A DNA stretch of 64,000 nucleotides. Source: an uncultured Verrucomicrobiota bacterium (GTDB lineage Bacteria; Verrucomicrobiota; Kiritimatiellia; RFP12; UBA1067). Positions 1 through 64,000 of this stretch are shown piece by piece (the stretch's first letter is position 1; each line of letters begins with the position of its first letter). The DNA lies in contig CAMOCC010000001.1 in assembly GCA_946610035.1 (NCBI GenBank), positions 35,948 to 99,947 of the forward strand, given 5' to 3'. Both the position numbers and the translations under genes were made by a program. The notes under the pieces were generated by a model. That model was not told the origin of the DNA. It did no database searches and saw nothing but the letters and a program-made list of their open reading frames with translations.

Positions 1-150
1 GCTGTACCTTTGGAGACGCGGCATCCTGCCGCGTCGCAGTCTGTGAGTGACGCGGCTGGAAGCCGCGTCTCCAGGACGGGTGGTGGTGATTGTTGTGACG
101 CGGCTGGAAGCCGCGTCTCCAAGGGAGAGGCCGAGCATCCCGCCGGGCCT
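1..150. repeat. Three copies (one inverted, two direct) of a ~36-48 bp palindromic repeat, core GACGCGGC-n6-GCCGCGTCTCCA. Same family as the array inside the hydrogenase large-subunit gene.
   Basis: Direct reading: tggagacgcggcatcctgccgcgtc (inverted), then 2x gtgacgcggctggaagccgcgtctccag. Each unit contains a perfect 8-bp inverted repeat. Confidence 0.8.
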
Positions 151-439
151 ACAGGGGGTTGCGTCGCTCCGCGACGCAACAAATAAGTGCCTGAAGCAAT
201 CGACCCCCATCCACGTCCTTTCTTGTTCCGTCGCGGAGCGACGGAACCCCCTTGCAATAGCTGTCGTTTGCCCATATTTCAGCGCATACACATATATAAG
301 GTATTTTTCATGCTGCTATCGACTAACGACTGACAACTAGTGACTCATTTCATTTTACATTTCCCATCTTCAGGGTTTTTAGTGGTTGCGCGAGTGGGCG
401 AATGAATTGTGGTTGGGAAGTCGACGGTTGTGAAGTCTT

Positions 440-1174
440 CTAGAGCGAGCCGGTGAAGCGGAGGAGCGCTTCAAGCGTCGTGGCCGGGTGCGGAGGGCAG
501 CCCGGGATGTAGAGGACCGGCGTCGCGGGCAGGTTGCCGCGCTCGTAGAGTCCGCCAGATATGGCACATGCGCCGGCGGCTATCAGGAACTTGGGCTCCG
601 GCGCGGCGGCGAAGGTCTTGTCGAGCGCGAGCTGCATGTTCTTCGACACTGGGCCGGTCACGTATATTGCGTCCGCATGGCGCGGCGAGGCGACGAAGCG
701 GATTCCGAACCGCCCCATGTCCCACGCAAGGGTTCCCAGTACGTTCGCATCGAGTTCGCACGCGGCGCAGCCTCCGGCGGAAACCTCGCGGAGCTGCAGC
801 GAGCGCTTCAGCGAAAGCGCGGCGGGGTCGGTCTGCTTCGGCGGCTCGTAGCCATGCTCTCCGGACTTCACGACGAGGTCCTCTCTTCTGAACACCCCGA
901 GACGGTATTCCTTCGTGAAGCGGATCTTGCCGCAGACCTCCGCGCAGCGTCCGCAGAAGATGCATCGCCCCATGTCGAGCTTCGCGCCCTCGACGTCGCG
1001 GGAAAGCGCGCCGACAACGGGGCAGACGGACTGGGCGCGCTCGACATCCTCGGCCGTGATGTCGGAGTCGATCTCGGGCCGTCCGCGGAAGTCCGGCGGA
1101 AGGTTCGGCGCGGCGGGAGGAAAGGCGCCCGTCTTGAAACCCTGTCTAAGTCGTTCGAATAAAGCCTTCAGCAT
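440..1174 (-). CDS. Group-4 hydrogenase small subunit (NuoB/HycG/HyfI-like) fused to an N-terminal 4Fe-4S ferredoxin-like segment (HyfH/HycF-like)
   Basis: N-terminal CIFCGRCAEVC (CxxCxxCxxxC). Then NuoB-type motifs GGCAACE, YVTGPV, AAGACAISGG, IPGCPPHP. ATG at 1174 follows a GACAGG spacer after the upstream gene's stop. Confidence 0.75.
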   Translation of the reverse strand: MLKALFERLRQGFKTGAFPPAAPNLPPDFRGRPEIDSDITAEDVERAQSVCPVVGALSRDVEGAKLDMGRCIFCGRCAEVCGKIRFTKEYRLGVFRREDLVVKSGEHGYEPPKQTDPAALSLKRSLQLREVSAGGCAACELDANVLGTLAWDMGRFGIRFVASPRHADAIYVTGPVSKNMQLALDKTFAAAPEPKFLIAAGACAISGGLYERGNLPATPVLYIPGCPPHPATTLEALLRFTGSL

Positions 1175-1178
1175 GGTG

Positions 1179-2462
1179 TCACCTGTCAGTTCCGCAGTAG
1201 GAGAGGTTGAATGATTTGTTGCAGATCGGGAAGTTCGATATCTGTTCGCCGCGAAGAGCGTAGGCAAGTCCCTGCCAGTTGTGGGCGGAAGGGTCCACGA
1301 TCTTGTAGCGGAGGAGTTTTCCGTCGGGATCGAAGAGTGCCGCGTGGACGAGCGGACCGCGCCAGGCGTTGACGGTTACGACGATTGTTGTGACGCGGCA
1401 AGATGCCGCGTCTCCATGACGGGTGGCGGTGATTGTTGTGACGCGGCAAGATGCCGCGTCTCCAGGGTGGGGAGCGGTGATTGTTGTGACGCGGCTGGAA
1501 GCCGCGTCTCCAGGGTGGGTGGCGGTGATTGCTGTGACGCGGCAAGATGCCGCGTCTCCAGTGTGGGGGGCGGTGATTGCTGTGACGCGGCAGGATGCCG
1601 CGTCTCCAAGGAGGGAGGCGATGCGCGCATGCGCCTCGTCTATCTCCATGCGGCGCACCAGTGCGCGCGAAAGGACGTCGCCTTGTAGCTCAGCGCTAGC
1701 GCGCCGCGCGACGCCGACGAGCCCGATTTCCTCTGCGGTCTCCTTTGGAACGACGCCTGTGCCTTCGAGCCGCTCAAGCACCGTCGGCTCCTCGAACATG
1801 AGCCTCAGCGCGCCGTCGAGATCTTTCCTGACGCGCGAGATCCACTCCGCGAGCTTCGCCTTCTTTTCGTCCGTCAGAGCCACACGCATTCCGCCAGGGA
1901 CGACCGCGTTGCGTCCGAACCTGTTTCCGCAGAGAAGCGCCGTCATGTTGAGGTATTCGCCGCGGATGCGTCCGCAGAACGACGCCGTCGGAAGGAACGC
2001 GACGTCTCCTGCGAGCGCGCCGAGATCGCCGACGTGGTTGGCGACGCGCTCGAGCTCGAGCAGCAGTTCGCGCAGGCGAAGGTCTTCGTCCGTCGGATGC
2101 TTCCCGTCGCGCGTCTCGCAGATTTCGGCGAAGCAAGTCGCCGCCGCGATCGAGGTGTCGCCCGCGCACGTCTCGGCTAGGGCGATCTGGCGGGAGCGGT
2201 TCCCGTCCGCCGCGGCAATTGCATCCTCAACGCCGCGGTGCTGGTAGCCGAGGAATATCTGGAGGTTGTATACATCCTCGCCCATGCACTGGAACCTGAA
2301 GTGCCCCGGCTCGATGACGCCGGCGTGAACGGGGCCGACGGCAACTTCGTGCGCTGACTCTCCCTTGAGCGGCGTCACGGCTTTCGGTTCGACATATCCG
2401 CCGAGCGAATCGAGAAAGGCGTTCGCTTCAGCGGCAGTTTCAAATATCTTTGTCTCGGTCAT
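1179..2462 (-). CDS. Group-4 hydrogenase / complex-I NuoD-like large subunit (HycE/HyfG/EchE-like), with an 80-aa in-frame repeat insertion
   Basis: Segments HFRFQCMGEDV, GYQHRGVEDAIA, ...VNAWRGPL.H..L...G...R.KIVDPSAHNW and C-terminal ...CGTDR match the NuoD/HycE fold. Five copies of DAASCRVTAITAPHTG are encoded by the 48-bp repeat array. Confidence 0.7.
   Translation of the reverse strand: MTETKIFETAAEANAFLDSLGGYVEPKAVTPLKGESAHEVAVGPVHAGVIEPGHFRFQCMGEDVYNLQIFLGYQHRGVEDAIAAADGNRSRQIALAETCAGDTSIAAATCFAEICETRDGKHPTDEDLRLRELLLELERVANHVGDLGALAGDVAFLPTASFCGRIRGEYLNMTALLCGNRFGRNAVVPGGMRVALTDEKKAKLAEWISRVRKDLDGALRLMFEEPTVLERLEGTGVVPKETAEEIGLVGVARRASAELQGDVLSRALVRRMEIDEAHARIASLLGDAASCRVTAITAPHTGDAASCRVTAITATHPGDAASSRVTTITAPHPGDAASCRVTTITATRHGDAASCRVTTIVVTVNAWRGPLVHAALFDPDGKLLRYKIVDPSAHNWQGLAYALRGEQISNFPICNKSFNLSYCGTDR
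1376..1622. repeat. 5 x 48-bp tandem palindromic repeat (240 bp, in frame) inside the large-subunit CDS
   Basis: Units ggtgattgttgtgacgcggcaagatgccgcgtctcca + 12 nt GGGTGG-like. Period is exactly 48. Each unit has the hairpin GACGCGGC/GCCGCGTC. Confidence 0.9.
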
Positions 2463-2478
2463 TGAAGGTGCCTTTCTG

Positions 2479-3744
2479 TCAGTTGTGCCAGGCCCCGGGA
2501 ATCGAAATGCATATGCAGGCCAGGACGCCGGACGCCACGAGGATGGCGAGCAGGGTGAATGGGACGATTAACATCTTTCCCGGAACGGGCTCGGGCTTCG
2601 CGACCGGAGTGCCCATCGTCATCGCGAGCGCGACTTTCATCATCGCCGCGAAGACGATGAAGAGAAGTGCGAGAACGAGCGCGGACATCCAGAGGGGCGC
2701 GGAGACGACGAGTCCGAGCTCGGAAGCGAACAGGACCGACGGCGGCATTCCGCAGATGAAGAGGACGCCGACGATCCACAGCGCGGAGTGTCCCTTCATG
2801 GAGACGCCGAGTCCCTGCACGGACGCGATCGCGCGCGTTCCGAAGGCGAGGAGAAGGTTGCCTGCCGTCTGGAAGAGCATCGTCTTCGTCAGTGAGTGGA
2901 AGACGATGTGCGCGAGGAGCGCTAGGCCGAGAACGGCGTCGCCTACGATTTCCCCGCCGGATATCAGGACGCCTCTGCCGGGGTCGGCCGGCGTGTGCAT
3001 GAAGATCGCGAACAGTATGACGATGAGACCCATGTGTTCGACGGACGAGTAGGCGAGTAGGCGCTTGAAGTCAGTCTGCCGCACCATGAAGACTGCCGCG
3101 ACCGCGACGGAGAGGATGCCGAAGAAGATCATCGACGCGTCGCAGAAGCCCGCGATCTCCGCCGGCATTATTTCGCGGAAGCGCGCGATCGCGAAGAACG
3201 AGCAGTTGAGGAGCGCGCCTGAGAGAAGCGCCGAGACGGGGGCGGGGGCTTCGGAGTGGGCGTCGGGGAGCCAGGTGTGGAAGGGCGCGAGGCCTGTCTT
3301 TGTTCCGTAGCCTGCGAGAATGAAGACGAAGCCGACCTTGAACCACATGCGGCAGCCTTCCGCCACGCCTTTCTCCTGGAGTTCCAGGGCGTGCATCACG
3401 AGCATGGTGCCGAATAGGGCGAGGCCGATTCCGATAGAGCAGATGAGAAGGTACTTCCACATCGCCTCAAGGGCGCCGCGGCTCCTGTGGTAGGCGATGA
3501 GCGGCGCGGAGACGAGAGTCGTAAGCTCCACCGCGACCCACATGAGCGGAAGGCTCGGGGAAAGGAGCGCAAACACCATCGCTCCGAAGAACGCCGAGAG
3601 GCATACGTAGTACGTCCGGTGCGACATGTGGTCGCCGCCTTCGCGGCGGTCGGCCTCGCGGATGTAGAACACGCTCTGCACGAGGTCGGCGACGAACAGG
3701 ACGGACGTGAGAGCGAGCATCAGTTTCTGTAGGGTTGAAATCAT
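2479..3744 (-). CDS. NuoM/NuoN-like antiporter-type membrane subunit (HyfF/HyfD-like)
   Basis: Polytopic membrane protein with the GLAPFHTWLPDAH motif typical of NuoL/M/N-family proton-translocating subunits. Confidence 0.7.
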   Translation of the reverse strand: MISTLQKLMLALTSVLFVADLVQSVFYIREADRREGGDHMSHRTYYVCLSAFFGAMVFALLSPSLPLMWVAVELTTLVSAPLIAYHRSRGALEAMWKYLLICSIGIGLALFGTMLVMHALELQEKGVAEGCRMWFKVGFVFILAGYGTKTGLAPFHTWLPDAHSEAPAPVSALLSGALLNCSFFAIARFREIMPAEIAGFCDASMIFFGILSVAVAAVFMVRQTDFKRLLAYSSVEHMGLIVILFAIFMHTPADPGRGVLISGGEIVGDAVLGLALLAHIVFHSLTKTMLFQTAGNLLLAFGTRAIASVQGLGVSMKGHSALWIVGVLFICGMPPSVLFASELGLVVSAPLWMSALVLALLFIVFAAMMKVALAMTMGTPVAKPEPVPGKMLIVPFTLLAILVASGVLACICISIPGAWHN

Positions 3745-3787
3745 GGTTTCTTAATTCCTCAATTCGTCTTTGACTGTTGTCCGCGTT

Positions 3788-4474
3788 TCAGTTCGACTGG
3801 TGCCTGTGCATAAGGTGCACGTCTCCAAGCGCGTTCAGCTTGTCCGTGTCGATGGACGAGAACGTGCGGTTGATTTGGTAGATTGCGATGCCGAGGACGA
3901 AGACGAGGACGAAGACGTCCAGCAGGATGCCAAGTTCGACGACGAGTCCGTATTCGAGCAGTATGCCCGAGCCGAAGACGGCGATTCCGTTTTCGAAGGC
4001 GAGGAATCCGAGGACCTGCGTTATCGCCTTGCGCCGCGCGCAGATGAGGAAGAGCCCCGTGCCCATCGTCGTGAACGCGACGGGGATCGCGAGCTCGGAG
4101 GCGACGGTCTCGTGGATGTGGAGGGCTTTCCCGATCGCGAAGCTCGCGGACGCGATTGCGAACGCGATGACCTGCGAGAGGCGGAATCCTACGAGCGGCT
4201 CGAGCTCGAAGTTGGCCTTTGCCCTGTCCGCTGCGTAGCGCAGGAGAATCGGCAGCGCGACGCCCTTGACGGCGCCGTTGACGAAGGCCACGGCCCATAC
4301 CCTGAAGCCCGGCGCTCCGGCGTCCGTCCAGTTCCAGAGGAGTATCGGCAATAGCCCGACCATCCATCCCTGGACAGCGACGAGGCGGATCGCCTGGCGC
4401 AGGCGTCCCGTGCCGGCGAGCACTATGTTCGTCAGAAGGAAAAGCGCGAGAAGAATTTCTGCTGTGGAAGTCAT
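3788..4474 (-). CDS. Small hydrophobic hydrogenase-4 component E-like membrane subunit (HyfE)
   Basis: 228-aa multi-TM protein. Sits between the NuoH-like and NuoN-like genes, as in hyf operons. Confidence 0.5.
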   Translation of the reverse strand: MTSTAEILLALFLLTNIVLAGTGRLRQAIRLVAVQGWMVGLLPILLWNWTDAGAPGFRVWAVAFVNGAVKGVALPILLRYAADRAKANFELEPLVGFRLSQVIAFAIASASFAIGKALHIHETVASELAIPVAFTTMGTGLFLICARRKAITQVLGFLAFENGIAVFGSGILLEYGLVVELGILLDVFVLVFVLGIAIYQINRTFSSIDTDKLNALGDVHLMHRHQSN

Positions 4475-4484
4475 TTGTGTTTCC

Positions 4485-5387
4485 TTAGAAAAGTATGTAA
4501 AGGACTGCCCCGAGCGTCGCGACCATCAGAGTGCCGAGAAGGACCTGCGGCGTCTTGAGGAAGCGCATGCGCGCGATCACGGACTCGACGATCCCGACTA
4601 GCACGGCCGTCGCAAGGATTCCTCCGAAGAGGACGACGGTCTTCGCCTCCGGTCCTATTGATAGCTTCGGAACGAGCATCGCAACGAGGAACGCGGCGAG
4701 CAGCTCGAACTTGAGCGCGGCACCGTAGAGGATGAAGGCGAGGTCTGGTCCGGCGTTGTCGAGTATCATCGCCTCGTGTATCATCGTGAGCTCGAGGTGC
4801 GTCTCGGGGTCGTCGAACGGCACGCGGCAGTTTTCGCAGAGGAGAATCGTGAAGAAGGCGACGGCGATCAGGATGAGCGAGAACGCGTGGTGCGTCCATG
4901 CCCCGCCGTCGTAGTCGCCGAGCATCCCAGGGAGATTGACGTCTCCCGAGAGGCAGACGAGGAAGCCGAGAATGACGAACACGATCGGCTCGACGAGGGC
5001 CGAGAACTGGACCTCGCGGCTCGCGCCCATTCCCTCGAACGCGCTGCCCGTGTCCAGCGCTCCGAGCACGGTGAAGAATCGTCCGGTGCCGAGAAGGTAG
5101 AAGAAGAGCGCCGCGCTGGCATGCGCGAACGTGCCCTGCCCCGGCCCCCACGGGAAGAGCATCGCCGCGATGGCCGTCGCAGCGAGCGAGACGGACGGCG
5201 CGATGTCGAAGAGCCACGTCGATGTCGTGGAGCGCGGACATGACTTGCGCATGAGCTTCGCGAGATCGAAGTAGAGGCGGAACAGCCCCGGGCCGCGGCG
5301 TCCCGCAAAGAACGCCTTCGTCTGGTTGACGATGCCGGGGAGGAGCGGCGCGAGCAGCGCAGCAAGGAGGAAGGTGAGTATGTTCAT
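4485..5387 (-). CDS. NuoH/HycD/HyfC-like membrane subunit
   Basis: Starts MNILTFLLAALLAPLLPGIVNQTKA. The ATG overlaps the upstream stop (ATGA). Multi-TM NuoH-like topology. The six-frame ORF upstream of this start is GC-rich read-through, not coding. Confidence 0.65.
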   Translation of the reverse strand: MNILTFLLAALLAPLLPGIVNQTKAFFAGRRGPGLFRLYFDLAKLMRKSCPRSTTSTWLFDIAPSVSLAATAIAAMLFPWGPGQGTFAHASAALFFYLLGTGRFFTVLGALDTGSAFEGMGASREVQFSALVEPIVFVILGFLVCLSGDVNLPGMLGDYDGGAWTHHAFSLILIAVAFFTILLCENCRVPFDDPETHLELTMIHEAMILDNAGPDLAFILYGAALKFELLAAFLVAMLVPKLSIGPEAKTVVLFGGILATAVLVGIVESVIARMRFLKTPQVLLGTLMVATLGAVLYILF

Positions 5388-7138
5388 GATGCGAAGGCGG
5401 CGACGAGAAGAACGACAACCGTGATGAGTATGAGAAGTATGTAGAGATGGAGCGATCCGCTCTGGAGGAGATGCGCACGCTGGAAGGCGCGGGCGAAGAA
5501 GGTGAAGAGCGGACGCCAGAAGCCCGCAAGCGCGCGGTCGTCCGTCTCGGTGACGAGCGCTGCGTCCGTCGGCGCGGCGGGATGTCCCTTGAACGGGATG
5601 AGGTGCTTCCGGGGCCTGAGCGCGAACGCGAAGAGGTCCGCAAGCGGCTGCGTGAACGCGGTCGCCGTGTAGGCCATGCGCGCGGTCGGCTCGTGGTAGC
5701 CGCAGTCCCAGGTAGGGCATTGCGGCTTGACCGCTCCGCGCGGACACAGGAATCGGCGCAGTCCGACGAGCGCGGCGGTCATCAGGACAAGCGCGCCTCC
5801 GATCGTCGCAGCGGTGAGGAGCGTGGCCTCGCCTATGCCGTTGGCGAACTTGTGGACGATGAAGATCGTTCCAGGGATCATCGCCACGGAACCGAGGAAC
5901 AGCGCGAGCTGGGCTATCCACATGCGCTTCGGCGTCTCGATGGCGTCTGCGGCGGCTTTGCTGCGAGGCTCGCCGAGGAAGGTCGCGCCGATCGCCTTGC
6001 AGTAGGCCGCCGCGGCGAGTCCGCCGGTGAAGGCGAGCGCCGCGAGCACGGTGAATCCGGCGGCGACGAGCAGGGGGCTGCCGGACCTGACGGCGAGGAA
6101 TCCTGCAGTGTAGATGAGGAGCTCGCCGAGGAAGCCGTTGAGCGGGGGGAGTCCGGCGAGGCCGAGCGCGTTGAGGGTGAAGAGCGTGCCTGTGAAGGGC
6201 ATGCGCTTCATGAGTCCGCCGAGCCTGTCCTGGTCGAGCGTTCCCGTCTGGCGCAGGATGGAGCCTGCGCCGAGGAAGAGCGCGCCCTTGAGGAGCGCGT
6301 GGTTCATGACGTGCACAAGCGCGCCGGTGAAGGAGAGGACATAGATCTCGGAGAAGAGCGAGCCGCCGTCGCGCGAGTTCGCGACGAGGGCGAGCCCGAG
6401 ACCCATGGCTATGACGCCCATGTTCTCGACGGACGAAAAGGCGAGGAGCTTCTTCAGGTTGACCTGCGGGAGGGCGAAGAGGATTCCGCCTATTGCTCCT
6501 GCGACACCGAGCGCGATAAGGGTGAGACCGGCGGTCGTGTTGTATGGAACGACTGTGCTGACTGGCCAGAAAAAGTTGAGAAGGCCGTAGAAGCCGAGGG
6601 GGATCATCGCGCCGGACATGACGGCGGAGGCGGGGGCCGGGGCGGCGGGATGCGCTTCAGGGAGCCAAACATGGAACGGCGGGAAGCCTATCTTGAGTCC
6701 GAAACCGACGATTGCGCAGAAGAACGCGGCGAGAAAGGCGTCCGGACTATTGAGGAACACGCCCGCGAGCATGAGCGCGCACGCGCCCGCGTGGCACGCG
6801 AGGAGGTAGATCCATGTCGCCCTGCGTACGGTTTTTTCGGTGTTTTCGAAGGCGACGAGTCCGGCCGAGGAGAGCCCCATCGCCTCCCAGGCGAGGAGAA
6901 ACGAAATCTTGCCGGGCGCATAGACGACGGCGAGCATGGACGCCAAAGTCGCCAAAAAGAAGGCCCAGAAGCGGGGAAGGTGATTTTTCGCCTCGCCGTG
7001 AAGGTAGGCGGTCGCATGCAGCGCGGCCGCCGCGCCGACGGCTGCGATAGGCAGTGTGAATAGAAGTTTTGTCTGCACGATAATGATCCCGGTTTGAAGA
7101 AGACCGCATATTATACTCTTATGCGCCGATTCTGGCAA
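5384..7138 (-). CDS. NuoL/HycC/HyfB-like large antiporter-type membrane subunit (exact start uncertain)
   Basis: Motifs FPPFHVWLPEAHPAAPAPASA, KKLLAFSSVENMG and many TM helices. First gene of the minus-strand operon. Confidence 0.7.
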   Translation of the reverse strand: MPESAHKSIICGLLQTGIIIVQTKLLFTLPIAAVGAAAALHATAYLHGEAKNHLPRFWAFFLATLASMLAVVYAPGKISFLLAWEAMGLSSAGLVAFENTEKTVRRATWIYLLACHAGACALMLAGVFLNSPDAFLAAFFCAIVGFGLKIGFPPFHVWLPEAHPAAPAPASAVMSGAMIPLGFYGLLNFFWPVSTVVPYNTTAGLTLIALGVAGAIGGILFALPQVNLKKLLAFSSVENMGVIAMGLGLALVANSRDGGSLFSEIYVLSFTGALVHVMNHALLKGALFLGAGSILRQTGTLDQDRLGGLMKRMPFTGTLFTLNALGLAGLPPLNGFLGELLIYTAGFLAVRSGSPLLVAAGFTVLAALAFTGGLAAAAYCKAIGATFLGEPRSKAAADAIETPKRMWIAQLALFLGSVAMIPGTIFIVHKFANGIGEATLLTAATIGGALVLMTAALVGLRRFLCPRGAVKPQCPTWDCGYHEPTARMAYTATAFTQPLADLFAFALRPRKHLIPFKGHPAAPTDAALVTETDDRALAGFWRPLFTFFARAFQRAHLLQSGSLHLYILLILITVVVLLVAAFAS

Positions 7139-7204
7139 TGGCGTCCCGCGCCGTGCGGGTCTCTTTCCTTGGTTTGTTCAACTGAATCCACCGCTTTGCG
7201 ACGA

Positions 7205-7222
7205 TTTTTGATATAATATACA
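7205..7222 (+). promoter_or_regulatory. Extended -10 promoter TGATATAAT, 9 nt upstream of the argS ATG (leaderless-type)
   Basis: tttTGaTATAATatacagcctATG. AT-rich island in a GC-rich genome. Confidence 0.5.
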
Positions 7223-7226
7223 GCCT

Positions 7227-8960
7227 ATGACGCTCACAGACATTGTAAAATCGGCCTTTGAGAAGGCGTTCCCCGGGGAGGATCTCGGCGGCATCCGCGT
7301 GGTGCCCGCGACCGACCCCAAGTTCGGCGACTACCAGTGCAACGATGCCCTGAAGCTGGCCAAGAAGGTGGGCTTGAAGCCCCGCGACGCCGCACAGAGG
7401 GTTGCGGACTCGCTTGACCGCGCCTGCTTCGAGAAGGTTGAGGTCGCGGGGCCGGGCTTCCTCAACCTCACCGTTTCGCAGAGCTGGCTCAACTCCCGGC
7501 TTGCGGCGCTCGACGCGGCGCCCAATTGCGGCATCCCGCAGAACGGGAGGGGCAAGAAGATCGTGATCGACTACTCCTCCCCGAACGCCGCCAAGCAGAT
7601 GCACATCGGGCACATCCGCTCGACCGTGATCGGCAACGCCATCGACCGGATCTTCCGTTCGCTTGGATACGAGGTCGTCGCAGACAACCACCTCGGCGAC
7701 TGGGGTACGCAGTTCGGCATCCTCATCAAGGGCTACCGCGACCTCCTGACGGACGACGAGAGGGCGAACCTGACGGTCCCCGTCCTTGAGAAGTGCTATG
7801 TCCTCTCCGCGGCGAAGGCGAAGGAGGAGGACGGCGTGTGGCGCGAGGAGTGCAAGGCGGAGCTCGTGAAGCTGCAGCAGGGCGATGCGGAGAACCTTGC
7901 GCTCTGGAAGCGCTTCATCGACATCTCCATAGCCGAATTCAACCGCATGTACGCGAAGCTCGGCGTCAAGTTCGACACCTACCGCGGTGAATCGTACTAC
8001 AATCCGCTGATGCCCGGCGTCGTCGACCGGCTGCTGAAGGCGGGGCTCGCCGAGGAGTCGGAGGGTGCGCTCGTCGTCAAGCTCGAGAAGGAGAAGCTGG
8101 GAGTGGCGATCGTCAGGAAGTCCGACGGCGGCTACAACTACACGACGAGCGACCTTGCATGCGTCGAGAGCCGCGTGAAGGACTACGACCCCGAGCGCAT
8201 CATCTACGTGACCGACGACCGTCAGCAGCTCCACTTCAAGCAGTTCTTCTCCATCTGCGGCAAGCTCGGCTACACCGTGAAGCTCGTACACGTTCCGTTC
8301 GGGCTCATGAGCTACCAGGGCAAGGCCATATCGACGCGCGAAGGAAACCTCATCAAGCTCGACGACCTCCTCGCGGAGGCCGTGAGGCGCTCGAAGGCTA
8401 TCGTCGAGGCGAGGGCCGAAGGGGCCGCGGAGGGTCCGAAGGCCGCCGAGGGAGACGTCCTCAGGCTTGCCGAGCAGATCGGCTTCGGCGCGGTCAAGTA
8501 CGCCGACTTGAGCCACGACCCCGCGACGGCCATCGACTTCAACTGGGACAAGGCGCTCGCCCTTGAGGGCAACTCCGGCCCCTACCTCCAGTACGCCTAC
8601 GCGCGAGTCAAGTCGCTGCTGGCGAAGGCGGGGGGCGACGGGGCCTCTGGCGGAGTCGCACCCATGCCCAATGGCGTTGGAGGCTTTTTGGTTGCGGGGC
8701 CCGTAGAGAAGCGTCTCGCGTTGCAGCTCCTGGAGTTCCCGGGGGCCGTGGTGAGGGCGGCGGAGGCGTACAAGCCGAGCGTCCTCGCAGACTACCTCTT
8801 CCAGACGGCGCAGCTCTACTCGAGCTTCTACCAGAACTCGCCGATACTGAGGAGCGAGGAGCCTGTGAGGTCCGCAAGGCTCAGGCTTTGCGCGCTCTTC
8901 GGCGAAATCCTGAGGTCAGGACTCGGCCTTCTCGGCATCGAGACGCCCGAGCACATCTGA
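7227..8960 (+). CDS. argS: Arginyl-tRNA synthetase
   Basis: Class-I HIGH motif (QMHIGHIRSTVIGN), DNHLGDWGTQFG, 577 aa. Confidence 0.9.
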   Translation: MTLTDIVKSAFEKAFPGEDLGGIRVVPATDPKFGDYQCNDALKLAKKVGLKPRDAAQRVADSLDRACFEKVEVAGPGFLNLTVSQSWLNSRLAALDAAPNCGIPQNGRGKKIVIDYSSPNAAKQMHIGHIRSTVIGNAIDRIFRSLGYEVVADNHLGDWGTQFGILIKGYRDLLTDDERANLTVPVLEKCYVLSAAKAKEEDGVWREECKAELVKLQQGDAENLALWKRFIDISIAEFNRMYAKLGVKFDTYRGESYYNPLMPGVVDRLLKAGLAEESEGALVVKLEKEKLGVAIVRKSDGGYNYTTSDLACVESRVKDYDPERIIYVTDDRQQLHFKQFFSICGKLGYTVKLVHVPFGLMSYQGKAISTREGNLIKLDDLLAEAVRRSKAIVEARAEGAAEGPKAAEGDVLRLAEQIGFGAVKYADLSHDPATAIDFNWDKALALEGNSGPYLQYAYARVKSLLAKAGGDGASGGVAPMPNGVGGFLVAGPVEKRLALQLLEFPGAVVRAAEAYKPSVLADYLFQTAQLYSSFYQNSPILRSEEPVRSARLRLCALFGEILRSGLGLLGIETPEHI

Positions 8961-9118
8961 CCCCTTGCGCTTTCGCCGCATTTTTGATAAACTATGCGAC
9001 TGTCTTGTGAAGTCGGGGGCAAACCGGCTTCCCTGGCCGGGGCGGGCGCTCTGGTCTGTATCGCGGACAAAACCCCGGAAAAAGGGCACAAATCCGCAAG
9101 AAAAAGGAAAGTAAGAAG

Positions 9119-9550
9119 ATGAAGAAGAGCTACCGTGCTCCGAACCCGGGCGACAATCGCCAGTGGTTCCTCGTCGACGCGAAGGATCAGCCGCTCGGCC
9201 GCCTCGCAGTCGTTATCGCCAACAAACTCCGTGCGAAGGACCTTCCCACGTTCGACCCGTCCGTCGACGCCGGCGCGTTCGTCGTCGTGGTCAACGCCGC
9301 CCAGGTCAAGCTCTCCGGCAACAAGGAGGAGAAGAAGGACTACACGCGCTACAGCGGATTCCGCGGCGGACTCAAGCACTTCACGGCCGCAGAGATGCGC
9401 GCTTCGCATCCCGACCGCATGATCCTCGAGGCCGTCTGGGGCATGCTCCCGAAGAACAACATCGCGCGCAAGATGATGACGCGCGTGAAGGTCTTCGCCG
9501 GCGCCGAACACACACACGCCGCGCAGAAGCCGGTTGAAATCAAGCTGTAA
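9119..9550 (+). CDS. rplM: 50S ribosomal protein L13
   Basis: 143 aa, MKKSYRAPNPGDNRQWFLVDA...; canonical L13. Upstream TGaTAAACT promoter (~8980) and AAAGGAAAG SD. Confidence 0.9.
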   Translation: MKKSYRAPNPGDNRQWFLVDAKDQPLGRLAVVIANKLRAKDLPTFDPSVDAGAFVVVVNAAQVKLSGNKEEKKDYTRYSGFRGGLKHFTAAEMRASHPDRMILEAVWGMLPKNNIARKMMTRVKVFAGAEHTHAAQKPVEIKL

Positions 9551-9563
9551 GGAGAGATAGAAA

Positions 9564-9965
9564 ATGGCTACCAAGAAGGCAATTTCCGCCGGAACCGGCC
9601 GTCGCAAGACCGCGAGCGCCCGCGTCAACCTCGTCGAGGGGACTGGCGTCTGGACCGTCAACAAGGTCGCTCTCGAGGAGTACATCACCTCCGAGGCCCT
9701 CCGCGACTATCTCAAGCAGCCCGTCGCGATCAGCGGCTACGACATGTCCAAGGTGGACGTCGTGGCGTTCGCCAAGGGCGGCGGCATCGCCGGCCAGGCC
9801 GGCGCGATCCGCCACGGTCTCGCCCGCGCCCTTGTCGCGGCTGACGAGTCCACGCGCGCGGCCCTCAAGAAGGCCGGCTGCATGACTCGCGACAGCCGCA
9901 TGAAGGAGCGCAAGAAACCCGGTCAGCCCGGCGCCCGCAAGCGCTTCCAGTTCTCGAAGCGTTAA
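9564..9965 (+). CDS. rpsI: 30S ribosomal protein S9
   Basis: 133 aa, C-terminal ...PGARKRFQFSKR. Confidence 0.9.
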   Translation: MATKKAISAGTGRRKTASARVNLVEGTGVWTVNKVALEEYITSEALRDYLKQPVAISGYDMSKVDVVAFAKGGGIAGQAGAIRHGLARALVAADESTRAALKKAGCMTRDSRMKERKKPGQPGARKRFQFSKR

Positions 9966-9976
9966 TCGCGGTTGTC

Positions 9977-11887
9977 ATGGCATTCGGTTTTCTCAAGAAG
10001 ATCGTCTCCGCCCTCTCCGGCGGCAAGAAGCCGGAGAAGGGCGGGAAGTCCGACCGACAGGGCCAGGGCGGCGACGGCAAGGGCCGTCGCGGCAGGCGCG
10101 GCGGGAAGGACGGCGCGAAGCAGCAGGGCGGCCGCGGCGACAAGCAGCCGCAGGGCCGTCGCGGCGACAAGCAGCCGCAGGGCGATCAGAAGAAGTCGCG
10201 CGACGGGCAGCAGCCGCGCGGCGAGCGTCGTTCGGAGGGGCGCGGGCAGAAGGCGCGTCGCGACGACAGGCGCGGCGGCAGGGGCGATCGCGGCAGGCGC
10301 GGTCCGGCGCCGGTGAACACGGCGGCGGGCGAGATGCGCCCGGGCGGCGAGGTTTCGTCAGCCGAGCTTGAGGCCCGCAAGGCCGCCCACGCGGCCTGGG
10401 ACCCGGCGTCGTTCGTGGTCGAGCCCGCCGAGGGCAAGAAGCGCTTCCACGATTTCGACCTTCCCTCCGAGGTGATGCACGGCATAGCCGACCTCGGCTT
10501 CAAGTACTGCACCGAGATACAGGCTCTTTCGCTCGAGCAGGCGCTCGCCGGCAAGAACATCGCCGGCAAGGCCCAGACCGGCAGCGGCAAGACGGCCGCG
10601 TTCCTCGTGGCGATACTGACCCGCTACCTCAGGACGCCCGAGAGCCGCGCCAAGACGGGCGGCACTCCGCGTGCGCTCGTGATCGCGCCCACGCGCGAAC
10701 TCGTCATCCAGATTTGCAAGGACGCCGATGCGATCGGCAGGTACTGCGGACTTAGGTCCCTCGCAATCTACGGCGGGATGGACTACGACCGCCAGAAGCG
10801 CGAGGTATCCGACGCTCCCGTCGACCTTCTCGTCGCGACCCCCGGCCGACTCCTCGACTTCGTCAAGTCGCACGTGATCAACCTCTCGAGCGTCGACACG
10901 CTCGTCATCGACGAGGCGGACCGCATGCTCGACATGGGCTTCATCCCGGACGTCCGCCGCATAATGAGCTATCTGCCGCCGAAGAACAAGCGCGCGACGA
11001 TGCTCTACTCCGCGACGCTCAACGACACGGTGATGCGCCTTGCGATGAACTGGATGGAGGAGCCGTTCAAGGCCGAGGTCGCAAGCGAGACCAACGCGAC
11101 GGACACCGTCCGCCAGGTCGTGTACATCGTACGCTCCGACGACAAGTTCAAGGTCCTTTTCAACCACATCGCCCTCCACCCGGAGGCGCGCGCGATCGTC
11201 TTCTGCAACCGCAAGTCGACGACCGAGGACGTCTACGACTCGCTGCGCGTGCGCGGCGTGAACGTCGAGATGCTCTCGGGCGACGTCAACCAGAACAAGC
11301 GCCTCAAGGTGCTCGACGCGTTCAGGGACGGAGAGGTGAAGGTCGTGGTGGCGACTGACGTCGCAGGCCGCGGAATCGACATCAAGGGACTCGAGTACGT
11401 GATCAACTTCGACTTCCCCTACGAAGCCGAGGACTACGTGCACCGCATCGGCCGCACGGGCCGCGCGGGCTCGACCGGAATCGCGATCAGCTTCGCGGAC
11501 GAGGACGAGAGCTTCGCGATCCCCGAGATCGAGGAGTACATCAAGGAGCCCCTCAAGTGCACGATGATCCAGGACGACGACCCGCTCCTGAAGCCTCTTC
11601 CCGCCCGCGGTACGAGGCTCGGCGACGTCGACGCCTCGGCGAAGGCCGAAGTCGACGCGCGCGAGGCCGTCGGCGAGGAGGAGATTGCCGCCGCGGCGGC
11701 GCTCACAGGCGTCGCGAACGCGACGACGGCGAGCGGGGCCCCTGCGGTGCTGAAGGAGGACGCGCCCATGCGGACGCTCCCTAAGTTCGAGAACGCGCTG
11801 GAGCCGAAGGCCCCGCCGCCGGACGAATCGGACGTCTATTCCAAGCCGGTCGAGCAGAAAACGAAGCTCGAGGAGTGGAAAATGTGA
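9977..11887 (+). CDS. DEAD-box ATP-dependent RNA helicase with ~130-aa N-terminal Gly/Arg/Lys/Gln-rich low-complexity extension
   Basis: Motifs AQTGSGKT, PTRELV, DEAD (VIDEADRMLDMGF), SAT, HRIGRTGRAG. Confidence 0.85.
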   Translation: MAFGFLKKIVSALSGGKKPEKGGKSDRQGQGGDGKGRRGRRGGKDGAKQQGGRGDKQPQGRRGDKQPQGDQKKSRDGQQPRGERRSEGRGQKARRDDRRGGRGDRGRRGPAPVNTAAGEMRPGGEVSSAELEARKAAHAAWDPASFVVEPAEGKKRFHDFDLPSEVMHGIADLGFKYCTEIQALSLEQALAGKNIAGKAQTGSGKTAAFLVAILTRYLRTPESRAKTGGTPRALVIAPTRELVIQICKDADAIGRYCGLRSLAIYGGMDYDRQKREVSDAPVDLLVATPGRLLDFVKSHVINLSSVDTLVIDEADRMLDMGFIPDVRRIMSYLPPKNKRATMLYSATLNDTVMRLAMNWMEEPFKAEVASETNATDTVRQVVYIVRSDDKFKVLFNHIALHPEARAIVFCNRKSTTEDVYDSLRVRGVNVEMLSGDVNQNKRLKVLDAFRDGEVKVVVATDVAGRGIDIKGLEYVINFDFPYEAEDYVHRIGRTGRAGSTGIAISFADEDESFAIPEIEEYIKEPLKCTMIQDDDPLLKPLPARGTRLGDVDASAKAEVDAREAVGEEEIAAAAALTGVANATTASGAPAVLKEDAPMRTLPKFENALEPKAPPPDESDVYSKPVEQKTKLEEWKM

Positions 11888-11894
11888 AAATCAA

Positions 11895-11945
11895 TCGCAT
11901 TTGCCCCCTTGCCAAACGGGGGCAAAATGTGGTAAACTATCAATC
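11895..11945 (+). promoter_or_regulatory. rpsL promoter: -35 TTGCCA, 18-nt spacer, TGgTAAACT extended -10. A GC hairpin gcccccTTGCCAaacgggggc overlaps the -35.
   Basis: cccTTGCCAaacgggggcaaaatgTGgTAAACTat. About 30-nt leader with AAGGAAAAC SD before the ATG at 11975. Confidence 0.6.
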
Positions 11946-11974
11946 TTGTTTGGAAAAGTAAGGAAAACAACTAA

Positions 11975-12358
11975 ATGCCGACTATCAATCAGCTGATCCG
12001 CAAGGGCCGCTCGCCGCTTGCGAAGCATTCGAAATCGCCCGCGCTGAAGGCGTGCCCCCAGCGCCGCGGCGTCTGTCTCGTCGTCAAGACGATGACACCC
12101 AAGAAGCCTAACTCCGCGCTCCGCAAGGTCGCCCGTGTGCGCCTTACGTCCGGCTACGAAGTGACGGCCTACATCCCCGGCGAGGGACACAACCTCCAGG
12201 AGCACAGCGTCGTTCTCGTGCGCGGTGGCCGCGTGAAGGACCTTCCGGGCGTCCGCTACCACATCGTCCGCGGCAAGCTCGACTCGCTGGGCGTCGCCGG
12301 CCGCAACCGCAGCCGCTCGAAGTACGGCATGAAGCGCCAGAAGAAGGAGGCGAAGTAA
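11975..12358 (+). CDS. rpsL: 30S ribosomal protein S12
   Basis: [12 protein letters not shown]..., 127 aa. Confidence 0.9.
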
Positions 12359-12361
12359 GCC

Positions 12362-12886
12362 ATGTCCAGAAGAGCAAAGAAGATCGAGAAGCGCGTCTCG
12401 CTCGACCCCAAGTACAACTCCGAGCTCGTCGCCCACATGATCCGCGTGATCATGAAGGACGGCAAGAAAACCGCCGCCGAGAAGATCGTCTACGGTGCGA
12501 TCGACAAGATCAAGGAGGCCGTCGAGAAGGAGCCCGCCAAGTTCACCAAGGACGAGAAGCAGTTCACCGATCCCCTGGAGGTCCTCTCCGCTTCGATCGA
12601 CAACATGAAGCCCCAGGTCGAGGTCAAGACCCGCCGCGTCGGCGGCACGACCTACCCCGTCCCGGTGCCGATCGCCCCGAACCGCCAGCTCTCGCTCGCG
12701 CTTCGCTGGACGACGCAGTTCGCCGGTGCGCGCCACGGCATGGGCATGCCCGCCGCTGTCGCCGCCGAGGTCATCGACGCGTTCCTGGGCCAGGGCAACG
12801 TCATCAAGAAGCGCGACGACGTGCACAAGATGGCCCAGGCCAACAAGGCGTTCGCCCACTACGCGTGGGGCAACAACGCCGGTTGA
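12362..12886 (+). CDS. rpsG: 30S ribosomal protein S7
   Basis: 174 aa, canonical S7. Not followed by fusA/tuf. Confidence 0.9.
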   Translation: MSRRAKKIEKRVSLDPKYNSELVAHMIRVIMKDGKKTAAEKIVYGAIDKIKEAVEKEPAKFTKDEKQFTDPLEVLSASIDNMKPQVEVKTRRVGGTTYPVPVPIAPNRQLSLALRWTTQFAGARHGMGMPAAVAAEVIDAFLGQGNVIKKRDDVHKMAQANKAFAHYAWGNNAG

Positions 12887-12914
12887 GGTCCATGGAAAAA
12901 CTTTTCCAGGCATG

Positions 12915-12946
12915 AAAACGCCGCGGCACGGGCCGCGGCGTTTTTG
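12915..12946 (+). terminator. Rho-independent terminator after rpsG
   Basis: cgccgcggc-acgg-gccgcggcg followed by TTTTT. Confidence 0.7.
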
Positions 12947-12963
12947 ATATAATATACGATGTC

Positions 12964-14919
12964 ATGAAAATACTAGGTGAACAGATATTCGCTAAGGATG
13001 CCGAGGGCCGCCAGGTCAGCCGCATCGGAACGCTCTTCTTCAAGACCCCCGGCCTTGTGACGCGCCGGGGCATCCACGCCATGCAGCGCATGATGTGGAT
13101 CGACGACATCAACGCGGGCCGCGCGGCTGCGGGGCTTGCGCCGCTTACCGAGGCCGAGGAGGACGAGGAACTCGCGCAGTCCGTCGACCTCATCTTCACC
13201 GACGAGCACGTGCTCATCCGTCCCGATCCCGACCACATGGACCTCGCGATGAAGGCGGACGAGGTGCTGCAGACGCTCGTCTCCAAGAGGAAGATACGCT
13301 TCCTCAACACGCATGCGGCGAAGGTGCGCAACGCACTCAGGGCGCGCGGCGAGAACTGGCGAATGGCGCGCCAGCCGATTTCGCAGGATGACATGGTCCG
13401 CCTCATCGAGAGCTCCAAGGTCGCCATCAGCGGCGAGCCGATCTACTACTACAACTCCGCGACCGGCACGCGCTACGTGACGGTCGGCGGCTCCGAGGGC
13501 CTCGCCCACCTTCCGCCCGCGGCCTGCCGCGAGCAGCTGAAGGAGGCGCAGAAGATGCTTGTGCGGCGCAACAGGCTGGGGCACGTCGAACTGGACCTCT
13601 TCCCGACGACCACGCCAGTGGAGATCAAGCAGAAGTTCAAGTCCCTCGACGTGGATTCTCTTACCGACGAGCAGCTTTGCGAGACGGTCGAGCGCTTCGA
13701 CGCCGAGTGGCGCATGTCCATCCCGGCGGAGCTTCGCGAGGAGTCGGTGGACAACTTCGAGTGGCGCAACGCGATGTGCGCGACGATCACACAGGAGGCG
13801 AACGAGACGTCCGCCGACGAGCGCGAGCTCATCCAGGGCATAAGCCCCGAGTTCTACCGCCAGATCGAGTGGCTGCCAGGTCTCCGCATAACGGACGGGG
13901 AGATCATCTTCGACCCGCTGTGGGACGAGTACAACCGCACCCGCGACCCTGAGCTCGCCGAGATATGCGATCCGCGCGTAAGGAACATCCTCTTCAACTT
14001 CACGCGCCAGTTCGGCGAATTCGAGTACGTGAACGTCGGGCGCATCTCAAAGTCGCTCGCCCGCAGGCCCATCACCGGCTCCCGCCGGGGGAGCGTCTAC
14101 ATCCTCCAGTACAAGATCGCCGGCCAGCCGGAGTCGCGCGTCTCCATCCTGCGATTCCAGAAGTGGGGCGTGGCGGAGCACCTGGACGAGGGCAAGGACC
14201 TGCTCACCGCGATGTTCGAGGCGAACGACTACTCGGACTACATCATGGACAGGCGCATCATGTGCCGACAGCTGGGCATGAACCTCCCGCCCTATCTCGG
14301 CGCCGGGCAGTTCCCGGAGCAGTACAACGGGCAGAACCAGTACCGCGGCACGACGATCAGGACCACCTACTTCATCCGCGAGTACGTCCCCGGCACGGCG
14401 TCCGACAAGATTCCGCCCGCGCGCTTCCGCAACCCCGTCTTCGCGCTCAAGTTCGCAAGGCTCATGGGCGAGGCGGCCGCGCTGGACCTCGTCGTCGGCC
14501 GCCGCTCGTCGGAGACGAAGGAGAACCTCTTCGACAAGAACTACGAAGTCGTCCAGTTCGGCCCGGACGGCCTCCCCCGAGGCATAATGGTTTCCGACCA
14601 CGCCGGCAGCTTCGTGAACTACCTCCACACGTTCGAGGACGCCGTCGCGCCCTACGCGAACGTCGTCCGCCGCCGCTTCGGATTCGTGTCCGACCCCAAG
14701 GCTTTCGCCAACGCGTACGTATCCGCCTTCGAGGCGAAGCTGGAGGCCGTCCAGGAGTGCTACCGTGCGCGTCGCAGTTCGTTCGACGAGCTGCTGATGC
14801 ACCGGCCCTTCGACTCTGCAGGCTCCGTTGCCTACCGCTGGACGAAGACGCTCGAGCGGCTCGACGGATGCAATCCGAAGAACGTCGCCGCGAAGCTCAG
14901 GGAAGCGATAGAGGCCTGA
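12964..14919 (+). CDS. Hypothetical 651-aa cytoplasmic protein (no recognisable family). Own TGaTATAAT promoter lies 11 nt upstream.
   Basis: Long ORF with coding-like composition. The TATAAT island sits at 12947-12952. Confidence 0.5.
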   Translation: MKILGEQIFAKDAEGRQVSRIGTLFFKTPGLVTRRGIHAMQRMMWIDDINAGRAAAGLAPLTEAEEDEELAQSVDLIFTDEHVLIRPDPDHMDLAMKADEVLQTLVSKRKIRFLNTHAAKVRNALRARGENWRMARQPISQDDMVRLIESSKVAISGEPIYYYNSATGTRYVTVGGSEGLAHLPPAACREQLKEAQKMLVRRNRLGHVELDLFPTTTPVEIKQKFKSLDVDSLTDEQLCETVERFDAEWRMSIPAELREESVDNFEWRNAMCATITQEANETSADERELIQGISPEFYRQIEWLPGLRITDGEIIFDPLWDEYNRTRDPELAEICDPRVRNILFNFTRQFGEFEYVNVGRISKSLARRPITGSRRGSVYILQYKIAGQPESRVSILRFQKWGVAEHLDEGKDLLTAMFEANDYSDYIMDRRIMCRQLGMNLPPYLGAGQFPEQYNGQNQYRGTTIRTTYFIREYVPGTASDKIPPARFRNPVFALKFARLMGEAAALDLVVGRRSSETKENLFDKNYEVVQFGPDGLPRGIMVSDHAGSFVNYLHTFEDAVAPYANVVRRRFGFVSDPKAFANAYVSAFEAKLEAVQECYRARRSSFDELLMHRPFDSAGSVAYRWTKTLERLDGCNPKNVAAKLREAIEA

Positions 14920-14926
14920 CGGCGCC

Positions 14927-15901
14927 ATGTGGCGGTACATCGGCAGGAGGCTCCTGGAGGTGATTCCGACTACGTTCGGGATTCTCCTCCTCACGTTCGT
15001 CCTCTTCAACGTCGTCTCCGGCGGCTCCCCCGCCGCGACGATACTGGGGAAGGGGGCGGACGAGAAGTCGATCGCCGCTTTCAACAAACGCTACGGATAC
15101 GACAAGCCGCTCCTTGTCGGCGACTGGCGCGCCGAGGACGGCTCCTTCCGGCCGTCGAAGGCGTTTGACAGCCAGTTCTTCAACTTCCTGAAGAGCGTCG
15201 CGACGGGAGACCTCGGCTACTCGTCCAAGCTGGACGAGCCGGTGGCGGACGTCCTGAAGCGCGGCGTCGGGCCGTCCCTTTCGCTAACCGTGCCGATACT
15301 CTTCCTCGGAGTCGTCTTCGCGCTGTTCCTCGCGCTCCTCTCCGCCGCGTATCGAGGGCGGGTGCCTGACAGGATAATACTCTTCGTCTCGGCGGCCCTC
15401 ATGAGCGTCAACTACGTCGTGTGGGTCCTCGCCGGACAGTTCCTTCTGGCGTTCAAGGCGGGCTGGTTCCCGATATGGGGGTATTCGGGGCCGAGCTACC
15501 TCGTCCTCCCCGTGGCCATCGGGGTGCTCAGCTCGCTCGGAATGGACGTGCGTTTCTTCAGGACCGCCGTCATGGACGAGATTTACAAGCCGTACGTCCT
15601 CACCGCCCGGGCGAAGGGACTGACGCCGTCCGTCATAATGACACGTCACGTCCTGCGGAACGCCCTGATACCGATAGTGACGTACGTTTCGCTCTCGATT
15701 CCGTACCTCTTCACTGGCTCGCTCCTCCTGGAAAGCTTCTTCGGGATCCCCGGTCTCGGGTCCGTCTCGATAAACGCGATACAGTCGGCGGACCTCGCAG
15801 TCGTCCGCGCCGTGGTGGTCCTGGGCGCGCTCCTGTACCAGTTCGTGAACCTTGCGACGGACCTCCTGTATGCGATTCTCGATCCGAGGGTCGCCTTGTA
15901 G
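14927..15901 (+). CDS. ABC transporter permease, DppB/OppB family (orphan: no partner C/D/F/A genes nearby)
   Basis: N-terminal YIGRRLLEVIPTTFGILLLTFVLF. EAA-like loop ARAKGLTPSVIMTRHVLRNALIPIVT. Confidence 0.75.
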   Translation: MWRYIGRRLLEVIPTTFGILLLTFVLFNVVSGGSPAATILGKGADEKSIAAFNKRYGYDKPLLVGDWRAEDGSFRPSKAFDSQFFNFLKSVATGDLGYSSKLDEPVADVLKRGVGPSLSLTVPILFLGVVFALFLALLSAAYRGRVPDRIILFVSAALMSVNYVVWVLAGQFLLAFKAGWFPIWGYSGPSYLVLPVAIGVLSSLGMDVRFFRTAVMDEIYKPYVLTARAKGLTPSVIMTRHVLRNALIPIVTYVSLSIPYLFTGSLLLESFFGIPGLGSVSINAIQSADLAVVRAVVVLGALLYQFVNLATDLLYAILDPRVAL

Positions 15902-15915
15902 GTGTGGAGGTGTTG

Positions 15916-16599
15916 ATGGAGCGGTTCGACAGCGAAATTGACGTTGATCGCGTTCGCGAGGAGCTTTCGCGCGGTTCGCGCGTGCTGCTCGTGGTGCGCC
16001 ACGCGGAGCGTCCGAGGATAGACAACGAGGACAAGACGTTCGGCGCCCACCTTCCTCTCACCCCGGCGGGCGAGCGGATGAGCGAGGAGTTCGGGCGGAT
16101 GCTGAAGGGCGCTTCGGACGACGTGCAGTTCATGGCGAGCCCGCTCAGGCGCACGGTCCTCACCGCCCGTTTCATCGCGCGCGGCATGGGGATCGACGTG
16201 CCTGTGATCCCGACGGATGCGGCGATAGGCAACTCGAGCGCGTACATCGAGGACGAACTGAAGGTGTGGGAGCTCTTCAGGGACGGACGCTTCTTCGAGA
16301 AGATGGTCGACTACTTCGAGCGCGGCGAGCAGTACGGCTTCAATACGCTCAAGGAGGCGACTGACGCCTTCGAGGAGTACTGTCTTTCGCTCTTCACGGG
16401 GAAGCTCGGGATATTCTCCTCCCACGATGTCTACATCGCTGCGTTTGCGAAGGGGCGCGGGATACTGCCCGCAGTGGTGAGGGAAAACTGGCCGCGATTC
16501 CTCGACTCGATTGCGATAATCGTCGATCCGGACGGCACGAGGCGCTACAGGTTCGTACGTGCGGGGCTTACGGACGGCATATGCGGGGTCGCGACATGA
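15916..16599 (+). CDS. Histidine phosphatase superfamily protein (SixA/PGM-like)
   Basis: LLVVRHAERP (RHG-type catalytic motif). GGAGG SD precedes the ATG at 15916. Confidence 0.6.
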   Translation: MERFDSEIDVDRVREELSRGSRVLLVVRHAERPRIDNEDKTFGAHLPLTPAGERMSEEFGRMLKGASDDVQFMASPLRRTVLTARFIARGMGIDVPVIPTDAAIGNSSAYIEDELKVWELFRDGRFFEKMVDYFERGEQYGFNTLKEATDAFEEYCLSLFTGKLGIFSSHDVYIAAFAKGRGILPAVVRENWPRFLDSIAIIVDPDGTRRYRFVRAGLTDGICGVAT

Positions 16600-17207
16600 A
16601 GGCGCGACGCGGAGAGACCGTCGTCCTTGCGGCGGGCGACTTCCCGAAGAGGGGCGGCGAGGCGTGGCGGCTTCTCGCAGGGGCGAAGCGCGTCGTATGC
16701 TGCGACAGCGCGGCGGACGCCTACGTGCGGCGGATGAAGAAGCCGCCGTCGGCCGTCGTCGGCGACCTCGATTCGTGGTGCGGACGCGCCCCCGAGGGGT
16801 CCGAGATAATACGTATTGCGGAGCAGGAGACGAACGACCTCTCCAAGGCGGTCCGCCTCTGCGAGGAGCGCGGCTGGCGCAACCCGGTAGTCCTCGGGGC
16901 GACCGGGCGGCGCGAGGACCATACATTGGGCAACGTCTTCAGGGCGATGGAGTTCGGGCTGGAGGTCGTGACGGACTTCGGGCGCTTCATCCCGGTCGAC
17001 GGCGAGGCGCGCATCAGGGTGGCGACGGGGACTCCGGTATCCATCTTCGCGACCGACCCTGCGACGCGCATGACGTCGAAGGGGCTTCAGTGGCCGCTCG
17101 ACGGCGTCAGGTTCGGGAATTTGTACTGTGCGACGCTGAACAGGGCTGTTTCGTCCGTCGTGACGCTGACTTCCACAAGCCGAGTTTATGTCTATATCGC
17201 CTTTTGA
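16596..17207 (+). CDS. Thiamine pyrophosphokinase
   Basis: VVGDLDS ... EQETNDLSKA, typical of the TPK catalytic domain. ATGA overlap with the upstream gene. Confidence 0.6.
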   Translation: MKARRGETVVLAAGDFPKRGGEAWRLLAGAKRVVCCDSAADAYVRRMKKPPSAVVGDLDSWCGRAPEGSEIIRIAEQETNDLSKAVRLCEERGWRNPVVLGATGRREDHTLGNVFRAMEFGLEVVTDFGRFIPVDGEARIRVATGTPVSIFATDPATRMTSKGLQWPLDGVRFGNLYCATLNRAVSSVVTLTSTSRVYVYIAF

Positions 17208-17353
17208 CTCCTGAGTGGAACATGTTCCGGGTGACGGCAAGGGGTCTCTCGCCATCTGATAGTCGGGTCGTTGCGCAGGCGACGAGTTGCGGAATGGCAG
17301 TGTCCGTAAGATGATTTCCCGAAGGCGGCGTAAAAATGATATAATATCCTTCA

Positions 17354-18496
17354 ATGAAAATTCTACAGGTCCTACCGGCGCTTGAACAGGGGGGCGTCGA
17401 ACGCGGCACGATTGAAATAGCGACGGCGCTTGCCGCCGCCGGTGTGCCGTCCGCAGTCGCGAGCGCGGGCGGGCGGCTCGTAGGCGAGCTGGAGCGGCTC
17501 GGCATAGAGCACTTCACACTGCCTCTCGCCTCGAAGAATCCGTTCACAGTCCGTCGTAACGGCAAAGCCCTCGCGCGTATTGCGCAGGAGGGCGGCTTCA
17601 CCCTGATGCACGTGCGCTCGCGTGCGCCGGCGTGGAGCGTGAGGCGCGCGTCGAGGCTTTCGGGCGTCCCTTTCATGTCGACATGGCACGGACTCTACGG
17701 GACTGAGCCGAAGTTCCTCAAGATACCCTACAATCGGGTGATGCTGGACGGTTTGAAGACGATAGCCGTCTCCGACTGCGTGAGGAACCACATCTTGTCC
17801 GTATACGGCGCAGATCCCGCGAAGGTCGTGAGGATCCACCGCGGCGCCGACGTCGAGACGTTCCGCCCCGACGCCGTATCCGCCGAAGAGGCGGCGGCGT
17901 TCAAGGCCTCCCTTGGCTTCGACCCCGATACGCCTGTCGTCACGCTGCCCGGGCGCCTTACGTTCTGGAAGGGGCAGAAGGACCTCCTCGCGGCCGTCGG
18001 CATTATGCGCGAGCGCGCCGTCGGGGTCCTGTTCGTCGGCTCCGACCAAGGGCGGACGGAATACACGGCCGAGCTGAAGGCGCTTGCGGCGAAGCTGCCC
18101 GCCGCGAAGAAGGTCGTCTTCCTCGAGCATTCGAACGAGATGCCGAAGATATACGCCGTGAGCGACGTAGTGGTGAGCGCGTCGTCGTCCCAGCCGGAGG
18201 CGTTCGGCAGGATCATCCCCGAGGCGCAGGCCATGGGGCGCCTCGTCGTCGGTACTGCACACGGCGGCGCGTGCGAGACGATAGAGGACGGGAGGACCGG
18301 CTTCCTCGTCCCGCCCGCCGACCCGCCCGCGCTCGCGGCGGCGCTTGACAGGGCGCTCGACCTCCCGGCGGAGGAGAGGGCGAAGATGGCGGAGGCGTCC
18401 GTCAAGTCGGTGGGGGAGAACTTCTCCGTCGCCAAGATGTGCGCAAGGACTCTGGAGCTTTACAAGGAGATACACAATGGACTTCATCACAGGTAG
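17354..18496 (+). CDS. GT4-family glycosyltransferase (GT-B, retaining)
   Basis: C-terminal EAFGRIIPEAQAMGRLVVGTAHGGACETIEDGRTGFLV (E-x7-E motif). TGaTATAAT sits 9 nt upstream of the ATG. Confidence 0.75.
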   Translation: MKILQVLPALEQGGVERGTIEIATALAAAGVPSAVASAGGRLVGELERLGIEHFTLPLASKNPFTVRRNGKALARIAQEGGFTLMHVRSRAPAWSVRRASRLSGVPFMSTWHGLYGTEPKFLKIPYNRVMLDGLKTIAVSDCVRNHILSVYGADPAKVVRIHRGADVETFRPDAVSAEEAAAFKASLGFDPDTPVVTLPGRLTFWKGQKDLLAAVGIMRERAVGVLFVGSDQGRTEYTAELKALAAKLPAAKKVVFLEHSNEMPKIYAVSDVVVSASSSQPEAFGRIIPEAQAMGRLVVGTAHGGACETIEDGRTGFLVPPADPPALAAALDRALDLPAEERAKMAEASVKSVGENFSVAKMCARTLELYKEIHNGLHHR

Positions 18497-20330
18497 GAAG
18501 GGGTGGATGCTCCCGCCCGTCGTCTTCTTCGCGCTCGTCGTGGCGCTGTTCGCCGTCTGGGCCGCGCTCGAACCCGCGACGCTCGTGCGGCTCTTCGACC
18601 AGGACGGCCGCTCGCCGTTCGAGCTCGCGACGCTGCCTTTCTACGCGGCGATCGTCCCGATGGTCTGGATATTCAATCCGTTCGGCGGCTCGCGTCGCCG
18701 CAGGACCGTACTTGCGCTCATGGTGAGCATCGTCGCGGTGATGGCGATAGTCAAGGAGCTCGACCTCCACAACATGGCTCTGCACGCGCTCTATCCGCAG
18801 TTCGTCGGCGACGACGGAAGCATCCTCGCAAGCGCGGGCCTCCACAAGCCGGACGGCAAGTTGCTGACCGGGACGCCCTTCAAGATGCGCGTCCTCACCA
18901 ACGGCGGCGTCCCCTTCGGGATGAAGGCGCTCGTCGTCGGCTACTTCGCGGCCTTCTTCGGAGTGTTCGCTGCGGGCTTCGTCTACCTCCTCCAGTTCTG
19001 GATCGACGGCGTCCTCAGGCTGAGGCCGTGCGCATGGGCGTGGGGCTGCTTCGGCGGAAGCGGGGTCATGGTGCAGATCGCGGACAGGCTCCCCGCGTGG
19101 CTCGACCACGCGCACGGGCTGTCGAAATCCGAGGGCGCCGTTACGGCCGCGCAGTCGCTCTGCACCGCGCTGGAGGAGGGCGGCGAGCTGATGATAGCCG
19201 TCTTCGCGCTTCTGACGATCTACCTCGGCTGGCGGGAAGTTCGCGATTCGCGCACCACCGCCCGCGCGCCGCGCCGCGTCCTCTTCTGGGGCCGGTTCGA
19301 CCACGGCTACTCCAGGAACCGCGTCAACATCGCGCTTTTCAGGGAGCTGGGCTGGGCGGTCGACTTCTTCGACGTCGTCGTATCGCCGCGCTTCGGCGAC
19401 ATCGAGGCGTTCTGCCGCGGGCTCGGCCGCCGTCCGAAGCCGGACCTCGTCTGGGTGCCGGTGTGCCGTCAGCGCGACATAATGGCGGCATGCCGCTGGG
19501 CGCATCGCCGCGGCGTCAAGGTCCTCTTCGACCCGATGATCTCGGCCTGGGACAAGAAGGTCCTCGAACAGCGCAAGTGGAAGGCCGACGAGCCGAGGGC
19601 GCGTAAGCTCCACGACGCCGAGACGGCGATGATGAACGCGCCCGATTTCGTCACCTGGGATACGAGCTGCCACGTCGACTTCTGCGAAAGGGAGTTCCAT
19701 GTGCCGCGCGAGAGAATGGCGCCGCTCTTCACTGGAACCGACGAGAAGGTGTTCAGGCCGCAAGAGGGAGCGCCGGCGCCGAACGCCGAGTTCCGCGTCC
19801 TCTACCACGGCGCGTACCTGCCGCTGCACGGAATGGAGTACATCGTAGAGGCGGCGCGCATGACGGAGGGGAGGGGCATACACTGGGACCTCCTCGGCTG
19901 GGGCGCGTACAAGGCTCCGACCGAGGCGCTTGCCAAGGGCATATCGAACATCACATTCCTCGACAAGGTGCCGTACGTCGACGTCCCGAAGGTCATCTAC
20001 ACGGCGGACGTCGTCCTCGGCGTCTTCGGGACGACGGAGAAGGCGTCCCGCGTGATCGGCAACAAGATCTTCGAGGCGATGGGCTGCGCAAGGCCGGTCA
20101 TCAACGAGTTCTGCACGGGCTATCCGCCCGAGGCGAAGGACTGCAAGGCGATAAAGTTCGTCCCGCCGGGCGACGCGGCGGCGATCGTGAAGGCCGTCGA
20201 GGAGTACCGCGCCGACTGGGCGAACCGCGAGAGCTACAACGAGGCGGCCTACGACTTCTTCAAAAGGCACCTCTCGATGGCCGAGGTCAAGAAGCAGCTC
20301 GTCGGGATCCTCGGGAGGATGGGGCTGTGA
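18476..20330 (+). CDS. Membrane-anchored glycosyltransferase (N-terminal polytopic domain + C-terminal GT4-like domain)
   Basis: Starts MDFITGRKGWMLPPVVFFALVV. Overlaps the upstream gene by 21 nt. C-terminal region resembles the GT-B C-domain. Confidence 0.5.
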
Positions 20331-21367
20331 AGCGCCGTCCGAGACTGCTGTTCGTCGGCAACTTCCTCATCCGCCACTGGGGGAACGGACGCACCGGCAT
20401 AGACATGCGCTTCGAGGCCGCGGCCTTGAGGATGAACCACCCCGTCCTAACATTCTCCGAGCGCGACGTCGCCCGCTTCCTCGCCCCCCTCGGCTTCATG
20501 CGCAACATCGGCGCGAGGATGATGAACGGACGGCTCGTTAAGGCCGTCGCCAACTTCAAGCCGGACGTCGTCTTCATCTCCCACTGCGATTACGTGACGA
20601 ACGAGACGCTCGAGGCGTGCCGCAGGGCCGCGCCCGGGGTGAAGCTCGTCCATTTGAACTGCGATCCCGTCGAGACGGAGCACTGCTGTGCGCAGATAGC
20701 GAGGCGCATGCACTCGTGCGACGCGATCTTCGTGACGACCGCCGGCGAGAAGCTCAAGACATGGGTCACCGGCAGGAACGTCGTCGGGTACTTCCCGAAC
20801 CCCAGCGACCCCGCATTCGAGACGGAGGACAACTCGGTCAAGGCGGACTTCAAGTACGACCTCTTCTTCGCGGGGCGCCCCGCGCTCGCTGATGCGAGGA
20901 GGGACCTCCTCGACAAGCTCGTCGCGAAGCTCGACCCGAAGGTGAGGTTCGGCCTCTTCGGCATGGACCGGGCTCCGCTCGTCGTGGGACGCGCCTACGA
21001 GGAGGCGATAGCCGCGTCGAAGATGGGGCTTTCCATCAACCGCTTCGAGAACTGGAAGTGGTACGCGTCGGACCGCATCACGCACCTCATGGCGAACGGG
21101 GTCCTCACCTTCCAGTACGACGGCAACGACATGCAGAGGTTCTTCTCGGACAGGGAGACCGTCTACTTCCACACGCCTGAGGAGCTAGCGGAGAAGATCG
21201 CCTGGTACAACGAAAACGACAAGGCGAGGCGCACCGTGGCATCGGCCGGACGCGAACGGTACAACACGCTCTTCGACGCACGAAGGGTCCTTTCCTACAT
21301 CCTGGAGACGGTGCTCGGCGAAGGCTACACCTCCGCGTACGAATGGGCGAGGGAGGTATACCGTTGA
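20327..21367 (+). CDS. Putative GT1-like glycosyltransferase (CgeB/DUF3880-type)
   Basis: GTGA start overlap. C-terminal ...YFHTPEELAEKIAWYNENDKARRTVASAGRERY resembles the CgeB-like GT tail. Confidence 0.35.
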   Translation: MKRRPRLLFVGNFLIRHWGNGRTGIDMRFEAAALRMNHPVLTFSERDVARFLAPLGFMRNIGARMMNGRLVKAVANFKPDVVFISHCDYVTNETLEACRRAAPGVKLVHLNCDPVETEHCCAQIARRMHSCDAIFVTTAGEKLKTWVTGRNVVGYFPNPSDPAFETEDNSVKADFKYDLFFAGRPALADARRDLLDKLVAKLDPKVRFGLFGMDRAPLVVGRAYEEAIAASKMGLSINRFENWKWYASDRITHLMANGVLTFQYDGNDMQRFFSDRETVYFHTPEELAEKIAWYNENDKARRTVASAGRERYNTLFDARRVLSYILETVLGEGYTSAYEWAREVYR

Positions 21368-22740
21368 TGCACCTCGGCTGGTCGTCGCACATCTACCCGT
21401 TGGATGCCGCCGATCTGGCGGGCGTCCCGGACTACGACGGGCCGGACATCCCCGCATGCGACCTGCCGGGCGACGAGGTGGTGCTCCTGATCCGACGCGA
21501 AGCGCCCGACGCGCTGTTGCGCGGACGCGCCGCGATCGAAGCGGCCGGCGCCGGAACGGTGGACGTCCGCATAGTGTTCGTCCCGACCATCGCGAAGTGG
21601 AACCTCCCGTTCACCCTCATGCGCCTCCTGCGCAACAGGAGGCGGTTCAAGAGCTCGGGCGTGTACCATATTGCGACGGACTCCCTGCGCAGCCTCGGGC
21701 TCGAACGCGCCGTAAGGACGCTCGACCATCCGCAGCGCAGAGGCTCCTCGGACAGGATTGAAAGGATGCATCGCCTGGAGGAGAGCCTGCGGACGGAAGG
21801 CTACGACGACTCGAAGCCCGTTGTCGTCATGCTCTGCCGCACGCGCGGCGTCGAGGACTCCGTCCGCCAGGGGCACCACCGTATCAGCGTATGCCTGGAG
21901 GTCGGAATCCCCAAGGTGGCGCTTCGCTTCTCCGCTGCAGGGGCGCTGCCGCGCATCCTGGGAAGGGCCGTGGGGCGCCCGCCGATCAGGCTGGACGTGC
22001 TGAAACGCTCCATTGAAAGCGCATGCGGCAAGCCCGTGCGGCGGATCGTTCCGCTCGGGGACAGTCCCAATCCGGCGAAGGTCATCGTCGTCCCCGAGCC
22101 GGGCGGAAGGTTCGTCCTCGACCTCTCCCAGAGCCGCAGGCTTACAGTGGGGCTCGCCCCGGCGATACTCGTCCCGCTGCTCGTCGCAGGCGCGTTCGTA
22201 TTGGACGTCGCCGTCATGAAGACGGCGATGGGCGAACACTCCCTGGTGGCTTGGAGCCAGTTCGCGCTTTCGGGCGCGTCGTCAGTGCTTTTGTGGATCC
22301 TCGTCTTACGCGAGAGGCGCGCGAGGTGCGGATACGCGGCCCTTGCCTTCACCTTCGCCATGACTGCGGTGTACGAGCTTCTGAGGGACGTCCTCGACGT
22401 GGGCTCCAACGTTGTCGGACCGGCCGCCACGCTATCCGCCGTCTCCTTCGCCGTTCTCGTCGCGGTGTTTGCGAGGCGCTCCTTCGCCGTCGGCGTCCGC
22501 CGCATAGCCTCGTCTCGCGCCTTCCCCGCGCTCGTCTTCGGGGCTGTTCTCACGTGGATCGTCGCGAAGCTCGTCTCGAGCCGCGCGATTTGGGGCGCAC
22601 TCAAACTCACCGAGCACGACTTGAAGACGGTGAAGCACGTCATCGAGGAGGGGACGGAGTTCCTGGGCGACGCCATTGCGGCGTGCTGGGCGATCTCCTT
22701 CTTCCTCGAGCGCCTTGCGGATTGGAGGCACCGGAGATGA
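21367..22740 (+). CDS. Hypothetical protein with C-terminal multi-TM domain
   Basis: TGATG start overlap. At least four hydrophobic helices in the C-terminal third. Confidence 0.4.
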   Translation: MHLGWSSHIYPLDAADLAGVPDYDGPDIPACDLPGDEVVLLIRREAPDALLRGRAAIEAAGAGTVDVRIVFVPTIAKWNLPFTLMRLLRNRRRFKSSGVYHIATDSLRSLGLERAVRTLDHPQRRGSSDRIERMHRLEESLRTEGYDDSKPVVVMLCRTRGVEDSVRQGHHRISVCLEVGIPKVALRFSAAGALPRILGRAVGRPPIRLDVLKRSIESACGKPVRRIVPLGDSPNPAKVIVVPEPGGRFVLDLSQSRRLTVGLAPAILVPLLVAGAFVLDVAVMKTAMGEHSLVAWSQFALSGASSVLLWILVLRERRARCGYAALAFTFAMTAVYELLRDVLDVGSNVVGPAATLSAVSFAVLVAVFARRSFAVGVRRIASSRAFPALVFGAVLTWIVAKLVSSRAIWGALKLTEHDLKTVKHVIEEGTEFLGDAIAACWAISFFLERLADWRHRR

Positions 22741-24689
22741 AGGCCGATTTCGGGATAGGTGAATTGAAGTCCGCGCTGGAGTCCGGCTACGGCGTCGCGG
22801 TAGCCGCCCTTGAGCGGCTTCCCGGGCACGCCCATTCGATAAACTTCAAGGTCGCGACGGAAGACGGAGCGGCCTTCGCCGCGAAGTGCTTCCCCGCCGC
22901 CCACGTGTCGATGTTCGAGCGCCTTCTCGCGCACACCGCCCCTTCGGAGAATCCCCTCGCGGTGACGCGTCTCTTCGACGGGCGCATACTCGAGTTCGGA
23001 TCGTGGCGGATCGCGGCGCTCAAGTGGATCCCGGGCGGACGCAAATACCCGGATGAACTTACTGACGCGGAGGCGGATGAATTCCTCTCCGCATACGGCG
23101 CCTTCGCCGCCGGGTTGAAGGACGACGGATTCATAATGCCCGTCCGGGACGGCCTTGCGCTCAAGCGGAAGCTCATCGAGCGGCTGAAGGGCGGCAATGC
23201 GCCCGCGATCGTGCGTGAACTGAAGCTCATGCCGGACGACACGCTCTCGCTCGCACCGGAGGCGAGGCGGATCATCCACGGCGACCTCCACTGGGAGAAC
23301 TTCAGGTTCGAGGGCGGCAGGGTGAGCGGCTTCCTCGACTTGGAGGCGCTCAGGTTCGGGACGCCGGCGGAGGATTTTGTCCGCTACATAGTCTGCCGCG
23401 CCGAGCACCTCAGGTGGTACGATCTCGGTGGACGGCGCAGGCTGCTCGATGCGTTCCGCATGTTCCTCGCCCGGACGTCCCTTACGCGTGCGGAGTGGCT
23501 TTTCGCAATCGACGGCTACCTCCTCAGGAAGCTCGACAAGAAGATCAAGGCGAGGCGCGTCCCGCTGGCGACGAGGATAAACCTCGGGGCGCGATTCGGC
23601 TTCTACCGCGAACTGAGGGACGAGGTGTATCGCGCCATGCCGCACGTACGCACGGACGACCGGACTGTAGTCAAGATTCTTGGCGGGACGGTCAAGCGCT
23701 TCATGGGCGGACGCGTCTTCGACTGGGGCGGGAGGTTCCGCTTCGTCTGCGATCCCGCCTGCCGCGACTACGACTGGCTGTGCGTCTACGACGAGCTGCC
23801 GAACGCGTACCCGGGGGTGGTGCGCGGGAGGATGCGCGTGGAGTGTCCGAGGGGGCGGACGATCCTCGCCACGCAGGAGCCGGTGTCCGTCAAGTTCTAC
23901 AACAAGGCGTATACGCGCCAGTTCGGAGTCCTCCTCACGAACCGTCCGCCCGAGGCCGAGGGCCATCCCGGCTACGTGAAGGGCGAGGGGTACATGGTCT
24001 GGTACACCGGTCGCAGCTTCGCCGGGGAGCGCGCACACGAGGTCCCGGAGAAGACGAAGGTCCTCTCCGCCGTCTATTCGGCAAAGCGCATGGCGCATAC
24101 GCGCCATGCGGACCGCTACCGCTTCCTGGAGCTTCTCAGGCGCGAGGTGTCCGGCTTCGACTGGTTCGGGAAGGGCGTGAAGCCCATCGAGGAGAAGTCC
24201 GACGCCCTGGACGGCTACAAGTACACGATTGCCTTCGAGAACCACATCGGCGCGGGGCATTGGACGGAGAAGCTTTCTGACGCGCTGGTCGCGGGATGCC
24301 TTCCGTTCTACGCGGGCGATCCGGAGGTCGGGCGCATACTTCCGCCGGACTGCTTCATCCCGATTCCGGCGGACGACCCCGACGCGGCGCTTGCAATCGT
24401 GAAGAAGGCGATTGCCGAAGGCGAGTACGGGCGGCGGCGCGACGCGATAATGAAGGCGAGGGAGCTTCTGATGACGAAGTACAACCTCTTCGCCCAGATC
24501 GAGAAGGCATGCGAATGGAAAATGGAAAATGTAAAATGTAAAATGGAAAATGGGGAATGGGGAATGGACGAGCCTTCGTGCTGCATTTGCACGCGCAGGC
24601 ATACGAGGCTGTATCCGAGCGCGGCCGTTGCAGATTTGACGCATCACATCAAGAGATTGTTAAAGAGAAGTCCGGGAGGAACGCCATGA
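22738..24689 (+). CDS. Fusion protein: APH/choline-kinase-like phosphotransferase domain + GT10 (alpha-1,3-fucosyltransferase-type) domain. The 3' end contains a 7-nt repeat tract.
   Basis: IIHGDLHWENFRF (HGDLHxxN kinase motif). YKYTIAFENHIGAGHWTEKLSDALVAGCLPFYAGD matches the GT10 signature (Y-K-[FY]-x-[IL]-AFEN...TEK). ATGA overlap at both ends. Confidence 0.65.
24513..24568. repeat. Heptanucleotide tandem repeat (GAATGGA/AAATGGA/AAATGTA) x8 at the 3' end of the kinase-GT10 gene
   Basis: gaatgga aaatgga aaatgta aaatgta aaatgga aaatggg gaatggg gaatgga. AT-rich tract in a GC-rich gene. Unit length is not a multiple of 3. Confidence 0.85.
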
Positions 24690-25489
24690 CCGACGCCGAT
24701 CAGGGTAAAGTGAACGTTATCTGCCTCAAGTGGGGGACGGCATATCCGCCTTTCTACGTGAACAGGCTCTATGCGGGCGTCAGGCGCCACATGAAGCGTC
24801 CGTTCCGCTTCATCTGCTTCACCAACGAGCCGGAGGGACTCAATGCTGGGATCGACGTCCAGCCCATTCCGCCGCGCCCGGACGGGCTCGACCCGAAGCG
24901 CAGGTGGCCGACGGTGTACACGAAGCTCGCGCTGTTCAAGGATGGATGCGGCGGATTGAAGGGACCGACGCTCTTCCTCGACATCGACCAGATAATCGTC
25001 GGCGACATGGACCGCTTCTTCGACTACAAGCCGGGCGAGTTCTGCATCATCCACAACTGGATAGAGCGCAGGAAGCTCATCTTCAGGGGGCGTCCGAACA
25101 TCGGCAACTCCTCGTGCTTCCGCTTCGAGGCGGGCTCGATGAACAGGGTGTGGGAGGCGTTCGCGACAGACCTGCCCAATGCCTACGACAAGAAGAGGTT
25201 TGCGACGGAGCAGGCGTTCATGACCCACGCGGTCGGGCTCGGACAGAAGGTGAACTGGTGGCCGGAGGACTGGGTCGTCTCGTTCAAGCGCGTCTGCCAC
25301 AGGATATTCCCGATGAACCTGATGCTGCCGCCGAAGAGGCCGGCGGGCGCTTCGATCCTCTGCTTCCACGGCGATCCGAGTCCGCTGGAGGCGATAGACG
25401 GGTTCAGGTTCCACCACGGTGTGAAGGTGCCCATTCACCAGACTACGCTTCCGGCGCCGTGGGTCAAGGATCTGTGGGAGAACGGCTGA
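24686..25489 (+). CDS. Putative nucleotide-sugar glycosyltransferase (DXD-type)
   Basis: ICLKWGTAYPPFYVN...RFICFTNEPEG and LFLDIDQIIVGDMD (DxD). ATGA overlap. Confidence 0.35.
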   Translation: MTDADQGKVNVICLKWGTAYPPFYVNRLYAGVRRHMKRPFRFICFTNEPEGLNAGIDVQPIPPRPDGLDPKRRWPTVYTKLALFKDGCGGLKGPTLFLDIDQIIVGDMDRFFDYKPGEFCIIHNWIERRKLIFRGRPNIGNSSCFRFEAGSMNRVWEAFATDLPNAYDKKRFATEQAFMTHAVGLGQKVNWWPEDWVVSFKRVCHRIFPMNLMLPPKRPAGASILCFHGDPSPLEAIDGFRFHHGVKVPIHQTTLPAPWVKDLWENG

Positions 25490-26790
25490 TGTCTGCGGAG
25501 CTGCACCTCTTCGTCCTCTGGGAGAAGGCCCGCTTCGCGGAGAGGCGGATACTCGACGACCTGCGTTCACAGGCGAAGATCGAGGTCGTCGACGCGCGGG
25601 AGATGGAGTTCCGGGGCGATCCCGCCGAGTCGTTCACCGCGTTCTACGGGCCGAGGAAGCCGCTCGACGCGGCGCTCAAGGTGAAGAAGTGCGGAGGGGG
25701 CCGGTTCCTCGTCGTGGTCGTGCGCGACCTTGAGCCGAGCTACGCCCGGCGCTTGGCGCGCGAGGGCAAGTACTACACTGCGAACGAGAGGATGTACGAC
25801 CTCAAGGAGAAGTACCGGAAGTGGGCGGGGCGCAGGCATCGCGTCCACGGGACGACGGACACGGGCGAGTTCGCGCGCGACGTGTTCCTCCTCACGGGCC
25901 GCACGGCGGCCGAGTGGGAGCGGGGCGTCCCCGGGGGAATCGCCTTGAACATCCCGGCGAAGGCGTCGTGGCGCACGGTCGTCGATACCGTCGGTGCGGA
26001 CCTCGGGCTTTCCGACTGCCGCGTAGTCCTCGAGGGCAAGTACATAAACGACGTGTTCTTCGAGGGGAGGTTCAAGGGACGCGACGCGATGGTGAAGTGT
26101 TCGTCGAAGTGCGCGTGGTCGGTCGGGAACGAGTTCCGCCTTGCGAAACGGATGTTCGCCGAATCGCCCGGCGTAGTCCCGGAGCCGTTGGCCGAATGGA
26201 CGTCGGAGGACGGACGGATGGCGTTCACTGTCGCGGAGAGGGTGGCGGGCCCGTCGCTCACTGACCTCCTGCGGCGCGGAGTCTCGGACGGGGAGGCGGA
26301 CCGCTTCGCCGCCGACATCCTGAATCTTGCGTCCGCCCTCAAACGAACGGGAATACTCCACCGCGACCTCTTTGCGGACAACCTGCTCGTCGGCGCGGAC
26401 GGCCACCTCAGGGCGATAGACTGGCAGCTTTCGATAGACCGCGCCGACTACAGGGAGGACCCTTGGGTCGTCAGGAACTGGAAGTTCCGCTACGTCGTCT
26501 TCGGCGTCAACCGAGAACTGGGGCTTGGCGTCTGGAACGACTTCCACGCGCTTGGAAAGGTCCTTGCGCTCCTGCCGCAGACCGAAGCCGTAGTCAAGGC
26601 GTCCGAACGCCTTGCGGCGGAGGAGCGGGGGATGACCTTCGCCGCGCCGCCTGACCGGGCGACTTGGCTCAAGCTCCGCCTCTACGCGCTTTCGCTTCGC
26701 CTCCAGATGCTCGTCAAGGGACGCCGCCATCGCAAATACGCGCAGCTCGAGCGCCGGCTCAGGACGATAACAGGGTACTGTCGGGACTAG
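25489..26790 (+). CDS. Protein-kinase-like (PK-like/APH fold) domain protein
   Basis: ILHRDLFADNLLVGADGHLRAIDWQLS (HRDLxxxN catalytic loop + DW). TGATG overlap. Confidence 0.5.
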   Translation: MSAELHLFVLWEKARFAERRILDDLRSQAKIEVVDAREMEFRGDPAESFTAFYGPRKPLDAALKVKKCGGGRFLVVVVRDLEPSYARRLAREGKYYTANERMYDLKEKYRKWAGRRHRVHGTTDTGEFARDVFLLTGRTAAEWERGVPGGIALNIPAKASWRTVVDTVGADLGLSDCRVVLEGKYINDVFFEGRFKGRDAMVKCSSKCAWSVGNEFRLAKRMFAESPGVVPEPLAEWTSEDGRMAFTVAERVAGPSLTDLLRRGVSDGEADRFAADILNLASALKRTGILHRDLFADNLLVGADGHLRAIDWQLSIDRADYREDPWVVRNWKFRYVVFGVNRELGLGVWNDFHALGKVLALLPQTEAVVKASERLAAEERGMTFAAPPDRATWLKLRLYALSLRLQMLVKGRRHRKYAQLERRLRTITGYCRD

Positions 26791-26824
26791 GGTCAAGCGC
26801 GAAAAGGCGATATTTGGTATAATA

Positions 26825-28225
26825 TTGTCCGTGGCTACCAATTTCAAGACAAGGCTTATACGGCTTGCGACGGCGCTCATCCCTGCAAAGGGGGTGAGGA
26901 AGCGCATTCGCAGGCGGCTTCTGGACCGCGAGCGCGACGAAAGGGTTGCGCTGACTCTGCCGGGGGTCCGTGCCCGCTACGCCGCGCACGAGGCCGCGTG
27001 CCGTGCGAAGCTTGCGCGCGGCGAGCGGCTGTCAGTCGCCTTCCTCGTCTGCGACGCGTCCATGTTCTCGGGCGAGCCCGTCTTCCTGAAGATGCGCGAC
27101 GACGCGCGCTTCAGGCCGTTCATCGCCGTCGCCCCGCGCGTGACGAGGGGAGACGAATTCCTGCGCGAAACGCTCGACAAGACCGCGGGTGCGCTGGAAG
27201 GGCGCTATCCGGGGGCGGTGGTGCGGCTCTACGACCCCGCCACCGGGCGGAGGGAGCGCCTTGATGCGGACGTCGTTTTCTCCACCGTGCTCTACGAGGA
27301 CCAGACGTATCCCGACTGGACGACTGAGAGGCTTTCGGAACGCTCGCTTGTCGCGATACTCTACTACGGCTACGGCGGACTCTTCTTCACGAACGAGAGG
27401 AAGACGCCGTTCCTCCCGAACATCGTCCTCTCCTGGCGCTATTTCGTGTCCAACGAGGCGACCAGGGCGATGAGCGCCGCAAAGAACCCGCTCCTCTCGC
27501 ACAACACGTTCGCCGTAGGCTACTGCAAGATGGACAGGCTAGAAGAATGTAAAATGGAAAATGGAAAATGTAAAATGGGAAGAGGCGAATGCAGTGTAGG
27601 ACTTGCACCGGGGCCTGCGAGGAAGAAGGTGATGATATGTCCGCACCACTCCATAGACAGGGAGGCGGACGGCCTCGCGCTTTCGACGTTCCTCGAGCAT
27701 GCGGACCTCTTCAGGCGCCTTCCCGCGATGTTTCCGGATGTCGATTTCGTGTTCAGACCGCATCCGCTCCTCTTTCCGAGGCTCGCGACGGCGAAGTGGT
27801 GGGGGCCCGAGAGGACGGCCCGCTACGCGGCGGAGATGGAGGCGCATCCGAACGTGGAGTTCCAGAGGGGCGGCGACTACTTCGCGACGTTCGCCGGGTC
27901 GGACGCGCTCATCCACGACTGCGGGTCGTTCCTGGCGGAGTATTTCTACACGGGGAAGCCGCAGTGCTACATGCTGGCGGACGACGCCACGGTGGAGCGG
28001 CAGTTTCTGCCGTTCGCGAGGCGGCTTCTCGACCACGTGGAGCGCGCGTACACAGACGACGACATCGTCGCCTTCGTGCGACGGGTGGTCCTGGCGGGCG
28101 ACGATCCGCGCAAGGCGGGGAGGGAGGACTTCGCGGCGCGCGAGGTGTGCGTGAACCATCCGCATGCGGCGGCGGGCGTCGTCGATGCGGTTGTGAAGGG
28201 AATCAAACAAGAGGAGGTCAAATAA
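26825..28225 (+). CDS. TagF/TagB-like CDP-glycerol glycerophosphotransferase family protein (start TTG 26825 or GTG 26831). Internal 7-nt repeat tract.
   Basis: C-terminal half carries KKVMICPHHSID...FRPHPLLFPR motifs reminiscent of the Glyphos_transf domain. Low certainty on family. Confidence 0.4.
   Translation: MSVATNFKTRLIRLATALIPAKGVRKRIRRRLLDRERDERVALTLPGVRARYAAHEAACRAKLARGERLSVAFLVCDASMFSGEPVFLKMRDDARFRPFIAVAPRVTRGDEFLRETLDKTAGALEGRYPGAVVRLYDPATGRRERLDADVVFSTVLYEDQTYPDWTTERLSERSLVAILYYGYGGLFFTNERKTPFLPNIVLSWRYFVSNEATRAMSAAKNPLLSHNTFAVGYCKMDRLEECKMENGKCKMGRGECSVGLAPGPARKKVMICPHHSIDREADGLALSTFLEHADLFRRLPAMFPDVDFVFRPHPLLFPRLATAKWWGPERTARYAAEMEAHPNVEFQRGGDYFATFAGSDALIHDCGSFLAEYFYTGKPQCYMLADDATVERQFLPFARRLLDHVERAYTDDDIVAFVRRVVLAGDDPRKAGREDFAAREVCVNHPHAAAGVVDAVVKGIKQEEVK
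27545..27593. repeat. Heptanucleotide tandem repeat (GAATGTA/AAATGGA) x5-7 inside the TagF-like CDS, between its N- and C-terminal domains
   Basis: gaatgta aaatgga aaatgga aaatgta aaatggg (aagaggc gaatgca). Same repeat family as 24513-24568. Confidence 0.85.
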
Positions 28226-28227
28226 AG

Positions 28228-28668
28228 ATGAGCAAGACGATTATAGGCTATACGAGCGGGGTCTACGACCTCTTCCACATAGGGCATCTCAACCTTCTGA
28301 AGAACGCGCACGGGCTCTGCGACAAGCTGATCGTGGGCGTTTCTGTGGACGAGCTCGTGGCGTACAAGCACAAGAGGGCTGTTATCCCGTTTGCGGAGCG
28401 GCTGGAGATCGTCCGTTCGATCAAGTACGTGGACGCGGCGATTCCGCAGGACGACCTGGACAAGTACAAGATGTGGGAGAAGCTCCACTTCGACGTCCTC
28501 TTCGTCGGCGACGACTGGTTCAACACGCCGAGCTGGAAGGAGATGGAGGCCAAGTTCTCGAAGGTGGGCGTCAGGGTCGTCTACTTCCCGCGCACCAAGG
28601 GGACGAGCTCGACGATCCTCTCCGCTACGCTCAAGAAGCTGCGCGAGGGAGAGGGAGGGGCGGCATGA
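28228..28668 (+). CDS. HxGH-family cytidylyltransferase (glycerol-3-phosphate cytidylyltransferase TagD / CCT-ECT type)
   Basis: GYTSGVYDLFHIGHLNLLK (HxGH). RTKGTSST near the C-terminus. GAGGAGG SD. Confidence 0.8.
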   Translation: MSKTIIGYTSGVYDLFHIGHLNLLKNAHGLCDKLIVGVSVDELVAYKHKRAVIPFAERLEIVRSIKYVDAAIPQDDLDKYKMWEKLHFDVLFVGDDWFNTPSWKEMEAKFSKVGVRVVYFPRTKGTSSTILSATLKKLREGEGGAA

Positions 28669-29609
28669 GCCTTCTGGAGCGCAAGTACGAGAAGGGCCAG
28701 CTGGTGACGCGCCTTTGCGGCCTGCGCGTGTGGCGCAGCGCCGGGGAGCCGGGGCTGTCGCTGCAGTCGCAGCTGCTCAGGCGCGAACTGCTGACGGCCG
28801 CCGACATCGGGAACATGCCTCCGGCGCGGGGCTATTCGCGGGATGTCCAGCTCGCCGGCGTCGTGCTGCTCAAGGAGGTGCTGCGCGTCGCGCACGAGAA
28901 CGGATTCCATCCGTGGATGATAAGCGGGAGCCTTCTCGGGGTCGTCCGCCACGGCGGGAGGTTCGTGCCGTGGGACGACGACGTCGACGAGGGGATGATA
29001 CGCGAGGAGTACGACCGTTTCTGCGAGGTGTTCAACGAGAAGTGCCGCGAAGGTTTCTTCGCCTGGCGCCGCTTCTCGCGCAAGTGGAACCAGATCAAGG
29101 TCTCGCACCGCGAGCTGCCGAAGGACGTCACCGCGTCCATCATGTCCTATGATCGCTACTACGCCCCCCTCCCCGGGCTCAAGGAGAAGCACGAATTGTT
29201 CATGAAGGTGAGGTCCGCCCAGGAGCGCAACGCGAAGCGGTTCGATCCGCAGGCGGACGACGCCGCGCACCGCGCGGCGCTCGACCAGGCGAGGCGGGAC
29301 TGGATCATGGACGGCAGGGAGGCGGCGCCGGACGCGGCGAAACCGGCGATCTACCGCGGCGTCGAATTCTCCGTCGCCGGCTGGGTGAAGGAGGCCGCCT
29401 ACGATTACGACGACATATTCCCGCTTAAGTCCGCGACATTCGAGGGCGTCCCCGTGATGGTCCCGAACGACCCCGAGACGGTGCTCACGTACAACTACGG
29501 CGACTGGGCCGGATGGCCCGGACGCCTGGGGCCGCACCATCCGGCCTCGCGATTCAACATGGAGAAGGCGTTGTCGCTCAGGAGGTTCCTGGCGCGGCAC
29601 CGGGATTAG
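28665..29609 (+). CDS. LicD-family phosphotransferase (phosphocholine/phospho-alcohol transferase)
   Basis: ISGSLLGVVRHGGRFVPWDDDVDEGM matches the LicD signature. ATGA overlap. Confidence 0.7.
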   Translation: MSLLERKYEKGQLVTRLCGLRVWRSAGEPGLSLQSQLLRRELLTAADIGNMPPARGYSRDVQLAGVVLLKEVLRVAHENGFHPWMISGSLLGVVRHGGRFVPWDDDVDEGMIREEYDRFCEVFNEKCREGFFAWRRFSRKWNQIKVSHRELPKDVTASIMSYDRYYAPLPGLKEKHELFMKVRSAQERNAKRFDPQADDAAHRAALDQARRDWIMDGREAAPDAAKPAIYRGVEFSVAGWVKEAAYDYDDIFPLKSATFEGVPVMVPNDPETVLTYNYGDWAGWPGRLGPHHPASRFNMEKALSLRRFLARHRD

Positions 29610-29621
29610 GGGAGGGCGGCG

Positions 29622-30173
29622 ATGCTTGACGTGTTGACCGGAATTATGACATTCTGGGTCCTGCCCAGGTCCCGCCGTCTCAAGTGGCGGCGGCGGCTTG
29701 TCTCGTTCTGGCACGGCCTGCCGGTGAGGCGGCGCGCGAAGTCCGTCGGCAGGGGGCTTAAGTGCCATGGGCCCGTAAAGGTCACGCGCCACACCGTCGT
29801 CGGCGAGGGCGTTTCATTCAACGGAGCCAGGATACTTGGGACCGGCAACGTCGTCTTCGGCAACTACGTGCATTCCGGCGAGGGCCTTGTGATCTTCACC
29901 CGCAACCACAACTACAACGGCGGCGAGGCGATCCCGTACGACAGGACATACACGGTCAAGGATGTGACCATCGGCGACTTCGTCTGGATCGGCGCGTATG
30001 TGATCCTCCTTCCCGGCACGAAGATCGGGGAGGGCGCGATCATCCAGGCGGGTTCCGTCGTCCACGGGGAGATTCCGCCCATGGCCATCGCCGGCGGCAA
30101 TCCCGCAAAGGTCTTCGCCGAGCGCGACAGGGCGCACTTCCTTCGCCTTAAGGCGGAAGGAAGATTCCACTGA
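29622..30173 (+). CDS. Hexapeptide-repeat (LbH) sugar O-acetyltransferase
   Basis: Repeated [LIV]GxxxxI hexapeptides. C-terminal IAGGNPAKV. Confidence 0.7.
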   Translation: MLDVLTGIMTFWVLPRSRRLKWRRRLVSFWHGLPVRRRAKSVGRGLKCHGPVKVTRHTVVGEGVSFNGARILGTGNVVFGNYVHSGEGLVIFTRNHNYNGGEAIPYDRTYTVKDVTIGDFVWIGAYVILLPGTKIGEGAIIQAGSVVHGEIPPMAIAGGNPAKVFAERDRAHFLRLKAEGRFH

Positions 30174-30226
30174 ATGTCGTCGATCAAAAACCCGTAGCCG
30201 CCGGCGGAAAAGCCGGGGCCTGGCGC

Positions 30227-31033
30227 TTATCGCGCGTTATCCTCGTCGTCGTCGGGTTCCGGCGGCGTATAGTTTTCATCGAGCCACCTGTTCGCGGCGT
30301 CGATGTCGGTCCACTCTTCGCCCGTCAACTGTTCATATTCCTCCCGGGCGACACGAGCGCCGGCCTCGTTGCCGCTTTCAATGATTGAGACAAGGGACTC
30401 GAGTATCTCAAGGTCGTCGTCGCGGGATGTGATCTCGCTTACGATGCTGGTCAGCGCTTCGACGCTGTCGAGCGTCTTCATCGTCGCCTCGGCGATTGAC
30501 AATCGCAGGTCGTTGTCCTCGATGTCGCTCATTGCCAGCTCCCACTGGGATATAGCCGTGTTGGCCACATCGTCATCGGGGTCCGCCATCAACGGAGTCA
30601 GATCGGGAAGCGCCTGCGGACCGAACCACCCCAATGCCTCGATTGCCGCCTCACGAACGGCGGGGTTTGTCGACTTAAGCGCATGTTGAGCCGCGCTTGC
30701 AACAGCGGAGAAGTTGTCCTCGTCCAATGCGTCCTGGACTGACAGCACGATCTTGCGGTCGTCGGCGGAAAGTTCATCAAGAAACGCTTCAAAGCCTGGT
30801 TTTTCGCCCAACCGTGACTGTGGAATCCGCCGTTTGGAAACCACATCCTGCACTGCAGCTTTCGGGTCCTGCCGTCCCGGTTTCGGCTTGGACCGGATGA
30901 CTCGTCTGCCTGGATCGGGTTTAACCCGGCCGCTCTCGTCACCCGTCCCACGCTCCGTTTGATATAGGCATATAAGCCCTGCGGCGACGGTCGCCACCGC
31001 CAGGGCTGCCCAACTAACAGTCTTACGATTCAT
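30227..31033 (-). CDS. N-terminally membrane-anchored HEAT/ARM-like repeat protein with acidic C-terminus (paralog of 49133-50083)
   Basis: One TM helix, then repeated A.EALGW.G helical repeats and a DDDEDNAR tail. Confidence 0.5.
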   Translation of the reverse strand: MNRKTVSWAALAVATVAAGLICLYQTERGTGDESGRVKPDPGRRVIRSKPKPGRQDPKAAVQDVVSKRRIPQSRLGEKPGFEAFLDELSADDRKIVLSVQDALDEDNFSAVASAAQHALKSTNPAVREAAIEALGWFGPQALPDLTPLMADPDDDVANTAISQWELAMSDIEDNDLRLSIAEATMKTLDSVEALTSIVSEITSRDDDLEILESLVSIIESGNEAGARVAREEYEQLTGEEWTDIDAANRWLDENYTPPEPDDDEDNAR

Positions 31034-31043
31034 GTCCAGTATA

Positions 31044-32042
31044 TCAGTCGATGACGACCGGCCAGCTGGCCTTCAGTTTCTTGCAGGTTGCGATGCCTGT
31101 CGCCGTTTCGCCGTTGATGCGTCCGCTGACGTTGAACGAATACTTCTTGAGCTTTGGCTTGCCTTTCTCGATATTCGCCTCGTTGGTTGCATAGACCTTG
31201 AACGAACCGGTGAAAGTCGCCTTCTTGGAGTTGTACTTGAGTTTGAGACCGGATATGTTGGTCTTGTTCTCGTCGTCGAGGCCGATGAGTTCATACCACG
31301 TTTCGCCGTCTTCCTTGAATTTCTTGTACTTGATGCTCGGCGCCTTGCCGCAGTTCCAGCTCTTGGCGTTCGAGGTCACAATCTCGAGATCCGGAATCGT
31401 CTCGAAAATCAGGTCGTAGTCGTCGCTTGGCATCTCGTAGTCATCCGCTTCGACGGAGAAGGTATGCTGCCCGTGCACAAACGTCCCGTCGTCGTCATCG
31501 TCATCCGTCTCGTATTCGTCGGCGAATTCGTAGGCTCCCGCCTTGCCGCCGACCTCGCCGTCTGACGTAATTACCACCTCGACAGCTCCGAGGTTCTTGA
31601 CACTCGACCATGTAGCCGTGATTGTGCCGCCTTCATCGGGCGCGAATGCGGTTTTGGACGCCGTTGCGCTCTTGCCCGACGCCAGCTTGAAGGCGATCTT
31701 GACCGAAACCTTTCCCTTCTTCGACTTTTTGCTAGTCGTGATGGTTGCGAGACCTGCATAGGTGCCGTCTTCGTTCACGATGTAGGCCTGTTTCGTCATG
31801 GCCTTCGACCAGTCCGTCGTGCTCCAGCTGCCGCCCGACGACGAGCCTCCGCCCGACGACGAGCTCTCGTCTCCGCAGAACACGCAACCCGAGGAGGGCT
31901 TCGATGGTATGATGACAGGATCGTCGTCTATGACGATTTCGCCGCCGTTGCAGAACGCGCAGCCGTCGTAGACGGTCGTTTTCTTGGCCTGCGCCGCAAT
32001 CGCGACGGCGCCGAGCAGGGAGAGAAGAATCGCTTTTTTCAT
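31044..32042 (-). CDS. Secreted protein with two CxxC pairs and the shared Lys-rich C-terminal module
   Basis: Signal peptide MKKAILLSLLGAVAIAAQA. CAFC and CVFC. C-terminal LKLKYNSKKATFTGSFKVY...KKLKKYSF...GIATCKKLKASWPV. Confidence 0.6.
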   Translation of the reverse strand: MKKAILLSLLGAVAIAAQAKKTTVYDGCAFCNGGEIVIDDDPVIIPSKPSSGCVFCGDESSSSGGGSSSGGSWSTTDWSKAMTKQAYIVNEDGTYAGLATITTSKKSKKGKVSVKIAFKLASGKSATASKTAFAPDEGGTITATWSSVKNLGAVEVVITSDGEVGGKAGAYEFADEYETDDDDDDGTFVHGQHTFSVEADDYEMPSDDYDLIFETIPDLEIVTSNAKSWNCGKAPSIKYKKFKEDGETWYELIGLDDENKTNISGLKLKYNSKKATFTGSFKVYATNEANIEKGKPKLKKYSFNVSGRINGETATGIATCKKLKASWPVVID

Positions 32043-32084
32043 AGCCTTGTCCTTTCTTGTAGATGGGTTTTGGTGGGCGTTCGG

Positions 32085-32963
32085 TTATTCGCCGAGAGTC
32101 TCGGCAATTTTTGCGGCAACCGCAGCTTTGACCGTTGCGGGGAATTTCTTGTAGACGTCGAGAATGGAGGTTGAGTTGCGGAGCTTCTTCGACAGCTGGG
32201 AGTTGTATTTGATCGACCACGTGCCGGACACCGCCGTGAAGTCGACGTCGCCGAATTCTGCGCAGTCGCAGAAGTTCCAGGCCGTGGCATAGTCAACTTC
32301 GTCTTCCTCGTCCTCCTCGGCGTTGCAGAACGTGCAGACGCCTTTCTTGCCGGGCGTCGTGACGGAGGGAGCCGGCATCCATCCGGCGACATTGCCCGAG
32401 ATTGTCTTGACGTAGCTCATGCAGTCGGCAAGCACAAGGTTCCCGTCCGCCTTCTCCGTGCTCAGGACAAGGGAGCCGAACCCGGCGAAGGAAAGGAATG
32501 CGTTGGAGCTGTCGCTTGAGTCTCCGATCGTCCAGGCCCCCTCGCACTTCGTCCCGTTCTGGTCGATGGCGTTGAGCAGCCGCCAGTGTATGTCCTCGTC
32601 GAAGACGATCGTGTTGGGGCTTTTCTTGTCCCAGATGACGCATCCCGCGACGATTCCCATGCTCTGGTTTATGACCGTCCAGTTGCCGAGGATGGCGTCG
32701 CAGCTGCATCCCCAGATGACGCCGTTCCAGGTCTGCGACCCCTGCGTGCGGTAGACGATCGTGCCGGTTTCGTCGACGAATGCGTTCTTGCCGGCCGAGA
32801 TGGACGACTTCTTGGCCGAAGTGGTCTTGATCGTGATCTTGACGTCGTAGACCTGTGCGGCCTTGTCGTCTTCGGCATTGCCGAACGCGGCGGGAGTCGA
32901 GCAGCAGACGCCGGCGGCGAGTGCGATTAGCATGGTGGTGTGTTTCATGGTATGTTCCTTCAT
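32085..32963 (-). CDS. Secreted Cys-rich 'IWGCDCE' family protein (paralog 1)
   Basis: Signal peptide. AQVYDVKITIKTT, VIWGCSCDAILG, SGNVAGW, CTFCNAEEDEED, SGTWSIKYNSQLSKK. Confidence 0.6.
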   Translation of the reverse strand: MKEHTMKHTTMLIALAAGVCCSTPAAFGNAEDDKAAQVYDVKITIKTTSAKKSSISAGKNAFVDETGTIVYRTQGSQTWNGVIWGCSCDAILGNWTVINQSMGIVAGCVIWDKKSPNTIVFDEDIHWRLLNAIDQNGTKCEGAWTIGDSSDSSNAFLSFAGFGSLVLSTEKADGNLVLADCMSYVKTISGNVAGWMPAPSVTTPGKKGVCTFCNAEEDEEDEVDYATAWNFCDCAEFGDVDFTAVSGTWSIKYNSQLSKKLRNSTSILDVYKKFPATVKAAVAAKIAETLGE

Positions 32964-34564
32964 TTGTTGTGTTTGGGTTTTGTCCTTGAAGCTCTGCGCC
33001 TGGACGCGGGTGGCTTTGCCGGACGGTAGACCGCGCCGTCCGTGTCCGTAATCACCGCCCCCGCGCTGCCTGCACCCGGACGGCTCAGGCGCTTGCCGTC
33101 CTCGAAGACGAAGACGGGCCCGCCATCGTTGGCAGCCTCTTCCCGGAGGAATCCGTCTTGCGTATTTTTCTCGCTCCGGAACGCCTTGCGGCGGACGAGA
33201 CGGATGTTACCATGGCTTGAAATGGTAATCTCGGAATTGCCGTCTTCCGCAACGAATTTTCCTGTGGCCCATTCGGGAAGCGGCTCGACGCGAAACAGCA
33301 CCCGCCGCGGTACGCGCAGCCCGCCGGTTCGCTGCGTGAATGTGAATGTCGCGGTATAGGACCCCGGTTTGGTCGCGCACCCGGAAAGGACGCGGCCCTC
33401 GGCGTCGCAGGAGAATCCCGGCGGGATGCGCGCAGCTTGCAGGCGCACGTCGTTCGAAACGCCTCCAAGCGCGAATGTGCGCCGCACGCCGCATCGCAGG
33501 GCGATCGCCCCGTCCCGCATTCTCGGAACGTTCCCGTCTTCCAGCAACGCGAAGGCAAGCTCGCTCGCGAACCTTGCATCGGTTTGCGTCGGCTTTGCCG
33601 CGCGGTACTGCGCGATAATAGGACAGGTCGCGATCAGCGTCCGTGTGTTGTCGTTTGTCGGCGTACCCACGGGAATGTCGCGTACGACTGTGCCGTTGTC
33701 GGCCGTGAACGTCAGCGCATAGTCCGGCGAGGAGAAGAACGGCAGTATGACGCCGTCCTTCTCCTCGGGGTACCCTGTTACCGTCGTGAGCGGCGTGTCG
33801 CCGGCGCGGAAACGGTAGGCGGATGACCACGGGTGAAGCTGCGGCCCGGGCGTTTTGTGCTGCGTATCGCTGTGGCCTGCGCCGAAAAGGTGCCCGATTT
33901 CGTGCATCAGTGTGTGGCGTTGTTCGATTGCATCGATCCGACAGGCGCAATAGGCCCTCTCGGAGAGCGCGTCCAGATCGCCGGCGGCCAGCTGGTCGTG
34001 GTAGATGGAAGTGGCGTAGCCGTAGATGTTGGGTGTTTTGCTGGTCGTGAGGATGGCGACGATATCGGCATGGCTGGCATCGCGCGCCGCCCGGATGTGT
34101 TCGGCCGTCTGCGCATCGAGAGCTGGCGTCGCACCCAGTGTAGGGGCAAAAGCCGCGACGATTTCCGTTAGCTCATGCGCGCCGAAATCCAGCGGCGAGA
34201 CGTCCATCACGTCCGCCAGGCGGAACGTGAAGCGCCGGTCGATGCCCGTGTACGCCAGCGATGCGTTCAGATCGTCCACACACGCCTTGGCGTAGCCTTC
34301 CGTGGCGTGTCCGGCGGCTGCGAGATGATTCTGTGCGGACGCATCGAACACGAGTAGAACGTCGACCACATTGGTCTCCGTATCCCCGCCGTACCAGTTC
34401 GGCGCGAGAGGCAATGCCGCCGCCTGCGAACCGTCAGATTCCGGACGTCGGGCCAGCGTCCAGTTCTCCGCCGCGCACAGACCGCCTGCCAGCAAGACTG
34501 TGGTTAGAAGCGCGCCTTTCACGGCACCTCCTTTCTGGCGGGTTCTAGCACCTTGGAAATCCAT
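32960..34564 (-). CDS. Secreted metzincin-type zinc metalloprotease (possible GTG start at 34522)
   Basis: HTLMHEIGHLFGAGHSD (HExxHxxGxxH). Confidence 0.65.
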   Translation of the reverse strand: MDFQGARTRQKGGAVKGALLTTVLLAGGLCAAENWTLARRPESDGSQAAALPLAPNWYGGDTETNVVDVLLVFDASAQNHLAAAGHATEGYAKACVDDLNASLAYTGIDRRFTFRLADVMDVSPLDFGAHELTEIVAAFAPTLGATPALDAQTAEHIRAARDASHADIVAILTTSKTPNIYGYATSIYHDQLAAGDLDALSERAYCACRIDAIEQRHTLMHEIGHLFGAGHSDTQHKTPGPQLHPWSSAYRFRAGDTPLTTVTGYPEEKDGVILPFFSSPDYALTFTADNGTVVRDIPVGTPTNDNTRTLIATCPIIAQYRAAKPTQTDARFASELAFALLEDGNVPRMRDGAIALRCGVRRTFALGGVSNDVRLQAARIPPGFSCDAEGRVLSGCATKPGSYTATFTFTQRTGGLRVPRRVLFRVEPLPEWATGKFVAEDGNSEITISSHGNIRLVRRKAFRSEKNTQDGFLREEAANDGGPVFVFEDGKRLSRPGAGSAGAVITDTDGAVYRPAKPPASRRRASRTKPKHNK

Positions 34565-36378
34565 CCGGGAATGTAGAGTTCCGCGCCGGGAACGATATCG
34601 ACCCAGGTCCTTTCGCGCCCATACTGCGTATCGAACTGCGCGGCGAACTCGCCAATCGCAAGCCGGACTTCCGAGCCGGACGACAGGGTGTACGGAACGG
34701 CATCAGGCGCAAACGGCGGCGAGAGAAAGATCGTCCGCCGCGCATGGCAGTAGGCTCCATCGCCCAGATGTTTCGCACGGTGCTTGAGATAGCGCGCCGC
34801 GCCCCTACCGGCAGCCACAAGGCGATCGACGGCATTGGGGAGTTCGTCCGGATTGTTGACGACGAGCACGGAACCAGCATCCGGCGTCGCATGGATTCCA
34901 TCGCGCAGCTCATGCCCGAAGCTGCCGATGGCGTCGCCTGCTAATACTGCGTCGTCACGAATGATGGCCGTATGCACGTCACCACGACCGATGCGAACCG
35001 TGCCGCCATCACACGCAACGGGAATCTCGCGGGCGTCCGCCTGACGGCGACCAATGGCTTCGAGTGCCAGAACCGTGAGGCACCCCAAAACGACCGCGAT
35101 GGCGAAAAGGAGGGCGAGACGCCGACGGGTCGCGCCGCTGCCGCCCTGTGCCAGCTCTTTGCCGACGACGACAAGCACCGCTCCGCCGCAGAGCGCCGGG
35201 AGAATCCACAACGTCGGGAAGATGCCGACGGTGCTGAACCAGAGCGAAACGGCAAACGCACTCCAGACGGCCAGCGCAACCTGGACTGTTTTGCGTCGTG
35301 CAAAGGCGAAAAGGAGCATGAACAGCATCAGCCAGGCCGACACATAGGCGCAGCGGAAGACGCGTCCGTACTGCACCATCCAAGTGAGATGGCTGTTCAC
35401 GAGATAGTAGAGACGGTGATTGTCGGAAGGGGCCTGGAACCAGTCGCAGTATGCGCGGCCGGGTTCATCGCCCCAGCCTTCGGGCGCAACCGCCATCATC
35501 TCGGGTGCTGCGGCCCAGCATCTGAGCCGTTGCACGTTGCCTTCATCCACGGAAAGCAGGTTCGCGCCAAAACGTCCGTCCGTCATCTTCCCGACGGCAA
35601 AAAGGGCGACACCTCCCAGAAGAACGGTAAGCATGGTGCCCAGCAGGACCCTTTTCCCCCCAAGACGCGGAACGAAGTGCACAAGCGCCGTGATGGCGAT
35701 GCCGAGGATAGACGCGATAAACGATCCGCGCGAGCCGGTTAGAATCAAGGCGACGAGCGCGGCTGCCGAGGCTCCCAGACACGCTAGGCGTACACCGCAC
35801 CGCCGCCAAACGAGGGCGAATGCGGCAAACAGCGCCGCAATCTCCGCAAAGAGCGTGCCGGCGGCATTGGGGTTGAAGTATCCGAGTCTGAGACGCGCGC
35901 CGTCACGCCACCAACTGGCTTTTTCCGCCTTGTCCCGTTCGGCCGAACGCGGACGCCAGAGCTGCTGAAGAGTCGGCGGCCTCTTGGGATGGGCGGAAAG
36001 GAAGGCGAGATCCTTCGCCTTCCGGTTTTCATCGCCTTCACGCCGGAAACTTCTGAGTCGGCCTTGCGTGAAGACAAGCGTCGCCGCCCCGGCATCAAGA
36101 AAATTGCGATGATGAACGTCGATGCGACCATCCGATTCCTCCATTGCCGTGGCTTCGTGCGACTGCCATGTGCGTTTGCGCGCGCCGGGGCGCGCGTCGA
36201 AGGACATGACGGGGATCGACGCATACTTGAGGACAAGTCGGTCCTTCCCGCCCGGCGCCAGATAGAAATCCGACACGCCTGCCGCGGTCCCTTCGCCCAC
36301 CGGGATATCGTATCCGAAGGCGGGAAGCGCGGCAAGCGCAAGGCAACTCAGGATCTTTCTGGCGCAAGAACCAATCAT
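34519..36378 (-). CDS. Wzy_C-domain (O-antigen-ligase / PglL-like) polytopic membrane protein
   Basis: Many TM helices. LILTGSRGSFIASILG resembles the Wzy_C TxSRG motif. C-terminal VPGAELYIPGW is shared with the paralog at 46911-48680. Confidence 0.55.
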   Translation of the reverse strand: MIGSCARKILSCLALAALPAFGYDIPVGEGTAAGVSDFYLAPGGKDRLVLKYASIPVMSFDARPGARKRTWQSHEATAMEESDGRIDVHHRNFLDAGAATLVFTQGRLRSFRREGDENRKAKDLAFLSAHPKRPPTLQQLWRPRSAERDKAEKASWWRDGARLRLGYFNPNAAGTLFAEIAALFAAFALVWRRCGVRLACLGASAAALVALILTGSRGSFIASILGIAITALVHFVPRLGGKRVLLGTMLTVLLGGVALFAVGKMTDGRFGANLLSVDEGNVQRLRCWAAAPEMMAVAPEGWGDEPGRAYCDWFQAPSDNHRLYYLVNSHLTWMVQYGRVFRCAYVSAWLMLFMLLFAFARRKTVQVALAVWSAFAVSLWFSTVGIFPTLWILPALCGGAVLVVVGKELAQGGSGATRRRLALLFAIAVVLGCLTVLALEAIGRRQADAREIPVACDGGTVRIGRGDVHTAIIRDDAVLAGDAIGSFGHELRDGIHATPDAGSVLVVNNPDELPNAVDRLVAAGRGAARYLKHRAKHLGDGAYCHARRTIFLSPPFAPDAVPYTLSSGSEVRLAIGEFAAQFDTQYGRERTWVDIVPGAELYIPGWISKVLEPARKEVP

Positions 36379-36390
36379 CTACCGAATGTC

Positions 36391-39300
36391 CTATTTGATT
36401 TCGACCGGGAAGCTTCGCTTCGCGGTCTTTCCTCCAAGGCGATCCGAGAAAAGGCAATGGCCGAGGCCGAACGCCACATTCTCCATTTCAATCAGCTCGT
36501 CGTTGTCCTCGCCGCAGTCGCAGTCGCTGAACCAGCCGCGTGTGAGTACGCCCGTGAACTTCGCCGATACCCGGGCCTTGCCTTCGAACGAGAGTGTCGA
36601 TTTCCCGGTGAAGACGCCCGTTGAACGGTTCAACTTGAACGAGAACCCTGTCGCCTTCGTTGCGGTGGCGCTGGAATCCGTGATGGTCACAACCGCGCCC
36701 TCGCCGGCCACATGCATGAGCTCTCCCCAGGCCGGACTCGGCGCGACGGACTCCGTCACGGGCGCAAACTGCAACGCCAGCGTTTCGTCGTCGATGCCGA
36801 CAAGCAGCGAATCGTTCTTGTCATACCAGCTCCCGCGTACGGCAAAGGTGCGCGTAAACGATCTTCCCTTGGTTTTATTCGTCCAGACGGCCTCGGTGCC
36901 GTCCTGCGCGATGACGGCGCGGGTCGACGGGGCGTCCCCGGCGTTGCGCCGTACCTTCAGCACAGCCGCGAACGTTTCGACGCCGACCGTGCGCAACACG
37001 GGCACAATGCCGAAGTTGGCGTCCACCCACGTTACGCTGGACGACCCCGTCAGCGTCTTGCCGTCGGGAAGGTGGATCGTGTATTTAAACTGTCCTTTCT
37101 TTTTCGCCGTCGTCGTCGCGGCCATCTTCAGTGTCATGACGGCATCTCCTGCCGGTTCTGTCGTCGACGCGTTGTCGACAGACGGAAACGCCACGGTGTA
37201 TACGCCGGAAAATGCGCCATAGCTCTCGGCGAGGCCGCATTCACCCGAAGCAAGTGTGCTTGTGCCGTCGTCGACTTCAGCGGCCACAACGCCGTCTGCT
37301 CCCATGACCAGCGAAAGGGTGAAGTTCTTCTTGGTCAAAAGGGCGGTCGCGGTGCCGTCGGCGGCTATGTCGTCGTCCCACTTGCCCGTGAACAGGGCAA
37401 GACTGCCTCCGCCCGCCGAATACTTGGCAGAGATCCTTCCGTTCTTTTTCAGCGACAACGCAAGGAGCCCTTTGAGCGTCGTGCCGTCGGACGCATAGAG
37501 CGGCAACGTCGTCGTCAGGGCCTTGGATGTCCAGTCGTTTGTGAACGGATTGTCTATGGCTTTGCGCGAACCAGCCAGCGTGTAGGCCGTGACGGTGCTC
37601 GCGGCGGACGCGTCGGCCGCAAGCGTCCCCGAACCTTCGCCCACGACCGAAACGTAATAGTTGCCTCCCGTGGATGATATGACGCCCGTCGCGCTCACGC
37701 CGTCTGAAAGGCGTCCCGTGGCAGTCGCCACCGTGCGCGCCGTACCGCCGACGACTTCTATGATGCTGACGGTCGCCGTTGTGTTGGCGTCGCTGCCGCT
37801 GACGGTGATTGTCTGCGAAGCCGCCGCTGCGGAAGTCGCGGCAAGGCGGTATGTGTCGGCGAGGTCGAGCGCTGAAAGCGTCGCGGTCGTTGCGGTGTCG
37901 CCCGTGAACGAATCATTCGTCGTCTGCCAGGAACGGTTGTCCAGATCTCCGTCGCCGTTTGCGCCCATCTCCACCAGCTCCGTGAAACGCTGGAGGTATG
38001 CCGCATTGAACTCGGAAGGACCAATCGCGTCGAACGTCTCGAACGTCCCCGCGAGTTTGCCGTCGCGCGTCAGCGCGAAGAAGTTCGGGATGCCCGTGCG
38101 GTTCTGGTTGGCGCGGTTCGGGTCGTTCCAGCCCCCGTTCAGCGTGTTCTGGCCGACAAGCGACCGGTTGCGGTTCAGTGTCGCTTGCGCGGCGGCATCC
38201 GAGACCATGTGGCGCGAAAGGTAGCCGGCGCCGCTCTGGTAGCGTTCGAGCTCGTTTGTCGCCAGCGTGCCGCGGCCCGAGATGTAGCCGTCGCTAGTGC
38301 GGCCGACGACGCGCGTCAGCAGGCAGGCGGAATTCGTCGTATTCGGGAAGTTGGGCACGTCGATGTCGACGAGAATAACCTTGTTGTCAACGGCCCATTC
38401 CTTGAAAGCCGTGGTTTCCAGTACATGTTCGTCGGTCATCACGCAGTCGGGGCACCAGAGTGAACCACTGGCCACGGCCATCAGGCGCGAATCGGGTTCG
38501 TTGCGGTATTTTTCCATCGCCACGTCCAGGTCCATCGTCCATTCGCCGTAATCAAGCGTCGCGGCGGTGCGCTCGCCGATGAAGAAGGGGTTCTTCGTCG
38601 AGTTCTCCCGTTCGCCCACGAGGAAGATGCGGACGCGTCCGCGCGCGTTCCCGGTTTCGTCCAGGAGCGCGAGGGCGATCGCGCCGCCGGCTTTCGCCGA
38701 TTCCGGCACGGCGACGCGCACGGTCCGCGCGGTTTGATTCTTCTGCCAGGCGACCGTCGCGCGCTGTATTTCCTGGCCGCCATAGGTGGCCGTTAACGTG
38801 TTCGTGGCCGCAAAAGCAGCCGCCGCAGCGTCACGCACGAGCGGAACATCGACGTATTTCGTGAAACCGACCTCGGCCTCCAGTCGCGCGTGTTCATATT
38901 CGGACGTAAACAACAGATCGCCGCCGAGATAATCGGGAATTGGCGCGTACCCGGCGAAGAAGGACTCGGCGCGGCTCTTGAGCGTCGCGGCGCTGTCGGT
39001 GGTAAAGCTTGTCGCCGCCACGCCGCTGGCCTTGGGCCAGTAGAGGCAGAGGTACGGATATCTCGATGGCGTCTTTGTCGCGGTGCCGGCCGCTTTCCCG
39101 GCGAAATTCTTGACGACGGACGTGCCGTCCGGATCCTTGCCGTTTTTCCCGAGAACGAAACAGAACAGATAGCCGGACGCGTCCATCCACTGCGTAAACG
39201 ACGACGATTGCACGTCCGCTTCCAGCGCCGCGCAGTGGCTGCAGCCGGTGTTCGCCCAGAAGACCACGAGCGGACGATGCGCCGTGACGGCGGCGTTCGT

Positions 39301-39417
39301 CGCGGCGACGAAATCGGCATCCCAGCCAGGCAGAGTCGCACCCGCGACGCCAGAGGAGGACACGCCAAGTCCTATCGCAAGGACGAGCGCTGACAAAAGA
39401 GGGGGTTTTGTTCTCAT
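36391..39417 (-). CDS. Large (1008 aa) secreted protein with two thioredoxin-like CxxC modules and the shared Lys-rich C-terminal module
   Basis: Signal peptide. VVFWANTGCSHCAALE and MAVASGSLWCPDCVMTDEH. C-terminal ...KSTLSFEGKARVSAKFTGVL... Confidence 0.55.
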   Translation of the reverse strand: MRTKPPLLSALVLAIGLGVSSSGVAGATLPGWDADFVAATNAAVTAHRPLVVFWANTGCSHCAALEADVQSSSFTQWMDASGYLFCFVLGKNGKDPDGTSVVKNFAGKAAGTATKTPSRYPYLCLYWPKASGVAATSFTTDSAATLKSRAESFFAGYAPIPDYLGGDLLFTSEYEHARLEAEVGFTKYVDVPLVRDAAAAAFAATNTLTATYGGQEIQRATVAWQKNQTARTVRVAVPESAKAGGAIALALLDETGNARGRVRIFLVGERENSTKNPFFIGERTAATLDYGEWTMDLDVAMEKYRNEPDSRLMAVASGSLWCPDCVMTDEHVLETTAFKEWAVDNKVILVDIDVPNFPNTTNSACLLTRVVGRTSDGYISGRGTLATNELERYQSGAGYLSRHMVSDAAAQATLNRNRSLVGQNTLNGGWNDPNRANQNRTGIPNFFALTRDGKLAGTFETFDAIGPSEFNAAYLQRFTELVEMGANGDGDLDNRSWQTTNDSFTGDTATTATLSALDLADTYRLAATSAAAASQTITVSGSDANTTATVSIIEVVGGTARTVATATGRLSDGVSATGVISSTGGNYYVSVVGEGSGTLAADASAASTVTAYTLAGSRKAIDNPFTNDWTSKALTTTLPLYASDGTTLKGLLALSLKKNGRISAKYSAGGGSLALFTGKWDDDIAADGTATALLTKKNFTLSLVMGADGVVAAEVDDGTSTLASGECGLAESYGAFSGVYTVAFPSVDNASTTEPAGDAVMTLKMAATTTAKKKGQFKYTIHLPDGKTLTGSSSVTWVDANFGIVPVLRTVGVETFAAVLKVRRNAGDAPSTRAVIAQDGTEAVWTNKTKGRSFTRTFAVRGSWYDKNDSLLVGIDDETLALQFAPVTESVAPSPAWGELMHVAGEGAVVTITDSSATATKATGFSFKLNRSTGVFTGKSTLSFEGKARVSAKFTGVLTRGWFSDCDCGEDNDELIEMENVAFGLGHCLFSDRLGGKTAKRSFPVEIK

Positions 39418-39490
39418 TGGATTATTCCTTTCATGTTAACTTGTTGTTATTGTTGTTTGTGTTTTGCATTCACCCCTCTATACAAAAATC

Positions 39491-40639
39491 TCAGAATAAC
39501 GCCGGTTGTGCAGCCGTCCGTTTCGCATCTTCAAAAATCTTTTCGCCGCTTGGATATGTAGGCGGATTTTTCGTGGCGAGATCTGCGATGAATTCATTGA
39601 ACAGTCGGTTCTGCCGCGCCTCGCGAATCTCCTTGGCGAACGCAGCGTCGTCAAGTTCGGGATAGAACTCAGGCAGATGGAAAAAGATGCGGCTAAGCGA
39701 GTAGACGGCGCGTCCGTCGCTTTCGACCTGCTTGTCGTCGACCCTGAGGATCATGAGCCCGTTGTCGCCTTCGACGGGCGGCGAGATGTTCCCGGACTCC
39801 ATCCGCGAAAGCGTCTTCGCGAGGACGGGGCTGTCGTTGAAATAATCCAGCGCGAAATCGCCCCATATGCCATCGTCCGTATCCGTTTCGTCGGTGGAAT
39901 ATTTCCGCACGGCGTCGCCGAAGGCGAGCTCGCCGTTTTCGATGGCGCGCCAGACGTTGGTCGCCTGCGCGAAAGTGAAATCGTTGGTGGCCGCGGCCAT
40001 TTGGTTGTAATTGCGCTGGCGTTGGCGAAGGCGGGCGATTTCCTCGTCCGTCACCTTCGCCGGACGGTTTGCGGCGTGCCACATGCGTACGCTCTCGGTG
40101 AGCGCTTCGATCCGGATGCGTTCGTCCAGTGTCGCGCGCTCGTCAGCGGTGAGCTTGCGCACGAACGACGGCCACGACGAAAAATCCTGTTTCGCGCTTT
40201 TCATCGCGCGCGCCCGCATAAGGTCAATCTCGTTCCGTCCCGCGGCTATGCCGTTTGTGGCGGCGAATTCCCTTACGGCGCAGTCGCGGGGGAATCCAAC
40301 CGGAACGGCGGCGAGCACGCGCGCGCCGAGAGCGTCGCGCAGCTGGAGGTTCTGTCCCTTTGGAAGCGACAGCTGCACCATCTTGACGCGCAGATCAATC
40401 AAACGGTCGGCCTCGGCCTTCGTGAGTGCGTTCGTGCCGCAACGGATGAGCACGGCGTCGTCAGCCAGATTCGTCCGCGCAGCCCGCGTCTTTGATTTCT
40501 TGGCACGATCACCGGTTTGTACGCCTGCGGGTGAAGCCGCATCCGCTTCGGGCTGCTCGCGCGAACACCCCGCGACAAGCAGAAGCGGCACGACAACGGA
40601 AAGCAGGAATTTTCTCGTGATGTTCATGTTCATGCGCAT
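39491..40639 (-). CDS. SurA/PrsA-like parvulin-type peptidyl-prolyl isomerase lipoprotein
   Basis: Lipobox LLVAGCS. PPIase/chaperone-like architecture. Paralog of 44533-45585. Confidence 0.5.
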   Translation of the reverse strand: MRMNMNITRKFLLSVVVPLLLVAGCSREQPEADAASPAGVQTGDRAKKSKTRAARTNLADDAVLIRCGTNALTKAEADRLIDLRVKMVQLSLPKGQNLQLRDALGARVLAAVPVGFPRDCAVREFAATNGIAAGRNEIDLMRARAMKSAKQDFSSWPSFVRKLTADERATLDERIRIEALTESVRMWHAANRPAKVTDEEIARLRQRQRNYNQMAAATNDFTFAQATNVWRAIENGELAFGDAVRKYSTDETDTDDGIWGDFALDYFNDSPVLAKTLSRMESGNISPPVEGDNGLMILRVDDKQVESDGRAVYSLSRIFFHLPEFYPELDDAAFAKEIREARQNRLFNEFIADLATKNPPTYPSGEKIFEDAKRTAAQPALF

Positions 40640-40645
40640 GGGTTT

Positions 40646-40683
40646 AGCCTGAAAAGGGGAATCGAGAAACCCCGATTCCCCCT
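40646..40683 (-). terminator. Rho-independent terminator after the left 'IWGCDCE' gene
   Basis: Minus-strand AAGGGGGAATCG-gggtttct-CGATTCCCCTTTT. Ends only ~12 nt before the next ATG. Confidence 0.6.
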
Positions 40684-40712
40684 TTGGCGTTCAGTAAGAA
40701 CGTATGGTTGGA

Positions 40713-41720
40713 TTACGACGCGTCGCCGCAGCTGGTCAGGAACAGAAGAGCGTTGACAACGTCGTTGTCGCCCTCATACTCTTCAGGCTCCATGTCTGCG
40801 CCATCGACGGTCGCGGTTGTGTAGGCCGCAACTGCGACGTCAGCAGCATCGACATACTCGCCGAACTGCTCACCTTCCTCCTCGACGGGCCAGAGTTCGT
40901 CATCGTCGTCGGAGGAGAGAGCGCCAGCAGCTGCGGCAGCCTCGATGCGCGTGACGAGCGTCTCGGCATCAGCAGTCTTCTTCGAGAACTTGAAGGACTT
41001 GCTGAGACGACCAGTCTTGCGGAGCTTTTGGGACGCAGACTTGTTGTACTTGATCTTCCAGGATCCGTACGCGGCCGTCAGGTCGGTGTCGTAGTACGCC
41101 GCCGTGCAGGGGCAGACCTGCCACGCGGTGCAATCGCTCTCGCCGCAGAACTTGCAACCGCCAGCCTCGGAGCCCGCGAGCAGGAAGCCTGCGAAGTTGC
41201 CGGACATGCTCGACAGGATCGTACGGCAGGTCGTGCCGCTAACCTTGCCGAAGCCAGCGCCGAGAAGCGCGACGGTGTTGTCGGCGTCCCAGTTGCGGAG
41301 GAGCCACACGCCCTCGGCCTTGTCGCCGGTGTCGATGCGGTTGAACGCGGCCCAGCCGAAGGTCGTGGAGAAGATGTTGAACACATTGTCCGCCCCGACA
41401 TTCCAGAAGAGGTAGCCGCCGACGGTCGTGCCGTTGTTGTAGGTGCGCCATGCGGGATCGGCGATCGTTTCGCAATCGCATCCCCAGATCACACCGGCGA
41501 TCTTCGTGGTGCCCTGCTTGCGGACAGCAATCTTCTCACCCTTGACGTCAGAATAGTCTTCACCCTCAAGCGTGGCGATCGTCTTGGTGTACTTAATCTC
41601 CTTGCACGCGGTGGACTTGACCGTCAGCGAGACGTCGTAGACCTGCGCATCCAGGGAGGTGGCTGCAAAGGCACCCGCACCAATGGCAGCGGTCGCTGCA
41701 GCAATCATGAGTTTCTTCAT
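40713..41720 (-). CDS. Secreted Cys-rich 'IWGCDCE' family protein (paralog 2, left target of the switch)
   Basis: MKKLMIAAATAAIGAGAFA. AQVYDVSLTVKST, GVIWGCDCETIADP, SGNFAGF, CKFCGESDC, GSWKIKYNKSASQK. Acidic C-terminal tail. Confidence 0.65.
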   Translation of the reverse strand: MKKLMIAAATAAIGAGAFAATSLDAQVYDVSLTVKSTACKEIKYTKTIATLEGEDYSDVKGEKIAVRKQGTTKIAGVIWGCDCETIADPAWRTYNNGTTVGGYLFWNVGADNVFNIFSTTFGWAAFNRIDTGDKAEGVWLLRNWDADNTVALLGAGFGKVSGTTCRTILSSMSGNFAGFLLAGSEAGGCKFCGESDCTAWQVCPCTAAYYDTDLTAAYGSWKIKYNKSASQKLRKTGRLSKSFKFSKKTADAETLVTRIEAAAAAGALSSDDDDELWPVEEEGEQFGEYVDAADVAVAAYTTATVDGADMEPEEYEGDNDVVNALLFLTSCGDAS

Positions 41721-41988
41721 TGTTTCTTTTTCCTTTTGCTTATTCGTTCGGCTTGGCGGACTTCCGCGTTGCCTCCCCCGGAGCTACCCGGTCGATCCAT
41801 TTGTTCCGGCGGTATCTTGCCGACCCACTTTGTTGCACCCGCGTGAGCACGGTCGACACACATGTTATGCCATTCAGCAGATTCGGGACGGTTTGAGTTT
41901 CACACCCCTCTTCCACCGACTCCTGTAGAGCAATTTGCGGGTCAACTTTCATTGAGCCCGGTTTTTCCTAGGCCCGGACACAATGTCC
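41690..41988. repeat. Left arm of ~295-bp inverted repeat (IR-L). Includes the 5' leader and first ~10 codons of the left family gene.
   Basis: Its reverse complement matches 43384-43680 almost base-for-base (about 5 mismatches near the ATG). Inner end is the palindromic GGACACAATGTCC. Confidence 0.9.
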
Positions 41989-42106
41989 GTGCCGGAGGCG
42001 TGTTTGTTTGCACCAAAGGCAAGTTTTTCTAAAGCAACATCAAACTGAGAAACTAGTGTTGAGGCTGACGGCCCCGTCATAGGGTGACTTTTTGGGCTTT
42101 GCCCTT

Positions 42107-43216
42107 CTAACAGACATCGCTGCAAAGCGGCGGAATGGCCCGCATCATAGAGTCCCTTAACGCTGACAGGGACGGTTGAGTGTATCGTGAGTGCATTCCT
42201 CCTCCGCCATGACCGGTGATGGCATCGGTAATGTGGGGCGGGATGCCGGCCTCGTCCATCATTGATATGAATGTCGCTCGCAACGAATGAAAAGAGGCCC
42301 GTCCCGCCCCGATTTGCATCACTCCGCACCTCCTAAAGGCATTTGCAAGTCGTCTTGACGGTCGATTTCTTACGGAATCCGGGAATATGTATCCTTTCTC
42401 CGTCATTCTGGCCTTGATGGCCTCCCCAGCCTCCCTTATTAGAGGTATAATGAGAGGGCGTGGCTTTTTCAAGCGCGTTTTGTTGGGGACGATTCTGAGA
42501 AATTTCCCTCCATCTGCTATTTCGGACGCTTCGAGCTCGGTTACATCCGATAGCCGCAATCCTGTGCCGAAGCCAATGGCCATCACGGCGGACATATCCT
42601 GGTCGTTTTCTCGCAAGTATTCATATATTGAGCTGGCTTCTGCCAGGGAGAGTCTTCTATAGAACTCTCTGGACCTGCTTCCAGCTGCTAGATTTCTGGA
42701 TTGTTGTGGACCGAGGTCCCATATTGAGTCGTCCAGCCCGACTGCTTGCCAGCATCGCCTATAGAAAGAAACCATACGTCGACATGATACGTATCTAGCC
42801 GACAACTCGTCCGAAATCGCAGCCGCCATTGACGGTGTCAGCTCGGACGGGCTTCCTTGACACTTCTCCATGGCAATTTGGTGAAGAATCTCGAGCCAGC
42901 GCGTGTGAGTCGGCTCTTCTTTGATGCACCGGGCGTCAATGACCACAGGAAGCGACAGTGCGCCCAGATTGTCCCAGTTGACGGATTTAGCAGCATTAAG
43001 AACCCTTAGCCTTTGTTCTGCGTCGCGCCCAAGGTTCTTAAGGTGCCTTAACCACTCCAACTCGCTCTGCGATTGGGGTATGAAGGCTCGCGCACGGATA
43101 CGCGCGACTTCGATATCGCCTGTTTTCAGTGAGAACCAGCGTATGCGGCCCTCGGTTCTTACTACATAGTAGAGCATTCTGCCCTTGCGTTGTATTGATC
43201 CACATTGAATTTTCAT
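42107..43216 (-). CDS. Tyrosine site-specific recombinase (integrase/invertase family)
   Basis: GLRLSDVTEL (box I Arg), KTRLKKPRPLIIP (Lys), HSLRATFISMM (H-x-x-R), ITGH, MHSRYTQ (Tyr nucleophile). Confidence 0.85.
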   Translation of the reverse strand: MKIQCGSIQRKGRMLYYVVRTEGRIRWFSLKTGDIEVARIRARAFIPQSQSELEWLRHLKNLGRDAEQRLRVLNAAKSVNWDNLGALSLPVVIDARCIKEEPTHTRWLEILHQIAMEKCQGSPSELTPSMAAAISDELSARYVSCRRMVSFYRRCWQAVGLDDSIWDLGPQQSRNLAAGSRSREFYRRLSLAEASSIYEYLRENDQDMSAVMAIGFGTGLRLSDVTELEASEIADGGKFLRIVPNKTRLKKPRPLIIPLIREAGEAIKARMTEKGYIFPDSVRNRPSRRLANAFRRCGVMQIGAGRASFHSLRATFISMMDEAGIPPHITDAITGHGGGGMHSRYTQPSLSALRDSMMRAIPPLCSDVC

Positions 43217-43312
43217 GATGTCGACATAGTATAAGTGCTTTATGTCTGATTGTCACGTGGAGCCGCGGAATTATGGCCATTATGAGCCGAAAGACACCCG
43301 AAAAAAAAATCA

Positions 43313-43358
43313 CGATACCCCCTTGCGCAACGGGGGTAAAATGTGGTACAATATTGTC
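43313..43358 (+). promoter_or_regulatory. Strong sigma70-type promoter inside the invertible segment: -35 TTGCGC, 18-nt spacer, TGgTACAAT. Near-duplicate of the rpsL promoter module at 11895-11945.
   Basis: cccTTGCGCaacgggggtaaaatgTGgTACAATat versus cccTTGCCAaacgggggcaaaatgTGgTAAACTat. Confidence 0.6.
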
Positions 43359-43383
43359 GCTTCCGTGGAACAGGGCGGGTTTC

Positions 43384-43680
43384 GGACATTGTGTCCGGGC
43401 CTAGGAAAAACCGGGCTCAATGAAAGTTGACCCGCAAATTGCTCTACAGGAGTCGGTGGAAGAGGGGTGTGAAACTCAAACCGTCCCGAATCTGCTGAAT
43501 GGCATAACATGTGTGTCGACCGTGCTCACGCGGGTGCAACAAAGTGGGTCGGCAAGATACCGCCGGAACAAATGGATCGACCGGGTAGCTCCGGGGGGAG
43601 GCGAAGCGGAAGTCCGCCAAGCTGAACGAAAAAGCAAAAGGAAACAAAGAAACAATGAAGAAGCTCATGATTGCTGCCGC
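43384..43680. repeat. Right arm of ~295-bp inverted repeat (IR-R). Includes the 5' leader and first ~10 codons of the right family gene.
   Basis: See IR-L. Inner end GGACATTGTGTCC. Confidence 0.9.
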
Positions 43681-44440
43681 TGTTGCGGCCATGACTGCTG
43701 GTGCCTTCGCTGATGCTTGCAGCGATCCCGAAGTGTCGAGCCAGTGCCGTGCCTGGGATGTCAAGATGTCCCTCAAGTCGCTCGGCCCCAAGAAGACCAC
43801 ATGCAAGATCTCGGCTGAGTCTCCTTGCGAAGACGACACCAAGGACACCGTCTACTACATGGACAACGTGACGCGTAAGGTGAAGGGCTACCTCTGGGTT
43901 TGCGACTACACCTGCGGCGCGGATGCCAACGTCGTTCTCTGGGATGAGAAGAACAAGGTCGCTCTTATTGCCTACGCTGAAGAGGCCGTCGCTATGGACA
44001 GTCTCTACGTCTATGGCAAGAAGGCCACGAAGGTTGGCGGAACGCTCGTGTTCGAGGGTGCTGACGCTCTTGGCGTCGACGGCATCGCGGTCACCGCTTC
44101 CGGCGTCACCGGCAAGATGGTCCGTGGCACGGCGGACGACGACTGCTACGTCAAGTCCCTCTCCGGCTACGCGGCTGGCGAGATCGCCTACATCAAGCCC
44201 GGCGCCAAGACGATCGTCAAGTCCGGCGGTCTCTGCGGCGAGCCTGAGGTCGAGGTTTGCGACGAGTACACGGCTAAGCTCCTCCCGTTCTGCGATGCTT
44301 GCTGCTTCGAGGGCTGGTGCGATGCCGAAGATGCTCCTGACATGGTCCCGGCGGCTGGTACCTGGTCCATGAAGTACAGCAAGAAGGTCTCGAAGGCCAA
44401 CAAGTCCATTGCGCAGCTCGTTCCTGCCTATGCCCTCTAA
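43655..44440 (+). CDS. Secreted Cys-rich 'IWGCDCE' family protein (paralog 3, right target of the switch; divergent member)
   Basis: MKKLMIAAAVAAMTAGAFA. AWDVKMSLKSL, KGYLWVCDYTCG, SLSGYAAG, CDACCFEGWC, AAGTWSMKYSKKVSK. Confidence 0.6.
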   Translation: MKKLMIAAAVAAMTAGAFADACSDPEVSSQCRAWDVKMSLKSLGPKKTTCKISAESPCEDDTKDTVYYMDNVTRKVKGYLWVCDYTCGADANVVLWDEKNKVALIAYAEEAVAMDSLYVYGKKATKVGGTLVFEGADALGVDGIAVTASGVTGKMVRGTADDDCYVKSLSGYAAGEIAYIKPGAKTIVKSGGLCGEPEVEVCDEYTAKLLPFCDACCFEGWCDAEDAPDMVPAAGTWSMKYSKKVSKANKSIAQLVPAYAL

Positions 44441-44464
44441 TCGGACATACCTGTAACGCAGCTA

Positions 44465-44500
44465 AGAGGGGTGATGGCTGATGCTATCCCCCTCTTTCAT
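44465..44500 (+). terminator. Rho-independent terminator after the right family gene
   Basis: AGAGGGG-tgatggctgatgctat-CCCCTCT followed by TTTCATTT. Confidence 0.6.
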
Positions 44501-44532
44501 TTATAGGTCCAATTGATGATAATATTGCAAAG

Positions 44533-45585
44533 ATGAGCCACCGCCTTTCGACATCATTGACTCTTGCATTGGCGACATGGAGCCTTGCGGCGTTTGCCGA
44601 TGCAAATGCAACCGGGGGGACTGCCGCAGTGCCGAAGAAGGACTCGAAGGCGACCATCCTTGTCCGTGTAAACGACAAAGTCATCACACGCGGAGATCTT
44701 GACCGCTACTCCGACATGATGGTCTTCCTTCTACGGAATCGTCGCAACGGCAAGCTCACGGCCAAGGAGGCGGAGAAGTTCAAGAAGAAGAATCTGCAAC
44801 GCTTCAGCGAGATGATGATGTCTCGACTCGTTATCTCCGAAGGCCTGGCGTCATCAAACATCGTTGAAACAGCCCACGCTCGCGAGATGAAAGAGCGCGA
44901 GTGCTTGAGGAATTACGCGCACAAGCGGCAGACAATGCCCCAGCTGGAGGCGGCGTTGAAGAAGGCCGGATATCTTGAGGATTTCAAGTCGGGGCTGGAG
45001 TTCGACATAAAGCTTCAGAGTTTTTTCGAAACAGTCCGCTCAAATGAGTATTTCGCGTCGGAGGCGGACCTCCCCGTTGTAAAGGCAAACTTGACGCGTT
45101 ACAACGAAATAGCCGCCGCCACGAACGCCCTGAACCTCGCCTTGGCGCGTTCCGTCCGCGAAAAGGCGCTCGCCGGTGAAGACTTTTCAAAATTGGCCGA
45201 TCAGTATTCCCAGGATTCAGAGAAGGAACCGGGCGGAGCACTTGGGGATTGCGATGAAACGGACTTCCCGGAAGAGGCGACCTTGTGGAAGACGTTGAGC
45301 AAGGCGCCGGAGGGATTCATCAGCGAGGTTGTCGAGTCCGACGCAGGCTATGTTATCTACAAGGTCCTGCGGCACAACACGGCGGAAACGTCGAATACGG
45401 GCACTCCTTCAACTTCACTTGCGAGAATATACTTCCGTCAGGCCTACCTGTATCCGGAACAGACGGATGACGAGTTGATGGCTGACATTGCCGCCGAGAA
45501 GCGGGCGAAGTGCATGGCGGATGTCTACAAGGATTTCCGGTCCCAAGTCAAGGTTGACTACCCTGACGGGCACGTGAAAAAGTAA
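44533..45585 (+). CDS. SurA/PrsA-like parvulin-type PPIase (paralog of 39491-40639)
   Basis: Signal peptide. SQDSEKEPGGALGDCDETDF resembles the PpiC-type rotamase core. TGaTGATAAT sits 9 nt upstream of the ATG. Confidence 0.5.
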   Translation: MSHRLSTSLTLALATWSLAAFADANATGGTAAVPKKDSKATILVRVNDKVITRGDLDRYSDMMVFLLRNRRNGKLTAKEAEKFKKKNLQRFSEMMMSRLVISEGLASSNIVETAHAREMKERECLRNYAHKRQTMPQLEAALKKAGYLEDFKSGLEFDIKLQSFFETVRSNEYFASEADLPVVKANLTRYNEIAAATNALNLALARSVREKALAGEDFSKLADQYSQDSEKEPGGALGDCDETDFPEEATLWKTLSKAPEGFISEVVESDAGYVIYKVLRHNTAETSNTGTPSTSLARIYFRQAYLYPEQTDDELMADIAAEKRAKCMADVYKDFRSQVKVDYPDGHVKK

Positions 45586-45608
45586 AACAAAACAAAGGAA
45601 ATAAAATA

Positions 45609-46883
45609 ATGAGAAGGCTAGTCCTCATGGCTATTGTTGGGTGCGTACTTGGCATCCACAGCACGGCAAACGCCGTTGATTTGGATAATGTGTCCTCTGG
45701 TGCGGTCGTTCCAGGCGTATGGAATTCCAATTTCAACGCCTGCAAGAAGTATGCGGACGACAACAAGACTCCGCTGCTTCTGCTTTGGTCCAATCCCGGA
45801 TGCCCCAAGTGCAACAAGTTGAAGACGGCATGCAATACCGCCGAGTTCAAGGCGTGGATGGCGAAGAAGAAAATCGTCATGGCCGTATCCGAGGGAGATC
45901 TGACGGTCAAGGCCTTTGCCAAGAATTCGTCGGGGCACTTCCCCTATATGCGCCTTTATTGGCCGGCTGGCGGTGCGGATGTGAGATTCTCCGGCCGTAG
46001 CGGTGAGATGCCGGTTACCTCGGGATCGCTTCAGGCGCAGTTGATGAACTCGGTCGACCGTTATACATCCGCATGGAATCCGGACAACGCCGGCGGCGGT
46101 GGAAGTGTCGAGCCGACGGATCCGGAGCCCGAACCGGAAGTCGACCCCACGACGGATGGAGTCGTCGGCAAGGAGTGGGGCAAGTCGCGTAAACTCGTTG
46201 GTGCGGCAACCGACGAAGCTGGCAATGTCGTTGGACGCGTCGAGCTCAAGCTTGGGAAGGCCAGTGCCAAGAAAACGGCGCGAATCAGCGCTAAATTCAT
46301 GGATTTCACTGGGCGTCAGAAGTCCTTCAAGTCCCTTACCGTCAAGGTCAACACCCGGACGAGCTTCATTTCGAGCGGTGCCGCCGGCTCGGTCAGCGCA
46401 ATCATAGAGGGTCAGTCCCTCTCGGGCAAGCTCGTCACCGCCACTGGGACAAGTTGCACAATCAGCGTTGCCAATGTCGGAGGTTCACTCGGCTCCGGCA
46501 AGGGCACATTCGTGCTTGAGGACTTCCCCAGCACCCTGGGAGGAATGCCGATTATCGGTGGCGAGGAATATCTTCCGTTTGACCAGACTTTCGACTACTC
46601 CGGCAACAAAATGACCTTCCCCCGCGGGGCGACGCTTACCTACAACAAGGCCAAGGGCGAATTTGTGCTGAGCCGTGTCGGCAACCCCTCGTCGCTCAAG
46701 CTCTCCTACAAGTATCCGACCGGACTCTTCAAGGGCACGTTCAAGGCGTACATAGAGGTGTCTGCAGGCCGCAAGCGCGCATACACGGCGAATGTGGCCG
46801 GGCTTGTTGTCGATGGCAAGGGAGCCGGACAAGTGACTGTCAAGGGCGTTTCAGGCACCTTCCCTTGCAGGATTGACCTGTAA
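45609..46883 (+). CDS. Secreted protein with N-terminal thioredoxin-like CxxC module and the shared Lys-rich C-terminal module
   Basis: LLWSNPGCPKCNKLK. C-terminal SLKLSYKYPTGLFKGTFKAYIEV... Confidence 0.55.
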   Translation: MRRLVLMAIVGCVLGIHSTANAVDLDNVSSGAVVPGVWNSNFNACKKYADDNKTPLLLLWSNPGCPKCNKLKTACNTAEFKAWMAKKKIVMAVSEGDLTVKAFAKNSSGHFPYMRLYWPAGGADVRFSGRSGEMPVTSGSLQAQLMNSVDRYTSAWNPDNAGGGGSVEPTDPEPEPEVDPTTDGVVGKEWGKSRKLVGAATDEAGNVVGRVELKLGKASAKKTARISAKFMDFTGRQKSFKSLTVKVNTRTSFISSGAAGSVSAIIEGQSLSGKLVTATGTSCTISVANVGGSLGSGKGTFVLEDFPSTLGGMPIIGGEEYLPFDQTFDYSGNKMTFPRGATLTYNKAKGEFVLSRVGNPSSLKLSYKYPTGLFKGTFKAYIEVSAGRKRAYTANVAGLVVDGKGAGQVTVKGVSGTFPCRIDL

Positions 46884-46910
46884 AAGGATTGTTGAAAGGC
46901 GAAAAGCCGC

Positions 46911-48680
46911 ATGTCGATTCGCAATACAGGAATTGCCATCGTTCTGCTCGGCAGCGCATTTTGCGCTGTCGAGCTTGAAGCTTCTCCTGTATGCCCCCGC
47001 TTTGTCCAGACAAGCTCGTTCAGCTACAAGATGGTGGAGCCAGACGGGTCCGTCGTGCGGTTCGTCCAGGACGAAGACGATCCGTCCGGTTTGGTTGGCG
47101 AGGGCCCCTGGGCGGCGGAGCGGACGGGCTCCCAGATATTGGCCATGGCCGAGGACCAGAATGGGCAGCGCGGCTTTCTTTTCCAGGAGGGTTTCCTTGC
47201 AGCAAGCCTTGAGGACGGCATCGAGCATCGCCATCAGCGTCCCGCAACGAGGGATCCGGACCCGGCGGCATTTTCCGACCTTTGGGCGCATGATTCCGCA
47301 GTGGAGAGCCTGGGTGCTCCGCCCGACATCTGGAGTCGCGGAGAATACAGGCTGCGCCTCTGGCTCGAGAACCCCAACGTCACGGCCGTTCTTTTCGCGC
47401 AGTTGGCGCTGTGCGGCCTGGCGGCACTGTTGGCGGCGGGACGGGGCGTAAAGGCACTTGGATTCCTCGTTTCGGCAGCGGGAATCGTATGCCTGCTGCT
47501 GACGAAGTCCCGCGGGGGGCTTCTCGCATTCGCCGCGGGAGCGGCGGTGCTTGGCGGATTGCGCTTGAGAAGCCTCCTGAACGTCAAGTTCCTCGCTGTC
47601 GCAGGTGTCTTGATTATTGTCGCCGTGGCAGGCGTGTTGGCCGCTGGCTCAGGCGCCCGCTTTACATCGGAATTTCTCAAACAGGATCAATCCAACAGTC
47701 GACTTGCAATCTGGAGCGAAGTGCCGAGGATGATGGTTGACGCCCCTGGTGGATGGGGTGCGGGGCAGTCCGGGCGTGCATACGTCGACTGGTATCAGAA
47801 GGATAGCACCTGCCTGTTGAAGAATATGATCAGCTCCCATGTGACGAAGCTGGTCGAATATGGGTGGATCGGTCGATTCGTCTACATCTTTGCATGGTTT
47901 TGCGTCATAGCGCTTTGCGCGCTCTATTCCGTTCGAGGCGGAACTCCTCTTGCATGCTCGCTATGGACTGTGTTGTGCGCGGCGGCATGGCTGAATCCGG
48001 TCCTTGAGTCCTTCGAGCCTTGGGTGATGCCGGTCGCATCTTCGCTTTTGCTGCTCGCCGGTTGTCGGCGATACGCTGGTCGACCCGCTGTCGCCATGAT
48101 TGTTCTCTCTGCGATTGCCGCCGCATCATCCCTTGTCGCAGTCGCCTTCGTTGGAGCGCGCTCTTCGAAATCGACCGACGTTTCCGTACGTGCCGATGGT
48201 GGTGCCGTCATCGTAGGTGTCGGCGGGGACAGTGCTCCTTCGACTTGGATCGTCGACGACGACTACACGCTCCACGGAGGCTATTGGTGGAGGCTGGGCC
48301 GCGATGTGCGTGCGTACGTAGGGGAGACTTCGACATCCGTCGGTTTTTCACGGACGTTGGACGATGTCCCTTCCAAGGTCGGGCGTCTGGTGCTCGTAGG
48401 CGGGCGCGCATTGGAATACGTCCGTCGCTGGACGGACGACAGGGCGTCGCTTCCGATTTCCGACGAACTGGTGTTTGTGTCCCCGAAGCTTTCGGCGCTC
48501 GACGTACCAGGAGATCTCGCCAGGACAAAGGGTTTCCGCATGTACCAGGGAGCGTTTGCGGCGCGGCTGGCACCTGCGTCCGAAACTGATGCGCCATGGC
48601 TTGAAGTCGTGCCGGGGGCGGAGCTTTATCTTCCCAATTGGCTGGATTTATCAACAAAAACAATCCGAAAGGAGAAATGA
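46911..48680 (+). CDS. Wzy_C-domain (O-antigen-ligase/PglL-like) membrane protein (paralog of 34519-36378)
   Basis: LLLTKSRGGLLAFAAG (Wzy_C motif). C-terminal VPGAELYLPNW. Confidence 0.6.
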   Translation: MSIRNTGIAIVLLGSAFCAVELEASPVCPRFVQTSSFSYKMVEPDGSVVRFVQDEDDPSGLVGEGPWAAERTGSQILAMAEDQNGQRGFLFQEGFLAASLEDGIEHRHQRPATRDPDPAAFSDLWAHDSAVESLGAPPDIWSRGEYRLRLWLENPNVTAVLFAQLALCGLAALLAAGRGVKALGFLVSAAGIVCLLLTKSRGGLLAFAAGAAVLGGLRLRSLLNVKFLAVAGVLIIVAVAGVLAAGSGARFTSEFLKQDQSNSRLAIWSEVPRMMVDAPGGWGAGQSGRAYVDWYQKDSTCLLKNMISSHVTKLVEYGWIGRFVYIFAWFCVIALCALYSVRGGTPLACSLWTVLCAAAWLNPVLESFEPWVMPVASSLLLLAGCRRYAGRPAVAMIVLSAIAAASSLVAVAFVGARSSKSTDVSVRADGGAVIVGVGGDSAPSTWIVDDDYTLHGGYWWRLGRDVRAYVGETSTSVGFSRTLDDVPSKVGRLVLVGGRALEYVRRWTDDRASLPISDELVFVSPKLSALDVPGDLARTKGFRMYQGAFAARLAPASETDAPWLEVVPGAELYLPNWLDLSTKTIRKEK

Positions 48681-48690
48681 CATGAAGAAG

Positions 48691-49155
48691 ATACTGTTCG
48701 CGGCGTTTGCTGCGTTTGTCGCATGCACGGGCCTTGCGGCTAAGTCGGTGACGCTGTACTACGGCGACGGCGACACCCTGGAACCCGAAGACAGCGTTAT
48801 GTTCTCCCTGGATGATTTCCCGGAGGAGATCAACGGCTATCCTGTCCTCGACGAGTATCTGCCCAACGGCGTGGAGCTCACATGGACCGGCAAGAAGTTC
48901 AAGGCTCCCAAAAAAGGCAAGGTGAAGTACAGCAAGAGCGAAGAGGACTTCATTACGACAAACGACGAGAATCCGTGCGGACTTTCCGTGAGCTATTCCA
49001 AGAAGAAGGGGATCATCAAGGGCTCCTTCAAGGTCTACTGCCAGAAAAGCGAGAAGAAGCTGAAGTCGTACACGGCGAAGTACAGCGGCTACCTGGGGGG
49101 GACGATCAGCGTCACTATAAAGAAATCCACCGTTGCGGAGGCCAGCATTGACTAA
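48691..49155 (+). CDS. Small secreted protein consisting essentially of a signal peptide plus the shared Lys-rich C-terminal module
   Basis: KVKYSKSEEDF...GIIKGSFKVYCQKSEKKLKSYTAKYSGYLGG. Confidence 0.55.
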   Translation: MLFAAFAAFVACTGLAAKSVTLYYGDGDTLEPEDSVMFSLDDFPEEINGYPVLDEYLPNGVELTWTGKKFKAPKKGKVKYSKSEEDFITTNDENPCGLSVSYSKKKGIIKGSFKVYCQKSEKKLKSYTAKYSGYLGGTISVTIKKSTVAEASID

Positions 49156-50083
49156 GGTAGTCTATCAGAAAAAGGGCAGCGGCGGCAAAGGCCGCAATGC
49201 ACGAGTCCGGCTGCTTGTCGGCGCTGGCCTGTTGGTCTGCGCCGCGGCGGCGGCATTGCTTTGGTTCGTTTCCAGCGGCGAGTCGGGCGTGGATGAACCG
49301 CGTCCGGCCCGCGTAGCGAAGGCCAGGATCAAGCATGGAGACGGACGGGCGCGCGATGCGGTGCAAAGCGTTCTCGACAAAAACAAAAATAAGCTGGGGA
49401 AGGATAAGTCCGGCAGAAAGTCGGACAAGCCCAGGCCTCTCGCCGACGAATTCGCTTCGTTCTCCCCTGCTGACAGGGCCCTGGCCCAGGCGGTGCAGGC
49501 CGCCTGGGACGCAGACGACTTCGAGGCGGTAGTCGAGGCGGCCGACAAGGCGCTTGGATCCGCCAATCCCGACGTTCGCGAGGGTGCCGTGACCGCCCTT
49601 GGATGGTTCGGCGCAAAGGCTCTTCCCATGCTCACGTCCCTCATGGCGGACCCTGATGAAAACGTCAGCGAAACAGCCATCAACGAATGGGAGCTCGCCC
49701 TCAGCGACGTAAACGACCTCGACTTGCAGGTCGAAATCGCCACGGCGGCTATGTCCACCGTCGACAATCGCGACGCACTGGAGATGATCGTCACGGAAAT
49801 CACGGCGCATGACGATGAAATCAAGGTGATCAACTCCCTGATAGACATCATGGAGAGCGGTAATTCCGTAGGCGCGGAGATCGCCCGCGAGGAGTACGAG
49901 GGACTGACGGGCGAGGAATGGACGTCGGTGGAGGATGCGGAGGCGTGGCTCAGGGAGAACTACGTGCCGACAGACGAGGAGGGCGAGCGTCGCGTCGCCG
50001 AAATGAAGCAGGCCGAGGCGGAGCGGACGGGGGGCGAGCGCGAAGCCGACCTCCCCGTCGATGAGCCGGAAGGCGACGAGTAG
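49133..50083 (+). CDS. Membrane-anchored HEAT-like repeat protein with acidic tail (paralog of 30227-31033; start uncertain)
   Basis: TM helix LLVGAGLLVCAAAAALLWFV. ALGWFGAKALPMLTSLMADPDENV repeats align to the paralog. Confidence 0.5.
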   Translation: MRRPALTKVVYQKKGSGGKGRNARVRLLVGAGLLVCAAAAALLWFVSSGESGVDEPRPARVAKARIKHGDGRARDAVQSVLDKNKNKLGKDKSGRKSDKPRPLADEFASFSPADRALAQAVQAAWDADDFEAVVEAADKALGSANPDVREGAVTALGWFGAKALPMLTSLMADPDENVSETAINEWELALSDVNDLDLQVEIATAAMSTVDNRDALEMIVTEITAHDDEIKVINSLIDIMESGNSVGAEIAREEYEGLTGEEWTSVEDAEAWLRENYVPTDEEGERRVAEMKQAEAERTGGEREADLPVDEPEGDE

Positions 50084-50134
50084 CGTGGATTTTTAACTGA
50101 AATACAGAAAAGTACACAAGAAGGGACAAAAACA

Positions 50135-50944
50135 ATGAAAAAGATGATGGTGATGGCGGCGTTTGCCGTCTTTGGGTCTATCGCCTGGGCTGATGCGCAG
50201 GTCTATGAGATGCAGCTCACGCTGAAGACTACGCAGACGAAATCCGGGAAGGTGAGTTTCGTCTCCTGCGACTGCGGAGTGGACGAAGCGACGCTCTATC
50301 GCAAGCAGGGGACGGTGAAGATCAAGGGCCTCATCTGGGGATGCGACTGCGAGACGATCGCCGAGCCTCAGATATCCGATGACGGAGCCAGCCTCTCCGA
50401 GTCCGGCTATGGCTACATCTTCTGGAACGAGACGACGAAGAAGCCCCTCAACCTCAAGTTCGAGTGGGAGTTCCTCAACCGCATCGACAAGACCGCGACC
50501 AAGTCCGAGGGAACCTGGAAGCTCTCCGATGACGATGACACGTTTTGCCTTTACGGTTCCGGATTCGGCACCGTGAAGGACACGACCGTCAAGGAGCCGA
50601 TATGCGAACGCATAGCCACCTGGATCCCGTCCATGAACGGCAACATCGCCGGTTGGTCGACGCCCGGCGCCATCGTCACCGTAAAGGCGACGAGCGGCGA
50701 GTGCTCCTGGTGCGAGAAGGTCGAGGGCACGGAGGAGGAGACCGAGTCCGCTAAGGGCTGGTCCCTTTGCGCTTGCGAAGAATCCGACGAGCGTACCGCC
50801 GCATCCGGCACATGGAAGCTGAAGTACAACGCCAAGGCCTCGAAGGCTCTTTCAAGCACGAAGAAGGAAATTCAGAGAGTGACCGAGGTCTACAAGTTCC
50901 CCGCTTACGTCAAGCGTCTCATCGAAGGCGGAGAAGAGGATTGA
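50135..50944 (+). CDS. Secreted Cys-rich 'IWGCDCE' family protein (paralog 4)
   Basis: AQVYEMQLTLKTT, GLIWGCDCETIAEP, NGNIAGW, CSWCEKVEG, SGTWKLKYNAKASK. Confidence 0.65.
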   Translation: MKKMMVMAAFAVFGSIAWADAQVYEMQLTLKTTQTKSGKVSFVSCDCGVDEATLYRKQGTVKIKGLIWGCDCETIAEPQISDDGASLSESGYGYIFWNETTKKPLNLKFEWEFLNRIDKTATKSEGTWKLSDDDDTFCLYGSGFGTVKDTTVKEPICERIATWIPSMNGNIAGWSTPGAIVTVKATSGECSWCEKVEGTEEETESAKGWSLCACEESDERTAASGTWKLKYNAKASKALSSTKKEIQRVTEVYKFPAYVKRLIEGGEED

Positions 50945-51011
50945 CATTTCGCCTTGGCTTTGAGGGGGGTGGAGGCCGGGCGCAAACAACAAAACAAAAG
51001 GAAAAAGCAGA

Positions 51012-52820
51012 ATGAACAGTTGCAGAACCAAGATGACCGGCCTCGCCGTTGGAGTCTTCCTCTCGGTTGGCGCGTTTGCGTTCGAGTACAACGTGACCAA
51101 ACCGGCCATCCGCCCGCGTTGGAGCGGAGCGGTGGCCGGCGAGTGGACGATGGACTACAAGGCGGCCCTTGAAAAGGCGCAGAACGAAGGCAAATGCACA
51201 CTTCTCATGTTCACCGGAGCATGGTGGTGCCCCTATTGCGAGACTGGAGAGGAGAAGGTGCTCACGGCGGCCGCATGGCAGAAGTACGTGGAGGAGAAGG
51301 GCTTCTACCTTGTGGAGTTCGACTACCCCTACCGTTTCCCAGTCCCGGAGGGGCAGGAGTGGAAGGGCACGAGTCCCCTCGGCGACGGCTGGGGATTCCA
51401 GTGCTGGCTCTACGACGCCGAGTATCTTGCCGAGAACGGGCTGACCGCCGAGGAGGGCCTGGCTGCGATTCAGGAGCGCTACGACTTCCAGGACGCAAAC
51501 GCCCTGCCTGGCAGCACCGTCAACACCATCAGCCGCTACGACGGCGGCACCATGGACCTTCACAAGATCGGCTACATGACGCTGATCGCGATCCTGCCCG
51601 ACGGCACCGAGGCGGGACGCGTGTCCTTCCCGTGGTACAAGTCGTCGTCCGTCTCCATCGAGGAGGCCTGCGACTATGTCATCACGAGCCTCGACACGGT
51701 GATAGACGCAGCCATTGAGGCGCAGTGCGGACTCTGCTCCGACCCCGAGGCAGGCGGTTTGGACGGAACCGCGCGGGAAAAGTACGACGGATGGATCACC
51801 GATGCCTCCGGCGGCGTCGTCGGCACAGTCTCGTTCACCGTTGTAAAGGCGAACAGGAAAGGCGTCATGAAGGCGTCTGCAATCGTGTCCCAGTCCGGCT
51901 CGCGCAAGCAGTACAAGGCGACGATTACGGATGGTTACCACCCCGTCAAGTTCACCAGTTCCCACAATTCATACGGGACCTTGAATGTTCGCTTCGGCTC
52001 GTTGGGGCTGACAGGCACTTTGACAGACGAATCCGGAACGTATGAGATCAAGGGCGGACGCGATGTCTTCTCCGCGCGCGACGCGGAATCGAAGAAGTCC
52101 GCTGAATCCCTGGCACAGGGCGTCTGGAATGTTGTAGTCCAGACCGCGGAGCCCCCGACTGCGCTGGCGGCGGGCAACGGATACTTGTCCGTCGAGATCA
52201 AAGGACGCGGCCGCGCCTCGGTAAGCGGCGTCCTTGGCGATGGAACGAAGGTCAAGTTGAGCGGACGTGTGATAGTCGGCGAAGACGGTGTCAGCTGCCT
52301 TCCTCTGTGGGTCGCCCCCTATTCCCGTCGCCAGGGTTCGATCGGCTGCGTATTGTGGTTCAGGGACGGAAAGCTTTTCAACGTGAATTCCATTACGCCC
52401 TGGACCTCTGGCGGCGAGAACCCGTTCAGCACGACTTGGAAGGCCGTTTTCTCCCATGCACCCGGTTATGAACTCGAATCCGACGAGATGGAACTTGACA
52501 TCGAGGGCCTGGAGGAGGGGACCCTCATCAAGGGCAAGCCCGTTGTTGTCGACCCTGCGGACGACGAGGTGTCGGTCAAGGGCGGGATACGCTTCCGCGG
52601 ATCGTCCACCACCGGCTTTTCGGGGAAGATCACCCCGAAGAACGGTGTGTTCAGCGGGAGGATGACGCTGTTCGTCGATGCGGGCAATGTCAAACCGAAG
52701 AAGGTTTCCGCCAAGATGACAGGTGCCGTCATGTCGGGCACCGTCTACGGATCGCTCCTGGTCCCCAAGGTGGCCTCCTGGCCGCTCAAGATCTCATCCT
52801 GCAACGCCTGTAGCGACTGA
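51012..52820 (+). CDS. Secreted protein with thioredoxin-like WCPYC module and the shared Lys-rich C-terminal module
   Basis: LLMFTGAWWCPYCETGEEK. C-terminal GFSGKITPKNGVFSGRMTLFV...KKVSAKMTG. Confidence 0.55.
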   Translation: MNSCRTKMTGLAVGVFLSVGAFAFEYNVTKPAIRPRWSGAVAGEWTMDYKAALEKAQNEGKCTLLMFTGAWWCPYCETGEEKVLTAAAWQKYVEEKGFYLVEFDYPYRFPVPEGQEWKGTSPLGDGWGFQCWLYDAEYLAENGLTAEEGLAAIQERYDFQDANALPGSTVNTISRYDGGTMDLHKIGYMTLIAILPDGTEAGRVSFPWYKSSSVSIEEACDYVITSLDTVIDAAIEAQCGLCSDPEAGGLDGTAREKYDGWITDASGGVVGTVSFTVVKANRKGVMKASAIVSQSGSRKQYKATITDGYHPVKFTSSHNSYGTLNVRFGSLGLTGTLTDESGTYEIKGGRDVFSARDAESKKSAESLAQGVWNVVVQTAEPPTALAAGNGYLSVEIKGRGRASVSGVLGDGTKVKLSGRVIVGEDGVSCLPLWVAPYSRRQGSIGCVLWFRDGKLFNVNSITPWTSGGENPFSTTWKAVFSHAPGYELESDEMELDIEGLEEGTLIKGKPVVVDPADDEVSVKGGIRFRGSSTTGFSGKITPKNGVFSGRMTLFVDAGNVKPKKVSAKMTGAVMSGTVYGSLLVPKVASWPLKISSCNACSD

Positions 52821-52854
52821 TGGACGTCTGAAACAAGGTGGGGTGGGGGGAAAG

Positions 52855-54720
52855 ATGGACATTATAAACAGACTTGGATGTTTGGCGATCACGGCCTTCG
52901 CAGTTGCTGCGCAGGCGAAAGTGTCGGCTGACGTGCCGCGATGTGGACTTCTGCATCCCGCCCCGGAAGCGCTGGAAGCGCGGGAGACGGCCTTGGATTT
53001 GTCGGGCCGCTCCCGTCTGGCTCCGGCTGTTGCAAAGGAGACGCGTCTCGATGTAATAGACCTTCTGCTGGGCTACGACCTTTCTGCGCAGCAGTGGCTC
53101 AAGGAGAACGGCAAGGGTTCTGTCGAGGAACATGCGAAGGCGCGAGTGGAGGCCCTGAACAATTGCCTCAATGAGTCCAAGATCACGGACTTTACATTCC
53201 GCCTTGCAGGTGTTGTTCGCATAGAAGACGATGCGACGAAATACAAGATCGAGTCCGCCGGTATTGTTGACTACGTGACAATCCTCTCCGGGAAACTCGT
53301 CGCGGCGGACGGAACGGTGGTCGCGACCGGCCCATGGGCGGCGGTTCCCAAGATGCGCGACAGCGTCGGTGCCGATATTGTGTGCGTTCAGATCTCTTCC
53401 GGACGGCTCGGGATGGTGGGACTTGCCTACGGTCTCGAAAACAGTTCTGTGCGCAATTACGCCGCCAACCCGTCGCTTATCGCGAAAGCGGGAGATTGGG
53501 GGTATTGCGTGTGCAGCATAGACATGGAGGACTACGACTACACGCAGCTCCATGAAATAGGGCACGTCATGGGATGCGGACACGCCGATCCCGACATTGC
53601 CGACGTGGGAGGCTTGCCTATAGGCCCGCAACTATTCGACTATTCCGCCGCATACTACCTCTGGTATGCAGAGGACGCGGCATATTACACGATAATGGGT
53701 TACAACTACGGCGGGAAGCGTCCTGACGGGTCGCTCGTCGCGACGGACTTCTTCAAACCGGCTCCGATATTCTCGTCCCCCGAATTGACTTACGGGGGGA
53801 AAGTGGCCGGGGACGCCTTGCACGATAATCGAAGGACGCTGATGACCGTCTATCCCTACGTTGCGCAGTTCAGGGTTTCAAGACAGGATGACGACACCGA
53901 GCCGGAGGAAGAACCCGATCCCGGGACGCGCATCTTCAAGTCGGAGTACCGGCCTGCAAAGGCGGTGAACGGCGCATCGCCGTATGTCGGCGCCGTTACG
54001 CTTGACGACGAGGTTGTGGCCGTTGTTTCGCTCAAGTGCGGAAAGGCGGGTACGTCAGGCAAAAAACTCGGAATCGGCAAGCTCTCTGCTTCTGTGACGG
54101 GGTTTGACGGCAAGACGAAGTCGTCGAAGGCGGTAGATGTGAAGTGCGGCTACGATGCGGCCGCGGCTCTTGAAGTCAAGGGCTGGGGCACGTTGAAGCT
54201 TACTCTCGGAGGCGAGGGCTTCATCGGTACGCTAAGGGCGCCCGACGGCAAAGTTTATGAAGTCAAGACCGCGAATGTCGGCGGAGAATGGCCTTCAAAG
54301 GCGACTTATGCGACGGTTGAGTTCAACGACCTGTCGATGATCCCCGGCGAGCCGCTTGCGGAGCTGCTTCCGACCGGGGAGAATGGAGCTGCCATTGCCG
54401 TCGTGAACGGAAAATGGAAGTTCGCCAAGGCGGCGACAGTCAAATACGCCAAGGCCAAAGGCGAATCCGTGAAGTCCCTGATTGTCGATACAGGCAGGCA
54501 GGGCGAGAAGTCAAATCTCTCGGCGATGAAACTTAGCTATAAGCCTAAAAACGGCTTGATCAAGGGGTCTTTCAAGCTTTACTCCCTTCAAGGCTCTGGC
54601 GACAAGGCGAAGTTGAAGAAATTCACCGTCAAGGCATCCGGTCTGACTGTAGGGCAGATAGGACATGGCGAGGCGGTCCTGAAGAGTCCGTATGCTCAAT
54701 GGCCGATGACAGTGCAGTAG
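52855..54720 (+). CDS. Secreted metzincin-type zinc metalloprotease carrying the shared Lys-rich C-terminal module (paralog of 32960-34564)
   Basis: YTQLHEIGHVMGCGHAD (HExxHxxGxxH). C-terminal MKLSYKPKNGLIKGSFKLY...KLKKFTVKASG. Confidence 0.65.
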   Translation: MDIINRLGCLAITAFAVAAQAKVSADVPRCGLLHPAPEALEARETALDLSGRSRLAPAVAKETRLDVIDLLLGYDLSAQQWLKENGKGSVEEHAKARVEALNNCLNESKITDFTFRLAGVVRIEDDATKYKIESAGIVDYVTILSGKLVAADGTVVATGPWAAVPKMRDSVGADIVCVQISSGRLGMVGLAYGLENSSVRNYAANPSLIAKAGDWGYCVCSIDMEDYDYTQLHEIGHVMGCGHADPDIADVGGLPIGPQLFDYSAAYYLWYAEDAAYYTIMGYNYGGKRPDGSLVATDFFKPAPIFSSPELTYGGKVAGDALHDNRRTLMTVYPYVAQFRVSRQDDDTEPEEEPDPGTRIFKSEYRPAKAVNGASPYVGAVTLDDEVVAVVSLKCGKAGTSGKKLGIGKLSASVTGFDGKTKSSKAVDVKCGYDAAAALEVKGWGTLKLTLGGEGFIGTLRAPDGKVYEVKTANVGGEWPSKATYATVEFNDLSMIPGEPLAELLPTGENGAAIAVVNGKWKFAKAATVKYAKAKGESVKSLIVDTGRQGEKSNLSAMKLSYKPKNGLIKGSFKLYSLQGSGDKAKLKKFTVKASGLTVGQIGHGEAVLKSPYAQWPMTVQ

Positions 54721-54776
54721 CGTGTCGCGTTTGTGCCCGAAGGGGTAGGGGACGATGGGCGGGAAAATGGTAAGAT

Positions 54777-56819
54777 ATGGGCATGAAGATTGCAAAAGCA
54801 TTTTCGTTTGCCCTATCAACCATGGTCGCGGGGTTCTCCGTCGCCGTCGATGTGACCTTCGACGGGATGGAGAATCGCTTTGTCGCTGAACGCGCCGGTG
54901 AAATCCTGAAGGCTAGGCTCGCCGACGTCGATGCAACCGTGCGCCTCAGGGTCGGACCCGTCGCCGGGATGAAGCACGACGGCTACGAAGTCGTGCGCGA
55001 GGGGTCCGCCTACACCGTCACCGCCTCGCGCCCCCGCGCACTGCTGTACGCGGCGGGCGAGCCGGAGGTGTGGATCGGACGCGACAGGACGCTCCGCGAC
55101 CCGGCGTTCAGGGTTCGTATGGCCAACTGGACAAAGTCCCGCCATCCCACGGCGGAGTGGATCGCCGCGACCGGGGCGAACGTCATCCATGCAGGGCGCG
55201 GCGGGACTGTGACGCTGGAGAAGTCAATGCCTGAGGTGTTCGCCGCGCTGAAGGAGGACGAGCGCAATGCGCTTGTGCAAAGGCGCGAGCGGAACATGCG
55301 GACGGCGGGCGACATGGTCGCGATGAACAAGGCGCTGGACGTGCCGACGTATCCGCTTCTCTACGGGTGCGATGCGATGAAGTGGAACATGGCGCTGACG
55401 ACGGCGTTCCTTGCTGTGCACCCCGAGGCGAAGGGCGTCGATCCCGGACGGAGCTGGGAGAAGGGCGTGCTGTGCCCGAGCGCCAAGGCGACATGGGACT
55501 ACATCCGCGCCTACGTCGCCGAGTTCGCGTCCTCCACCCCGTGCGAGGGCATTGTCGCGACGTTCTGGGACGACTACGGGATTAACTGCCATTGCAGGCA
55601 GTGCCGCAAGGGCGGGATGGACAGGTTCCCCGGACAGATTGCGAAGCTCGTGAAGACGTATGAAGAGGCGTTGAAGCCCCTGGGCAAGAAACTGATCGTC
55701 CGCACATGGGCGAGCGGCGCACCGCACTTCCTCGGCGAGGAGTGGGTCAACGCGCCCGGGTACGCAGGGCGGGAGGATGCCGTTGCGACGTGGGGGAGGG
55801 CGATTGCGGGGTCCGATCCCGGCACCGTGATCCAGACGAAGGTCTACAACAGCGACTGCCAGCCCGACCCGCCGTTCTCGAACCTCCTCGGCGAAGCGAG
55901 GCGAGCGGGGCGGACGGAGCTTGCGGAGTGGCAGATCACCGGACAGACCGTCGGCCTCCAGTGGCTGCCGGCGAGCGTGTGCGGACACACTGCGTGGACG
56001 ATGAAGCGCGCCTTCGAGCTCGTCGGCCCGGAAGGCGGGGTGTGCATCTACACCGGCGGCTACAAGAACGGCGGATACGAGGCGCTGGACGACGTATGCA
56101 ACAGCATAAACCTCAAGATGTGGCGTCAGCTCTCGTGGAATCCGGAGGATGACGCGGATGCGGTGTGGGAGGCGTGGGCGAGGCCGATATACGGCAAGGC
56201 GGCGTCCGCCGCGATCGCCGCTATGAAGGCGACGGAGCGCGCGGCAGTCGCATCCTTCTCGCCGCTCGGGTTCGGTGCGCCGACGGAGAGCGGATTCGCC
56301 GGGTCCGTTGCGAGGCGCGAGGACCTCCTGAGGTACACGAACCGCCACTATCTGCCGGAATACCGCGACTTGCTGCTGCCGACGAAGGAGAACACGGAGA
56401 AGGTCGTCGCCGAGAAGGACGCCGCCATAGCGTCCGTCGACGCCGCCGTCGCCGGACTCGAGGGCGCGCATGGCGAGGCGGTGTCCGAGCTGCGCACGCG
56501 CCTCGGTTGGCTCAGGACGCACCTTGTCGTCTCCAGGGCGCTGGACGAGGCGCTCTGGCGCAGCAGACGCATACGGTACCTGAGCGACATCCAGCGGGCC
56601 GACGTGGATGAGCTCGCGGCGGTGGAGAGGTGCCGCGACGTGGTGAAGAGCGAGGGCGGGAGGCTTTTCGAGCACTCGTCCGATACGAAGATGAGCTTCT
56701 ATCCCGAGCCCCTCGGCGAGCGTGCGATATCGCTCGGCAGCCCCGGGCGGTTGATGTCCGACATACTGGAGCTTTGCCGCGCGAAGACCGAGAAGGTCGT
56801 CGGCCCCAGACGCGACTGA
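54777..56819 (+). CDS. Hypothetical secreted 680-aa protein (possibly glycoside-hydrolase-like; family not recognised)
   Basis: Signal-peptide-like N-terminus. TGgTAAGAT sits 6 nt upstream of the ATG. Confidence 0.35.
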   Translation: MGMKIAKAFSFALSTMVAGFSVAVDVTFDGMENRFVAERAGEILKARLADVDATVRLRVGPVAGMKHDGYEVVREGSAYTVTASRPRALLYAAGEPEVWIGRDRTLRDPAFRVRMANWTKSRHPTAEWIAATGANVIHAGRGGTVTLEKSMPEVFAALKEDERNALVQRRERNMRTAGDMVAMNKALDVPTYPLLYGCDAMKWNMALTTAFLAVHPEAKGVDPGRSWEKGVLCPSAKATWDYIRAYVAEFASSTPCEGIVATFWDDYGINCHCRQCRKGGMDRFPGQIAKLVKTYEEALKPLGKKLIVRTWASGAPHFLGEEWVNAPGYAGREDAVATWGRAIAGSDPGTVIQTKVYNSDCQPDPPFSNLLGEARRAGRTELAEWQITGQTVGLQWLPASVCGHTAWTMKRAFELVGPEGGVCIYTGGYKNGGYEALDDVCNSINLKMWRQLSWNPEDDADAVWEAWARPIYGKAASAAIAAMKATERAAVASFSPLGFGAPTESGFAGSVARREDLLRYTNRHYLPEYRDLLLPTKENTEKVVAEKDAAIASVDAAVAGLEGAHGEAVSELRTRLGWLRTHLVVSRALDEALWRSRRIRYLSDIQRADVDELAAVERCRDVVKSEGGRLFEHSSDTKMSFYPEPLGERAISLGSPGRLMSDILELCRAKTEKVVGPRRD

Positions 56820-56873
56820 TTCTGAAAAACTTCTCATAGCCAGACGGGGAGGCGTTTTGGTATACTATACCCA

Positions 56874-57389
56874 ATGCGCATCCTATTCATCAGCGACATA
56901 CACGGCGTTCCATCGACGCTTGAAGCCGCCCTCGCGGCGGGCGAGAGCCTTGGATGGGACAAGCTCGTCCTTCTCGGGGACCTCCTGTACCACGGCCCCA
57001 GGAACGGCGTACCCAACTTCTACGACCCCGAGCGGGTCGTGAAGATCCTCAACGGATTCAAGGACCGCATCGTGGCCGTCCGCGGCAATTGCGACGCGGA
57101 GGTGGACCAGATGCTGCTCAGCTTCCCTCTCATGGGCGACTACGCGATACTCGAGGCCGGGAAGGACACGTTCTTCCTGACCCACGGGCATCTCTGGAAC
57201 GAGTACCGCCTGCCGCCGCTCGGCATGGGCACCATCCTCGCCCACGGTCACACGCACGTCCCGGAGCTGAAGAAGCTTCCGTGCGGGCTCACCATCTTCA
57301 ACCCCGGATCGATTTCGCTCCCGAAGGGCGGGTCGTCCCGGTCGTTCGGCTACTACGACGGCGAAAACCTGAGGCACTACACGATATGA
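56874..57389 (+). CDS. YfcE/MJ0936-type metallophosphoesterase
   Basis: ILFISDIHG, GDLLYHG, GNCD, THGH, GHTH motifs. TGgTATACT sits 10 nt upstream. Confidence 0.75.
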   Translation: MRILFISDIHGVPSTLEAALAAGESLGWDKLVLLGDLLYHGPRNGVPNFYDPERVVKILNGFKDRIVAVRGNCDAEVDQMLLSFPLMGDYAILEAGKDTFFLTHGHLWNEYRLPPLGMGTILAHGHTHVPELKKLPCGLTIFNPGSISLPKGGSSRSFGYYDGENLRHYTI

Positions 57390-57703
57390 AGACGCCCGTG
57401 GACAAGACGCTGACGTTCTCATTCATCTCGCACAAGATGAAGGACGTCTCGCTCGGCTGGCTCGCAAGGGTCACGTTCCCGGGCGGGTCGGACGAAGGGT
57501 CCGTCCTGCCCATCGAGGTCGTCGACGGACACGGCGACCGCGTCGGGAAGGCCGTCCTTGAGATATTCGGGAAGTCTCTTCCGGTCATGGACGGGATATC
57601 CCGCATCAAGTACGCCGATTTCGTCAAGGGAAAGCACGAGAAGGGCGTCTGGCTGCACCGCGCGGGAGTGGAACCCGTGCCGGGCGGGCTCACATTCATG
57701 TGA
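57386..57703 (+). CDS. Hypothetical 105-aa protein
   Basis: ATGA-coupled to the upstream gene. Coding-like composition. Confidence 0.35.
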   Translation: MKTPVDKTLTFSFISHKMKDVSLGWLARVTFPGGSDEGSVLPIEVVDGHGDRVGKAVLEIFGKSLPVMDGISRIKYADFVKGKHEKGVWLHRAGVEPVPGGLTFM

Positions 57704-57715
57704 AAGGGCGGCGTT

Positions 57716-58303
57716 ATGGACGACAGGACATGGTATGAACTCGTGAAGGCCGGGGAGGACGCCGGCTGGAAGCTCGTATGGGAGCGGGTCGTGGAGCCCG
57801 AGTCGCGATCCATGAGGTCCGCCGAGCTGATGAACCGCTACTCCCTGACGGCGGGGGACTTGATGGGGATGCTCTTCGACGACATGATAGGCCGCAGGAA
57901 GATAGACCTCTACCGGGGCGAAGGCAGCTTCCAGGGGTGGCTTAGGACCTACGTGCGCGGGTATGTGCTGAATGCGGACCCCAACAAGCACGGCGAAATC
58001 TCCATAGAGGGCGCACATGCGGACGCCGAGGACGTTCCCACCGGCCTGGAGCTGCCGTCCGACGACAAGAAGGTGATGATGAACGAGGTGTGGCAGATGA
58101 CCCACCTCTGCTTCAAGGACCTGTGGAACCAGGACCCGGAAAGGGCGTATGTGATGCTCCTGAAGACGCGCTTCCACTTCTCAAGCGAGGAGGTGCGGGA
58201 CTTCCTCGACGTGTCGTCCGCCGCGAATGTGGACCAGATATTCTCCCGCGCGGTGAAGTTCATGCGCCAGGACTGGGTGGTGCGTGACAAAAAAGGCATG
58301 TAG
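57716..58303 (+). CDS. ECF-type sigma-70 family factor (candidate)
   Basis: Region-2-like LTAGDLMGMLFDDMIGRRKIDLYRGEGSFQGWLRTYVRGYVLN and region-4-like HFSSEEVRDFLDVSSAANVDQIFSRAVKFMRQ. Confidence 0.45.
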   Translation: MDDRTWYELVKAGEDAGWKLVWERVVEPESRSMRSAELMNRYSLTAGDLMGMLFDDMIGRRKIDLYRGEGSFQGWLRTYVRGYVLNADPNKHGEISIEGAHADAEDVPTGLELPSDDKKVMMNEVWQMTHLCFKDLWNQDPERAYVMLLKTRFHFSSEEVRDFLDVSSAANVDQIFSRAVKFMRQDWVVRDKKGM

Positions 58304-58392
58304 CAACAACAAAAAAAACTTGTCAGAAATCGGCATTGAATTGACCTAACCTTGTGTAACCGCAAAAAGCGGAGAAAGAAAGAGGTGAAGAA

Positions 58393-58875
58393 ATGAACAG
58401 GAAAATGACAGCTTTGGTCGCAATTGCGGCCGTTATGTGCGCGAGCGTCGGTCTCGCACGCCCCCATGGCGGACCCGGTCCGCGCGGCTTCGGCGGTCCG
58501 CGCGTGGTGCACGGCGGTGGACACCACCACCACCACTACAGCACCTGGGGCCGCGGCGGGCGCAACTTCTGGCCCGGCTTCGTGGGCGGCGTCGTTGGCG
58601 GGATGCTGACGGACGTCGTGGTCGGACCGAGGACGACCTATGTCTCGACCCCGACCGTCGTCGCGACGCCCACCGTGGTCGCGGCGCCCGCACCGGTCGT
58701 CGTCCAGCAGCCGGTCGTGGTGCAGCAGCCCGCGCCGGTCGTCGTCCAGCAGCCGGTCGTCGTCAACCAGAACGTCTGGGTCGAGGGGCGCTACGTGGAC
58801 CAGGTGCAGGCGAACGGAACTGTGATCCGCGTCTGGCAGCCGGGACACTACGAACAGCGCCAGATCGTCCAGTAA
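58393..58875 (+). CDS. Secreted low-complexity protein with His run (HHHHH) and (PVVVQQ)n repeats
   Basis: Signal peptide. GGHHHHHYSTWGRGG. 4x PxVVVQQ encoded by near-identical 18-nt DNA repeats. Confidence 0.5.
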   Translation: MNRKMTALVAIAAVMCASVGLARPHGGPGPRGFGGPRVVHGGGHHHHHYSTWGRGGRNFWPGFVGGVVGGMLTDVVVGPRTTYVSTPTVVATPTVVAAPAPVVVQQPVVVQQPAPVVVQQPVVVNQNVWVEGRYVDQVQANGTVIRVWQPGHYEQRQIVQ

Positions 58876-58879
58876 GCGG

Positions 58880-59377
58880 ATGGTCGTACTCGGCGTAGAC
58901 ACGTCGCTGCGCTCGACTGGCTACGGGGTCCTCGAAACAAACGGGAACCGCCACAGGGCGCTCGACTACGGGAACATTCCGAACGGACCCAAGGCGTCCG
59001 TCTCGGAATGTCTTTCCGCCATTCATGCGAAGATAGCCGGACTCATCGAAGCGTGGCGTCCGGACGTCCTGAGCGTCGAGAAGGTGATCTACGGGAAGAA
59101 CGCCAACACGATGATGGTCCTGGGCGAGGCCAGGGGGGCGGTCATCGTCGCCGGGGCCGAGGCGAAGCTCCCGATATACGAGTACGAGCCGAGGCGGGTC
59201 AAGATGTCCGTCTGCGGCAACGGCATGGCGGAGAAGGGGCAGGTCCAGCGAATGGTGAAGACGCTCCTTGCGCTTCCGGAGGTTCCGCAGAACGATGCGG
59301 CGGACGCCCTGGCGCTTGCGATATGCCATGCCCATTCTAAGACGCTGCTGTCCGTCGGCGGAGGATCGCTGGTATGA
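58880..59377 (+). CDS. ruvC: Holliday junction resolvase RuvC
   Basis: VLGVDTSLRSTGYGV, EKVIYGKN, NDAADALALAICHA. Confidence 0.85.
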   Translation: MVVLGVDTSLRSTGYGVLETNGNRHRALDYGNIPNGPKASVSECLSAIHAKIAGLIEAWRPDVLSVEKVIYGKNANTMMVLGEARGAVIVAGAEAKLPIYEYEPRRVKMSVCGNGMAEKGQVQRMVKTLLALPEVPQNDAADALALAICHAHSKTLLSVGGGSLV

Positions 59378-60030
59378 GCGCGGCGAGGCGTCAGACCCAG
59401 GGCGAGGAGATCGCCAACACGGTGACGCACGTGGTCGGGTCCCACCTCGGCGCCGCCATGCTGGCGCTTGTCGTGTGGACGGGCGCTGCGAGCGGGACGG
59501 ACGTCGCATGGAAGGTGACGAGCGGGGCGATATTCGGCGCTTCCATGATACTCCTCTACGCCGTGTCGTCCGCCTACCACGCTGTGACGAACGAGCGCGC
59601 CAAGGCGGTGCTGCACATCATGGACCACATGGCGATATACTTCCTCATTGCCGGGAGCTACACGCCGTTCTGCCTAGTTGTGCTGAGGCCCGATCATCCG
59701 ATCCTCGCCTGGACGATCTTCGGCGTGGAGTGGGGGGCTGCGCTGGCGGGGATTTTCTTCAAGCTGCGGACGACCGGGCGCTTCCGCTACATTTCGACGA
59801 GCGCATACGTCCTCATGGGCTGGGCGGCGCTTGCGGCGATAGTGCCGCTCGTCCGCTCGCTGCACGGTCTGGGCACGATGTGGCTCGCGACCGGCGGCGG
59901 ACTCTACACCCTGGGCTGTGCCTTCTACCTGTGGAAGTCGCTTCCCTACTCCCACATGATATGGCATCTCTTCGTCCTTGCGGGCACGATCTGCCACTTC
60001 TTCTGCATCCTCTGGTACGTGATGTCCTGA
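59374..60030 (+). CDS. Hemolysin-III/PAQR family membrane protein
   Basis: 7-TM pattern. NTVTH...SSAYHA...HMIWH conserved His positions. Confidence 0.75.
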   Translation: MSAARRQTQGEEIANTVTHVVGSHLGAAMLALVVWTGAASGTDVAWKVTSGAIFGASMILLYAVSSAYHAVTNERAKAVLHIMDHMAIYFLIAGSYTPFCLVVLRPDHPILAWTIFGVEWGAALAGIFFKLRTTGRFRYISTSAYVLMGWAALAAIVPLVRSLHGLGTMWLATGGGLYTLGCAFYLWKSLPYSHMIWHLFVLAGTICHFFCILWYVMS

Positions 60031-60172
60031 TCCCGGCCGACGTGAAGACGATGTGGTGCCGTTTCTCGCGTAGGGCGGACGAGATACGCTTCGGAATCTA
60101 CGCCTGCTCGCCCGATGATTTGTCGTTCACAGCCGTCTTCGTCCGGGGGCTTTTTCCCGCTGTGGCGTTCCG

Positions 60173-60790
60173 CTAGAACTTCAGGAGGTACTTGCGCATT
60201 GCTATGGCGACTGCCTCCGTGCGGTTCGCGGCGCCGATCTTCTGGCGGATGGCCCCGACATGCTCGCTTACGCTTTCAGGACTGAGCCCTAGCTGCTGCG
60301 CGATGTCGCGGTCGGTGAGGCCCCTTACCATCGACTCGAGGATCTCGCTCTGGCGCGGTGTCAGGTCCGGCACCGGCGGATCCGCCGCGAGCTGCTGTCG
60401 TATGTCGGGCGATATGTAGTCGCCGCCCTGCGCGACTATCCTTATCGCCTTGGCGAGCTCCGAGTTGTCCGCATTCTTCAATACCGCCCCCCTGGCACCG
60501 GCCCTCAGGGCGTGCGCTATGCCGTCCGAGGTGCCGTAGGTCGTAAGCAGTATGGTCTTGGCGGACGGCGCCTTGCGGAGGAGCTCCTTCGTGGCCTCGA
60601 CGCCGTCCATCTTCGGCATCATCAGATCCATTATGACAATGTCCGGATGAAGCTCGACCGCCTTGGATACGGCCTCCGCCCCGTTTTTCGCCTCGCCGAC
60701 GACTTCGATGTCCTTCTCGGTTCCGAGAAGGGCCGTGAGTCCGGCGCGCACTATGGTGTGATCATCTGCTATCAGGACCTTGATCTTCAT
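60173..60790 (-). CDS. NarL/LuxR-family response regulator
   Basis: MKIKVLIADDHTIVRAGL (REC). LTPRQSEILESMVRGLTDRDIAQQLGLSPESV (LuxR HTH). Confidence 0.85.
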   Translation of the reverse strand: MKIKVLIADDHTIVRAGLTALLGTEKDIEVVGEAKNGAEAVSKAVELHPDIVIMDLMMPKMDGVEATKELLRKAPSAKTILLTTYGTSDGIAHALRAGARGAVLKNADNSELAKAIRIVAQGGDYISPDIRQQLAADPPVPDLTPRQSEILESMVRGLTDRDIAQQLGLSPESVSEHVGAIRQKIGAANRTEAVAIAMRKYLLKF

Positions 60791-62853
60791 TTGCTGTCCT
60801 TGTTGATTGGTGGAATGGAAATCGTCGCCTTCGTGCCTTCGCCGGGCGCGCTTTCGATCGTGAACTCTCCCTCGAGCGATTCGATGCGCTCGCGTATGCC
60901 GAGGAGTCCGTAGTGGCCCTGTGCGAACGACGGGGCTGTCGCTGGATCGAAGCCGGAGCCGTTGTCGCGCACGGAGAACTTCGCCCTGCCGTCGTCTATC
61001 GCTCCCGCGATCCACACCTTCGTCGCGCCGCCGTGGCGCACGCCGTTGAGGACCAGCTCCCTGACTATGCGAAGGACTGCGTGCGCCGTGTTGTCAGTAA
61101 GACGCGACCTTGGCACATTGACGCGCAGCACCACCTCCACTCCCCTCAGGTGCGGCAGCAGCGTCTGGCGGATGGCGTCGTTCATGCTGCTTGCCTCAAG
61201 CGCCCTGTTGCGTAGGTCCCACAGGCAGTTCCTCAGTTCGTCGCGGCACGACTTCAGCGTCCTTGCGGCGATTCCCAGGTGCTTGCGCATGCCGGGGCCG
61301 TTTTCGTCCGCCAGCTTCTTCGCGGTGTCGATCTCAAGGGAAATGCCGGAAAGCGTCTGTGCGAGGGAGTCGTGCAGTTCGACGGCGAGGCGGGTGCGCT
61401 CCTCCGTCTTCAGTTTCGCGGCGACATGGCCGATCTGCTCCCGCATAAGTTCCCGCCCCTTGCGTGCGGCGAGCCTCCTGAGAGAGGTGTTCCAGGCGGT
61501 TACGGCGACGAGCATCGCGAGAAGGGCGCCGATGACGGTGGCGAGCTTCGCCGGAGTCCACCATGACGGACGCCTTACGACGGTGATGTCGGACGGCGTC
61601 CTCAAAATGATCGTGAAGCCCCTGAGCCTCGGTATCGCCGATGTACGCTCCGGCGCGTCCACGTCAAGTGCGCACGTCCCCGAAACATCGACCACGGTTT
61701 CCTCCTCCAGGCCGTCCAGCACACCCGGCAGTGCGCTCGCGTCCACGTAGACGGGGCAGCCGTCGCAATCCAGCAGCATGCGTCCCTCGGGGTCGTCCTC
61801 GGGCATGGACCGGATCGTCCCGCTCACGCGGATCGCTCGCCCGTAGTATTCGCAGTTGACCTTCCGCCGGCCTTGTGCGTCCTGCGTGAGCTTGCGCGGG
61901 GAAACCGACACGGGGTCCTCGTCCCTGTACGCCGGGCCGTCCAGCTTCGTCCATTGAGCATTGAAGAGCGTACGCCTGAACAGGTCCGTCTCCTCCAGTC
62001 CGGATGCCTCGACGCACTCCCCGTAGGACGGCAGGTGCGGGTCCGCCAGGTTCACGGATACGAACTCGCCCCTGTCCGTCTTGAGGATCACGCGCCCCGC
62101 GCGTTTGCTCACGGCGACGACATGTCCCTGGATGTGCGTCCTTGCGTCGGGTGCGTCTTCGAGCGGACGGATGCACTCGACGTCTGAGACCTTGAATATG
62201 CGTCCGGTGTATAGGCGCGGGCTGTGGTCGAATGGGACCACTACGCCTGTGACTTCGACGGGCCTCCCGATGAGAGCGTCCATCCTGTCGAACGCCCCCG
62301 CGTCGAATACAGGGGCCGTGGTGAAGATGCCTCGTCCGTTTGGAGCCTCAATCATGAACAGCATGTAGTCGGGGTCTGTTTCGTTGAAGATGACGTCTTT
62401 CAGCACGCCCCTGAAGCGCACCAGCTTGTAGTCGCAGGAGCCGCTTAGCATCGCGTCGTGCGTGAGCTCCTGCGGAGCCGGCGCCTTGCCGCGCGAGGCG
62501 AGCTCGTACGAGTCGAGGACGGCGAAGTTGCGCCCGTAGACGTTCCCCCTGACCTCCCCGGTGAAGCGCGCCGTGTCGCCGGGCATCGGCAGGACTGCTG
62601 GCCGCACCTCGTCGGACGTGCACACGAGGACGGCTCCCGAGGCGTCCTCCGCCGCGATGTTGATGCGCCTGTCGAAGTTGTTGGTGCAGACGTATGTGAC
62701 GACGGCGGAGAAGTCGAACTTCAACCCTTCGCCGCCCTGCGCAGTCAGCGCCCGCGCTAGAGAGGCGGCGTCGTGCGCGGGTTCCCCGGCGTCCGCGAGG
62801 GACGCCAGCGCGGCGACGACGGCCGAAAGGGCAAGTATTCCGTGAAGTTTCAT
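60787..62853 (-). CDS. Sensor histidine kinase (HisKA_3/NarX-type) with large periplasmic N-terminal domain
   Basis: ELHDSLAQTLSG (H-box). HATPase_c G-boxes DNGSGF / GLLGIRERIESLEG. TGtGGTATAAT sits 9 nt upstream of the ATG at 62853. Confidence 0.8.
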   Translation of the reverse strand: MKLHGILALSAVVAALASLADAGEPAHDAASLARALTAQGGEGLKFDFSAVVTYVCTNNFDRRINIAAEDASGAVLVCTSDEVRPAVLPMPGDTARFTGEVRGNVYGRNFAVLDSYELASRGKAPAPQELTHDAMLSGSCDYKLVRFRGVLKDVIFNETDPDYMLFMIEAPNGRGIFTTAPVFDAGAFDRMDALIGRPVEVTGVVVPFDHSPRLYTGRIFKVSDVECIRPLEDAPDARTHIQGHVVAVSKRAGRVILKTDRGEFVSVNLADPHLPSYGECVEASGLEETDLFRRTLFNAQWTKLDGPAYRDEDPVSVSPRKLTQDAQGRRKVNCEYYGRAIRVSGTIRSMPEDDPEGRMLLDCDGCPVYVDASALPGVLDGLEEETVVDVSGTCALDVDAPERTSAIPRLRGFTIILRTPSDITVVRRPSWWTPAKLATVIGALLAMLVAVTAWNTSLRRLAARKGRELMREQIGHVAAKLKTEERTRLAVELHDSLAQTLSGISLEIDTAKKLADENGPGMRKHLGIAARTLKSCRDELRNCLWDLRNRALEASSMNDAIRQTLLPHLRGVEVVLRVNVPRSRLTDNTAHAVLRIVRELVLNGVRHGGATKVWIAGAIDDGRAKFSVRDNGSGFDPATAPSFAQGHYGLLGIRERIESLEGEFTIESAPGEGTKATISIPPINKDSK

Positions 62854-62855
62854 TA

Positions 62856-62880
62856 CAAGAAGATTATACCACAGCGCGCG
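62856..62880 (-). promoter_or_regulatory. Extended -10 promoter (TGtGGTATAAT) for the histidine-kinase operon, leaderless-type spacing
   Basis: Minus strand: gctgTGgTATAATcttcttgtaATG. Confidence 0.45.
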
Positions 62881-63003
62881 CATGAAGGACAAGACCTCGG
62901 CACACCCCCAATTCTATGGGTGGCGCGAGGGGGCCGGGAAGTGGTATAATTTGCGGTGTGCGGTGCGAAGGGTGCCGCGAGGCAAAAAAAGGAGGCTTTG
63001 AAG

Positions 63004-63978
63004 ATGAATACGACGCGCAGAGCGTTCACGATACTGTTGGCGGCGGCTTCGCTGGCCATAGGACTAGGCGGTTGCGCCACGGCACCCCACAGAAGTGCCT
63101 CCAGGACGGAGATGATCCGCGAAAAGCTCATGTCGTCCGACAGGAACTATGTATTCGTCGCCATGCACCGCGGCGACTGGCGGAACTATCCCGAGAACTC
63201 GAGGGACGCGATACTCTCCTGCATCGCGCTCGGCGCGGACATCGTGGAGCTGGACGTGCAGATGACGAAGGACGGACGATTCGTCCTCCTCCACGACGAC
63301 AAACTCGACCGCACCACGACCGGCAAGGGGAAGGTCTCGGAACATACGCTCGCCGAGATAAAGAAGCTCCGCCTCAAGTCCAACCAGGGCGGGAAGGACG
63401 CCAAGGCAACCGACTACGAGGTCCTCACCCTCGAGGAGGCGCTCGCCCTTGCGAAGGACAAGATCATCGTGAACATAGACAAGTTCACGCAGCATCCGTA
63501 CGAGATACTCCAGGCCGTGGACAAGGCGGGCGCGATGCGCGGGGTCCTGGTGAAGTCCACCCTCCGCCCCGCCGACGCGAAGAAGATGCTCCGCGAATAC
63601 TGGGCGCGCGTGGAGTCTGGGGAACTCCTCTACATGCCGGTCGTCCAGTTCTGCTGGAAGCACGACAACTATGCGGACGAGATGATGCCGCAATGGCTGG
63701 CGACGGAGCCTCGGAAGGCCTCGATGTACGAGTTCTGCATGGATTCGGACAAGGGTGCCGCCAAACTTGAGAGCATACGCTTCGCGCCGGGTTCGCCCCG
63801 CATCTGGATCAACACGATGTGGGACTCCCTCAACTGCGGACGAGGCGAGGCGCGCGGCTTCACCAATCCGGCCGGGACATGGGGCTGGAGCCTCGAGCAG
63901 GGCGCGACGATGCTCCAGACGGACTACGGCGCCGAGTTGCTCGTATACCTGAACAATATAGGCAGGCACACGCTCTGA
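63004..63978 (+). CDS. Glycerophosphodiester phosphodiesterase (GDPD) lipoprotein
   Basis: Lipobox LAIGLGGC. FVAMHRGDWRNYPENS...GADIVELDVQMTKDGRFVLLHDD. Upstream TGgTATAAT and AAAGGAGG SD. Confidence 0.8.
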   Translation: MNTTRRAFTILLAAASLAIGLGGCATAPHRSASRTEMIREKLMSSDRNYVFVAMHRGDWRNYPENSRDAILSCIALGADIVELDVQMTKDGRFVLLHDDKLDRTTTGKGKVSEHTLAEIKKLRLKSNQGGKDAKATDYEVLTLEEALALAKDKIIVNIDKFTQHPYEILQAVDKAGAMRGVLVKSTLRPADAKKMLREYWARVESGELLYMPVVQFCWKHDNYADEMMPQWLATEPRKASMYEFCMDSDKGAAKLESIRFAPGSPRIWINTMWDSLNCGRGEARGFTNPAGTWGWSLEQGATMLQTDYGAELLVYLNNIGRHTL

Positions 63979-64000
63979 GGGACGCAAAATGGGCTTCTTT

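Follow-up and report, generated by a model that had tools for sequence, protein, structure and literature searches.

Exported cysteine-rich predicted barrel proteins in an envelope operon of gut Kiritimatiellia with a putatively invertible promoter

A 64,000-nucleotide stretch of DNA from an uncultured Kiritimatiellia bacterium (the whole of which is called 'the window' below) contains four genes for related cysteine-rich proteins, arranged on the two sides of a recombinase gene that is itself bounded by inverted repeats. What sort of protein do these genes encode, and what might be gained by placing four copies around such an element? The original prediction, made from the sequence of the window, described them as a novel secreted family and as variable surface antigens or adhesins; here we examine the family, its predicted fold, its genomic setting and its mode of evolution.

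Four paralogs and the family to which they belong

The claim that the window contains four paralogs was borne out. Open reading frames are present for member A (positions 32085–32963, minus strand, 292 amino acids), member B (40713–41720, minus strand, 335 amino acids), member C (43655–44440, plus strand, 261 amino acids) and member D (50135–50944, plus strand, 269 amino acids); the original prediction had not given the strands. The four proteins can be aligned over their whole length, with pairwise BLASTP E-values from 2e-34 (D against A, 33% identity) through 1e-10 (D against C, 27% identity) to 3e-5 (B against C, 25% identity). When all six reading frames of the window were searched with a hidden Markov model of the four members, no further copy was detected. 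The start of member A shares 4 nucleotides with the stop of the metalloprotease gene upstream of it, and member B consists of the barrel domain described below followed by an acidic C-terminal tail of ∼90 residues. Given their conservation across species and dN/dS values of 0.11–0.22 against a strain of 96% nucleotide identity, we conclude that the four genes are real.

The sequence features that had been proposed to unite the four proteins held for three of them in each case, with a different exception. Members B, C and D begin with MKK(L/M)M and carry Sec signal peptides ending in AFA or AWA, as had been described (MKKLMIAAATAAIGAGAFA, MKKLMIAAAVAAMTAGAFA and MKKMMVMAAFAVFGSIAWA), but member A has a longer N-terminus that ends in AAFG. 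The listed motifs are found in members A, B and D (AQVY[DE], G[VL]IWGC[DS]C, [SN]GN[FIV]AG[WF], a CxxC pair and G[ST]W[KS][ILM]KY). In member C the cysteine pattern is altered: WVCDY replaces WGCDC, the CxxC pair is absent and the protein contains 13 cysteines. Member C is nevertheless a true, though divergent, member of the family.

The statement that this combination of motifs matches no described domain also stood. Searches of Pfam, NCBIfam and PADLOC returned nothing at threshold for any of the four proteins; when 52 members were compared with Pfam, each Pfam family matched at most two of them, always below threshold; and a sequence-profile search of the PDB gave nothing credible. A Foldseek comparison with the PDB, one of the checks originally suggested, likewise gave no useful match (TM <0.25).

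Another of the suggested checks, a search of metagenome and genome databases, revealed a sizeable family. A single-sequence search with member D matched 102 proteins, and a profile of 52 members (alignment A2) yielded 220 homologs, none with a precomputed Pfam domain. HMMER, run exhaustively against 1.84 billion representatives of clusters at 50% identity, matched 453 of them at E≤1e-3 and 292 at E≤1e-10. In all matching representatives the family domain is N-terminal; longer members (up to 567 residues) carry in addition a helical extension rich in Ala, Glu and Lys, with a short Cys...Cys motif at its end, and a Pfam scan of the C-terminal extensions of 10 long members found no domain. Residues W68, G69, C70, C72, C190, C193, C212, C214, G225 and W227 are invariant or nearly so among 52–150 homologs. 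All homologs are named 'hypothetical protein' in their sources and, where an organism is stated, it is Kiritimatiellae. Kiritimatiellia are common in rumen and hindgut communities, and each of the 15 loci found in a scan of one genome per species comes from Kiritimatiellae/Kiritimatiellia or 'uncultured Verrucomicrobia' metagenome-assembled genomes from the guts of cattle, goat, yak or horse. The family is therefore large, undescribed and restricted to gut and rumen Kiritimatiellia.

Predicted fold and cysteine pattern

Alignment A2 and the structure model both take member D as their reference. AlphaFold2, run on that alignment, returned a confident model (pLDDT 82, pTM 0.78) comprising long antiparallel strands and two C-terminal helices, with a less confident cysteine-rich hairpin region at residues 180–220. 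The core of ∼240 residues is predicted to form an eight-stranded antiparallel meander beta-barrel with an aromatic- and glycine-rich interior. Among 150 distinct members, the conserved residues on one face of the strands are hydrophobic or aromatic, with 11 conserved glycines in phase with them, and the opposite face carries conserved Lys, Arg, Glu and Thr, with ∼12 conserved Lys/Arg versus four acidic residues. Column statistics for the same 150 members place the near-invariant W68, W97, F144 and W174 on the charged face. Charged residues make up 28% of the mature protein, strands 5–7 contain just two to four hydrophobic positions, and variability among homologs is concentrated in the predicted loops. 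To us this suggests a soluble barrel whose core is packed with aromatic residues and on whose surface the elements outside the barrel would be docked.

Comparison with known barrels showed at most 14% identity and Foldseek TM scores below 0.25 against OmpA, OmpX, PagL and NspA, avidin and lipocalins, TbpB, fHbp and Slam-dependent lipoprotein barrels. Sequence comparison at the family level gave no match either. Known eight-stranded meander barrels have nothing equivalent to the cysteine-rich insert, the IWGCDC motif or the C-terminal helices, and the GxW motif of lipocalins lies in their first strand, whereas the G-T-W of this family lies in the last. Two resemblances to neighbouring gene products, both of them local only, were also considered and rejected as homology: that to a C-terminal module shared by several neighbours ('KLKYNxKxGxFxGSFKVY'; hhalign probability 0.4%) and that to a 'GWFSDCDCGED' stretch of a 1008-residue protein (hhalign probability at most 8% against any neighbour family).

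Six core cysteines are conserved in 93–98% of members: C70 and C72 in IWGCDC, C190 and C193 in the CxxC pair, and C212 and C214 in a further CxC, so that the core pattern comprises one CxxC and two CxC motifs, compared with the two CxxC knuckles (or four cysteines placed around one metal ion) of zinc-ribbon or rubredoxin-type sites. Three more (C157, C45 and C47) are conserved in part. Replacement of C72 by Tyr accompanies that of C193 by Pro in divergent subfamilies, and replacement of C70 by Gln accompanies loss of C212 (although the alignment is uncertain there). Such paired changes hint at disulfide partners, being more typical of these than of a single metal site, against which they speak weakly. 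The total number of cysteines shows no bias toward even values (134 even and 124 odd among 258 full-length members), which is not as predicted for a purely intramolecular disulfide protein and leaves room for free or intermolecular thiols or for metal ligation.

A conserved operon in two versions around a recombinase cassette

Using the proteins of the window as queries, we found at least two partner families within 10 kb of a family gene at 13 of the 15 loci. The family members usually occur twice in a conserved envelope operon of 10–15 kb, with both a 'leader' and an 'internal' copy present at nine loci. The typical order, co-directional throughout, is a leader member, a PpiC/SurA-like isomerase, a thioredoxin-like protein and a Wzy_C membrane protein, followed by secreted proteins, a HEAT-repeat protein, the internal member, a second thioredoxin-like protein, another HEAT-repeat protein and an M12-like metalloprotease. 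A leader copy is always followed by the SurA/PpiC-like gene. Members outside such an operon also occur: one (P0071) stands alone beside dxs, and another locus (L016) has none of the partners.

The window contains this operon twice. On the minus strand, the left operon begins with member B as leader, followed by a PpiC/SurA-PrsA-like peptidyl-prolyl isomerase (39491–40639; a predicted lipoprotein, from the LVAGC read in its sequence), the 1008-residue secreted protein (36391–39417), in which the shared C-terminal module is combined with a thioredoxin-like domain (WCPDC; also GCSHC), a polytopic Wzy_C membrane protein of the O-antigen-ligase type (34519–36378), an M12B/reprolysin-like Zn-metallopeptidase (32960–34564; HEIGHLFGAGH), member A as internal paralog, a secreted protein of 332 residues with the shared C-terminal module (31044–32042) and, as the last gene, an N-terminally anchored HEAT-repeat protein (30227–31033). 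On the plus strand, the right operon is led by member C, followed by a PpiC/SurA-like isomerase (44533–45585), a secreted thioredoxin-like protein (45609–46883; GCPKC) with the shared module, a second O-antigen-ligase-type Wzy_C polytopic membrane protein (46911–48680), a secreted protein of 157 residues that is mostly shared module (48682–49155), a HEAT-repeat protein (49133–50083) immediately upstream of the internal paralog, member D, and then a secreted thioredoxin-fold protein adjoining member D (51012–52820; WCPYC) and an M12-like metallopeptidase (52855–54720; HEIGHVMGCGH), both with the shared module. Surface-glycan genes (LicD, a hexapeptide transferase and a glycerophosphotransferase-like gene) border the locus.

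The operon as a rule encodes two or three secreted thioredoxin-fold proteins with WCP[YH]C or CxxC sites. A WCPxC thioredoxin gene adjoins the internal copy in the window and at nine loci (L007, L009, L011, L012, L014, L015, L017, L018 and L019), and the thioredoxin CxxC is kept in 9/9 and 11/12 orthologs. Thiol-disulfide chemistry is suggested by this association of the family with secreted thioredoxin-fold proteins that carry CxxC sites. The top NCBIfam match of the thioredoxin domains is DsbH (E=1.6e-10), at 41 bits and below the cut-off of 190, which we treat as a lead rather than as a sign of membership.

Members B and C are the first genes of divergent operons beside a recombinase cassette of ∼1.4 kb, with members A and D further downstream. 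A tyrosine recombinase gene (42107–43216, minus strand; Phage_integrase PF00589, E=9e-16) sits inside a 1393-nucleotide segment between a left inverted-repeat arm (41665–41989) and its mirror image on the right (43383–43710). The arms are identical over 215 nucleotides (41775–41989 and 43383–43597; 100%), the configuration of a repeat-bounded segment with its own site-specific recombinase that is looked for in invertible-promoter switches. Outside that core, they continue at 92% and 82% identity through the 5'UTRs and the first ∼19 codons, so that the left arm covers the signal-peptide codons of member B and the right arm those of member C. The inner end of the left arm carries the palindrome CGGACAcaaTGTCCG (41975–41989) and that of the right arm CGGACAttgTGTCCG (43383–43397), the latter kept in two further loci, L026 and L027. 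A conserved palindrome at the inner repeat end, CGGACAnnnTGTCCG, is kept together with the promoter described next in four species.

Within the putatively invertible segment, just inside the repeat, a sigma-70-type promoter is predicted at 43323–43352 on the plus strand, facing outward toward the right operon (C...D) in the window as sequenced. It would consist of a −35 element TTGCGC (43323–43328), an 18-nucleotide spacer and an extended −10 element TGgTACAAT (43344–43352), downstream of an A/T-rich tract. An alignment of the recombinase-proximal end shows a promoter-like element at the same position in four species. A generic promoter scan did not list it, its −35 element matching at just 3/6 positions; the scan reported one site, driving the recombinase, and the count was no higher than in shuffled sequence. 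Rfam contained nothing that matched the switch region or the long 5'UTR common to both sides. In the arrays on either side of the cassette the genes follow one another closely, and no convincing terminator lies within either array, so that members A and D presumably belong to the same transcription units as B and C. The earlier proposal that two members are alternative outputs of an inversion switch is thus supported and can be extended: with two head-to-head operons flanking a promoter-bearing recombinase cassette, all four paralogs would be its outputs.

Other genomes are informative about this arrangement. The strain of 96% nucleotide identity (L021) lacks positions 30189–43161 of the window, corresponding to the left operon and most of the recombinase, and retains the first 55 nucleotides of the recombinase gene along with the promoter region and the right operon in full; that retained end fits a promoter at this position driving the operon that was kept. 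Designs of the same type were reached via recombinase homologs from metagenomes. At L027, two divergent operons flank a recombinase bounded by inverted repeats of ∼125 nucleotides, one led by a C-type gene and the other by a cysteine-rich protein of 294 residues whose similarity to the family is only marginal (hhalign E=2e-4, probability 45%); the L026 sequence ends precisely at an inverted repeat of this kind. In L026 and L027 the recombinase and the C-type gene point the same way, and in the window, L014 and L037 they are divergent, which indicates that both relative orientations occur in nature. A search for the opposite cassette orientation in another assembly of the same strain did not find it, returning only the same contig and a 1.45-kb contig that breaks at the repeats. 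The operon thus appears to have been put under a recombinase-driven promoter switch in at least four species, and two operon versions appear to surround the switch in two species, this genome and that of L027. In this genome the two versions, to judge by their sequences, are anciently diverged and stand head to head.

Selection on the family genes and the function of the barrel proteins

The suggestion that these proteins are variable surface antigens or adhesins was not sustained by the measurement of selection. Compared with the 96% identical strain, gene-wide dN/dS was 0.22 for member C (the leader) and 0.11 for member D (the internal copy), no higher than for nine neighbouring genes (0.09–0.26). 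The genes are under purifying selection, with no sign of hypervariability. Leader genes are deeply divergent between operon classes and as conserved as their neighbours within one class, a pattern that fits discrete alternative versions rather than hypervariable antigens. It is true that family genes are placed under a putatively invertible promoter, that leaders of different classes are 25–27% identical and marginally detectable at L027, and that variability is concentrated in predicted loops. Hypervariable antigens or adhesins under diversifying selection, for which the switch would serve antigenic variation, nevertheless seem very unlikely to us, since dN/dS for both leader and internal copy falls inside the range of the neighbours, within-class leaders are conserved like their neighbours or more so (from the scores at L012 and L014), no adhesin-type domain is present, and the switch would exchange whole operons of at least eight genes, well beyond the family protein alone.

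The explanation that we consider best, though we would put its chances at about even, is that the barrel proteins are exported envelope clients or products that depend on thiol/disulfide chemistry and are subject to a two-operon promoter toggle. On this explanation they would be Sec-exported clients or structural products of the operon; the co-encoded thioredoxin-fold enzymes would oxidise, isomerise or keep reduced the barrel cysteines, and the operon's isomerase would help the barrel proteins to fold. Their destination could be the periplasm, the outer envelope or the cell surface. Inversion of the cassette would shift the promoter between the operons, such that either version B+A or version C+D is made, and in the sequenced orientation the promoter would face C+D.

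Other roles can be drawn from the same fold and gene neighbourhood. The SurA/PpiC-like gene that always follows a leader copy could be a dedicated chaperone for an integral outer-membrane barrel of 8–10 strands resembling OmpA, OmpX or PagL, an idea also favoured by a G-T-W-K-L-K-Y motif that is the most conserved of the family and lies in the last strand, loosely like an outer-membrane beta-signal, by variation of the hydrophobic-face residues inside the hydrophobic class, and by the helical C-terminal extensions of long members. We consider such a barrel unlikely, and it is equally doubtful that the C-terminal helices or coiled-coil tail are periplasmic appendages of one. None of 52 members matches an outer-membrane-protein Pfam family (E up to 1), the 11 conserved glycines share the hydrophobic face and strands 5–7 are poor in hydrophobic positions, and the would-be lumen would have to hold ∼12 conserved Lys/Arg against four acidic residues along with the four near-invariant aromatics; 8–12 cysteines and 28% charged residues would also be unusual in a small outer-membrane protein. 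A calycin-like carrier in the manner of lipocalin, avidin or YceI, binding a small hydrophobic or glycolipid ligand, would make sense of the co-occurring Wzy_C gene and of the surface-glycan genes that border the locus. We regard this as improbable, as we do the more specific notion that the ligand (for example an undecaprenyl-linked glycan) is passed to or from the Wzy_C membrane protein: there is no lipocalin, avidin or YceI sequence match, conserved Trp, Phe, Tyr and aliphatic residues crowd the predicted interior, so that a filled core seems more probable than a cavity, and two copies per operon together with coiled-coil-tailed variants would fit a structural role better.

The cysteines themselves could be read differently. 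The succession CxC, CxxC, CxC recalls the spacing in metallothioneins or zinc knuckles, the model places the CxxC in a beta-hairpin, cysteine counts lack an even-number bias, and disulfide formation may be less assured in hosts that are gut anaerobes; there is also a very weak, non-significant profile match to the zinc-ribbon protein bL32m (E=0.42). These points would be consistent with a periplasmic metal-binding or redox protein in which the six core cysteines form a Zn/Cu thiolate cluster or an Fe-S site. That reading strikes us as quite unlikely, since core cysteines change pairwise in divergent subfamilies while the rest are kept, the family is tightly linked to genes for secreted thioredoxin-fold CxxC enzymes, no metal-binding family was detected in the searches, and the bL32m match, from the PDB, lacks significance.

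The preferred reading of redox-dependent envelope clients has a precedent in Chlamydia, where cysteine-rich, disulfide cross-linked envelope proteins have a state that depends on periplasmic thioredoxin-fold enzymes (PMC549562, PMC6752827, PMC4217174, PMC5193440). DsbH is a thioredoxin-like periplasmic oxidoreductase of that other PVC lineage (PMC5193440). As with chlamydial MOMP, OmcA and OmcB beside DsbA and DsbH, exported cysteine-rich proteins here are encoded together with thioredoxin-fold enzymes. The family barrel shows no relationship to MOMP or OmcB, either in sequence or in fold, and the thioredoxin proteins here, in contrast to DsbH, are large fusion proteins and score 41 bits against the DsbH cut-off of 190. 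The likeness nonetheless allows a tentative extension, to which we give a low chance, that the barrel proteins are building blocks of a redox-controlled, disulfide cross-linked envelope layer exchangeable by promoter inversion; assembly of that layer by DsbH-like oxidoreductases, the SurA-like chaperone and a Wzy_C-type ligase is similarly speculative.

Phase variation by invertible promoters is a well-described general class (PMC5903667, PMC11868660). Like fimS of E. coli with FimB/FimE, the Bacteroides capsule promoters and C. difficile RecV, the locus combines a promoter segment bounded by inverted repeats with a tyrosine recombinase. It differs from them in that the recombinase lies inside the invertible segment, in the unusual length of the repeats (215 bp perfect, ∼325 bp in all), which include the 5'UTR and signal-peptide codons of both flanking genes, and in that the promoter appears to alternate between a pair of complete, divergent operons of at least eight genes rather than to switch a single operon on and off. 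The sequence family is undescribed; meander barrels as a class of fold and invertible promoters as a mode of regulation are both already known.

Hardly any Kiritimatiellia have been cultured, to our knowledge, and there is essentially no description of their cell envelope; in the literature we found nothing specific on phase variation or cysteine-rich envelope proteins in Kiritimatiellae. Unannotated families are common, and this one is large, with an unusual putative two-operon toggle in a poorly known gut phylum, where it defines a conserved envelope system. Even without an assigned function it is well delimited, and it offers targets in the form of a new domain model for annotation, structural work and surveys of metagenomes for phase variation. 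The family (at least 453 clusters at 50% identity) is a marker of a conserved envelope operon that supplies folding and redox enzymes of its own, and the placement of the switch points to a phase-variable envelope feature that may bear on interactions with phage or host. If a cross-linked layer of the kind considered above were indeed formed, it would do in free-living PVC bacteria of the gut what the cysteine-rich outer membrane complex does in Chlamydia.

A related strain without the left operon

The metagenome contig L021 (ERZ27280318 k141_386361), which shares 96% nucleotide identity with the window strain, is missing the left operon in its entirety, together with most of the recombinase gene (window 30189–43161 versus L021 2952–3015). 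Because the right operon, the promoter region and the first 55 nucleotides of the recombinase gene are all retained while the remainder is gone, L021 looks, from its sequence, like a 'locked' deletion derivative. Two short metagenome contigs, L004 (1453 nucleotides) and L026 (2014 nucleotides), start or stop at the inverted repeats that flank the recombinase gene. Such ends are expected if an assembler breaks at a repeat or if the segment exists in two orientations, and are not proof of inversion.

The inverted repeat itself (window 43383–43654 and 41721–41989) would make up a 5′ untranslated region of approximately 295 nucleotides common to the predicted transcripts of both operons; a search of this region against Rfam returned no match.

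Exported proteins of the two operons and long family members

The secreted thioredoxin-like domains encoded in the operons (51012–52820, 45609–46883 and 36391–39417) contain WCP[YH]C or CxxC sites that are kept across species. Their best match, which falls short of the threshold, is the model for chlamydial DsbH, a protein described as unreported beyond chlamydiae (PMC5193440). The PpiC-like isomerase of the left operon (39491–40639, minus strand) carries a lipoprotein-type signal (..LLLVAGC), unlike its right-operon counterpart, which has an ordinary signal peptide.

Long metagenome members of the Cys-rich family (P0143, P0150, P0155 and P0187) possess C-terminal extensions of 250–300 amino acids, rich in Ala, Glu and Lys and probably forming a coiled-coil, whose very end carries a conserved Cys-x(5-7)-Cys motif, as in ETACLVAKGSKDCQ.

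Genomic surroundings of the switch locus

Directly left of the left operon (window 26825–30173) lie surface-glycan or teichoic-acid-type genes, namely a glycerophosphotransferase-like gene, a cytidylyltransferase (assigned from the Pfam result for L021), LicD and a hexapeptide acyltransferase. A cell-surface polysaccharide region thus adjoins the switch locus.

Follow-up and report, generated by a model that had tools for sequence, protein, structure and literature searches.

Within the 64-kb window, by which we mean the whole stretch of DNA analysed here, from an uncultured Kiritimatiellia bacterium of the gut or rumen, lies a putative invertible cassette of 1393 bp (41990-43382) that is bounded by two short palindromic core sites and flanked by two genes for secreted proteins. 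The left gene (40713-41720, minus strand) encodes a protein of 335 aa with an IWGCDCE motif and an acidic C-terminal tail, the right gene (43655-44440, plus strand) a protein of 261 aa with an MKKLMIAA... signal peptide. Between the cores, the minus strand carries the gene for a 369-aa tyrosine recombinase (42107-43216), which is of the integrase type and has an extra N-terminal domain. These three open reading frames are as claimed in an earlier interpretation made from the letters alone (hereafter the sequence-only reading). The GC content of the cassette is about 0.52-0.53 versus about 0.62 in its surroundings, and a Logan unitig from another sample (L002) comprises the cassette together with exactly 30 nt of the repeat on both sides.

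The inverted copies that flank the cassette extend over 41665-41989 and 43383-43710, with two small indels between them, and are thus slightly larger than the two near-perfect arms of about 295 bp described previously. The innermost block of 215 nt (41775-41989 and 43383-43597) is 100% identical, after which identity falls outward to 92% over 51 nt and then to 82% over 65 nt. A 43-nt probe taken from the inner end of the repeat matched the two arms only, where shuffled sequences gave an expectation of 0. The inner tips of the repeat are the palindromes CGGACACAATGTCCG (41975-41989) and CGGACATTGTGTCCG (43383-43397). The left core, CGGACA-CAA-TGTCCG, adjoins the 3′ end of the recombinase gene (the T end), and the right core, CGGACA-TTG-TGTCCG, is its exact reverse complement and adjoins the promoter end (the P end); the 15-bp pattern CGGACA-NNN-TGTCCG has only these two matches within the window. 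The same 15-mer flanks recombinase homologues as exactly two inverted copies in L007, L015, L022, L023, L024 and L028, and the variant cores of L012 and L018 have each deviation mirrored in the partner site. The central triplet varies by locus (CAA, CCA, CCC, CCG and others), with the partners at one locus always complementary. More widely, in many metagenome-assembled genomes of Kiritimatiellia the core pair surrounds homologous recombinases (32-51% identity), often being the sole repeat present: the shared repeat measures merely 16-17 bp in L015, L018 and L022-L024, and 15-17 bp in many relatives. The suggestion that the inner palindromes serve as recombinase sites is backed by this conserved, always-paired core. 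The unusual length of the repeats, by contrast, had been regarded as a peculiarity of the switch, a view that does not hold given the short repeats of the relatives; judged from its sequence, each long arm is a copy of a conserved structured leader plus signal-peptide codons, and not a requirement of recombination.

The membership of the 369-aa protein in the tyrosine recombinases, defined by an R-K-H-R-H/W-Y catalytic domain, is clear. It matches Pfam Phage_integrase (PF00589) with an E value of 9e-16 over residues 188-348, and R221, K246, H310, R313, H336 and Y345 are unchanged across 25 homologues, which bears out the complete catalytic constellation that had been noticed from the sequence. 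This tyrosine-type domain is the sole catalytic domain detected; a serine recombinase domain of the resolvase/invertase fold was not found. The PHROG match is phrog_1, ‘integrase’ (E 3e-30), and the search against NCBIfam reached no named family, the Xer models scoring 20 bits against a cutoff of 279. Homologues number 207 and, wherever their source is named, belong to Kiritimatiellia/Kiritimatiellae. The recombinase also has remote relatives in contigs predicted to be viral. Within the cassette itself there are no genes of phages or transposons. We rejected its interpretation as a prophage or IS remnant, since recombinase, core pair, promoter and leader co-travel across species. A recombinase within the cassette is common among the relatives and not universal: in L069 a promoter-only cassette of 491 bp lies between two divergent family genes, and the P0128/P0025 look-up returned another architecture, in which the recombinase gene lies at the distal end of the cluster and inversion was not seen. 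The segment of L022 also carries cargo, namely Abi_2 and a STAND-ATPase, and a motif at the recombinase-3′ end, TTAGAA-N5-TT(A/G/T)GAA, is kept in L012, L015, L018, L019, L022, L023, L024 and L056.

At the other end of the cassette, facing the right core, is a predicted outward sigma70-type promoter on the plus strand (43323-43352, TTGCGC-18-TGgTACAAT). It consists of a -35 element TTGCGC (43323-43328), an 18-nt spacer and a TG-extended -10 element TGgTACAAT (43344-43352) ending 30 nt from the core, with an A-run upstream (about 43300-43309), and would initiate transcription near 43359. The element had been called canonical, and in this respect the description needs amending: it is present and its fixed distance is conserved in relatives, but the -35 matches the consensus at 3/6 positions and is weak, which is why the promoter is missing from a generic promoter scan. 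Every relative has a conserved outward promoter element on the side of the recombinase 5′ end: the pattern TTGnnn-17/18-TAnnnT was recognised in 24 different P ends of homologous elements, where 28-31 nt separate the end of the -10 from the core, and in 1 of 77 other flanks, there 45 nt from the core instead. In relatives the outward promoter reads TTGACC-18-TATAAT. Arranged back-to-back with it is a probable promoter of the recombinase gene on the minus strand (43228-43256, GTGACA-17-TATACT), which has 10/12 matches in the consensus scan. No terminator-like hairpin was found between the recombinase stop codon and the left leader (z -0.37), so that transcripts started at the recombinase promoter could run on and give some expression of the ‘OFF’ cluster.

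Both secreted-protein genes are preceded by the same leader, of which the right copy (43383-43654, plus strand; 272 nt from core to ATG) would form the 5′ UTR of the 261-aa gene and the left copy (41721-41989, minus strand) that of the 335-aa gene. Across 33 distinct sequences the leader measures 267-275 nt, with the core as its opening 15 nt. Of the 43 pairs in its consensus structure, 14 show compensatory changes, compared with 7.4±1.5 in shuffled alignments (0/500 reach 14) and 4-6 in slid controls, while Rfam gave no match at E<=1 when 40500-44700 was scanned; the leader is a candidate new structured 5′-UTR RNA. A consensus scan found no promoter-like site inside the fixed leader. As the leader lacks a promoter match and behaves as a transcribed structured RNA, an upstream promoter is needed. 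The leader of the related contig L045 is a mosaic, its inner part resembling the right arm and its outer part the left arm. The leader is also crossed by an open reading frame of 70-97 aa (41740-41952 on the minus strand, 43420-43713 on the plus strand), which was discarded because its stops and frames vary among the 33 leaders, within which its conservation is limited to the ATGAAAGTTGAC start.

The 261-aa and 335-aa proteins have the MKKLMIAAA start in common and, at 25% identity in the family alignment, are remote paralogues; searches of Pfam and NCBIfam returned no family for either. Each of their genes stands at the head of a cluster whose remainder was delineated by Pfam matches and tblastn paralogy. 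On the right (44533-54720, plus strand) follow a PPIase (44533-45585), a thioredoxin-like protein (45609-46883), a Wzy_C protein (46911-48680), a HEAT protein (about 49133-50083), a second family gene (50135-50944), a second thioredoxin-like protein (51012-52820) and an M12-like peptidase (52723-54720). On the left (30227-40639, minus strand), proceeding outward, are a PPIase (39491-40639), a thioredoxin-like protein (36391-39417), a Wzy_C protein (34519-36378), an M12-like peptidase (32960-34564), a second family gene (32085-32963), a gene without a name (31044-32042) and a HEAT protein (30227-31033). The order at the start of the clusters (family gene, PPIase, thioredoxin-like and/or Wzy_C) recurs beside homologous recombinases elsewhere, and in the related contig L054 the whole left cluster is missing, as is most of the recombinase gene. 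The idea that exactly two paralogues are toggled is therefore doubtful, as each heads a mirror-image cluster of recurring order; the switch probably acts on two paralogous clusters, each about 11 kb long, rather than on the two genes alone. Hairpins lie 3′ of the two outer genes, with dG values of -31.3 and -32.7 kcal/mol and z scores of -5.6 and -4.1, the one behind the 261-aa gene at 44464-44496 being followed by UUUCAUUUAU. Terminators had been proposed to end both targets; strong hairpins are there in both cases, although they may be attenuators. The cysteine-rich family proteins would belong to an envelope protein system, probably of the β-barrel type, and the products of the clusters would be located at the cell surface.

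In every contig of the window strain (window = L001, L041, L054) the 261-aa gene is beside the promoter. Exact-protein look-ups with the recombinase and both family proteins returned their own scaffold and short unitigs only, none in the opposite orientation, and the assembler may have chosen the path of the scaffold through the 325-nt repeat. Both orientations are found among homologues. The exact protein P0122 was retrieved in contigs from several samples, including L097, L098, L099 and L102, and L099 aligns to the other three with 99.69% identity over 2941 nt, with the core as the exact starting point of the alignment. On the upstream side, within what is one species, this core joins the promoter end in L099 (one sample) and the recombinase 3′ end in L097, L098 and L102 (three samples). 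The same holds between species: L018, L022 and L024 have the promoter end next to the conserved leader, and L015 and L023 have the recombinase-3′ end there. The L082 contig stops on the final base of the core, the L104 contig begins at core base 2, and among 40 matches to JGI contigs, 10 sit 4-16 nt from the cassette-side contig end; these breaks count toward inversion because the core is too short for a repeat-caused assembly break. A comparison of L056 with L060/L067 as both orientations in one species was set aside, since T-end identity is just 82-93% and the same picture could be obtained from one genome with two conserved leader copies.

With the promoter joined to the 261-aa gene in the present orientation, this gene is predicted to be ON, and the 335-aa gene, joined to the recombinase-3′ end, is predicted to be OFF or expressed by read-through only. 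The inverted repeat that defines an invertible promoter switch (inverton) is present in the 215-nt perfect repeat with its 15-bp core ends. Since relatives of the cassette occur in both orientations in nature, the cassette is very likely a flip-switch that chooses the expressed cluster; this is argued from homology, the window strain having been seen in one orientation. We consider it probable, with good confidence, that 41990-43382 is a self-contained site-specific inversion switch made up of the 15-bp cores, the recombinase and the outward promoter. The central proposal of the sequence-only reading, that a recombinase flips a promoter segment between paralogous secreted-protein genes, gains support from the conserved paired site, the fixed-distance promoter and the two orientations in homologues.

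Inversion of the window copy might take place as follows. The recombinase would bring the two cores together and carry out strand exchange inside them, and the cassette would flip. In the recorded orientation, transcription would proceed from the promoter across the right core and the 272-nt structured leader into the gene for the 261-aa secreted protein, and would probably run past an attenuating hairpin into the PPIase, thioredoxin-like and Wzy_C cluster of that gene. In the flipped state, the promoter would be fused to the identical leader ahead of the 335-aa paralogue and its mirror-image cluster. Expression of the two clusters would thus be mutually exclusive, and a cell would display one of two versions of the envelope protein system, a two-way toggle for phase or antigenic variation.

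Three other explanations can be weighed against this switch. The 215-nt perfect repeat could also serve RecA-dependent inversion, and homologous recombination between the leaders of 215-325 nt, with the recombinase as a passenger or in some other job and the Campylobacter fetus sap locus as the model, would be compatible with a long and perfect repeat, with the outward decay of identity expected from gene conversion and with the mosaic leader in L045. We nevertheless regard this as improbable, because many relatives share just the 15-17-bp core, which is too short for RecA, and yet show both junction types. Moreover, the breakpoint of homology falls exactly at the core, and a core at the inner repeat boundary is kept across recombinases that are about 45% identical. 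Less probable still, and given little credence here, is that inversion does occur but mainly controls the recombinase or read-through, both clusters being expressed at levels that differ. The missing terminator before the left leader and the conserved repeat at the recombinase-3′ end of eight relatives would suit such an arrangement, but the outward promoter of relatives is far closer to consensus than any read-through source, the recombinase promoter is a sequence match, and cassettes of the L069 type hold a promoter and nothing else between two divergent family genes. Equally remote is a static locus in which a remnant of an integrase-bearing mobile element separates divergent paralogous operons that have their own promoters and leaders homogenised by gene conversion: the integrase-like recombinase with distant viral relatives, the lower GC content, the Abi_2 and STAND-ATPase cargo of L022 and the related strain without the left cluster and with only a minor part of the recombinase gene fit it, whereas the conserved association of the recombinase with a core pair, an outward promoter and an MKKLMIAA gene cluster, seen at dozens of loci in metagenomes, a cassette free of phage and transposon genes, leaders devoid of a promoter-like site and homologues in both orientations do not.

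The inversion switch may have a wider meaning for the Kiritimatiellia, which are mostly uncultured gut and rumen bacteria and for which full-text literature searches returned no report of promoter-inversion phase variation. With its relatives, the locus supplies a site defined to 15 bp, a clade of dedicated recombinases, a promoter and a leader that are both conserved, and cysteine-rich secreted proteins of a new family, each with its own chaperone, redox and Wzy_C partners. In combination these amount to a directly testable model of surface variation for the class, and in the short-repeat relatives orientation can be scored in existing metagenomes. A bolder reading, to which we give slightly less than even weight, is that the class harbours a previously undescribed family of integrase-derived inversion cassettes that toggle envelope clusters through a regulatory leader RNA of about 270 nt. 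Such cassettes would be made up of the core pair, the fixed-distance outward promoter, usually the recombinase and sometimes Abi/STAND defence genes or rsmI. The leader might act as an mRNA stabiliser or a sensor or be uORF-coupled, so that DNA orientation and RNA-level control would be layered.

Promoter inversion as a means of phase variation is familiar from Proteobacteria, Bacteroides, Clostridioides and mycoplasmas, and the locus displays individual features of several such systems. The H-segment of Salmonella Hin contains both the gene of its recombinase and a promoter directed outward over one site into a flanking operon, an arrangement like that predicted for the segment described here. 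The location of the recombinase inside the invertible DNA, previously put forward as a distinguishing trait, thus has a precedent in Hin, besides not being universal in relatives. However, Hin is a serine recombinase that requires Fis and an enhancer, and one flank holds the target operon, the alternative flagellin gene being elsewhere under the control of a repressor; the present locus instead has a tyrosine recombinase, with alternative targets on both flanks. The S-layer sap locus of Campylobacter fetus shares with the proposed switch a promoter-bearing segment between oppositely oriented surface-protein homologues and long inverted repeats that are conserved 5′ regions, including coding sequence. 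Inversion of sap is largely RecA-dependent and the segment is not known to have a dedicated recombinase, unlike the present locus with its recombinase, conserved short core and relatives with 15-17 bp only. In E. coli fimS (FimB/FimE) and the Tsr-type systems of Bacteroides, tyrosine recombinases encoded outside the element flip a short promoter element between short inverted repeats, as an ON/OFF switch of one operon for surface structures. The promoter-only cassette of L069 resembles these elements; no assignment of the recombinase to fimS/Tsr-type enzymes was obtained at the level of sequence families. Shufflons, in which Rci-type enzymes use multiple sites in coding sequence to swap the 3′ segments of genes, differ in that our locus has two sites, both upstream of start codons.

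A further close parallel is offered by the vpma locus of Mycoplasma agalactiae and the vsp locus of M. bovis, in which a tyrosine recombinase encoded in the locus (Xer1/Mbr) places a unique promoter before alternative surface-protein genes by site-specific inversion (PMC2268961). The sites lie in the 5′ UTR, and the UTR and signal peptide are highly conserved among otherwise divergent genes (PMC2268961). Analogous to this, the alternative genes here have a common leader (215 nt at 100%) that the core opens, and the MKKLMIAAA start. The recombinase gene is inside the cassette rather than beside a gene array, and two sites and two multi-gene clusters take the place of six or more shuffled genes and sites. 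The products of vpma/vsp are lipoproteins and their recombinase is Xer-like, whereas the recombinase here is integrase-like with an extra N-terminal domain.

The 369-aa tyrosine recombinase encoded at 42107-43216 (minus strand) lies between two arms that are perfectly complementary over 215 nt (41775-41989 and 43383-43597). Going outward, the repeat continues for 51 nt at 92% and then 65 nt at 82%, the outer block running into the first ~18 codons of the flanking genes, to give a full extent of 41665-41989 and 43383-43710. Probing the 64 kb with 43 nt from the repeat's inner end finds the two arms as the sole matches, against a chance expectation of 0, and the repeat is highly non-random. The secreted proteins encoded by the flanking genes, at 40713-41720 (minus, 335 aa) and 43655-44440 (plus, 261 aa), share the MKKLMIAAA start; at 25% identity, they are distant relatives within a single family. 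The recombinase matches Pfam Phage_integrase (E 9e-16), scores far under the model cutoffs for Xer, and retains R221, K246, H310, R313, H336 and Y345 invariantly across 25 homologues; judged by its sequence, it is an integrase-type tyrosine recombinase and not a serine recombinase. The long near-perfect arms, outward-facing paralogues and complete catalytic set described in the sequence-only reading are thus all borne out. The window is contained in the ENA scaffold ERZ28612940:scaffold_307.

A recombinase profile scan, with one genome per species, returned 34 loci, nearly all from gut or rumen metagenome-assembled genomes labelled Kiritimatiellia, Verrucomicrobia or ‘Lentisphaeraceae’. The nearest relatives of the enzyme (42-51% identity) all sit in similar Kiritimatiellia loci, and predicted viral contigs hold relatives at ≤40% identity only. 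Comparison of these loci (L numbers) points to the inner ends of the repeat, the 15-bp cores CGGACACAATGTCCG (41975-41989) and CGGACATTGTGTCCG (43383-43397), which had been suggested earlier as candidate recombinase sites. In six relatives (L007, L015, L022, L023, L024 and L028), the recombinase is flanked by exactly two copies of the motif CGGACA-NNN-TGTCCG, in inverted orientation, while L012 and L018 carry variant cores in which each deviation is mirrored in the partner site. The central triplet varies by locus (CAA, CCA, CCC, CCG and others) and is always complementary between partners, as a crossover region must be. On these sequence grounds we take the core to be the actual recombination site.

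Site-specific inversion by the cassette’s own recombinase is the best model: the enzyme would invert the 1393-bp cassette (41990-43382) at the cores, and a single promoter would thereby move between two identical leaders. RecA-mediated inversion would also be allowed, the 215-nt identity of the arms being enough for it. In L015, L018, L022, L023 and L024, the common repeat is just 16-17 bp, and the long repeat of the window is therefore dispensable for recombination.

The promoter in question is predicted by sequence match on the plus strand (TTGCGC, 43323-43328; TGgTACAAT, 43344-43352). At the cassette end beside the recombinase 5′ end (P end), all nine complete loci carry an outward-facing TTGACx or TTGCGC, a 17-18-nt spacer and TAnAAT, with an A/T run upstream. 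In all the DNA retrieved, the pattern TTGnnn-17/18-TAnnnT is matched by 24 distinct P ends, where the -10 ends 28-31 nt away from the core; of 77 other core-adjacent flanks, 1 matches, at a different distance. The element had been called a canonical sigma70 promoter; it is present and conserved in relatives, but its -35 is weak in the window, which is why a generic scan missed it. That scan gave a plausible putative recombinase promoter diverging from the outward one (43256→43228, minus) and no promoter-like site in the fixed leaders. No hairpin was found from the recombinase stop to the left leader, and read-through transcription may therefore reach the ‘OFF’ cluster. The opposite cassette end, beside the recombinase 3′ end (T end), bears a direct repeat, TTAGAA-N5-TT(A/G/T)GAA, ~40-60 nt inside the core in L012, L015, L018, L019, L022, L023, L024 and L056, and not at the promoter end; the window has a single copy at 42027-42032. 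One possibility is that it serves as an arm-type site, or one for an accessory protein, and gives the switch directionality.

In L018, L022 and L024, the conserved leader (GGCCTAGG...AATGAAAGTTGAC) adjoins the P end; L015 and L023 have it against the T end. Between L015 and L022 the leaders are 88% and the P ends 82% identical, yet L022 has the two blocks side by side and L015 has them at opposite cassette ends. An exact-sequence look-up of one family protein (P0122) retrieved contigs from several samples, of which L099 is 99.69% identical to L097/L098/L102 across 2941 nt (leader, family gene, PPIase and thioredoxin-like gene), the homology beginning exactly at the core. Upstream of it, L099 has an rsmI-like gene and then the conserved promoter, in place of which the other three have a co-directional recombinase 3′ end. 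These opposite junctions support the earlier proposal that the promoter segment inverts and, read from homologous loci, indicate that the two orientations both occur naturally, across species as well as within one. Furthermore, 10 of 40 JGI matches (39 stretches, one holding two) sit 4-16 nt from the contig end on the cassette side; L104 starts at core base 2 and L082 ends on the final core base. A 15-bp site is too short for a repeat-caused assembly break, and the breaks therefore indicate that the reads continued in two alternative ways. For the window’s own strain, the recorded orientation alone appears among the contigs found. In L045, 16 nt of P end adjoin a left-type gene; this contig belongs to a relative in which that gene is 85.6% identical, and the junction is weak evidence of the opposite orientation.

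A large share of the recombinase and family-protein homologues in the match tables lie on contigs of just ~1.1-1.5 kb. Assembly thus stops systematically on either side of these genes, which is what repeat-flanked DNA, or DNA of mixed orientation, would be expected to produce. In L054 (JGI Ga0310694_10015751), from a related strain at 98-99% identity, window position 30188 is fused to recombinase 5′-end remnants (42939-42988 and 43162-43216). The promoter, core, leader and 261-aa gene are retained, but the entire left cluster is missing, along with most of the recombinase gene; this is apparently a derivative locked ON, unless the contig is chimeric. L023 has ~20 T then ~20 G directly outside the promoter-side core (~5770-5808), which is either a homopolymer tract belonging to the alternative flank or a product of the assembly.

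The leaders themselves (core to ATG; 41721-41989, minus, and 43383-43654, plus) are conserved at 267-275 nt across 33 distinct sequences. An alignment of 24 of these (A3) gives a consensus of nine helices with 97% of cells paired and 14 compensatory pairs, versus 7.4±1.5 in column shuffles (0/500 reaching 14) and 4-6 in slid controls. Rfam gave no match to the leader, and a long ORF running across it is not conserved. The leader, with helices supported by covariation, is a candidate for a new RNA with a cis-regulatory or stabilising role. The ‘long IR’ thus consists of a conserved, structured 5′ UTR present twice, together with the conserved signal-peptide codons: its unusual length and reach into coding sequence stand as first described, but are explained by a duplicated leader rather than by recombination. 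Identity decaying outward along the repeat suggests gene conversion between the copies. Nearly all leaders keep ATGAAAGTTGAC (43420-43431 and 41941-41952), a start codon with ‘MKVD’, followed by an ORF of 5 to 79 codons; this may be a short upstream ORF, or merely a conserved RNA or DNA motif.

In the Hin design, the recombinase gene and an outward promoter both lie inside the invertible segment, as in the window cassette, although Hin is a serine recombinase and the window enzyme an integrase-type tyrosine recombinase. The mycoplasma vpma/vsp genes have a conserved 5′ UTR and signal peptide (PMC2268961), which the window’s duplicated leader and signal-peptide codons parallel; both systems combine one promoter, alternative genes sharing these elements and a tyrosine recombinase. 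The switch functionally merges the two designs and is a member of neither family. Our literature search found no paper tying Kiritimatiellia to invertons or inversion. A phase-variation switch in an unstudied lineage is a solid, well-supported conclusion and not a new principle; its leader RNA is possibly new.

Each family gene heads one of two mirror-image clusters. On the left (minus), the 335-aa gene is followed by genes for a PPIase, a thioredoxin-like protein (1008 aa) and Wzy_C, then an M12-like peptidase, a second family gene, an unknown and HEAT, to 30227. On the right (plus), the 261-aa gene precedes PPIase, thioredoxin-like (424 aa) and Wzy_C genes, then HEAT, a second family gene, a thioredoxin-like gene and an M12-like peptidase, to ~54720. 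These paralogous clusters (30227-41720 and 43655-54720) span ~11 kb each, and each holds two family genes, thioredoxin-like proteins, a SurA/PrsA-like PPIase, a Wzy_C protein of the O-antigen-ligase/PglL-like type, an M12-like metallopeptidase and a HEAT-repeat protein. These products may form a system dedicated to folding, oxidising and glycosylating the cysteine-rich secreted proteins. PPIase and thioredoxin-like genes adjoin homologous recombinases in at least 12 loci, with Wzy_C too in L012. Rho-independent terminators had been thought to end both first genes; strong hairpins do follow them, but the clusters continue, and the gaps to the next gene are short (73 and 92 nt) with no promoter match in a generic scan. 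The hairpins are therefore read as probably attenuating transcription beyond a first gene that is highly expressed.

The gene set on the second flank is a different one in other species. That of L022/L080 is a glycosyltransferase operon (GT2, GT2, GT4, GT8), and the 5.1-kb cassette (2565-7683) holds three further genes: Abi_2, an nSTAND1/AAA ATPase and an unknown one of 389 aa. This switch therefore transports defence-like cargo, and the alternative output differs. L069 (6027-6563; also L048/L071) has a 491-bp promoter-only cassette without a recombinase inside, between two inverted core and leader copies (leaders shorter, ~130 nt) and two divergent MKKL... family genes. In the P0025/P0128 species (L089/L090/L091 and L083/L084), leader and core adjoin a DUF3990/HTH gene pair and the recombinase gene follows HEAT at the distal end of an 8-gene cluster; the enzyme can therefore also be encoded outside the cassette.

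Follow-up and report, generated by a model that had tools for sequence, protein, structure and literature searches.

The stretch of Kiritimatiellia DNA analyzed here (64,000 nt, hereafter the window), assigned to this group by homologues listed under Kiritimatiellae or Kiritimatiellia at NCBI, carries two closely matching promoter modules, one in front of rpsL, the gene for ribosomal protein S12, and the other inside a cassette bounded by long inverted repeats, which appears able to serve either of two operons. How did the promoter of a putative phase-variation switch come to resemble that of a ribosomal protein operon, and does the resemblance reflect shared regulation or the history of the sequence? 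The first-pass annotation had leaned toward the former and interpreted a hairpin over the -35 as a possible common site of growth-rate or ppGpp/DksA-type control.

Both copies of the module exist, although the coordinate ranges originally assigned to them were mutually shifted by 4 nt. The rpsL site reads GCCCCC-TTGCCA-AACGGGGGCAAAATGTGG-TAAACT-AT (11903-11940) and the switch site ACCCCC-TTGCGC-AACGGGGGTAAAATGTGG-TACAAT-AT (43317-43354), which gives a correct offset of 31,414. In this register the two sites are indeed near-copies, but the identity of about 40 of 45 positions claimed at first proved too high: 33 of 40 positions agree between 11901-11940 and 43315-43354, and 33/46 over the range used earlier (11895-11940). 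The identity amounts to 32/38 over the core formed by the 6-nt flank, the -35, the spacer, the -10, and AT, and to 17/18 in the spacer alone (11915-11932 in rpsL and 43329-43346 in the switch). CCCTTGCNNAACGGGGGNAAAATGTGGTA and GGGGNAAAATGTGGTANANTAT each match exactly these two sites in the window, even with three mismatches, and found no site in shuffled sequences (n = 100). A profile search of the window returned E-values of ~1e-10 to 1e-11 for the rpsL and switch sites, which were themselves part of the profile, and the next match had an E-value of 0.01. The similarity of the two sites is far beyond chance. The coordinates of the features are collected in Table 1.

Table 1. Promoter elements, repeats, and genes at the two sites and in their surroundings, in positions of the window
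Feature	Position	Strand	Remark
Promoter-like site before rplM-rpsI, CCCCTTGCGC-17-TAAACT	8962..8997	+	~120 nt upstream
A/T-rich tract, UP-element-like, at rpsL	11880..11902	+	read from sequence; putative function; genome ~63% GC
Inverted repeat GCCCCC/GGGGGC around the rpsL -35 TTGCCA (11909-11914)	11903..11923	+	
rpsL promoter spacer, 18 nt, AACGGGGGCAAAATGTGG (G-run, A-tract, TGn)	11915..11932	+	
rpsL -10 TAAACT; extended -10 TGG at 11930-11932	11933..11938	+	promoter scan
rpsL (ribosomal protein S12, 127 aa)	11975..12358	+	PF00164, E = 2.5e-40
First cargo gene of the alternative (left) operon, 335 aa	40713..41720	-	26% identical to the 261-aa protein
Left inverted-repeat arm	41665..41989	.	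41775-41989 100% complementary to 43383-43597
Tyrosine recombinase, 369 aa, inside the segment	42107..43216	-	PF00589, E = 9.3e-16
A9 tract, UP-element-like, upstream of the switch -35	43301..43309	+	
Inverted repeat ACCCCC/GGGGGT around the switch -35 TTGCGC (43323-43328)	43317..43337	+	
Switch promoter spacer, 18 nt, AACGGGGGTAAAATGTGG, rpsL-type patch	43329..43346	+	
Switch -10 TACAAT; extended -10 TGG at 43344-43346	43347..43352	+	
Leader, ~296 nt, predicted start to first cargo gene, mostly within the inverted repeat	43359..43654	+	
Right inverted-repeat arm	43383..43710	.	repeats ~325 bp
First cargo gene now faced by the promoter, 261 aa, Cys-rich, signal-peptide-like N terminus	43655..44440	+	

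At rpsL, the promoter scan detected TTGCCA-18-TAAACT with a TG, ~37 nt 5' of the ATG (shuffle expectation, 0.0). This promoter agrees with the sigma-70 consensus TTGACA/TATAAT at 9/12 positions (5/6 in the -35 and 4/6 in the -10), and its start is predicted near 11942-11946. The comparison with relatives covered seven promoter types with four different upstream genes. Relatives with identical or 94 to 97% identical S12 have four different genes upstream of rpsL, which across the species encode a DEAD-box helicase, an AP endonuclease, a divergently oriented aldolase, and an MFS transporter, and the sequence 5' of the promoter is unrelated among them. The -35, the 18-nt spacing, the A-tract with TGn, the -10 (TATAAT or TATACT in the relatives), and the ribosome-binding region are all kept. 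Because the promoter elements are retained while their flanks differ, we read the site as the rpsL promoter, and its conservation is a phylogenetic footprint of this predicted promoter. A spacer with a G-run and an A-tract is also present at rpsL of the sister species L013/L018/L030, and the rpsL spacer of the window agrees with those of the relatives L013/L018 and L022 at 14 to 15 of 18 positions. Downstream of rpsL-rpsG, the window encodes a 651-aa protein without a Pfam match followed by an ABC permease (12964-14919) and no fusA, while EF-G occupies the position after rpsL-rpsG in the more distant relative L044.

The switch site, TTGCGC-18-TACAAT with TGG, lies under the threshold of the scan (4/6 per hexamer), and its promoter was read directly from the sequence. 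It agrees with the sigma-70 consensus at 8/12 positions (3/6 in the -35 and 5/6 in the -10); thus, relative to the consensus, the -35 of the switch is weaker and its -10 stronger than those of rpsL. From the usual spacing, transcription is predicted to start near 43359-43361. Between 41500 and 43900, the promoter scan found no other sigma-70-like site facing either operon. We fetched homologous switches through homologues of the recombinase, which are 48% (L036/L037) and 51% (L025) identical to that of the window; in L036/L037, the flanking gene order is also the same. These switches carry ccccTTGCAT-17-TACAATATTCGCGCTTTCGAGG at an equal distance from the conserved repeat start CGGACATTGTGTCCGGGCC, and TACAATATT together with the start region that follows it is kept in L025, L036, and L037. 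Where the window has its A9 tract, the sister switches have a T9 tract. The earlier reading of both sites as promoters is borne out by their sigma-70 anatomy and position; both look like sigma-70-type promoters with an extended -10, whose activity and strength we infer. The ribosomal-protein strength and all-or-none expression put forward in the first-pass annotation are likewise predictions.

The switch copy lies within the invertible segment, as the first-pass annotation had stated: its -10 ends 30 nt short of the inner edge of the right repeat, and the promoter (43323-43352) points outward between arms that are perfectly complementary over 215 nt. The tyrosine recombinase gene has its own promoter-like site, GTGACA-17-TATACT, at 43256-43228. 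The locus has the two hallmarks of an inverton, namely a promoter between inverted repeats and a site-specific recombinase close by, and we infer that the segment inverts. The cassette would belong to a Kiritimatiellia switch family in which a tyrosine recombinase and one outward promoter lie between long inverted repeats, and the repeats double as leaders common to both of two diverged surface-protein operons. In either orientation, the presumably strong promoter would be directed toward one operon and the recombinase gene toward the other. RNA polymerase carrying the housekeeping sigma factor would bind the A-rich tract, the modest -35, and the good extended -10, start near 43359, and transcribe a leader of ~296 nt, identical for both operons, followed by whichever operon the cassette faces. 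At present, it would read rightward into the genes for the 261-aa protein, a PPIase, a thioredoxin-like protein, and a Wzy_C membrane protein, and after inversion into the left paralogous operon. The left operon is paralogous to the right one, with its own Cys-rich, PPIase, thioredoxin-like, and Wzy_C genes (paralogues 26 to 30% identical), and contains further genes. An AlphaFold2 model of the 261-aa protein is all-beta with long hairpins (pLDDT 85.8); it gave no convincing fold match in the PDB, and the protein belongs to no Pfam or NCBIfam family. Its homologues (P0242-P0342) comprise at least 102 Cys-rich proteins of ~260 aa with a signal-peptide-like N terminus, all unnamed or hypothetical, and Kiritimatiellae is the only organism named for the family.

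Every contig long enough to show the orientation of the switch has the same one, and short contigs break inside the repeat. When the recombinase and cargo proteins were used to look for the opposite orientation, the contigs recovered either had the same orientation or were broken at the repeat. L036 and L037, which encode the same recombinase protein and have the promoter in equal orientation, carry a cluster of inner-arm variants in different arms (L036 2480-2783 and 4192-4494). This arm mosaic suggests that the arms have exchanged sequence, through a double inversion or gene conversion, but it may also be an assembly artefact, as L037 has an N run in the other arm. The related recombinases number at least 206, and many of them are found on contigs of 1.3 to 1.6 kb, a length equal to that of the repeat-flanked segment; assembly thus seems to stop frequently at switches of this kind. 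Some recombinase homologues (the L027, L028, and L038 loci) lie between two convergent giant surface-protein genes without a long inverted repeat. The contig L032 (JGI Ga0310694_10015751) joins position 30188 of the window to 43162; it is without the whole left operon and retains only two small fragments of the recombinase gene, together with the promoter before the right operon, where the aligned module shows no differences. L032 looks like a natural locked-ON deletion variant, with an assembly chimera as the alternative.

The leader is mirrored at 42013-41721 on the minus strand. It is 85 to 100% conserved among switches (L036, L037, L025, and L026) whose recombinases are only ~50% identical, and RNAalifold predicted 63 pairs in it, seven of them with compensatory changes. 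No Rfam family matched the window at the gathering threshold, and a search with the leader was empty even at E <= 1. The leader may be a new structured leader RNA, a recombination site, or both. Two small ORFs within it (97 and 70 aa) were set aside, as neither is preceded by a ribosome-binding site and their reading frames diverge past the repeat.

When the switch promoter of the window was compared with its homologues on the one hand and with rpsL promoters on the other, its parts fell into two groups. It shares the -35 flank, the C-run with TTGC, the -10, the start region, and the leader with the homologous switches. Its spacer agrees with the 17-nt spacers of the L036 and L025 switches at only 8/18 and 7/18 positions, respectively, as opposed to 17/18 for rpsL of its own genome and 14/18 for rpsL of L013/L018 and L022, and a spacer with a G-run and an A-tract is absent from the other switches examined. 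Since everything from the -10 through the leader follows the switch type while the spacer groups with rpsL, the predicted switch promoter is a mosaic. The promoter-like site before rplM-rpsI combines the same elements differently, with a -35 block as in the switch, a -10 as in rpsL, and an unrelated spacer (6 to 7 of 18). CCCCTTGC is also found at rplM and in the other switches examined. As judged from these sites, a C-run before the -35 and an A-tract followed by TGn, TAnAAT, and AT are the lineage consensus. The block AACGGGGG, identical in the rpsL and switch copies, is not part of it; this block and the precise spacer sequence set rpsL and this one switch apart.

Other sites in the window and beyond display parts of the same layout. 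Promoter-like sites with an extended -10 (A-tract, TGn, TATAAT, AT) are present at 17320-17348 and 26799-26825, and the same succession precedes the recombinase gene in L027. Only 8 nt separate the end of the first of these from the ATG at 17354, so that its mRNA may be leaderless, and the second has the start region ATTGTC..CGTGG in common with the switch promoter. In L006 (Oscillospiraceae MAG SVSM01000010.1, 4480-4531, minus strand), a promoter reading CCCCCTTGCCAAACGGGGCAAAATGTGCTATCAT includes a C-run/G-run dyad and precedes a gene whose product we take to be NUDIX-like. The likeness of this promoter to the module is probably due to convergence on the promoter consensus.

We consider a short transfer of sequence from the rpsL promoter into the switch promoter of the same genome to be the best explanation of the shared spacer, and a moderately probable one. 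Both sites would be housekeeping promoters built on one plan, with an A/T-rich tract, a C-run, TTGCnn, an 18-nt spacer ending in an A-tract and TGn, TAnnnT, and AT. Possible routes are gene conversion and template switching, which the blocks common to both promoters, CCCCTTGC and TGnTA, could have seeded; the direction from rpsL to the switch is the most likely one. The exchange would have taken place after the species split, because rpsL of the sister species has the spacer as well and the switch copy is closest to rpsL of its own genome. The transferred patch of ~20 to 38 nt is shorter than typical conversion tracts, which counts against a transfer. The comparison of switches covers two lineages only (the window and the L025/L036 group), so that by parsimony alone either spacer may be the ancestral one, and the reverse polarity within the switch family may apply. 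A CATTTnCCCC-TTGC sequence, which runs into the -35 from upstream and is common to the L036 switch and rpsL of the window, is a hint that the two promoter classes exchanged sequence earlier or more than once.

The same sequence would also fit an ancient common origin, in which an rpsL-type promoter gave rise to the switch family, whose ancestral spacer persists in the window while the L025/L036 switches diverged. The C-run with TTGC and TGnTAnAATAT shared by all these promoters are in line with this scenario, as are the CATTTnCCCC-TTGC of the L036 switch and the ambiguity of the ancestral state with two switch lineages. An old duplicate, however, would be expected to be about equidistant from all rpsL copies, whereas the switch copy matches its own rpsL at 17/18 positions and that of species with identical S12 at 14/18; therefore, the exchange would postdate the species split, and we regard an ancient origin as unlikely. 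Convergence on the strong-promoter consensus of the lineage, or chance, could account for the generic parts of the module, such as CCCCTTGC and the A-tract/TGn/TATAAT/AT succession seen at other sites, and the unrelated promoter of L006 reaches ~31/38 to the rpsL module by hand count. It is nevertheless very unlikely, given that AACGGGGG is identical in both copies yet outside the consensus, that no shuffle reproduced the match, and that the spacer of the rplM promoter, in the same window, agrees at so few positions. That the module might be a dispersed repeat, the end of a mobile element, or a terminator hairpin merely resembling a promoter deserves mention, since at rpsL only 16 nt separate the GC-rich stem from the stop codon of the preceding DEAD-box helicase gene. 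Yet no T-run follows the stem on either strand (on the plus strand it is followed by AAAATG), the terminator scans flagged neither site, and the gene upstream of rpsL in L022 points away, being encoded on the other strand, so that nothing reads into the site. Nor did the module behave as a common dispersed repeat: it occurs twice in the 64-kb window and in only the same two contexts in the metagenome collection. There, a search for further copies with a pattern that matches both sites of the window recovered rpsL (L030 and L034) and the switch (L032), whereas three additional matches lay in unrelated contexts and were read as chance. L032 and L034 come from one sample series (contig names beginning with Ga0310694). 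The viral collection gave no match to this pattern or to the conserved repeat start. The pattern CCTTGCNNAACGGGGNAAAATG was discarded, as it is one G short and misses the window's own copies; its 12 matches, in unrelated taxa, were uninformative. Altogether, we hold a repeat or terminator to be exceedingly improbable.

A further reading is that the spacer and the dyad form a functional cis-element under selection in both promoters, acting either as the operator of a dimeric regulator or through a structure that modulates RNA polymerase, and that the ON output of the switch is coupled to ribosomal protein synthesis, which was the idea of the first-pass annotation. The inverted repeat over the -35 is indeed present in both copies. 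The near-identity of the spacers, which normally drift, speaks for such an element, as does the G-run/A-tract succession, which four of the seven rpsL promoter types (those of the window, L013, L018, and L022) have in their spacers. The outermost pair of the stem differs compensatorily between the copies (G-C in rpsL and A-T in the switch), one small hint of selection on pairing. Folded as single-stranded DNA, the rpsL hairpin of the window is unusually stable (-10.9 kcal/mol, z = -3.3), because CATTTG/CAAAATG lengthens its stem; the switch hairpin is unremarkable (-6.4 kcal/mol, z = -0.76), and the rpsL fold of the sister species L013 is weak (z = 0.13). Across nine promoters, however, pairing was no better than in shuffles (57.4% of cells versus 56.0%), the covariation score of 0.106 (0.100 in shuffles) was reached by 192 of 500 shuffles, and sliding the 3' partner by -1 column left 59.3% paired. 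The stems of L022 and L053 lie in different registers, L020 and L054 are without a stem, the homologous switch promoters have no G-run at all and the rplM promoter lacks it too, and the strain variant L024 has a substitution in the patch (AAC to ATC). We also rejected a compensatory series of CCCC/GGGG, CCAC/GTGG, and TCAC/GTGA stems, as these occupy different registers in the ungapped alignment and the count was unsupportive. In these comparisons, the hairpin shows no sign of a conserved regulatory element, and the earlier proposal of a shared regulatory site was not supported. Promoters of Escherichia coli that are sensitive to ppGpp/DksA have a GC-rich discriminator and a short spacer of 16 nt. 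The discriminators found here (ATCAATC in rpsL and ATTGTCG in the switch) are AT-rich and both spacers measure 18 nt, which argues against the suggested ppGpp/DksA-type control in the form known from E. coli. A selected cis-element thus retains some plausibility but is on balance unlikely. That the rpsL-type spacer is a genuine control element of ribosomal protein promoters transplanted into a phase-variation switch strikes us as quite doubtful; if true, the choice of the operon would stay with the recombinase, while the expression level would follow ribosome synthesis and growth rate. Under the transfer from rpsL that we prefer, the hairpin would be a by-product, formed because the C-run that usually precedes the -35 in this lineage now stands opposite the G-run brought in with the rpsL spacer, and would be a passenger and not a regulatory element.

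The arrangement of the cassette combines features of several known switches. In Campylobacter fetus, one invertible sap promoter serves either of two oppositely oriented paralogous surface-protein genes, and the genes' conserved 5' ends form the inverted repeats, which are used by homologous recombination. The present cassette resembles sap in that a single promoter would be toggled between two paralogues with gene 5' ends as repeats; unlike sap, it carries a tyrosine recombinase inside the segment and ~290-nt, mostly noncoding leader repeats, and whole operons would be swapped. Hin is a serine invertase that acts on 26-bp hix sites and turns one operon on or off. As in Hin/hix of Salmonella, the recombinase gene and an outward promoter lie together in the invertible segment, but here two paralogous operons would be toggled. 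The fimS element of E. coli, 314 bp long, is bounded by 9-bp repeats and flipped by recombinases whose genes lie outside it. The cassette differs from fimS by its ~325-bp repeats, the recombinase inside, and two orientations that would both be productive. Invertible promoters of gut bacteria have been surveyed with PhaseFinder and DeepInverton (PMC11602134, PMC11892184). With fimS and with these gut invertons, the cassette shares a sigma-70-type promoter between repeats, a tyrosine recombinase, and cell-surface genes. Like the rRNA and ribosomal protein promoters of E. coli, the promoter that would have served as the model drives a ribosomal protein operon and has an A/T-rich upstream tract; unlike the ppGpp/DksA-sensitive ones, neither promoter shows a GC-rich discriminator or a 16-nt spacer.

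In the library searched, we found no paper linking Kiritimatiellia with invertible promoters or phase variation. Within this scope, the predicted two-way promoter switch with the recombinase inside is unreported in this barely studied rumen lineage, and the sites described here document its promoter layout, with a C-run before the -35 and an A-tract and TGn before the -10. The case rests on one genome and concerns modular promoter evolution; it is of modest surprise and does not overturn current understanding. The switch promoter would be a clean natural case of piecewise promoter rebuilding, in which its own -10, start, and leader are combined with the spacer of a ribosomal protein promoter. 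If the patch alters the strength or the regulation of the promoter, a transfer of ~20 nt would re-tune a phase-variable surface system while leaving its machinery untouched.

Follow-up and report, generated by a model that had tools for sequence, protein, structure and literature searches.

Paired Wzy_C membrane proteins in two divergent gene cassettes beside a candidate promoter switch of an uncultured Verrucomicrobiota bacterium

The two cassettes and their surroundings

The window, that is, the whole 64,000-nt stretch of DNA that was analysed, contains two multi-gene cassettes that diverge from a 1393-nt segment. Cassette 2 (43655..54720, forward strand) was delimited from its open reading frames, Pfam matches, paralogy to cassette 1 and independent gene calls on the contig. 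It encodes, all on the forward strand, the Cys-rich secreted protein A2 (43655-44440), the SurA/PpiC-like protein B2 (44533-45585), C2, which has a CxxC thioredoxin-like part and a β CTD (45609-46883), the Wzy_C paralog D2 (46911..48680), the small CTD protein F2 (48682-49155), the HEAT protein G2 (~49133-50083), A3 (50135-50944), the thioredoxin-like protein C3 (51012-52820) and E2, a metzincin with a CTD (52723-54720). Cassette 1 (30227..41720), defined by open reading frames, Pfam matches and paralogy, occupies the reverse strand. Starting from its 5' end, it consists of A1 (40713-41720), the SurA/PpiC-like protein B1 (39491-40639), the 1008-residue, double CxxC thioredoxin-like protein C1 (36391-39417), the Wzy_C paralog D1 (34519..36378), the metzincin E1 (32960-34564), A4 (32085-32963), F1 (31044-32042) and the HEAT protein G1 (30227-31033).

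D2 has 589 residues and D1, which has the same architecture, 619. The first-pass annotation of this DNA proposed that each cassette carries a membrane protein of the Wzy_C type, and this is borne out by both reading frames. Their Pfam Wzy_C scores, 52.3 bits for D2 and 38.4 bits for D1, exceed the gathering score of 31.7, and the signatures that had been quoted are present: LLLTKSRGGLLAFAAG in D2, from nt 47493, and LILTGSRGSFIASILG in D1. The D2 frame also contains VPGAELYLPNW (from nt 48609) and the D1 frame VPGAELYIPGW. The two proteins are 29% identical across 527 residues (E = 1e-52). The remaining cassette genes are likewise pairwise paralogous between cassettes 1 and 2.

In Kiritimatiellae from the rumen and gut, the Wzy_C gene is a fixed core member of these 10-kb cassettes. 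It is found in 16 of 16 Kiritimatiellae cassette loci, in the conserved order A-B-C-D-F or C-c16-D-G, and each version of the cassette has its own divergent copy. CxxC thioredoxin-like and Cys-rich A proteins are encoded in every one of these cassettes. Pfam and NCBIfam detected no pilin or prepilin-type protein among the cassette genes, the neighbors of D1 and D2 having ordinary signal peptides, and no glycosyltransferase, Wzx flippase or chain-length regulator; nor did they detect core-oligosaccharide genes in the two cassettes. No sequon is recognizable in the cassette proteins, and no conserved Ser/Thr acceptor motif could be made out. A defence-island reading of the locus was dropped, as PADLOC gave no match for ten cassette proteins.

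A glycan-biosynthesis cluster with GT4, GT1-like, GT10+APH, kinase-like, LicD and hexapeptide acyltransferase genes is located at 17354..30173 on the forward strand. A cluster of the same type lies immediately 5' of the promoter, leader and cassette at loci L001, L010, L012, L069, L070 and L073-75. Furthermore, the gene of an initiating phosphoglycosyltransferase (Bac_transf) is found 3' of the cassette in six related loci. The adjoining cluster is a candidate source of a lipid-linked donor. D1 and D2 thus have the placement described earlier, by a glycan cluster and among genes for signal-peptide proteins. The accompanying statement that they are not in LPS clusters is right in that they are embedded in protein cassettes, but it overstated their remoteness from glycan genes, because the glycan cluster directly abuts the cassettes here and in related genomes.

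The segment between the cassettes

The 1393-nt segment (41990..43382, GC ~0.53) is flanked by an inverted repeat. The left repeat arm is the 5' leader of cassette 1 (41721..41989, reverse strand) and the right arm is the conserved, structured 5' leader of cassette 2 (43383..43654, forward strand). The repeats are perfect over 215 nt, which correspond to positions 41775-41989 of the left arm and extend to 43597 in the right arm. Beyond this point the identity to the left arm is 92% and then 82%, up to 43710. The repeats enclose a tyrosine recombinase gene (42107-43216, reverse strand; Pfam Phage_integrase, 58.5 bits). Rfam had no match in the window or the leader at E<=1.

The cassette promoter (43320..43352, forward strand) consists of a -35 element, TTGCGC (43323-43328), and a -10 element, TACAAT (43347-43352). 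It was identified through its conservation across loci: an upstream alignment made by eye shows it 5' of the leader at 11 further cassette loci. A generic sigma-70 scan listed only the likely promoter of the recombinase and not the cassette promoter, because just 3 of the 6 bases of its -35 element match. The promoter motif occurs once in the window, inside the segment, and is now directed into cassette 2. In other strains, either type of cassette is found behind the promoter and leader.

With its repeats, promoter and recombinase, the segment has the structure of an invertible promoter switch and is a candidate for one. All contigs that were found with an intact recombinase have the orientation of the window. 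The inverted orientation turned up neither in exact-protein look-ups, for which the recombinase and A1 served as queries, nor in one metagenome scan; the look-ups merge places that have identical neighbors, so that this absence is weak evidence. A 1453-nt Logan unitig terminates within both repeat arms, an effect that any repeat would have. Related strains contain a deletion form instead. The surface glycoconjugate system to which the cassettes point in rumen Kiritimatiellae is probably phase-variable, and the recombinase/promoter switch, together with the conserved leader, would explain why the Wzy_C genes are paired.

Family assignment and domain architecture

The D2 polypeptide starts with a signal/anchor helix (residues 3-19), followed by a β-rich N-domain (residues ~28-110, nt 46992-47240), a core of eight transmembrane helices with the catalytic periplasmic loop (residues 147-419, nt 47349-48167) and a C-terminal α/β-hydrolase-like domain (residues 420-585, nt 48168-48665). 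The AF2 model of D2 has a pLDDT of 81 and a pTM of 0.77. In the model, eight transmembrane helices (155-419) follow the N-terminal helix, whereas WaaL has 12. According to the positive-inside rule, the N-domain, the catalytic loop and the C-domain are predicted to be in the periplasm.

When the D2 model was compared to the Protein Data Bank with Foldseek, the top match was WaaL (7tpg, E 9e-4). An hhalign alignment to E. coli WaaL, which with E = 0.13 is weak alone and covers only WaaL residues 161-371, places R201 (nt 47511-47513), R264 (nt 47700-47702) and H310 (nt 47838-47840) of D2 on R215, R288 and the HLH motif (H336/H338) that contains H338, respectively. The equivalent residues of D1 are R217, R284 and H330. 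Both arginines are present in 59/59 family members and the histidine in 58/59. In O-antigen ligases, such arginines bind Und-PP and such a histidine activates the acceptor, whereas in Wzy polymerases the acceptor-activating position is occupied by Asp or Glu (PMC10920833, PMC3643930). The Wzy_C match, the intact Arg/Arg/His set and the position of WaaL 7TPG as the best solved structural match agree with the earlier assignment to the WaaL/PglL superfamily, and D1 and D2 are genuine members of it (Wzy_C, PF04932, GT121-like). They may well be catalytically competent, as the explanation proposed below supposes; this activity is predicted from the conserved residues, the eight-helix core being about five helices short of WaaL.

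The proteins are far from the named families at the sequence level. NCBIfam scores were 30 and 21 bits for IctB (TIGR00947, cut-off 366) and 28.3 bits for PEP_O_lig_1, an exosortase-associated putative O-glycosylation ligase (TIGR03097, cut-off 188), and D1 reached 18.6 bits for an oligosaccharide repeat unit polymerase (TIGR04370, cut-off 40). Wzy_C is the only family reported by Pfam at E<=0.01; PglL_A (PF15864) and Wzy_C_2 (PF11846) are absent from D1 and D2. Sequence searches of the Protein Data Bank, using profiles built from 17 and from 59 family members, gave neither WaaL nor any other meaningful match, and the family has no sequence hit there at E<=10. Because of this, and because there are eight rather than 12 membrane helices, the subfamily does not group cleanly with WaaL. 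At less than 20% identity and with a different helix count, a phylogenetic placement against WaaL and PglL references would be indecisive.

The C-domain is the large C-terminal domain that had been noted for its VPGAELY[IL]P[GN]W motif; the motif is indeed near the end of both D1 and D2, and the fold is modelled confidently (pLDDT 84). The top eight and nearly all leading Foldseek matches of this domain in the Protein Data Bank are α/β hydrolases, the best being 3bdi (E 5.6e-4, TM 0.51). The residue at the nucleophile elbow, S524, is Ser in 28/59 family members and Asn in 25/59. Across the 59 members there is no conserved Ser/Asp/His triad and no conserved His, and R467 is the sole invariant residue of the domain. 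An active esterase was considered and rejected, since the putative nucleophile is not conserved. The subfamily alignment contains no conserved Cys. Mean identity is highest in the catalytic loop (54%) and among the lowest in the N-domain (34%) and the linker (28%).

The subfamily and its short forms

A word-indexed homolog search returned just 15-24 proteins, none of them usefully named. The true size of the family was revealed by an exhaustive search, which found 942 clusters (50% identity) at E<=1e-10 in the D1/D2 Wzy_C subfamily, mainly confined to Verrucomicrobiota, Kiritimatiellae and Lentisphaerae. The subfamily is thus a large, uncharacterized, PVC-wide branch of Wzy_C proteins. The long form, which has the N-domain, is restricted to cassettes. 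Its short-form relatives (Pfam Wzy_C, 47-61 bits) begin ~10 residues ahead of the first core helix. Genomes have several copies, one short form and at least one long form, and a separate short-form copy is found elsewhere in cassette-bearing MAGs, as in loci L010 with L049 and L015 with L037.

In Verrucomicrobiota, the short-form genes share operons with genes for an ABC-2 exporter and for GT-C enzymes (PMT_2, ALG10-like). An α/β hydrolase is encoded 5' of short-form genes. In ~19-20 Verrucomicrobiota loci, rhodanese and MauE genes are immediately 3' of the subfamily gene, and in 12 loci a PapB/QhpD-like radical-SAM/SPASM thioether maturase is encoded two genes 5' of it. MauE is also found within the cassettes of loci L001 and L006. 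No lipid A-core genes were detected in the cassettes or among the Pfam-scanned genes of short-form operons at representative loci.

Possible function of D1 and D2

The explanation that we favor, while giving it somewhat less than an even chance, is that D1 and D2 are cassette-dedicated protein O-oligosaccharyltransferases that belong to two surface modules alternated by the switch. The two proteins would be periplasm-facing transferases using undecaprenyl-diphosphate-linked glycans. The adjoining cluster would make the glycan, the synthesis of which would be started by a phosphoglycosyltransferase of the Bac_transf type. The two arginines would grip the diphosphate of the lipid-linked glycan, and the histidine would activate a hydroxyl of the acceptor, presumed to be one or more secreted proteins of the same cassette. 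The non-catalytic α/β-hydrolase-like C-domain and the cassette-specific N-domain would recognize this acceptor, and the SurA-like chaperone and the CxxC thioredoxin-like proteins would fold and disulfide-bond the acceptor proteins. The two cassettes would be alternative versions of one surface module, which is why there would be two Wzy_C copies. The single promoter on the invertible segment would drive only one cassette and its matching ligase at any moment, namely cassette 2 with D2 when the segment is oriented as sequenced.

A role in O-glycosylation of the cassette proteins had been raised in the first-pass annotation. The superfamily, the catalytic set and the signal-peptide neighbors are in favor of it, whereas PglL_A/Wzy_C_2, a pilin neighbor and a sequon are missing. 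The role is plausible by analogy, because protein-specific O-oligosaccharyltransferases are encoded beside their substrates (PMC3643930, PMC12645811), and a divergent ligase copy in each cassette fits this precedent.

The acceptor may instead be LPS or another lipid, as the cassettes adjoin a glycan cluster. D1 and D2 would then be WaaL-like ligases that transfer the cluster's glycan to lipid A-core or another envelope lipid; a switch of cassettes would change the combination of glycan and acceptor on the outer membrane, and the other cassette proteins would be unrelated surface factors. This reading, which we consider unlikely but still of appreciable weight, draws on the structural match to WaaL with its identical Arg/Arg/His set, on the neighboring glycan cluster and the Bac_transf gene 3' of the cassette in relatives, and on the operons of the short forms, whose ABC-2 exporter and GT-C enzymes are typical of envelope glycolipid pathways and would also suit an LPS pathway. 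Furthermore, an extra domain is also known from bimodular O-antigen ligases such as WadA (PMC10920833). However, lipid A-core genes were not seen in the cassettes or in representative short-form operons, solved WaaL structures are matched in fold but not in sequence, and the number of helices differs. WaaL is usually single-copy, whereas this subfamily has multiple copies per genome. Moreover, the long forms have diverged as much as the other cassette proteins, D1 and D2 being only 29% identical and the long forms 55% identical between species whose A1 proteins share 75%. Such divergence is not expected from a fixed lipid acceptor.

It is distinctly improbable, in our judgement, that the proteins are not primarily glycan ligases, and that the Wzy_C fold is reused for the membrane part of a cysteine-centred protein maturation system. 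D1 and D2 would in that case serve as a scaffold, or would transfer another polyprenyl-linked group, and would work with thiol-redox or thioether-forming enzymes on Cys-rich periplasmic proteins. The rhodanese, MauE and thioether maturase genes near the subfamily gene, the MauE genes inside two cassettes, and the CxxC thioredoxin-like and Cys-rich A proteins in all Kiritimatiellae cassettes would be accounted for. On the other hand, the nearly perfect conservation of the Und-PP-binding arginines and the histidine argues for retained glycosyl-transfer chemistry, the subfamily itself has no conserved Cys, and the thiol-related neighbors could merely reflect disulfide-rich acceptors. It is very improbable that D1 and D2 are Wzy-type polymerases, which would join repeat units into a surface polysaccharide specific to the cassette. 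Wzy polymerases match Pfam Wzy_C too, D1 has its weak match to TIGR04370, and phase-variable loci of gut bacteria are often polysaccharide loci. Nevertheless, that score is below the family cut-off, and the histidine takes the place of the Asp/Glu found in polymerases of clan GT-C1, the BP-Pol families (PMC10920833). Wzy polymerases work together with Wzx and Wzz, and the cassettes contain neither a Wzx flippase nor a chain-length regulator, nor any glycosyltransferase.

A bolder and quite unlikely extension of the protein O-oligosaccharyltransferase explanation is that D1 and D2 represent a new class of substrate-dedicated protein O-oligosaccharyltransferases, having a minimal eight-helix Wzy_C core, a pseudo-hydrolase and a β-rich, N-terminal recognition domain, within a self-contained, phase-variable 'surface glycoprotein kit'. 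The kit would comprise the promoter, the structured leader RNA, cargo proteins, chaperone, disulfide catalysts, protease and ligase, and rumen PVC bacteria would exchange it via DNA inversion and cassette replacement. As rhodanese/MauE, thioredoxin-like and radical-SAM thioether enzymes accompany the family as a whole, glycan transfer might, on this reading, also depend on, or target, cysteine-modified acceptors.

Comparison with known systems

O-antigen-ligase-like enzymes are central to bacterial glycoconjugate assembly and to the engineering of bioconjugate vaccines. To our knowledge, the known classes of O-oligosaccharyltransferases are from Proteobacteria and are mostly pilin-directed, and almost nothing is known about the surface biology of rumen PVC bacteria. 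The predicted D1/D2 ligase with its probably switchable cassettes points to a surface glycoconjugate system that has not been studied before. The pared-down membrane core and new, predicted periplasmic domains of the ligase could reveal the basis of acceptor specificity and the minimal catalytic unit. With the cassettes and the candidate switch, rumen PVC bacteria present a specific case in which phase or antigenic variation can be put to the test, and the conserved promoter and leader are a handle for locating all such cassettes in metagenomes.

WaaL (GT121; 7TPG from Cupriavidus metallidurans, and the E. coli protein) has in common with D1 and D2 the Wzy_C domain, the Arg/Arg/His set on or near a large periplasmic loop and a presumed Und-PP-linked glycan donor. 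D1 and D2, however, lack approximately the first 160 residues of WaaL, with 8 predicted transmembrane helices instead of 12, and have three additional C-terminal helices, a 170-residue, predicted periplasmic α/β-hydrolase-like domain and, in the cassettes, an N-terminal β domain. WaaL transfers O-antigen to lipid A-core and its gene accompanies core or O-antigen genes; the present family is multi-copy and is not found with core-oligosaccharide genes in the scanned cassettes and representative short-form operons.

The Wzy_C core and the catalytic residues are also common to PglL, PglS, TfpO/PilO and TfpM. A protein O-oligosaccharyltransferase is defined by transfer of a lipid-linked glycan to Ser, Thr or Tyr of a periplasmic protein. 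Protein-specific O-oligosaccharyltransferases adjoin their substrate genes (PMC12645811, PMC3643930), and D1 and D2 are embedded among genes of secreted proteins. The extra domains differ from those of PglL and PglS, in which PglL_A and Wzy_C_2 flank Wzy_C (PMC3643930, PMC12645811); both are absent from D1 and D2. TfpO/PilO and TfpM are encoded beside a type IV pilin that has a C-terminal Ser/Thr acceptor, whereas D1 and D2 have no pilin neighbor, and the secreted proteins that could serve as their substrates are rich in Cys or bear a CTD. WadA (GT121 + GT25; Brucella, Mesorhizobium) resembles D1 and D2 in that a ligase core is fused to a soluble extra domain, which in WadA is presumed to work at or close to the acceptor (PMC10920833). 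The fused domain of WadA is a glycosyltransferase, whereas that of D1 and D2 is α/β-hydrolase-like and has no conserved nucleophile.

The Salmonella Hin/H segment and the Campylobacter fetus sap locus are promoter-inversion switches with a single promoter on an invertible segment. As in the Hin system, the recombinase gene is inside the segment; as in sap, the inverted repeats on either side double as conserved 5' regions of alternative genes that point in opposite directions. The present system, which is known from one orientation, differs from both in that two whole 10-kb multi-gene cassettes would be toggled, each with its folding helpers and ligase. Furthermore, its recombinase is a tyrosine recombinase, so that the switch would be driven neither by a serine invertase nor by a RecA-dependent process.

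Fold and catalytic residues of the Wzy_C proteins

Two Wzy_C proteins are encoded by the window, D1 in cassette 1 (30227-41720, minus strand) and D2 in cassette 2 (43655-54720, plus strand). The first-pass annotation had described them as Wzy_C paralogs with shared motifs, and this is borne out: both open reading frames exceed the Pfam Wzy_C gathering threshold of 31.7 bits (D2, 52.3; D1, 38.4) and contain the motifs in question. D2 (46911-48680, plus strand) has 589 residues and contains LLLTKSRGGLLAFAAG, with VPGAELYLPNW close to its C-terminus. D1 (34519-36378, minus strand) has 619 residues and contains LILTGSRGSFIASILG and VPGAELYIPGW. The two align over 527 residues with 29% identity (E = 1e-52).

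The AlphaFold model of D2, calculated from an input of 17 homologs, has a pLDDT of 81 and a pTM of 0.77. An N-terminal signal or anchor helix is followed by a β-rich domain (residues 30-107), eight membrane helices (residues 155-419), of which the fourth and fifth are joined by a 70-residue loop, and an α/β domain (residues 421-585). The loop charges obey the positive-inside rule, which probably places the catalytic loop and both the N- and C-domains in the periplasm. Conservation is highest in the catalytic loop (54%) and among the lowest in the N-domain and linker (28-34%).

The top solved structure in a Foldseek search with this model was the O-antigen ligase WaaL (7TPG, E = 9e-4), followed by weaker matches to SEDS polymerases. 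The profile-to-sequence alignment of the D2 family with E. coli K-12 WaaL is weak (E = 0.13) and pairs R201 with R215, R264 with R288, and H310 with the H338-containing HLH motif (H336/H338). For R215, R288 and H338, an essential role in WaaL and conservation in PglL have been reported (PMC3643930); in the WaaL structure they correspond to the two Und-PP (undecaprenyl-diphosphate)-binding arginines and to the acceptor-activating histidine, and polymerases of the same clan have Asp or Glu where ligases have His (PMC10920833). In the family alignment all 59 sequences have R201 and R264, and 58 have H310.

The C-terminal domain, when modelled separately (pLDDT 84), matches almost exclusively α/β hydrolases, the best being 3bdi (E = 5.6e-4). 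At the position of the nucleophile elbow, 28 of the 59 sequences have Ser and 25 have Asn, and the alignment has no conserved His in this domain. We read it as a non-catalytic binding module.

The family differs from known enzymes in several respects. Its alignment to E. coli WaaL spans only WaaL residues 161-371. About the first five of the 12 WaaL helices (PMC10920833) are missing, whereas additional helices are found past the catalytic loop. The PglL_A and Wzy_C_2 domains that mark the protein O-oligosaccharyltransferases (O-OTases) PglL and PglS (PMC3643930, PMC12645811) are absent from D1 and D2 according to Pfam. A sequence search of solved structures with the family profiles found none even at E<=10, and all NCBIfam matches of the family are far under cut-off. 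The superfamily is known, but this branch of it is uncharacterised, distinct in architecture and phylogenetically restricted.

Long and short forms

When 1.84 billion representative proteins were searched exhaustively with a profile, 4567 matched at E<=0.001, of which 942 did so at E<=1e-10 and 457 at E<=1e-30; over 150 separate clusters at 50% identity have the full 590-residue architecture. Scanning one genome per species yielded 64 loci, nearly all from Kiritimatiellae (rumen and gut MAGs), Verrucomicrobiota (Chthoniobacterales, Verrucomicrobiales, Methylacidiphilales and others) and Lentisphaerae. The short form of about 450 residues, consisting of the core and the C-domain, is spread across all three groups, whereas the long form of about 590 residues, to which the N-domain is added, is restricted to Kiritimatiellae cassettes. 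Several MAGs contain both (loci L010 with L049, L015 with L037, and L007 with L024).

All 16 long-form loci have the same cassette families in conserved order; downstream of the cassette six of them have an initiating phosphoglycosyltransferase of the Bac_transf type, and two have a MauE gene inside it. The short-form operon is different but also conserved. It encodes a TPR protein, an ABC ATPase fused to an ABC-2 permease, one or two α/β hydrolases with a GxSxG motif and a conserved His, and then the Wzy_C protein, after which come a rhodanese and MauE and often an ICMT-like protein and two GT-C enzymes (PMT_2 and ALG10-like). In L059 (1557-16710), L021, L028, L048, L057 and other Verrucomicrobiota loci this operon has two α/β hydrolases and an RHS-like lipoprotein; as far as we could find, the Verrucomicrobiota operon is uncharacterised. 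In gut Kiritimatiellae the short form is preceded by a lipoprotein, a PapB/QhpD-like radical-SAM/SPASM thioether maturase and an α/β hydrolase (L049:5976-11155, L020, L022, L024, L029, L034 and L055). This maturase scores 208 bits to NF047865, which is under the cut-off of that model.

The recurring neighbours of the subfamily belong to periplasmic glycosylation and to cysteine or thiol chemistry. The latter may reflect the nature of the acceptor, possibly disulfide-rich proteins, or something more direct.

Gene cassettes

The genes around D1 and D2 form a set of paralogs, pair by pair. Family A, of which the window has four copies, comprises secreted proteins rich in Cys. The B proteins are peptidyl-prolyl isomerases of the SurA/PpiC type, and in the C proteins CxxC Thioredoxin_7-like domains precede β-rich C-terminal parts. 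E comprises reprolysin/metzincin-like proteases, F secreted small proteins, and G HEAT-repeat proteins with a membrane anchor. C2, E2, F1 and F2 have a common β-rich C-terminal domain (46400-46883, 54200-54720, 31044-31500 and 48682-49155, respectively) with motifs of the LKLSYK..TG.FKGSFK.Y type and a [WF]P.x[IV]x terminus. Pfam has no match for this domain, which may serve the cassette cargo as a shared module for sorting, anchoring or recognition. Upstream of the cassettes is a glycan cluster (17354-30173) encoding GT4, GT1-like, GT10+APH, LicD and hexapeptide acyltransferase proteins.

Proposed function

Our preferred reading, held tentatively, is that D1 and D2 move an Und-PP-linked glycan to an acceptor defined by the cassette. 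The neighbouring glycan genes would supply the donor, which D1 and D2 would take up and transfer at the periplasmic face, most likely to at least one cassette protein, with the periplasmic N- and C-terminal domains serving for acceptor recognition. This reading is favoured because the catalytic residues are kept, and because the D gene has a fixed place in a protein cassette without glycosyltransferases. The N-domain is confined to cassette copies, with a separate short-form copy in the same genomes, and the part most conserved is the catalytic loop, the N-domain and linker being among the least; both features point the same way. Furthermore, the genes of protein-specific O-OTases adjoin those of their substrates (PMC12645811, PMC3643930). 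The protein O-glycosylation raised as a possibility in the first-pass annotation is a reasonable hypothesis.

In the main rival reading D1 and D2 would be WaaL-like and ligate the glycan to LPS or another lipid. The glycan cluster next to the cassettes speaks for it, as do the exporter and GT-C neighbours of the short forms, and we regard it as possible though unlikely. A role in cysteine maturation, with glycan transfer not primary, would account for the thiol-enzyme neighbours, but leaves the near-perfect conservation of the Und-PP-binding residues unexplained and is improbable. The retained Arg/Arg/His set, with His in place of Asp or Glu, is the pattern of a ligase or oligosaccharyltransferase and not that of a Wzy polymerase; polymerization is very unlikely.

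A candidate promoter switch and a conserved leader

The two cassettes are oriented divergently on either side of a candidate invertible promoter switch (41665-43710). Its perfect inverted-repeat arms of 215 nt each (41775-41989 and 43383-43597) enclose a lower-GC segment of 1393 nt, the sole gene of which encodes a tyrosine recombinase (42107-43216, minus strand). The repeat identity runs on, at 92% and 82%, into the untranslated 5' regions of A1 and A2 and the codons of their signal peptides. Directly upstream of the leader, all the leader-bearing loci have a promoter-like motif (ccCCTTGCGC and TAcAAT, separated by about 17 nt). It occurs once in the window (43320-43352, plus strand), within the recombinase segment and directed into cassette 2, and the other inner end of the segment has no such motif. 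Since the only cassette promoter of the window sits in this segment, inversion would place it before cassette 1. We infer from this anatomy that inversion toggles the cassette promoter; no contig in the inverted state was found among those searched.

The repeat arms double as a leader of about 270 nt (43383-43654, plus strand, and 41721-41989, minus strand), which precedes the first cassette gene in 11 other loci (L001:6530-6798, L004:1131-1407, L013:3904-4172, L019:557-820 and others). Its nucleotide identity across loci is 76-87%, whereas the cassette proteins are only 30-75% identical. Compensatory double changes occur at 12 base pairs of the predicted structure; none of 500 shuffles equalled the observed values, and those of slid controls were much lower. 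The leader has no match in Rfam and is a candidate new cis-regulatory RNA, acting for example in antitermination of the 10-kb operon. A targeted literature search found no description of this gene arrangement, with its alternative cassettes, conserved promoter and structured leader, and recombinase-borne promoter.

Natural variation at the locus

Four contigs (L069 and L073-L075) from closely related strains (98-99% identical) have neither cassette 1 nor a working recombinase. In these the glycan cluster, at its end (window 30188), runs straight into two remnants of the recombinase gene, an internal one of 58 nt and the first 22 codons, after which come the promoter, leader and cassette 2 (L069:5860-6020, L073:3400-4005, L074 and L075, against window 30188, 42939-42996 and 43162 onwards). 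They represent a deletion form, in which cassette 2 would be locked on. In another species (L070 and L072) the same glycan cluster, promoter and leader are followed by a cassette-1-type set, with identities to the window of 75% for A1, 55% for B1, 65% for C1 and 55% for D1. Thus a single site in the chromosome, downstream of the glycan cluster, hosts different cassette versions, and the window strain carries two of them, flanking the candidate switch.

A 37-nt stretch at 43290-43340, consisting of an A-run followed by an ACCCCC...GGGGG hairpin, overlaps the -35 region of the promoter. A second copy, 89% identical, lies directly past a DEAD-box helicase gene (11904-11940), and the stretch may be a terminator-like hairpin put to use at two sites.
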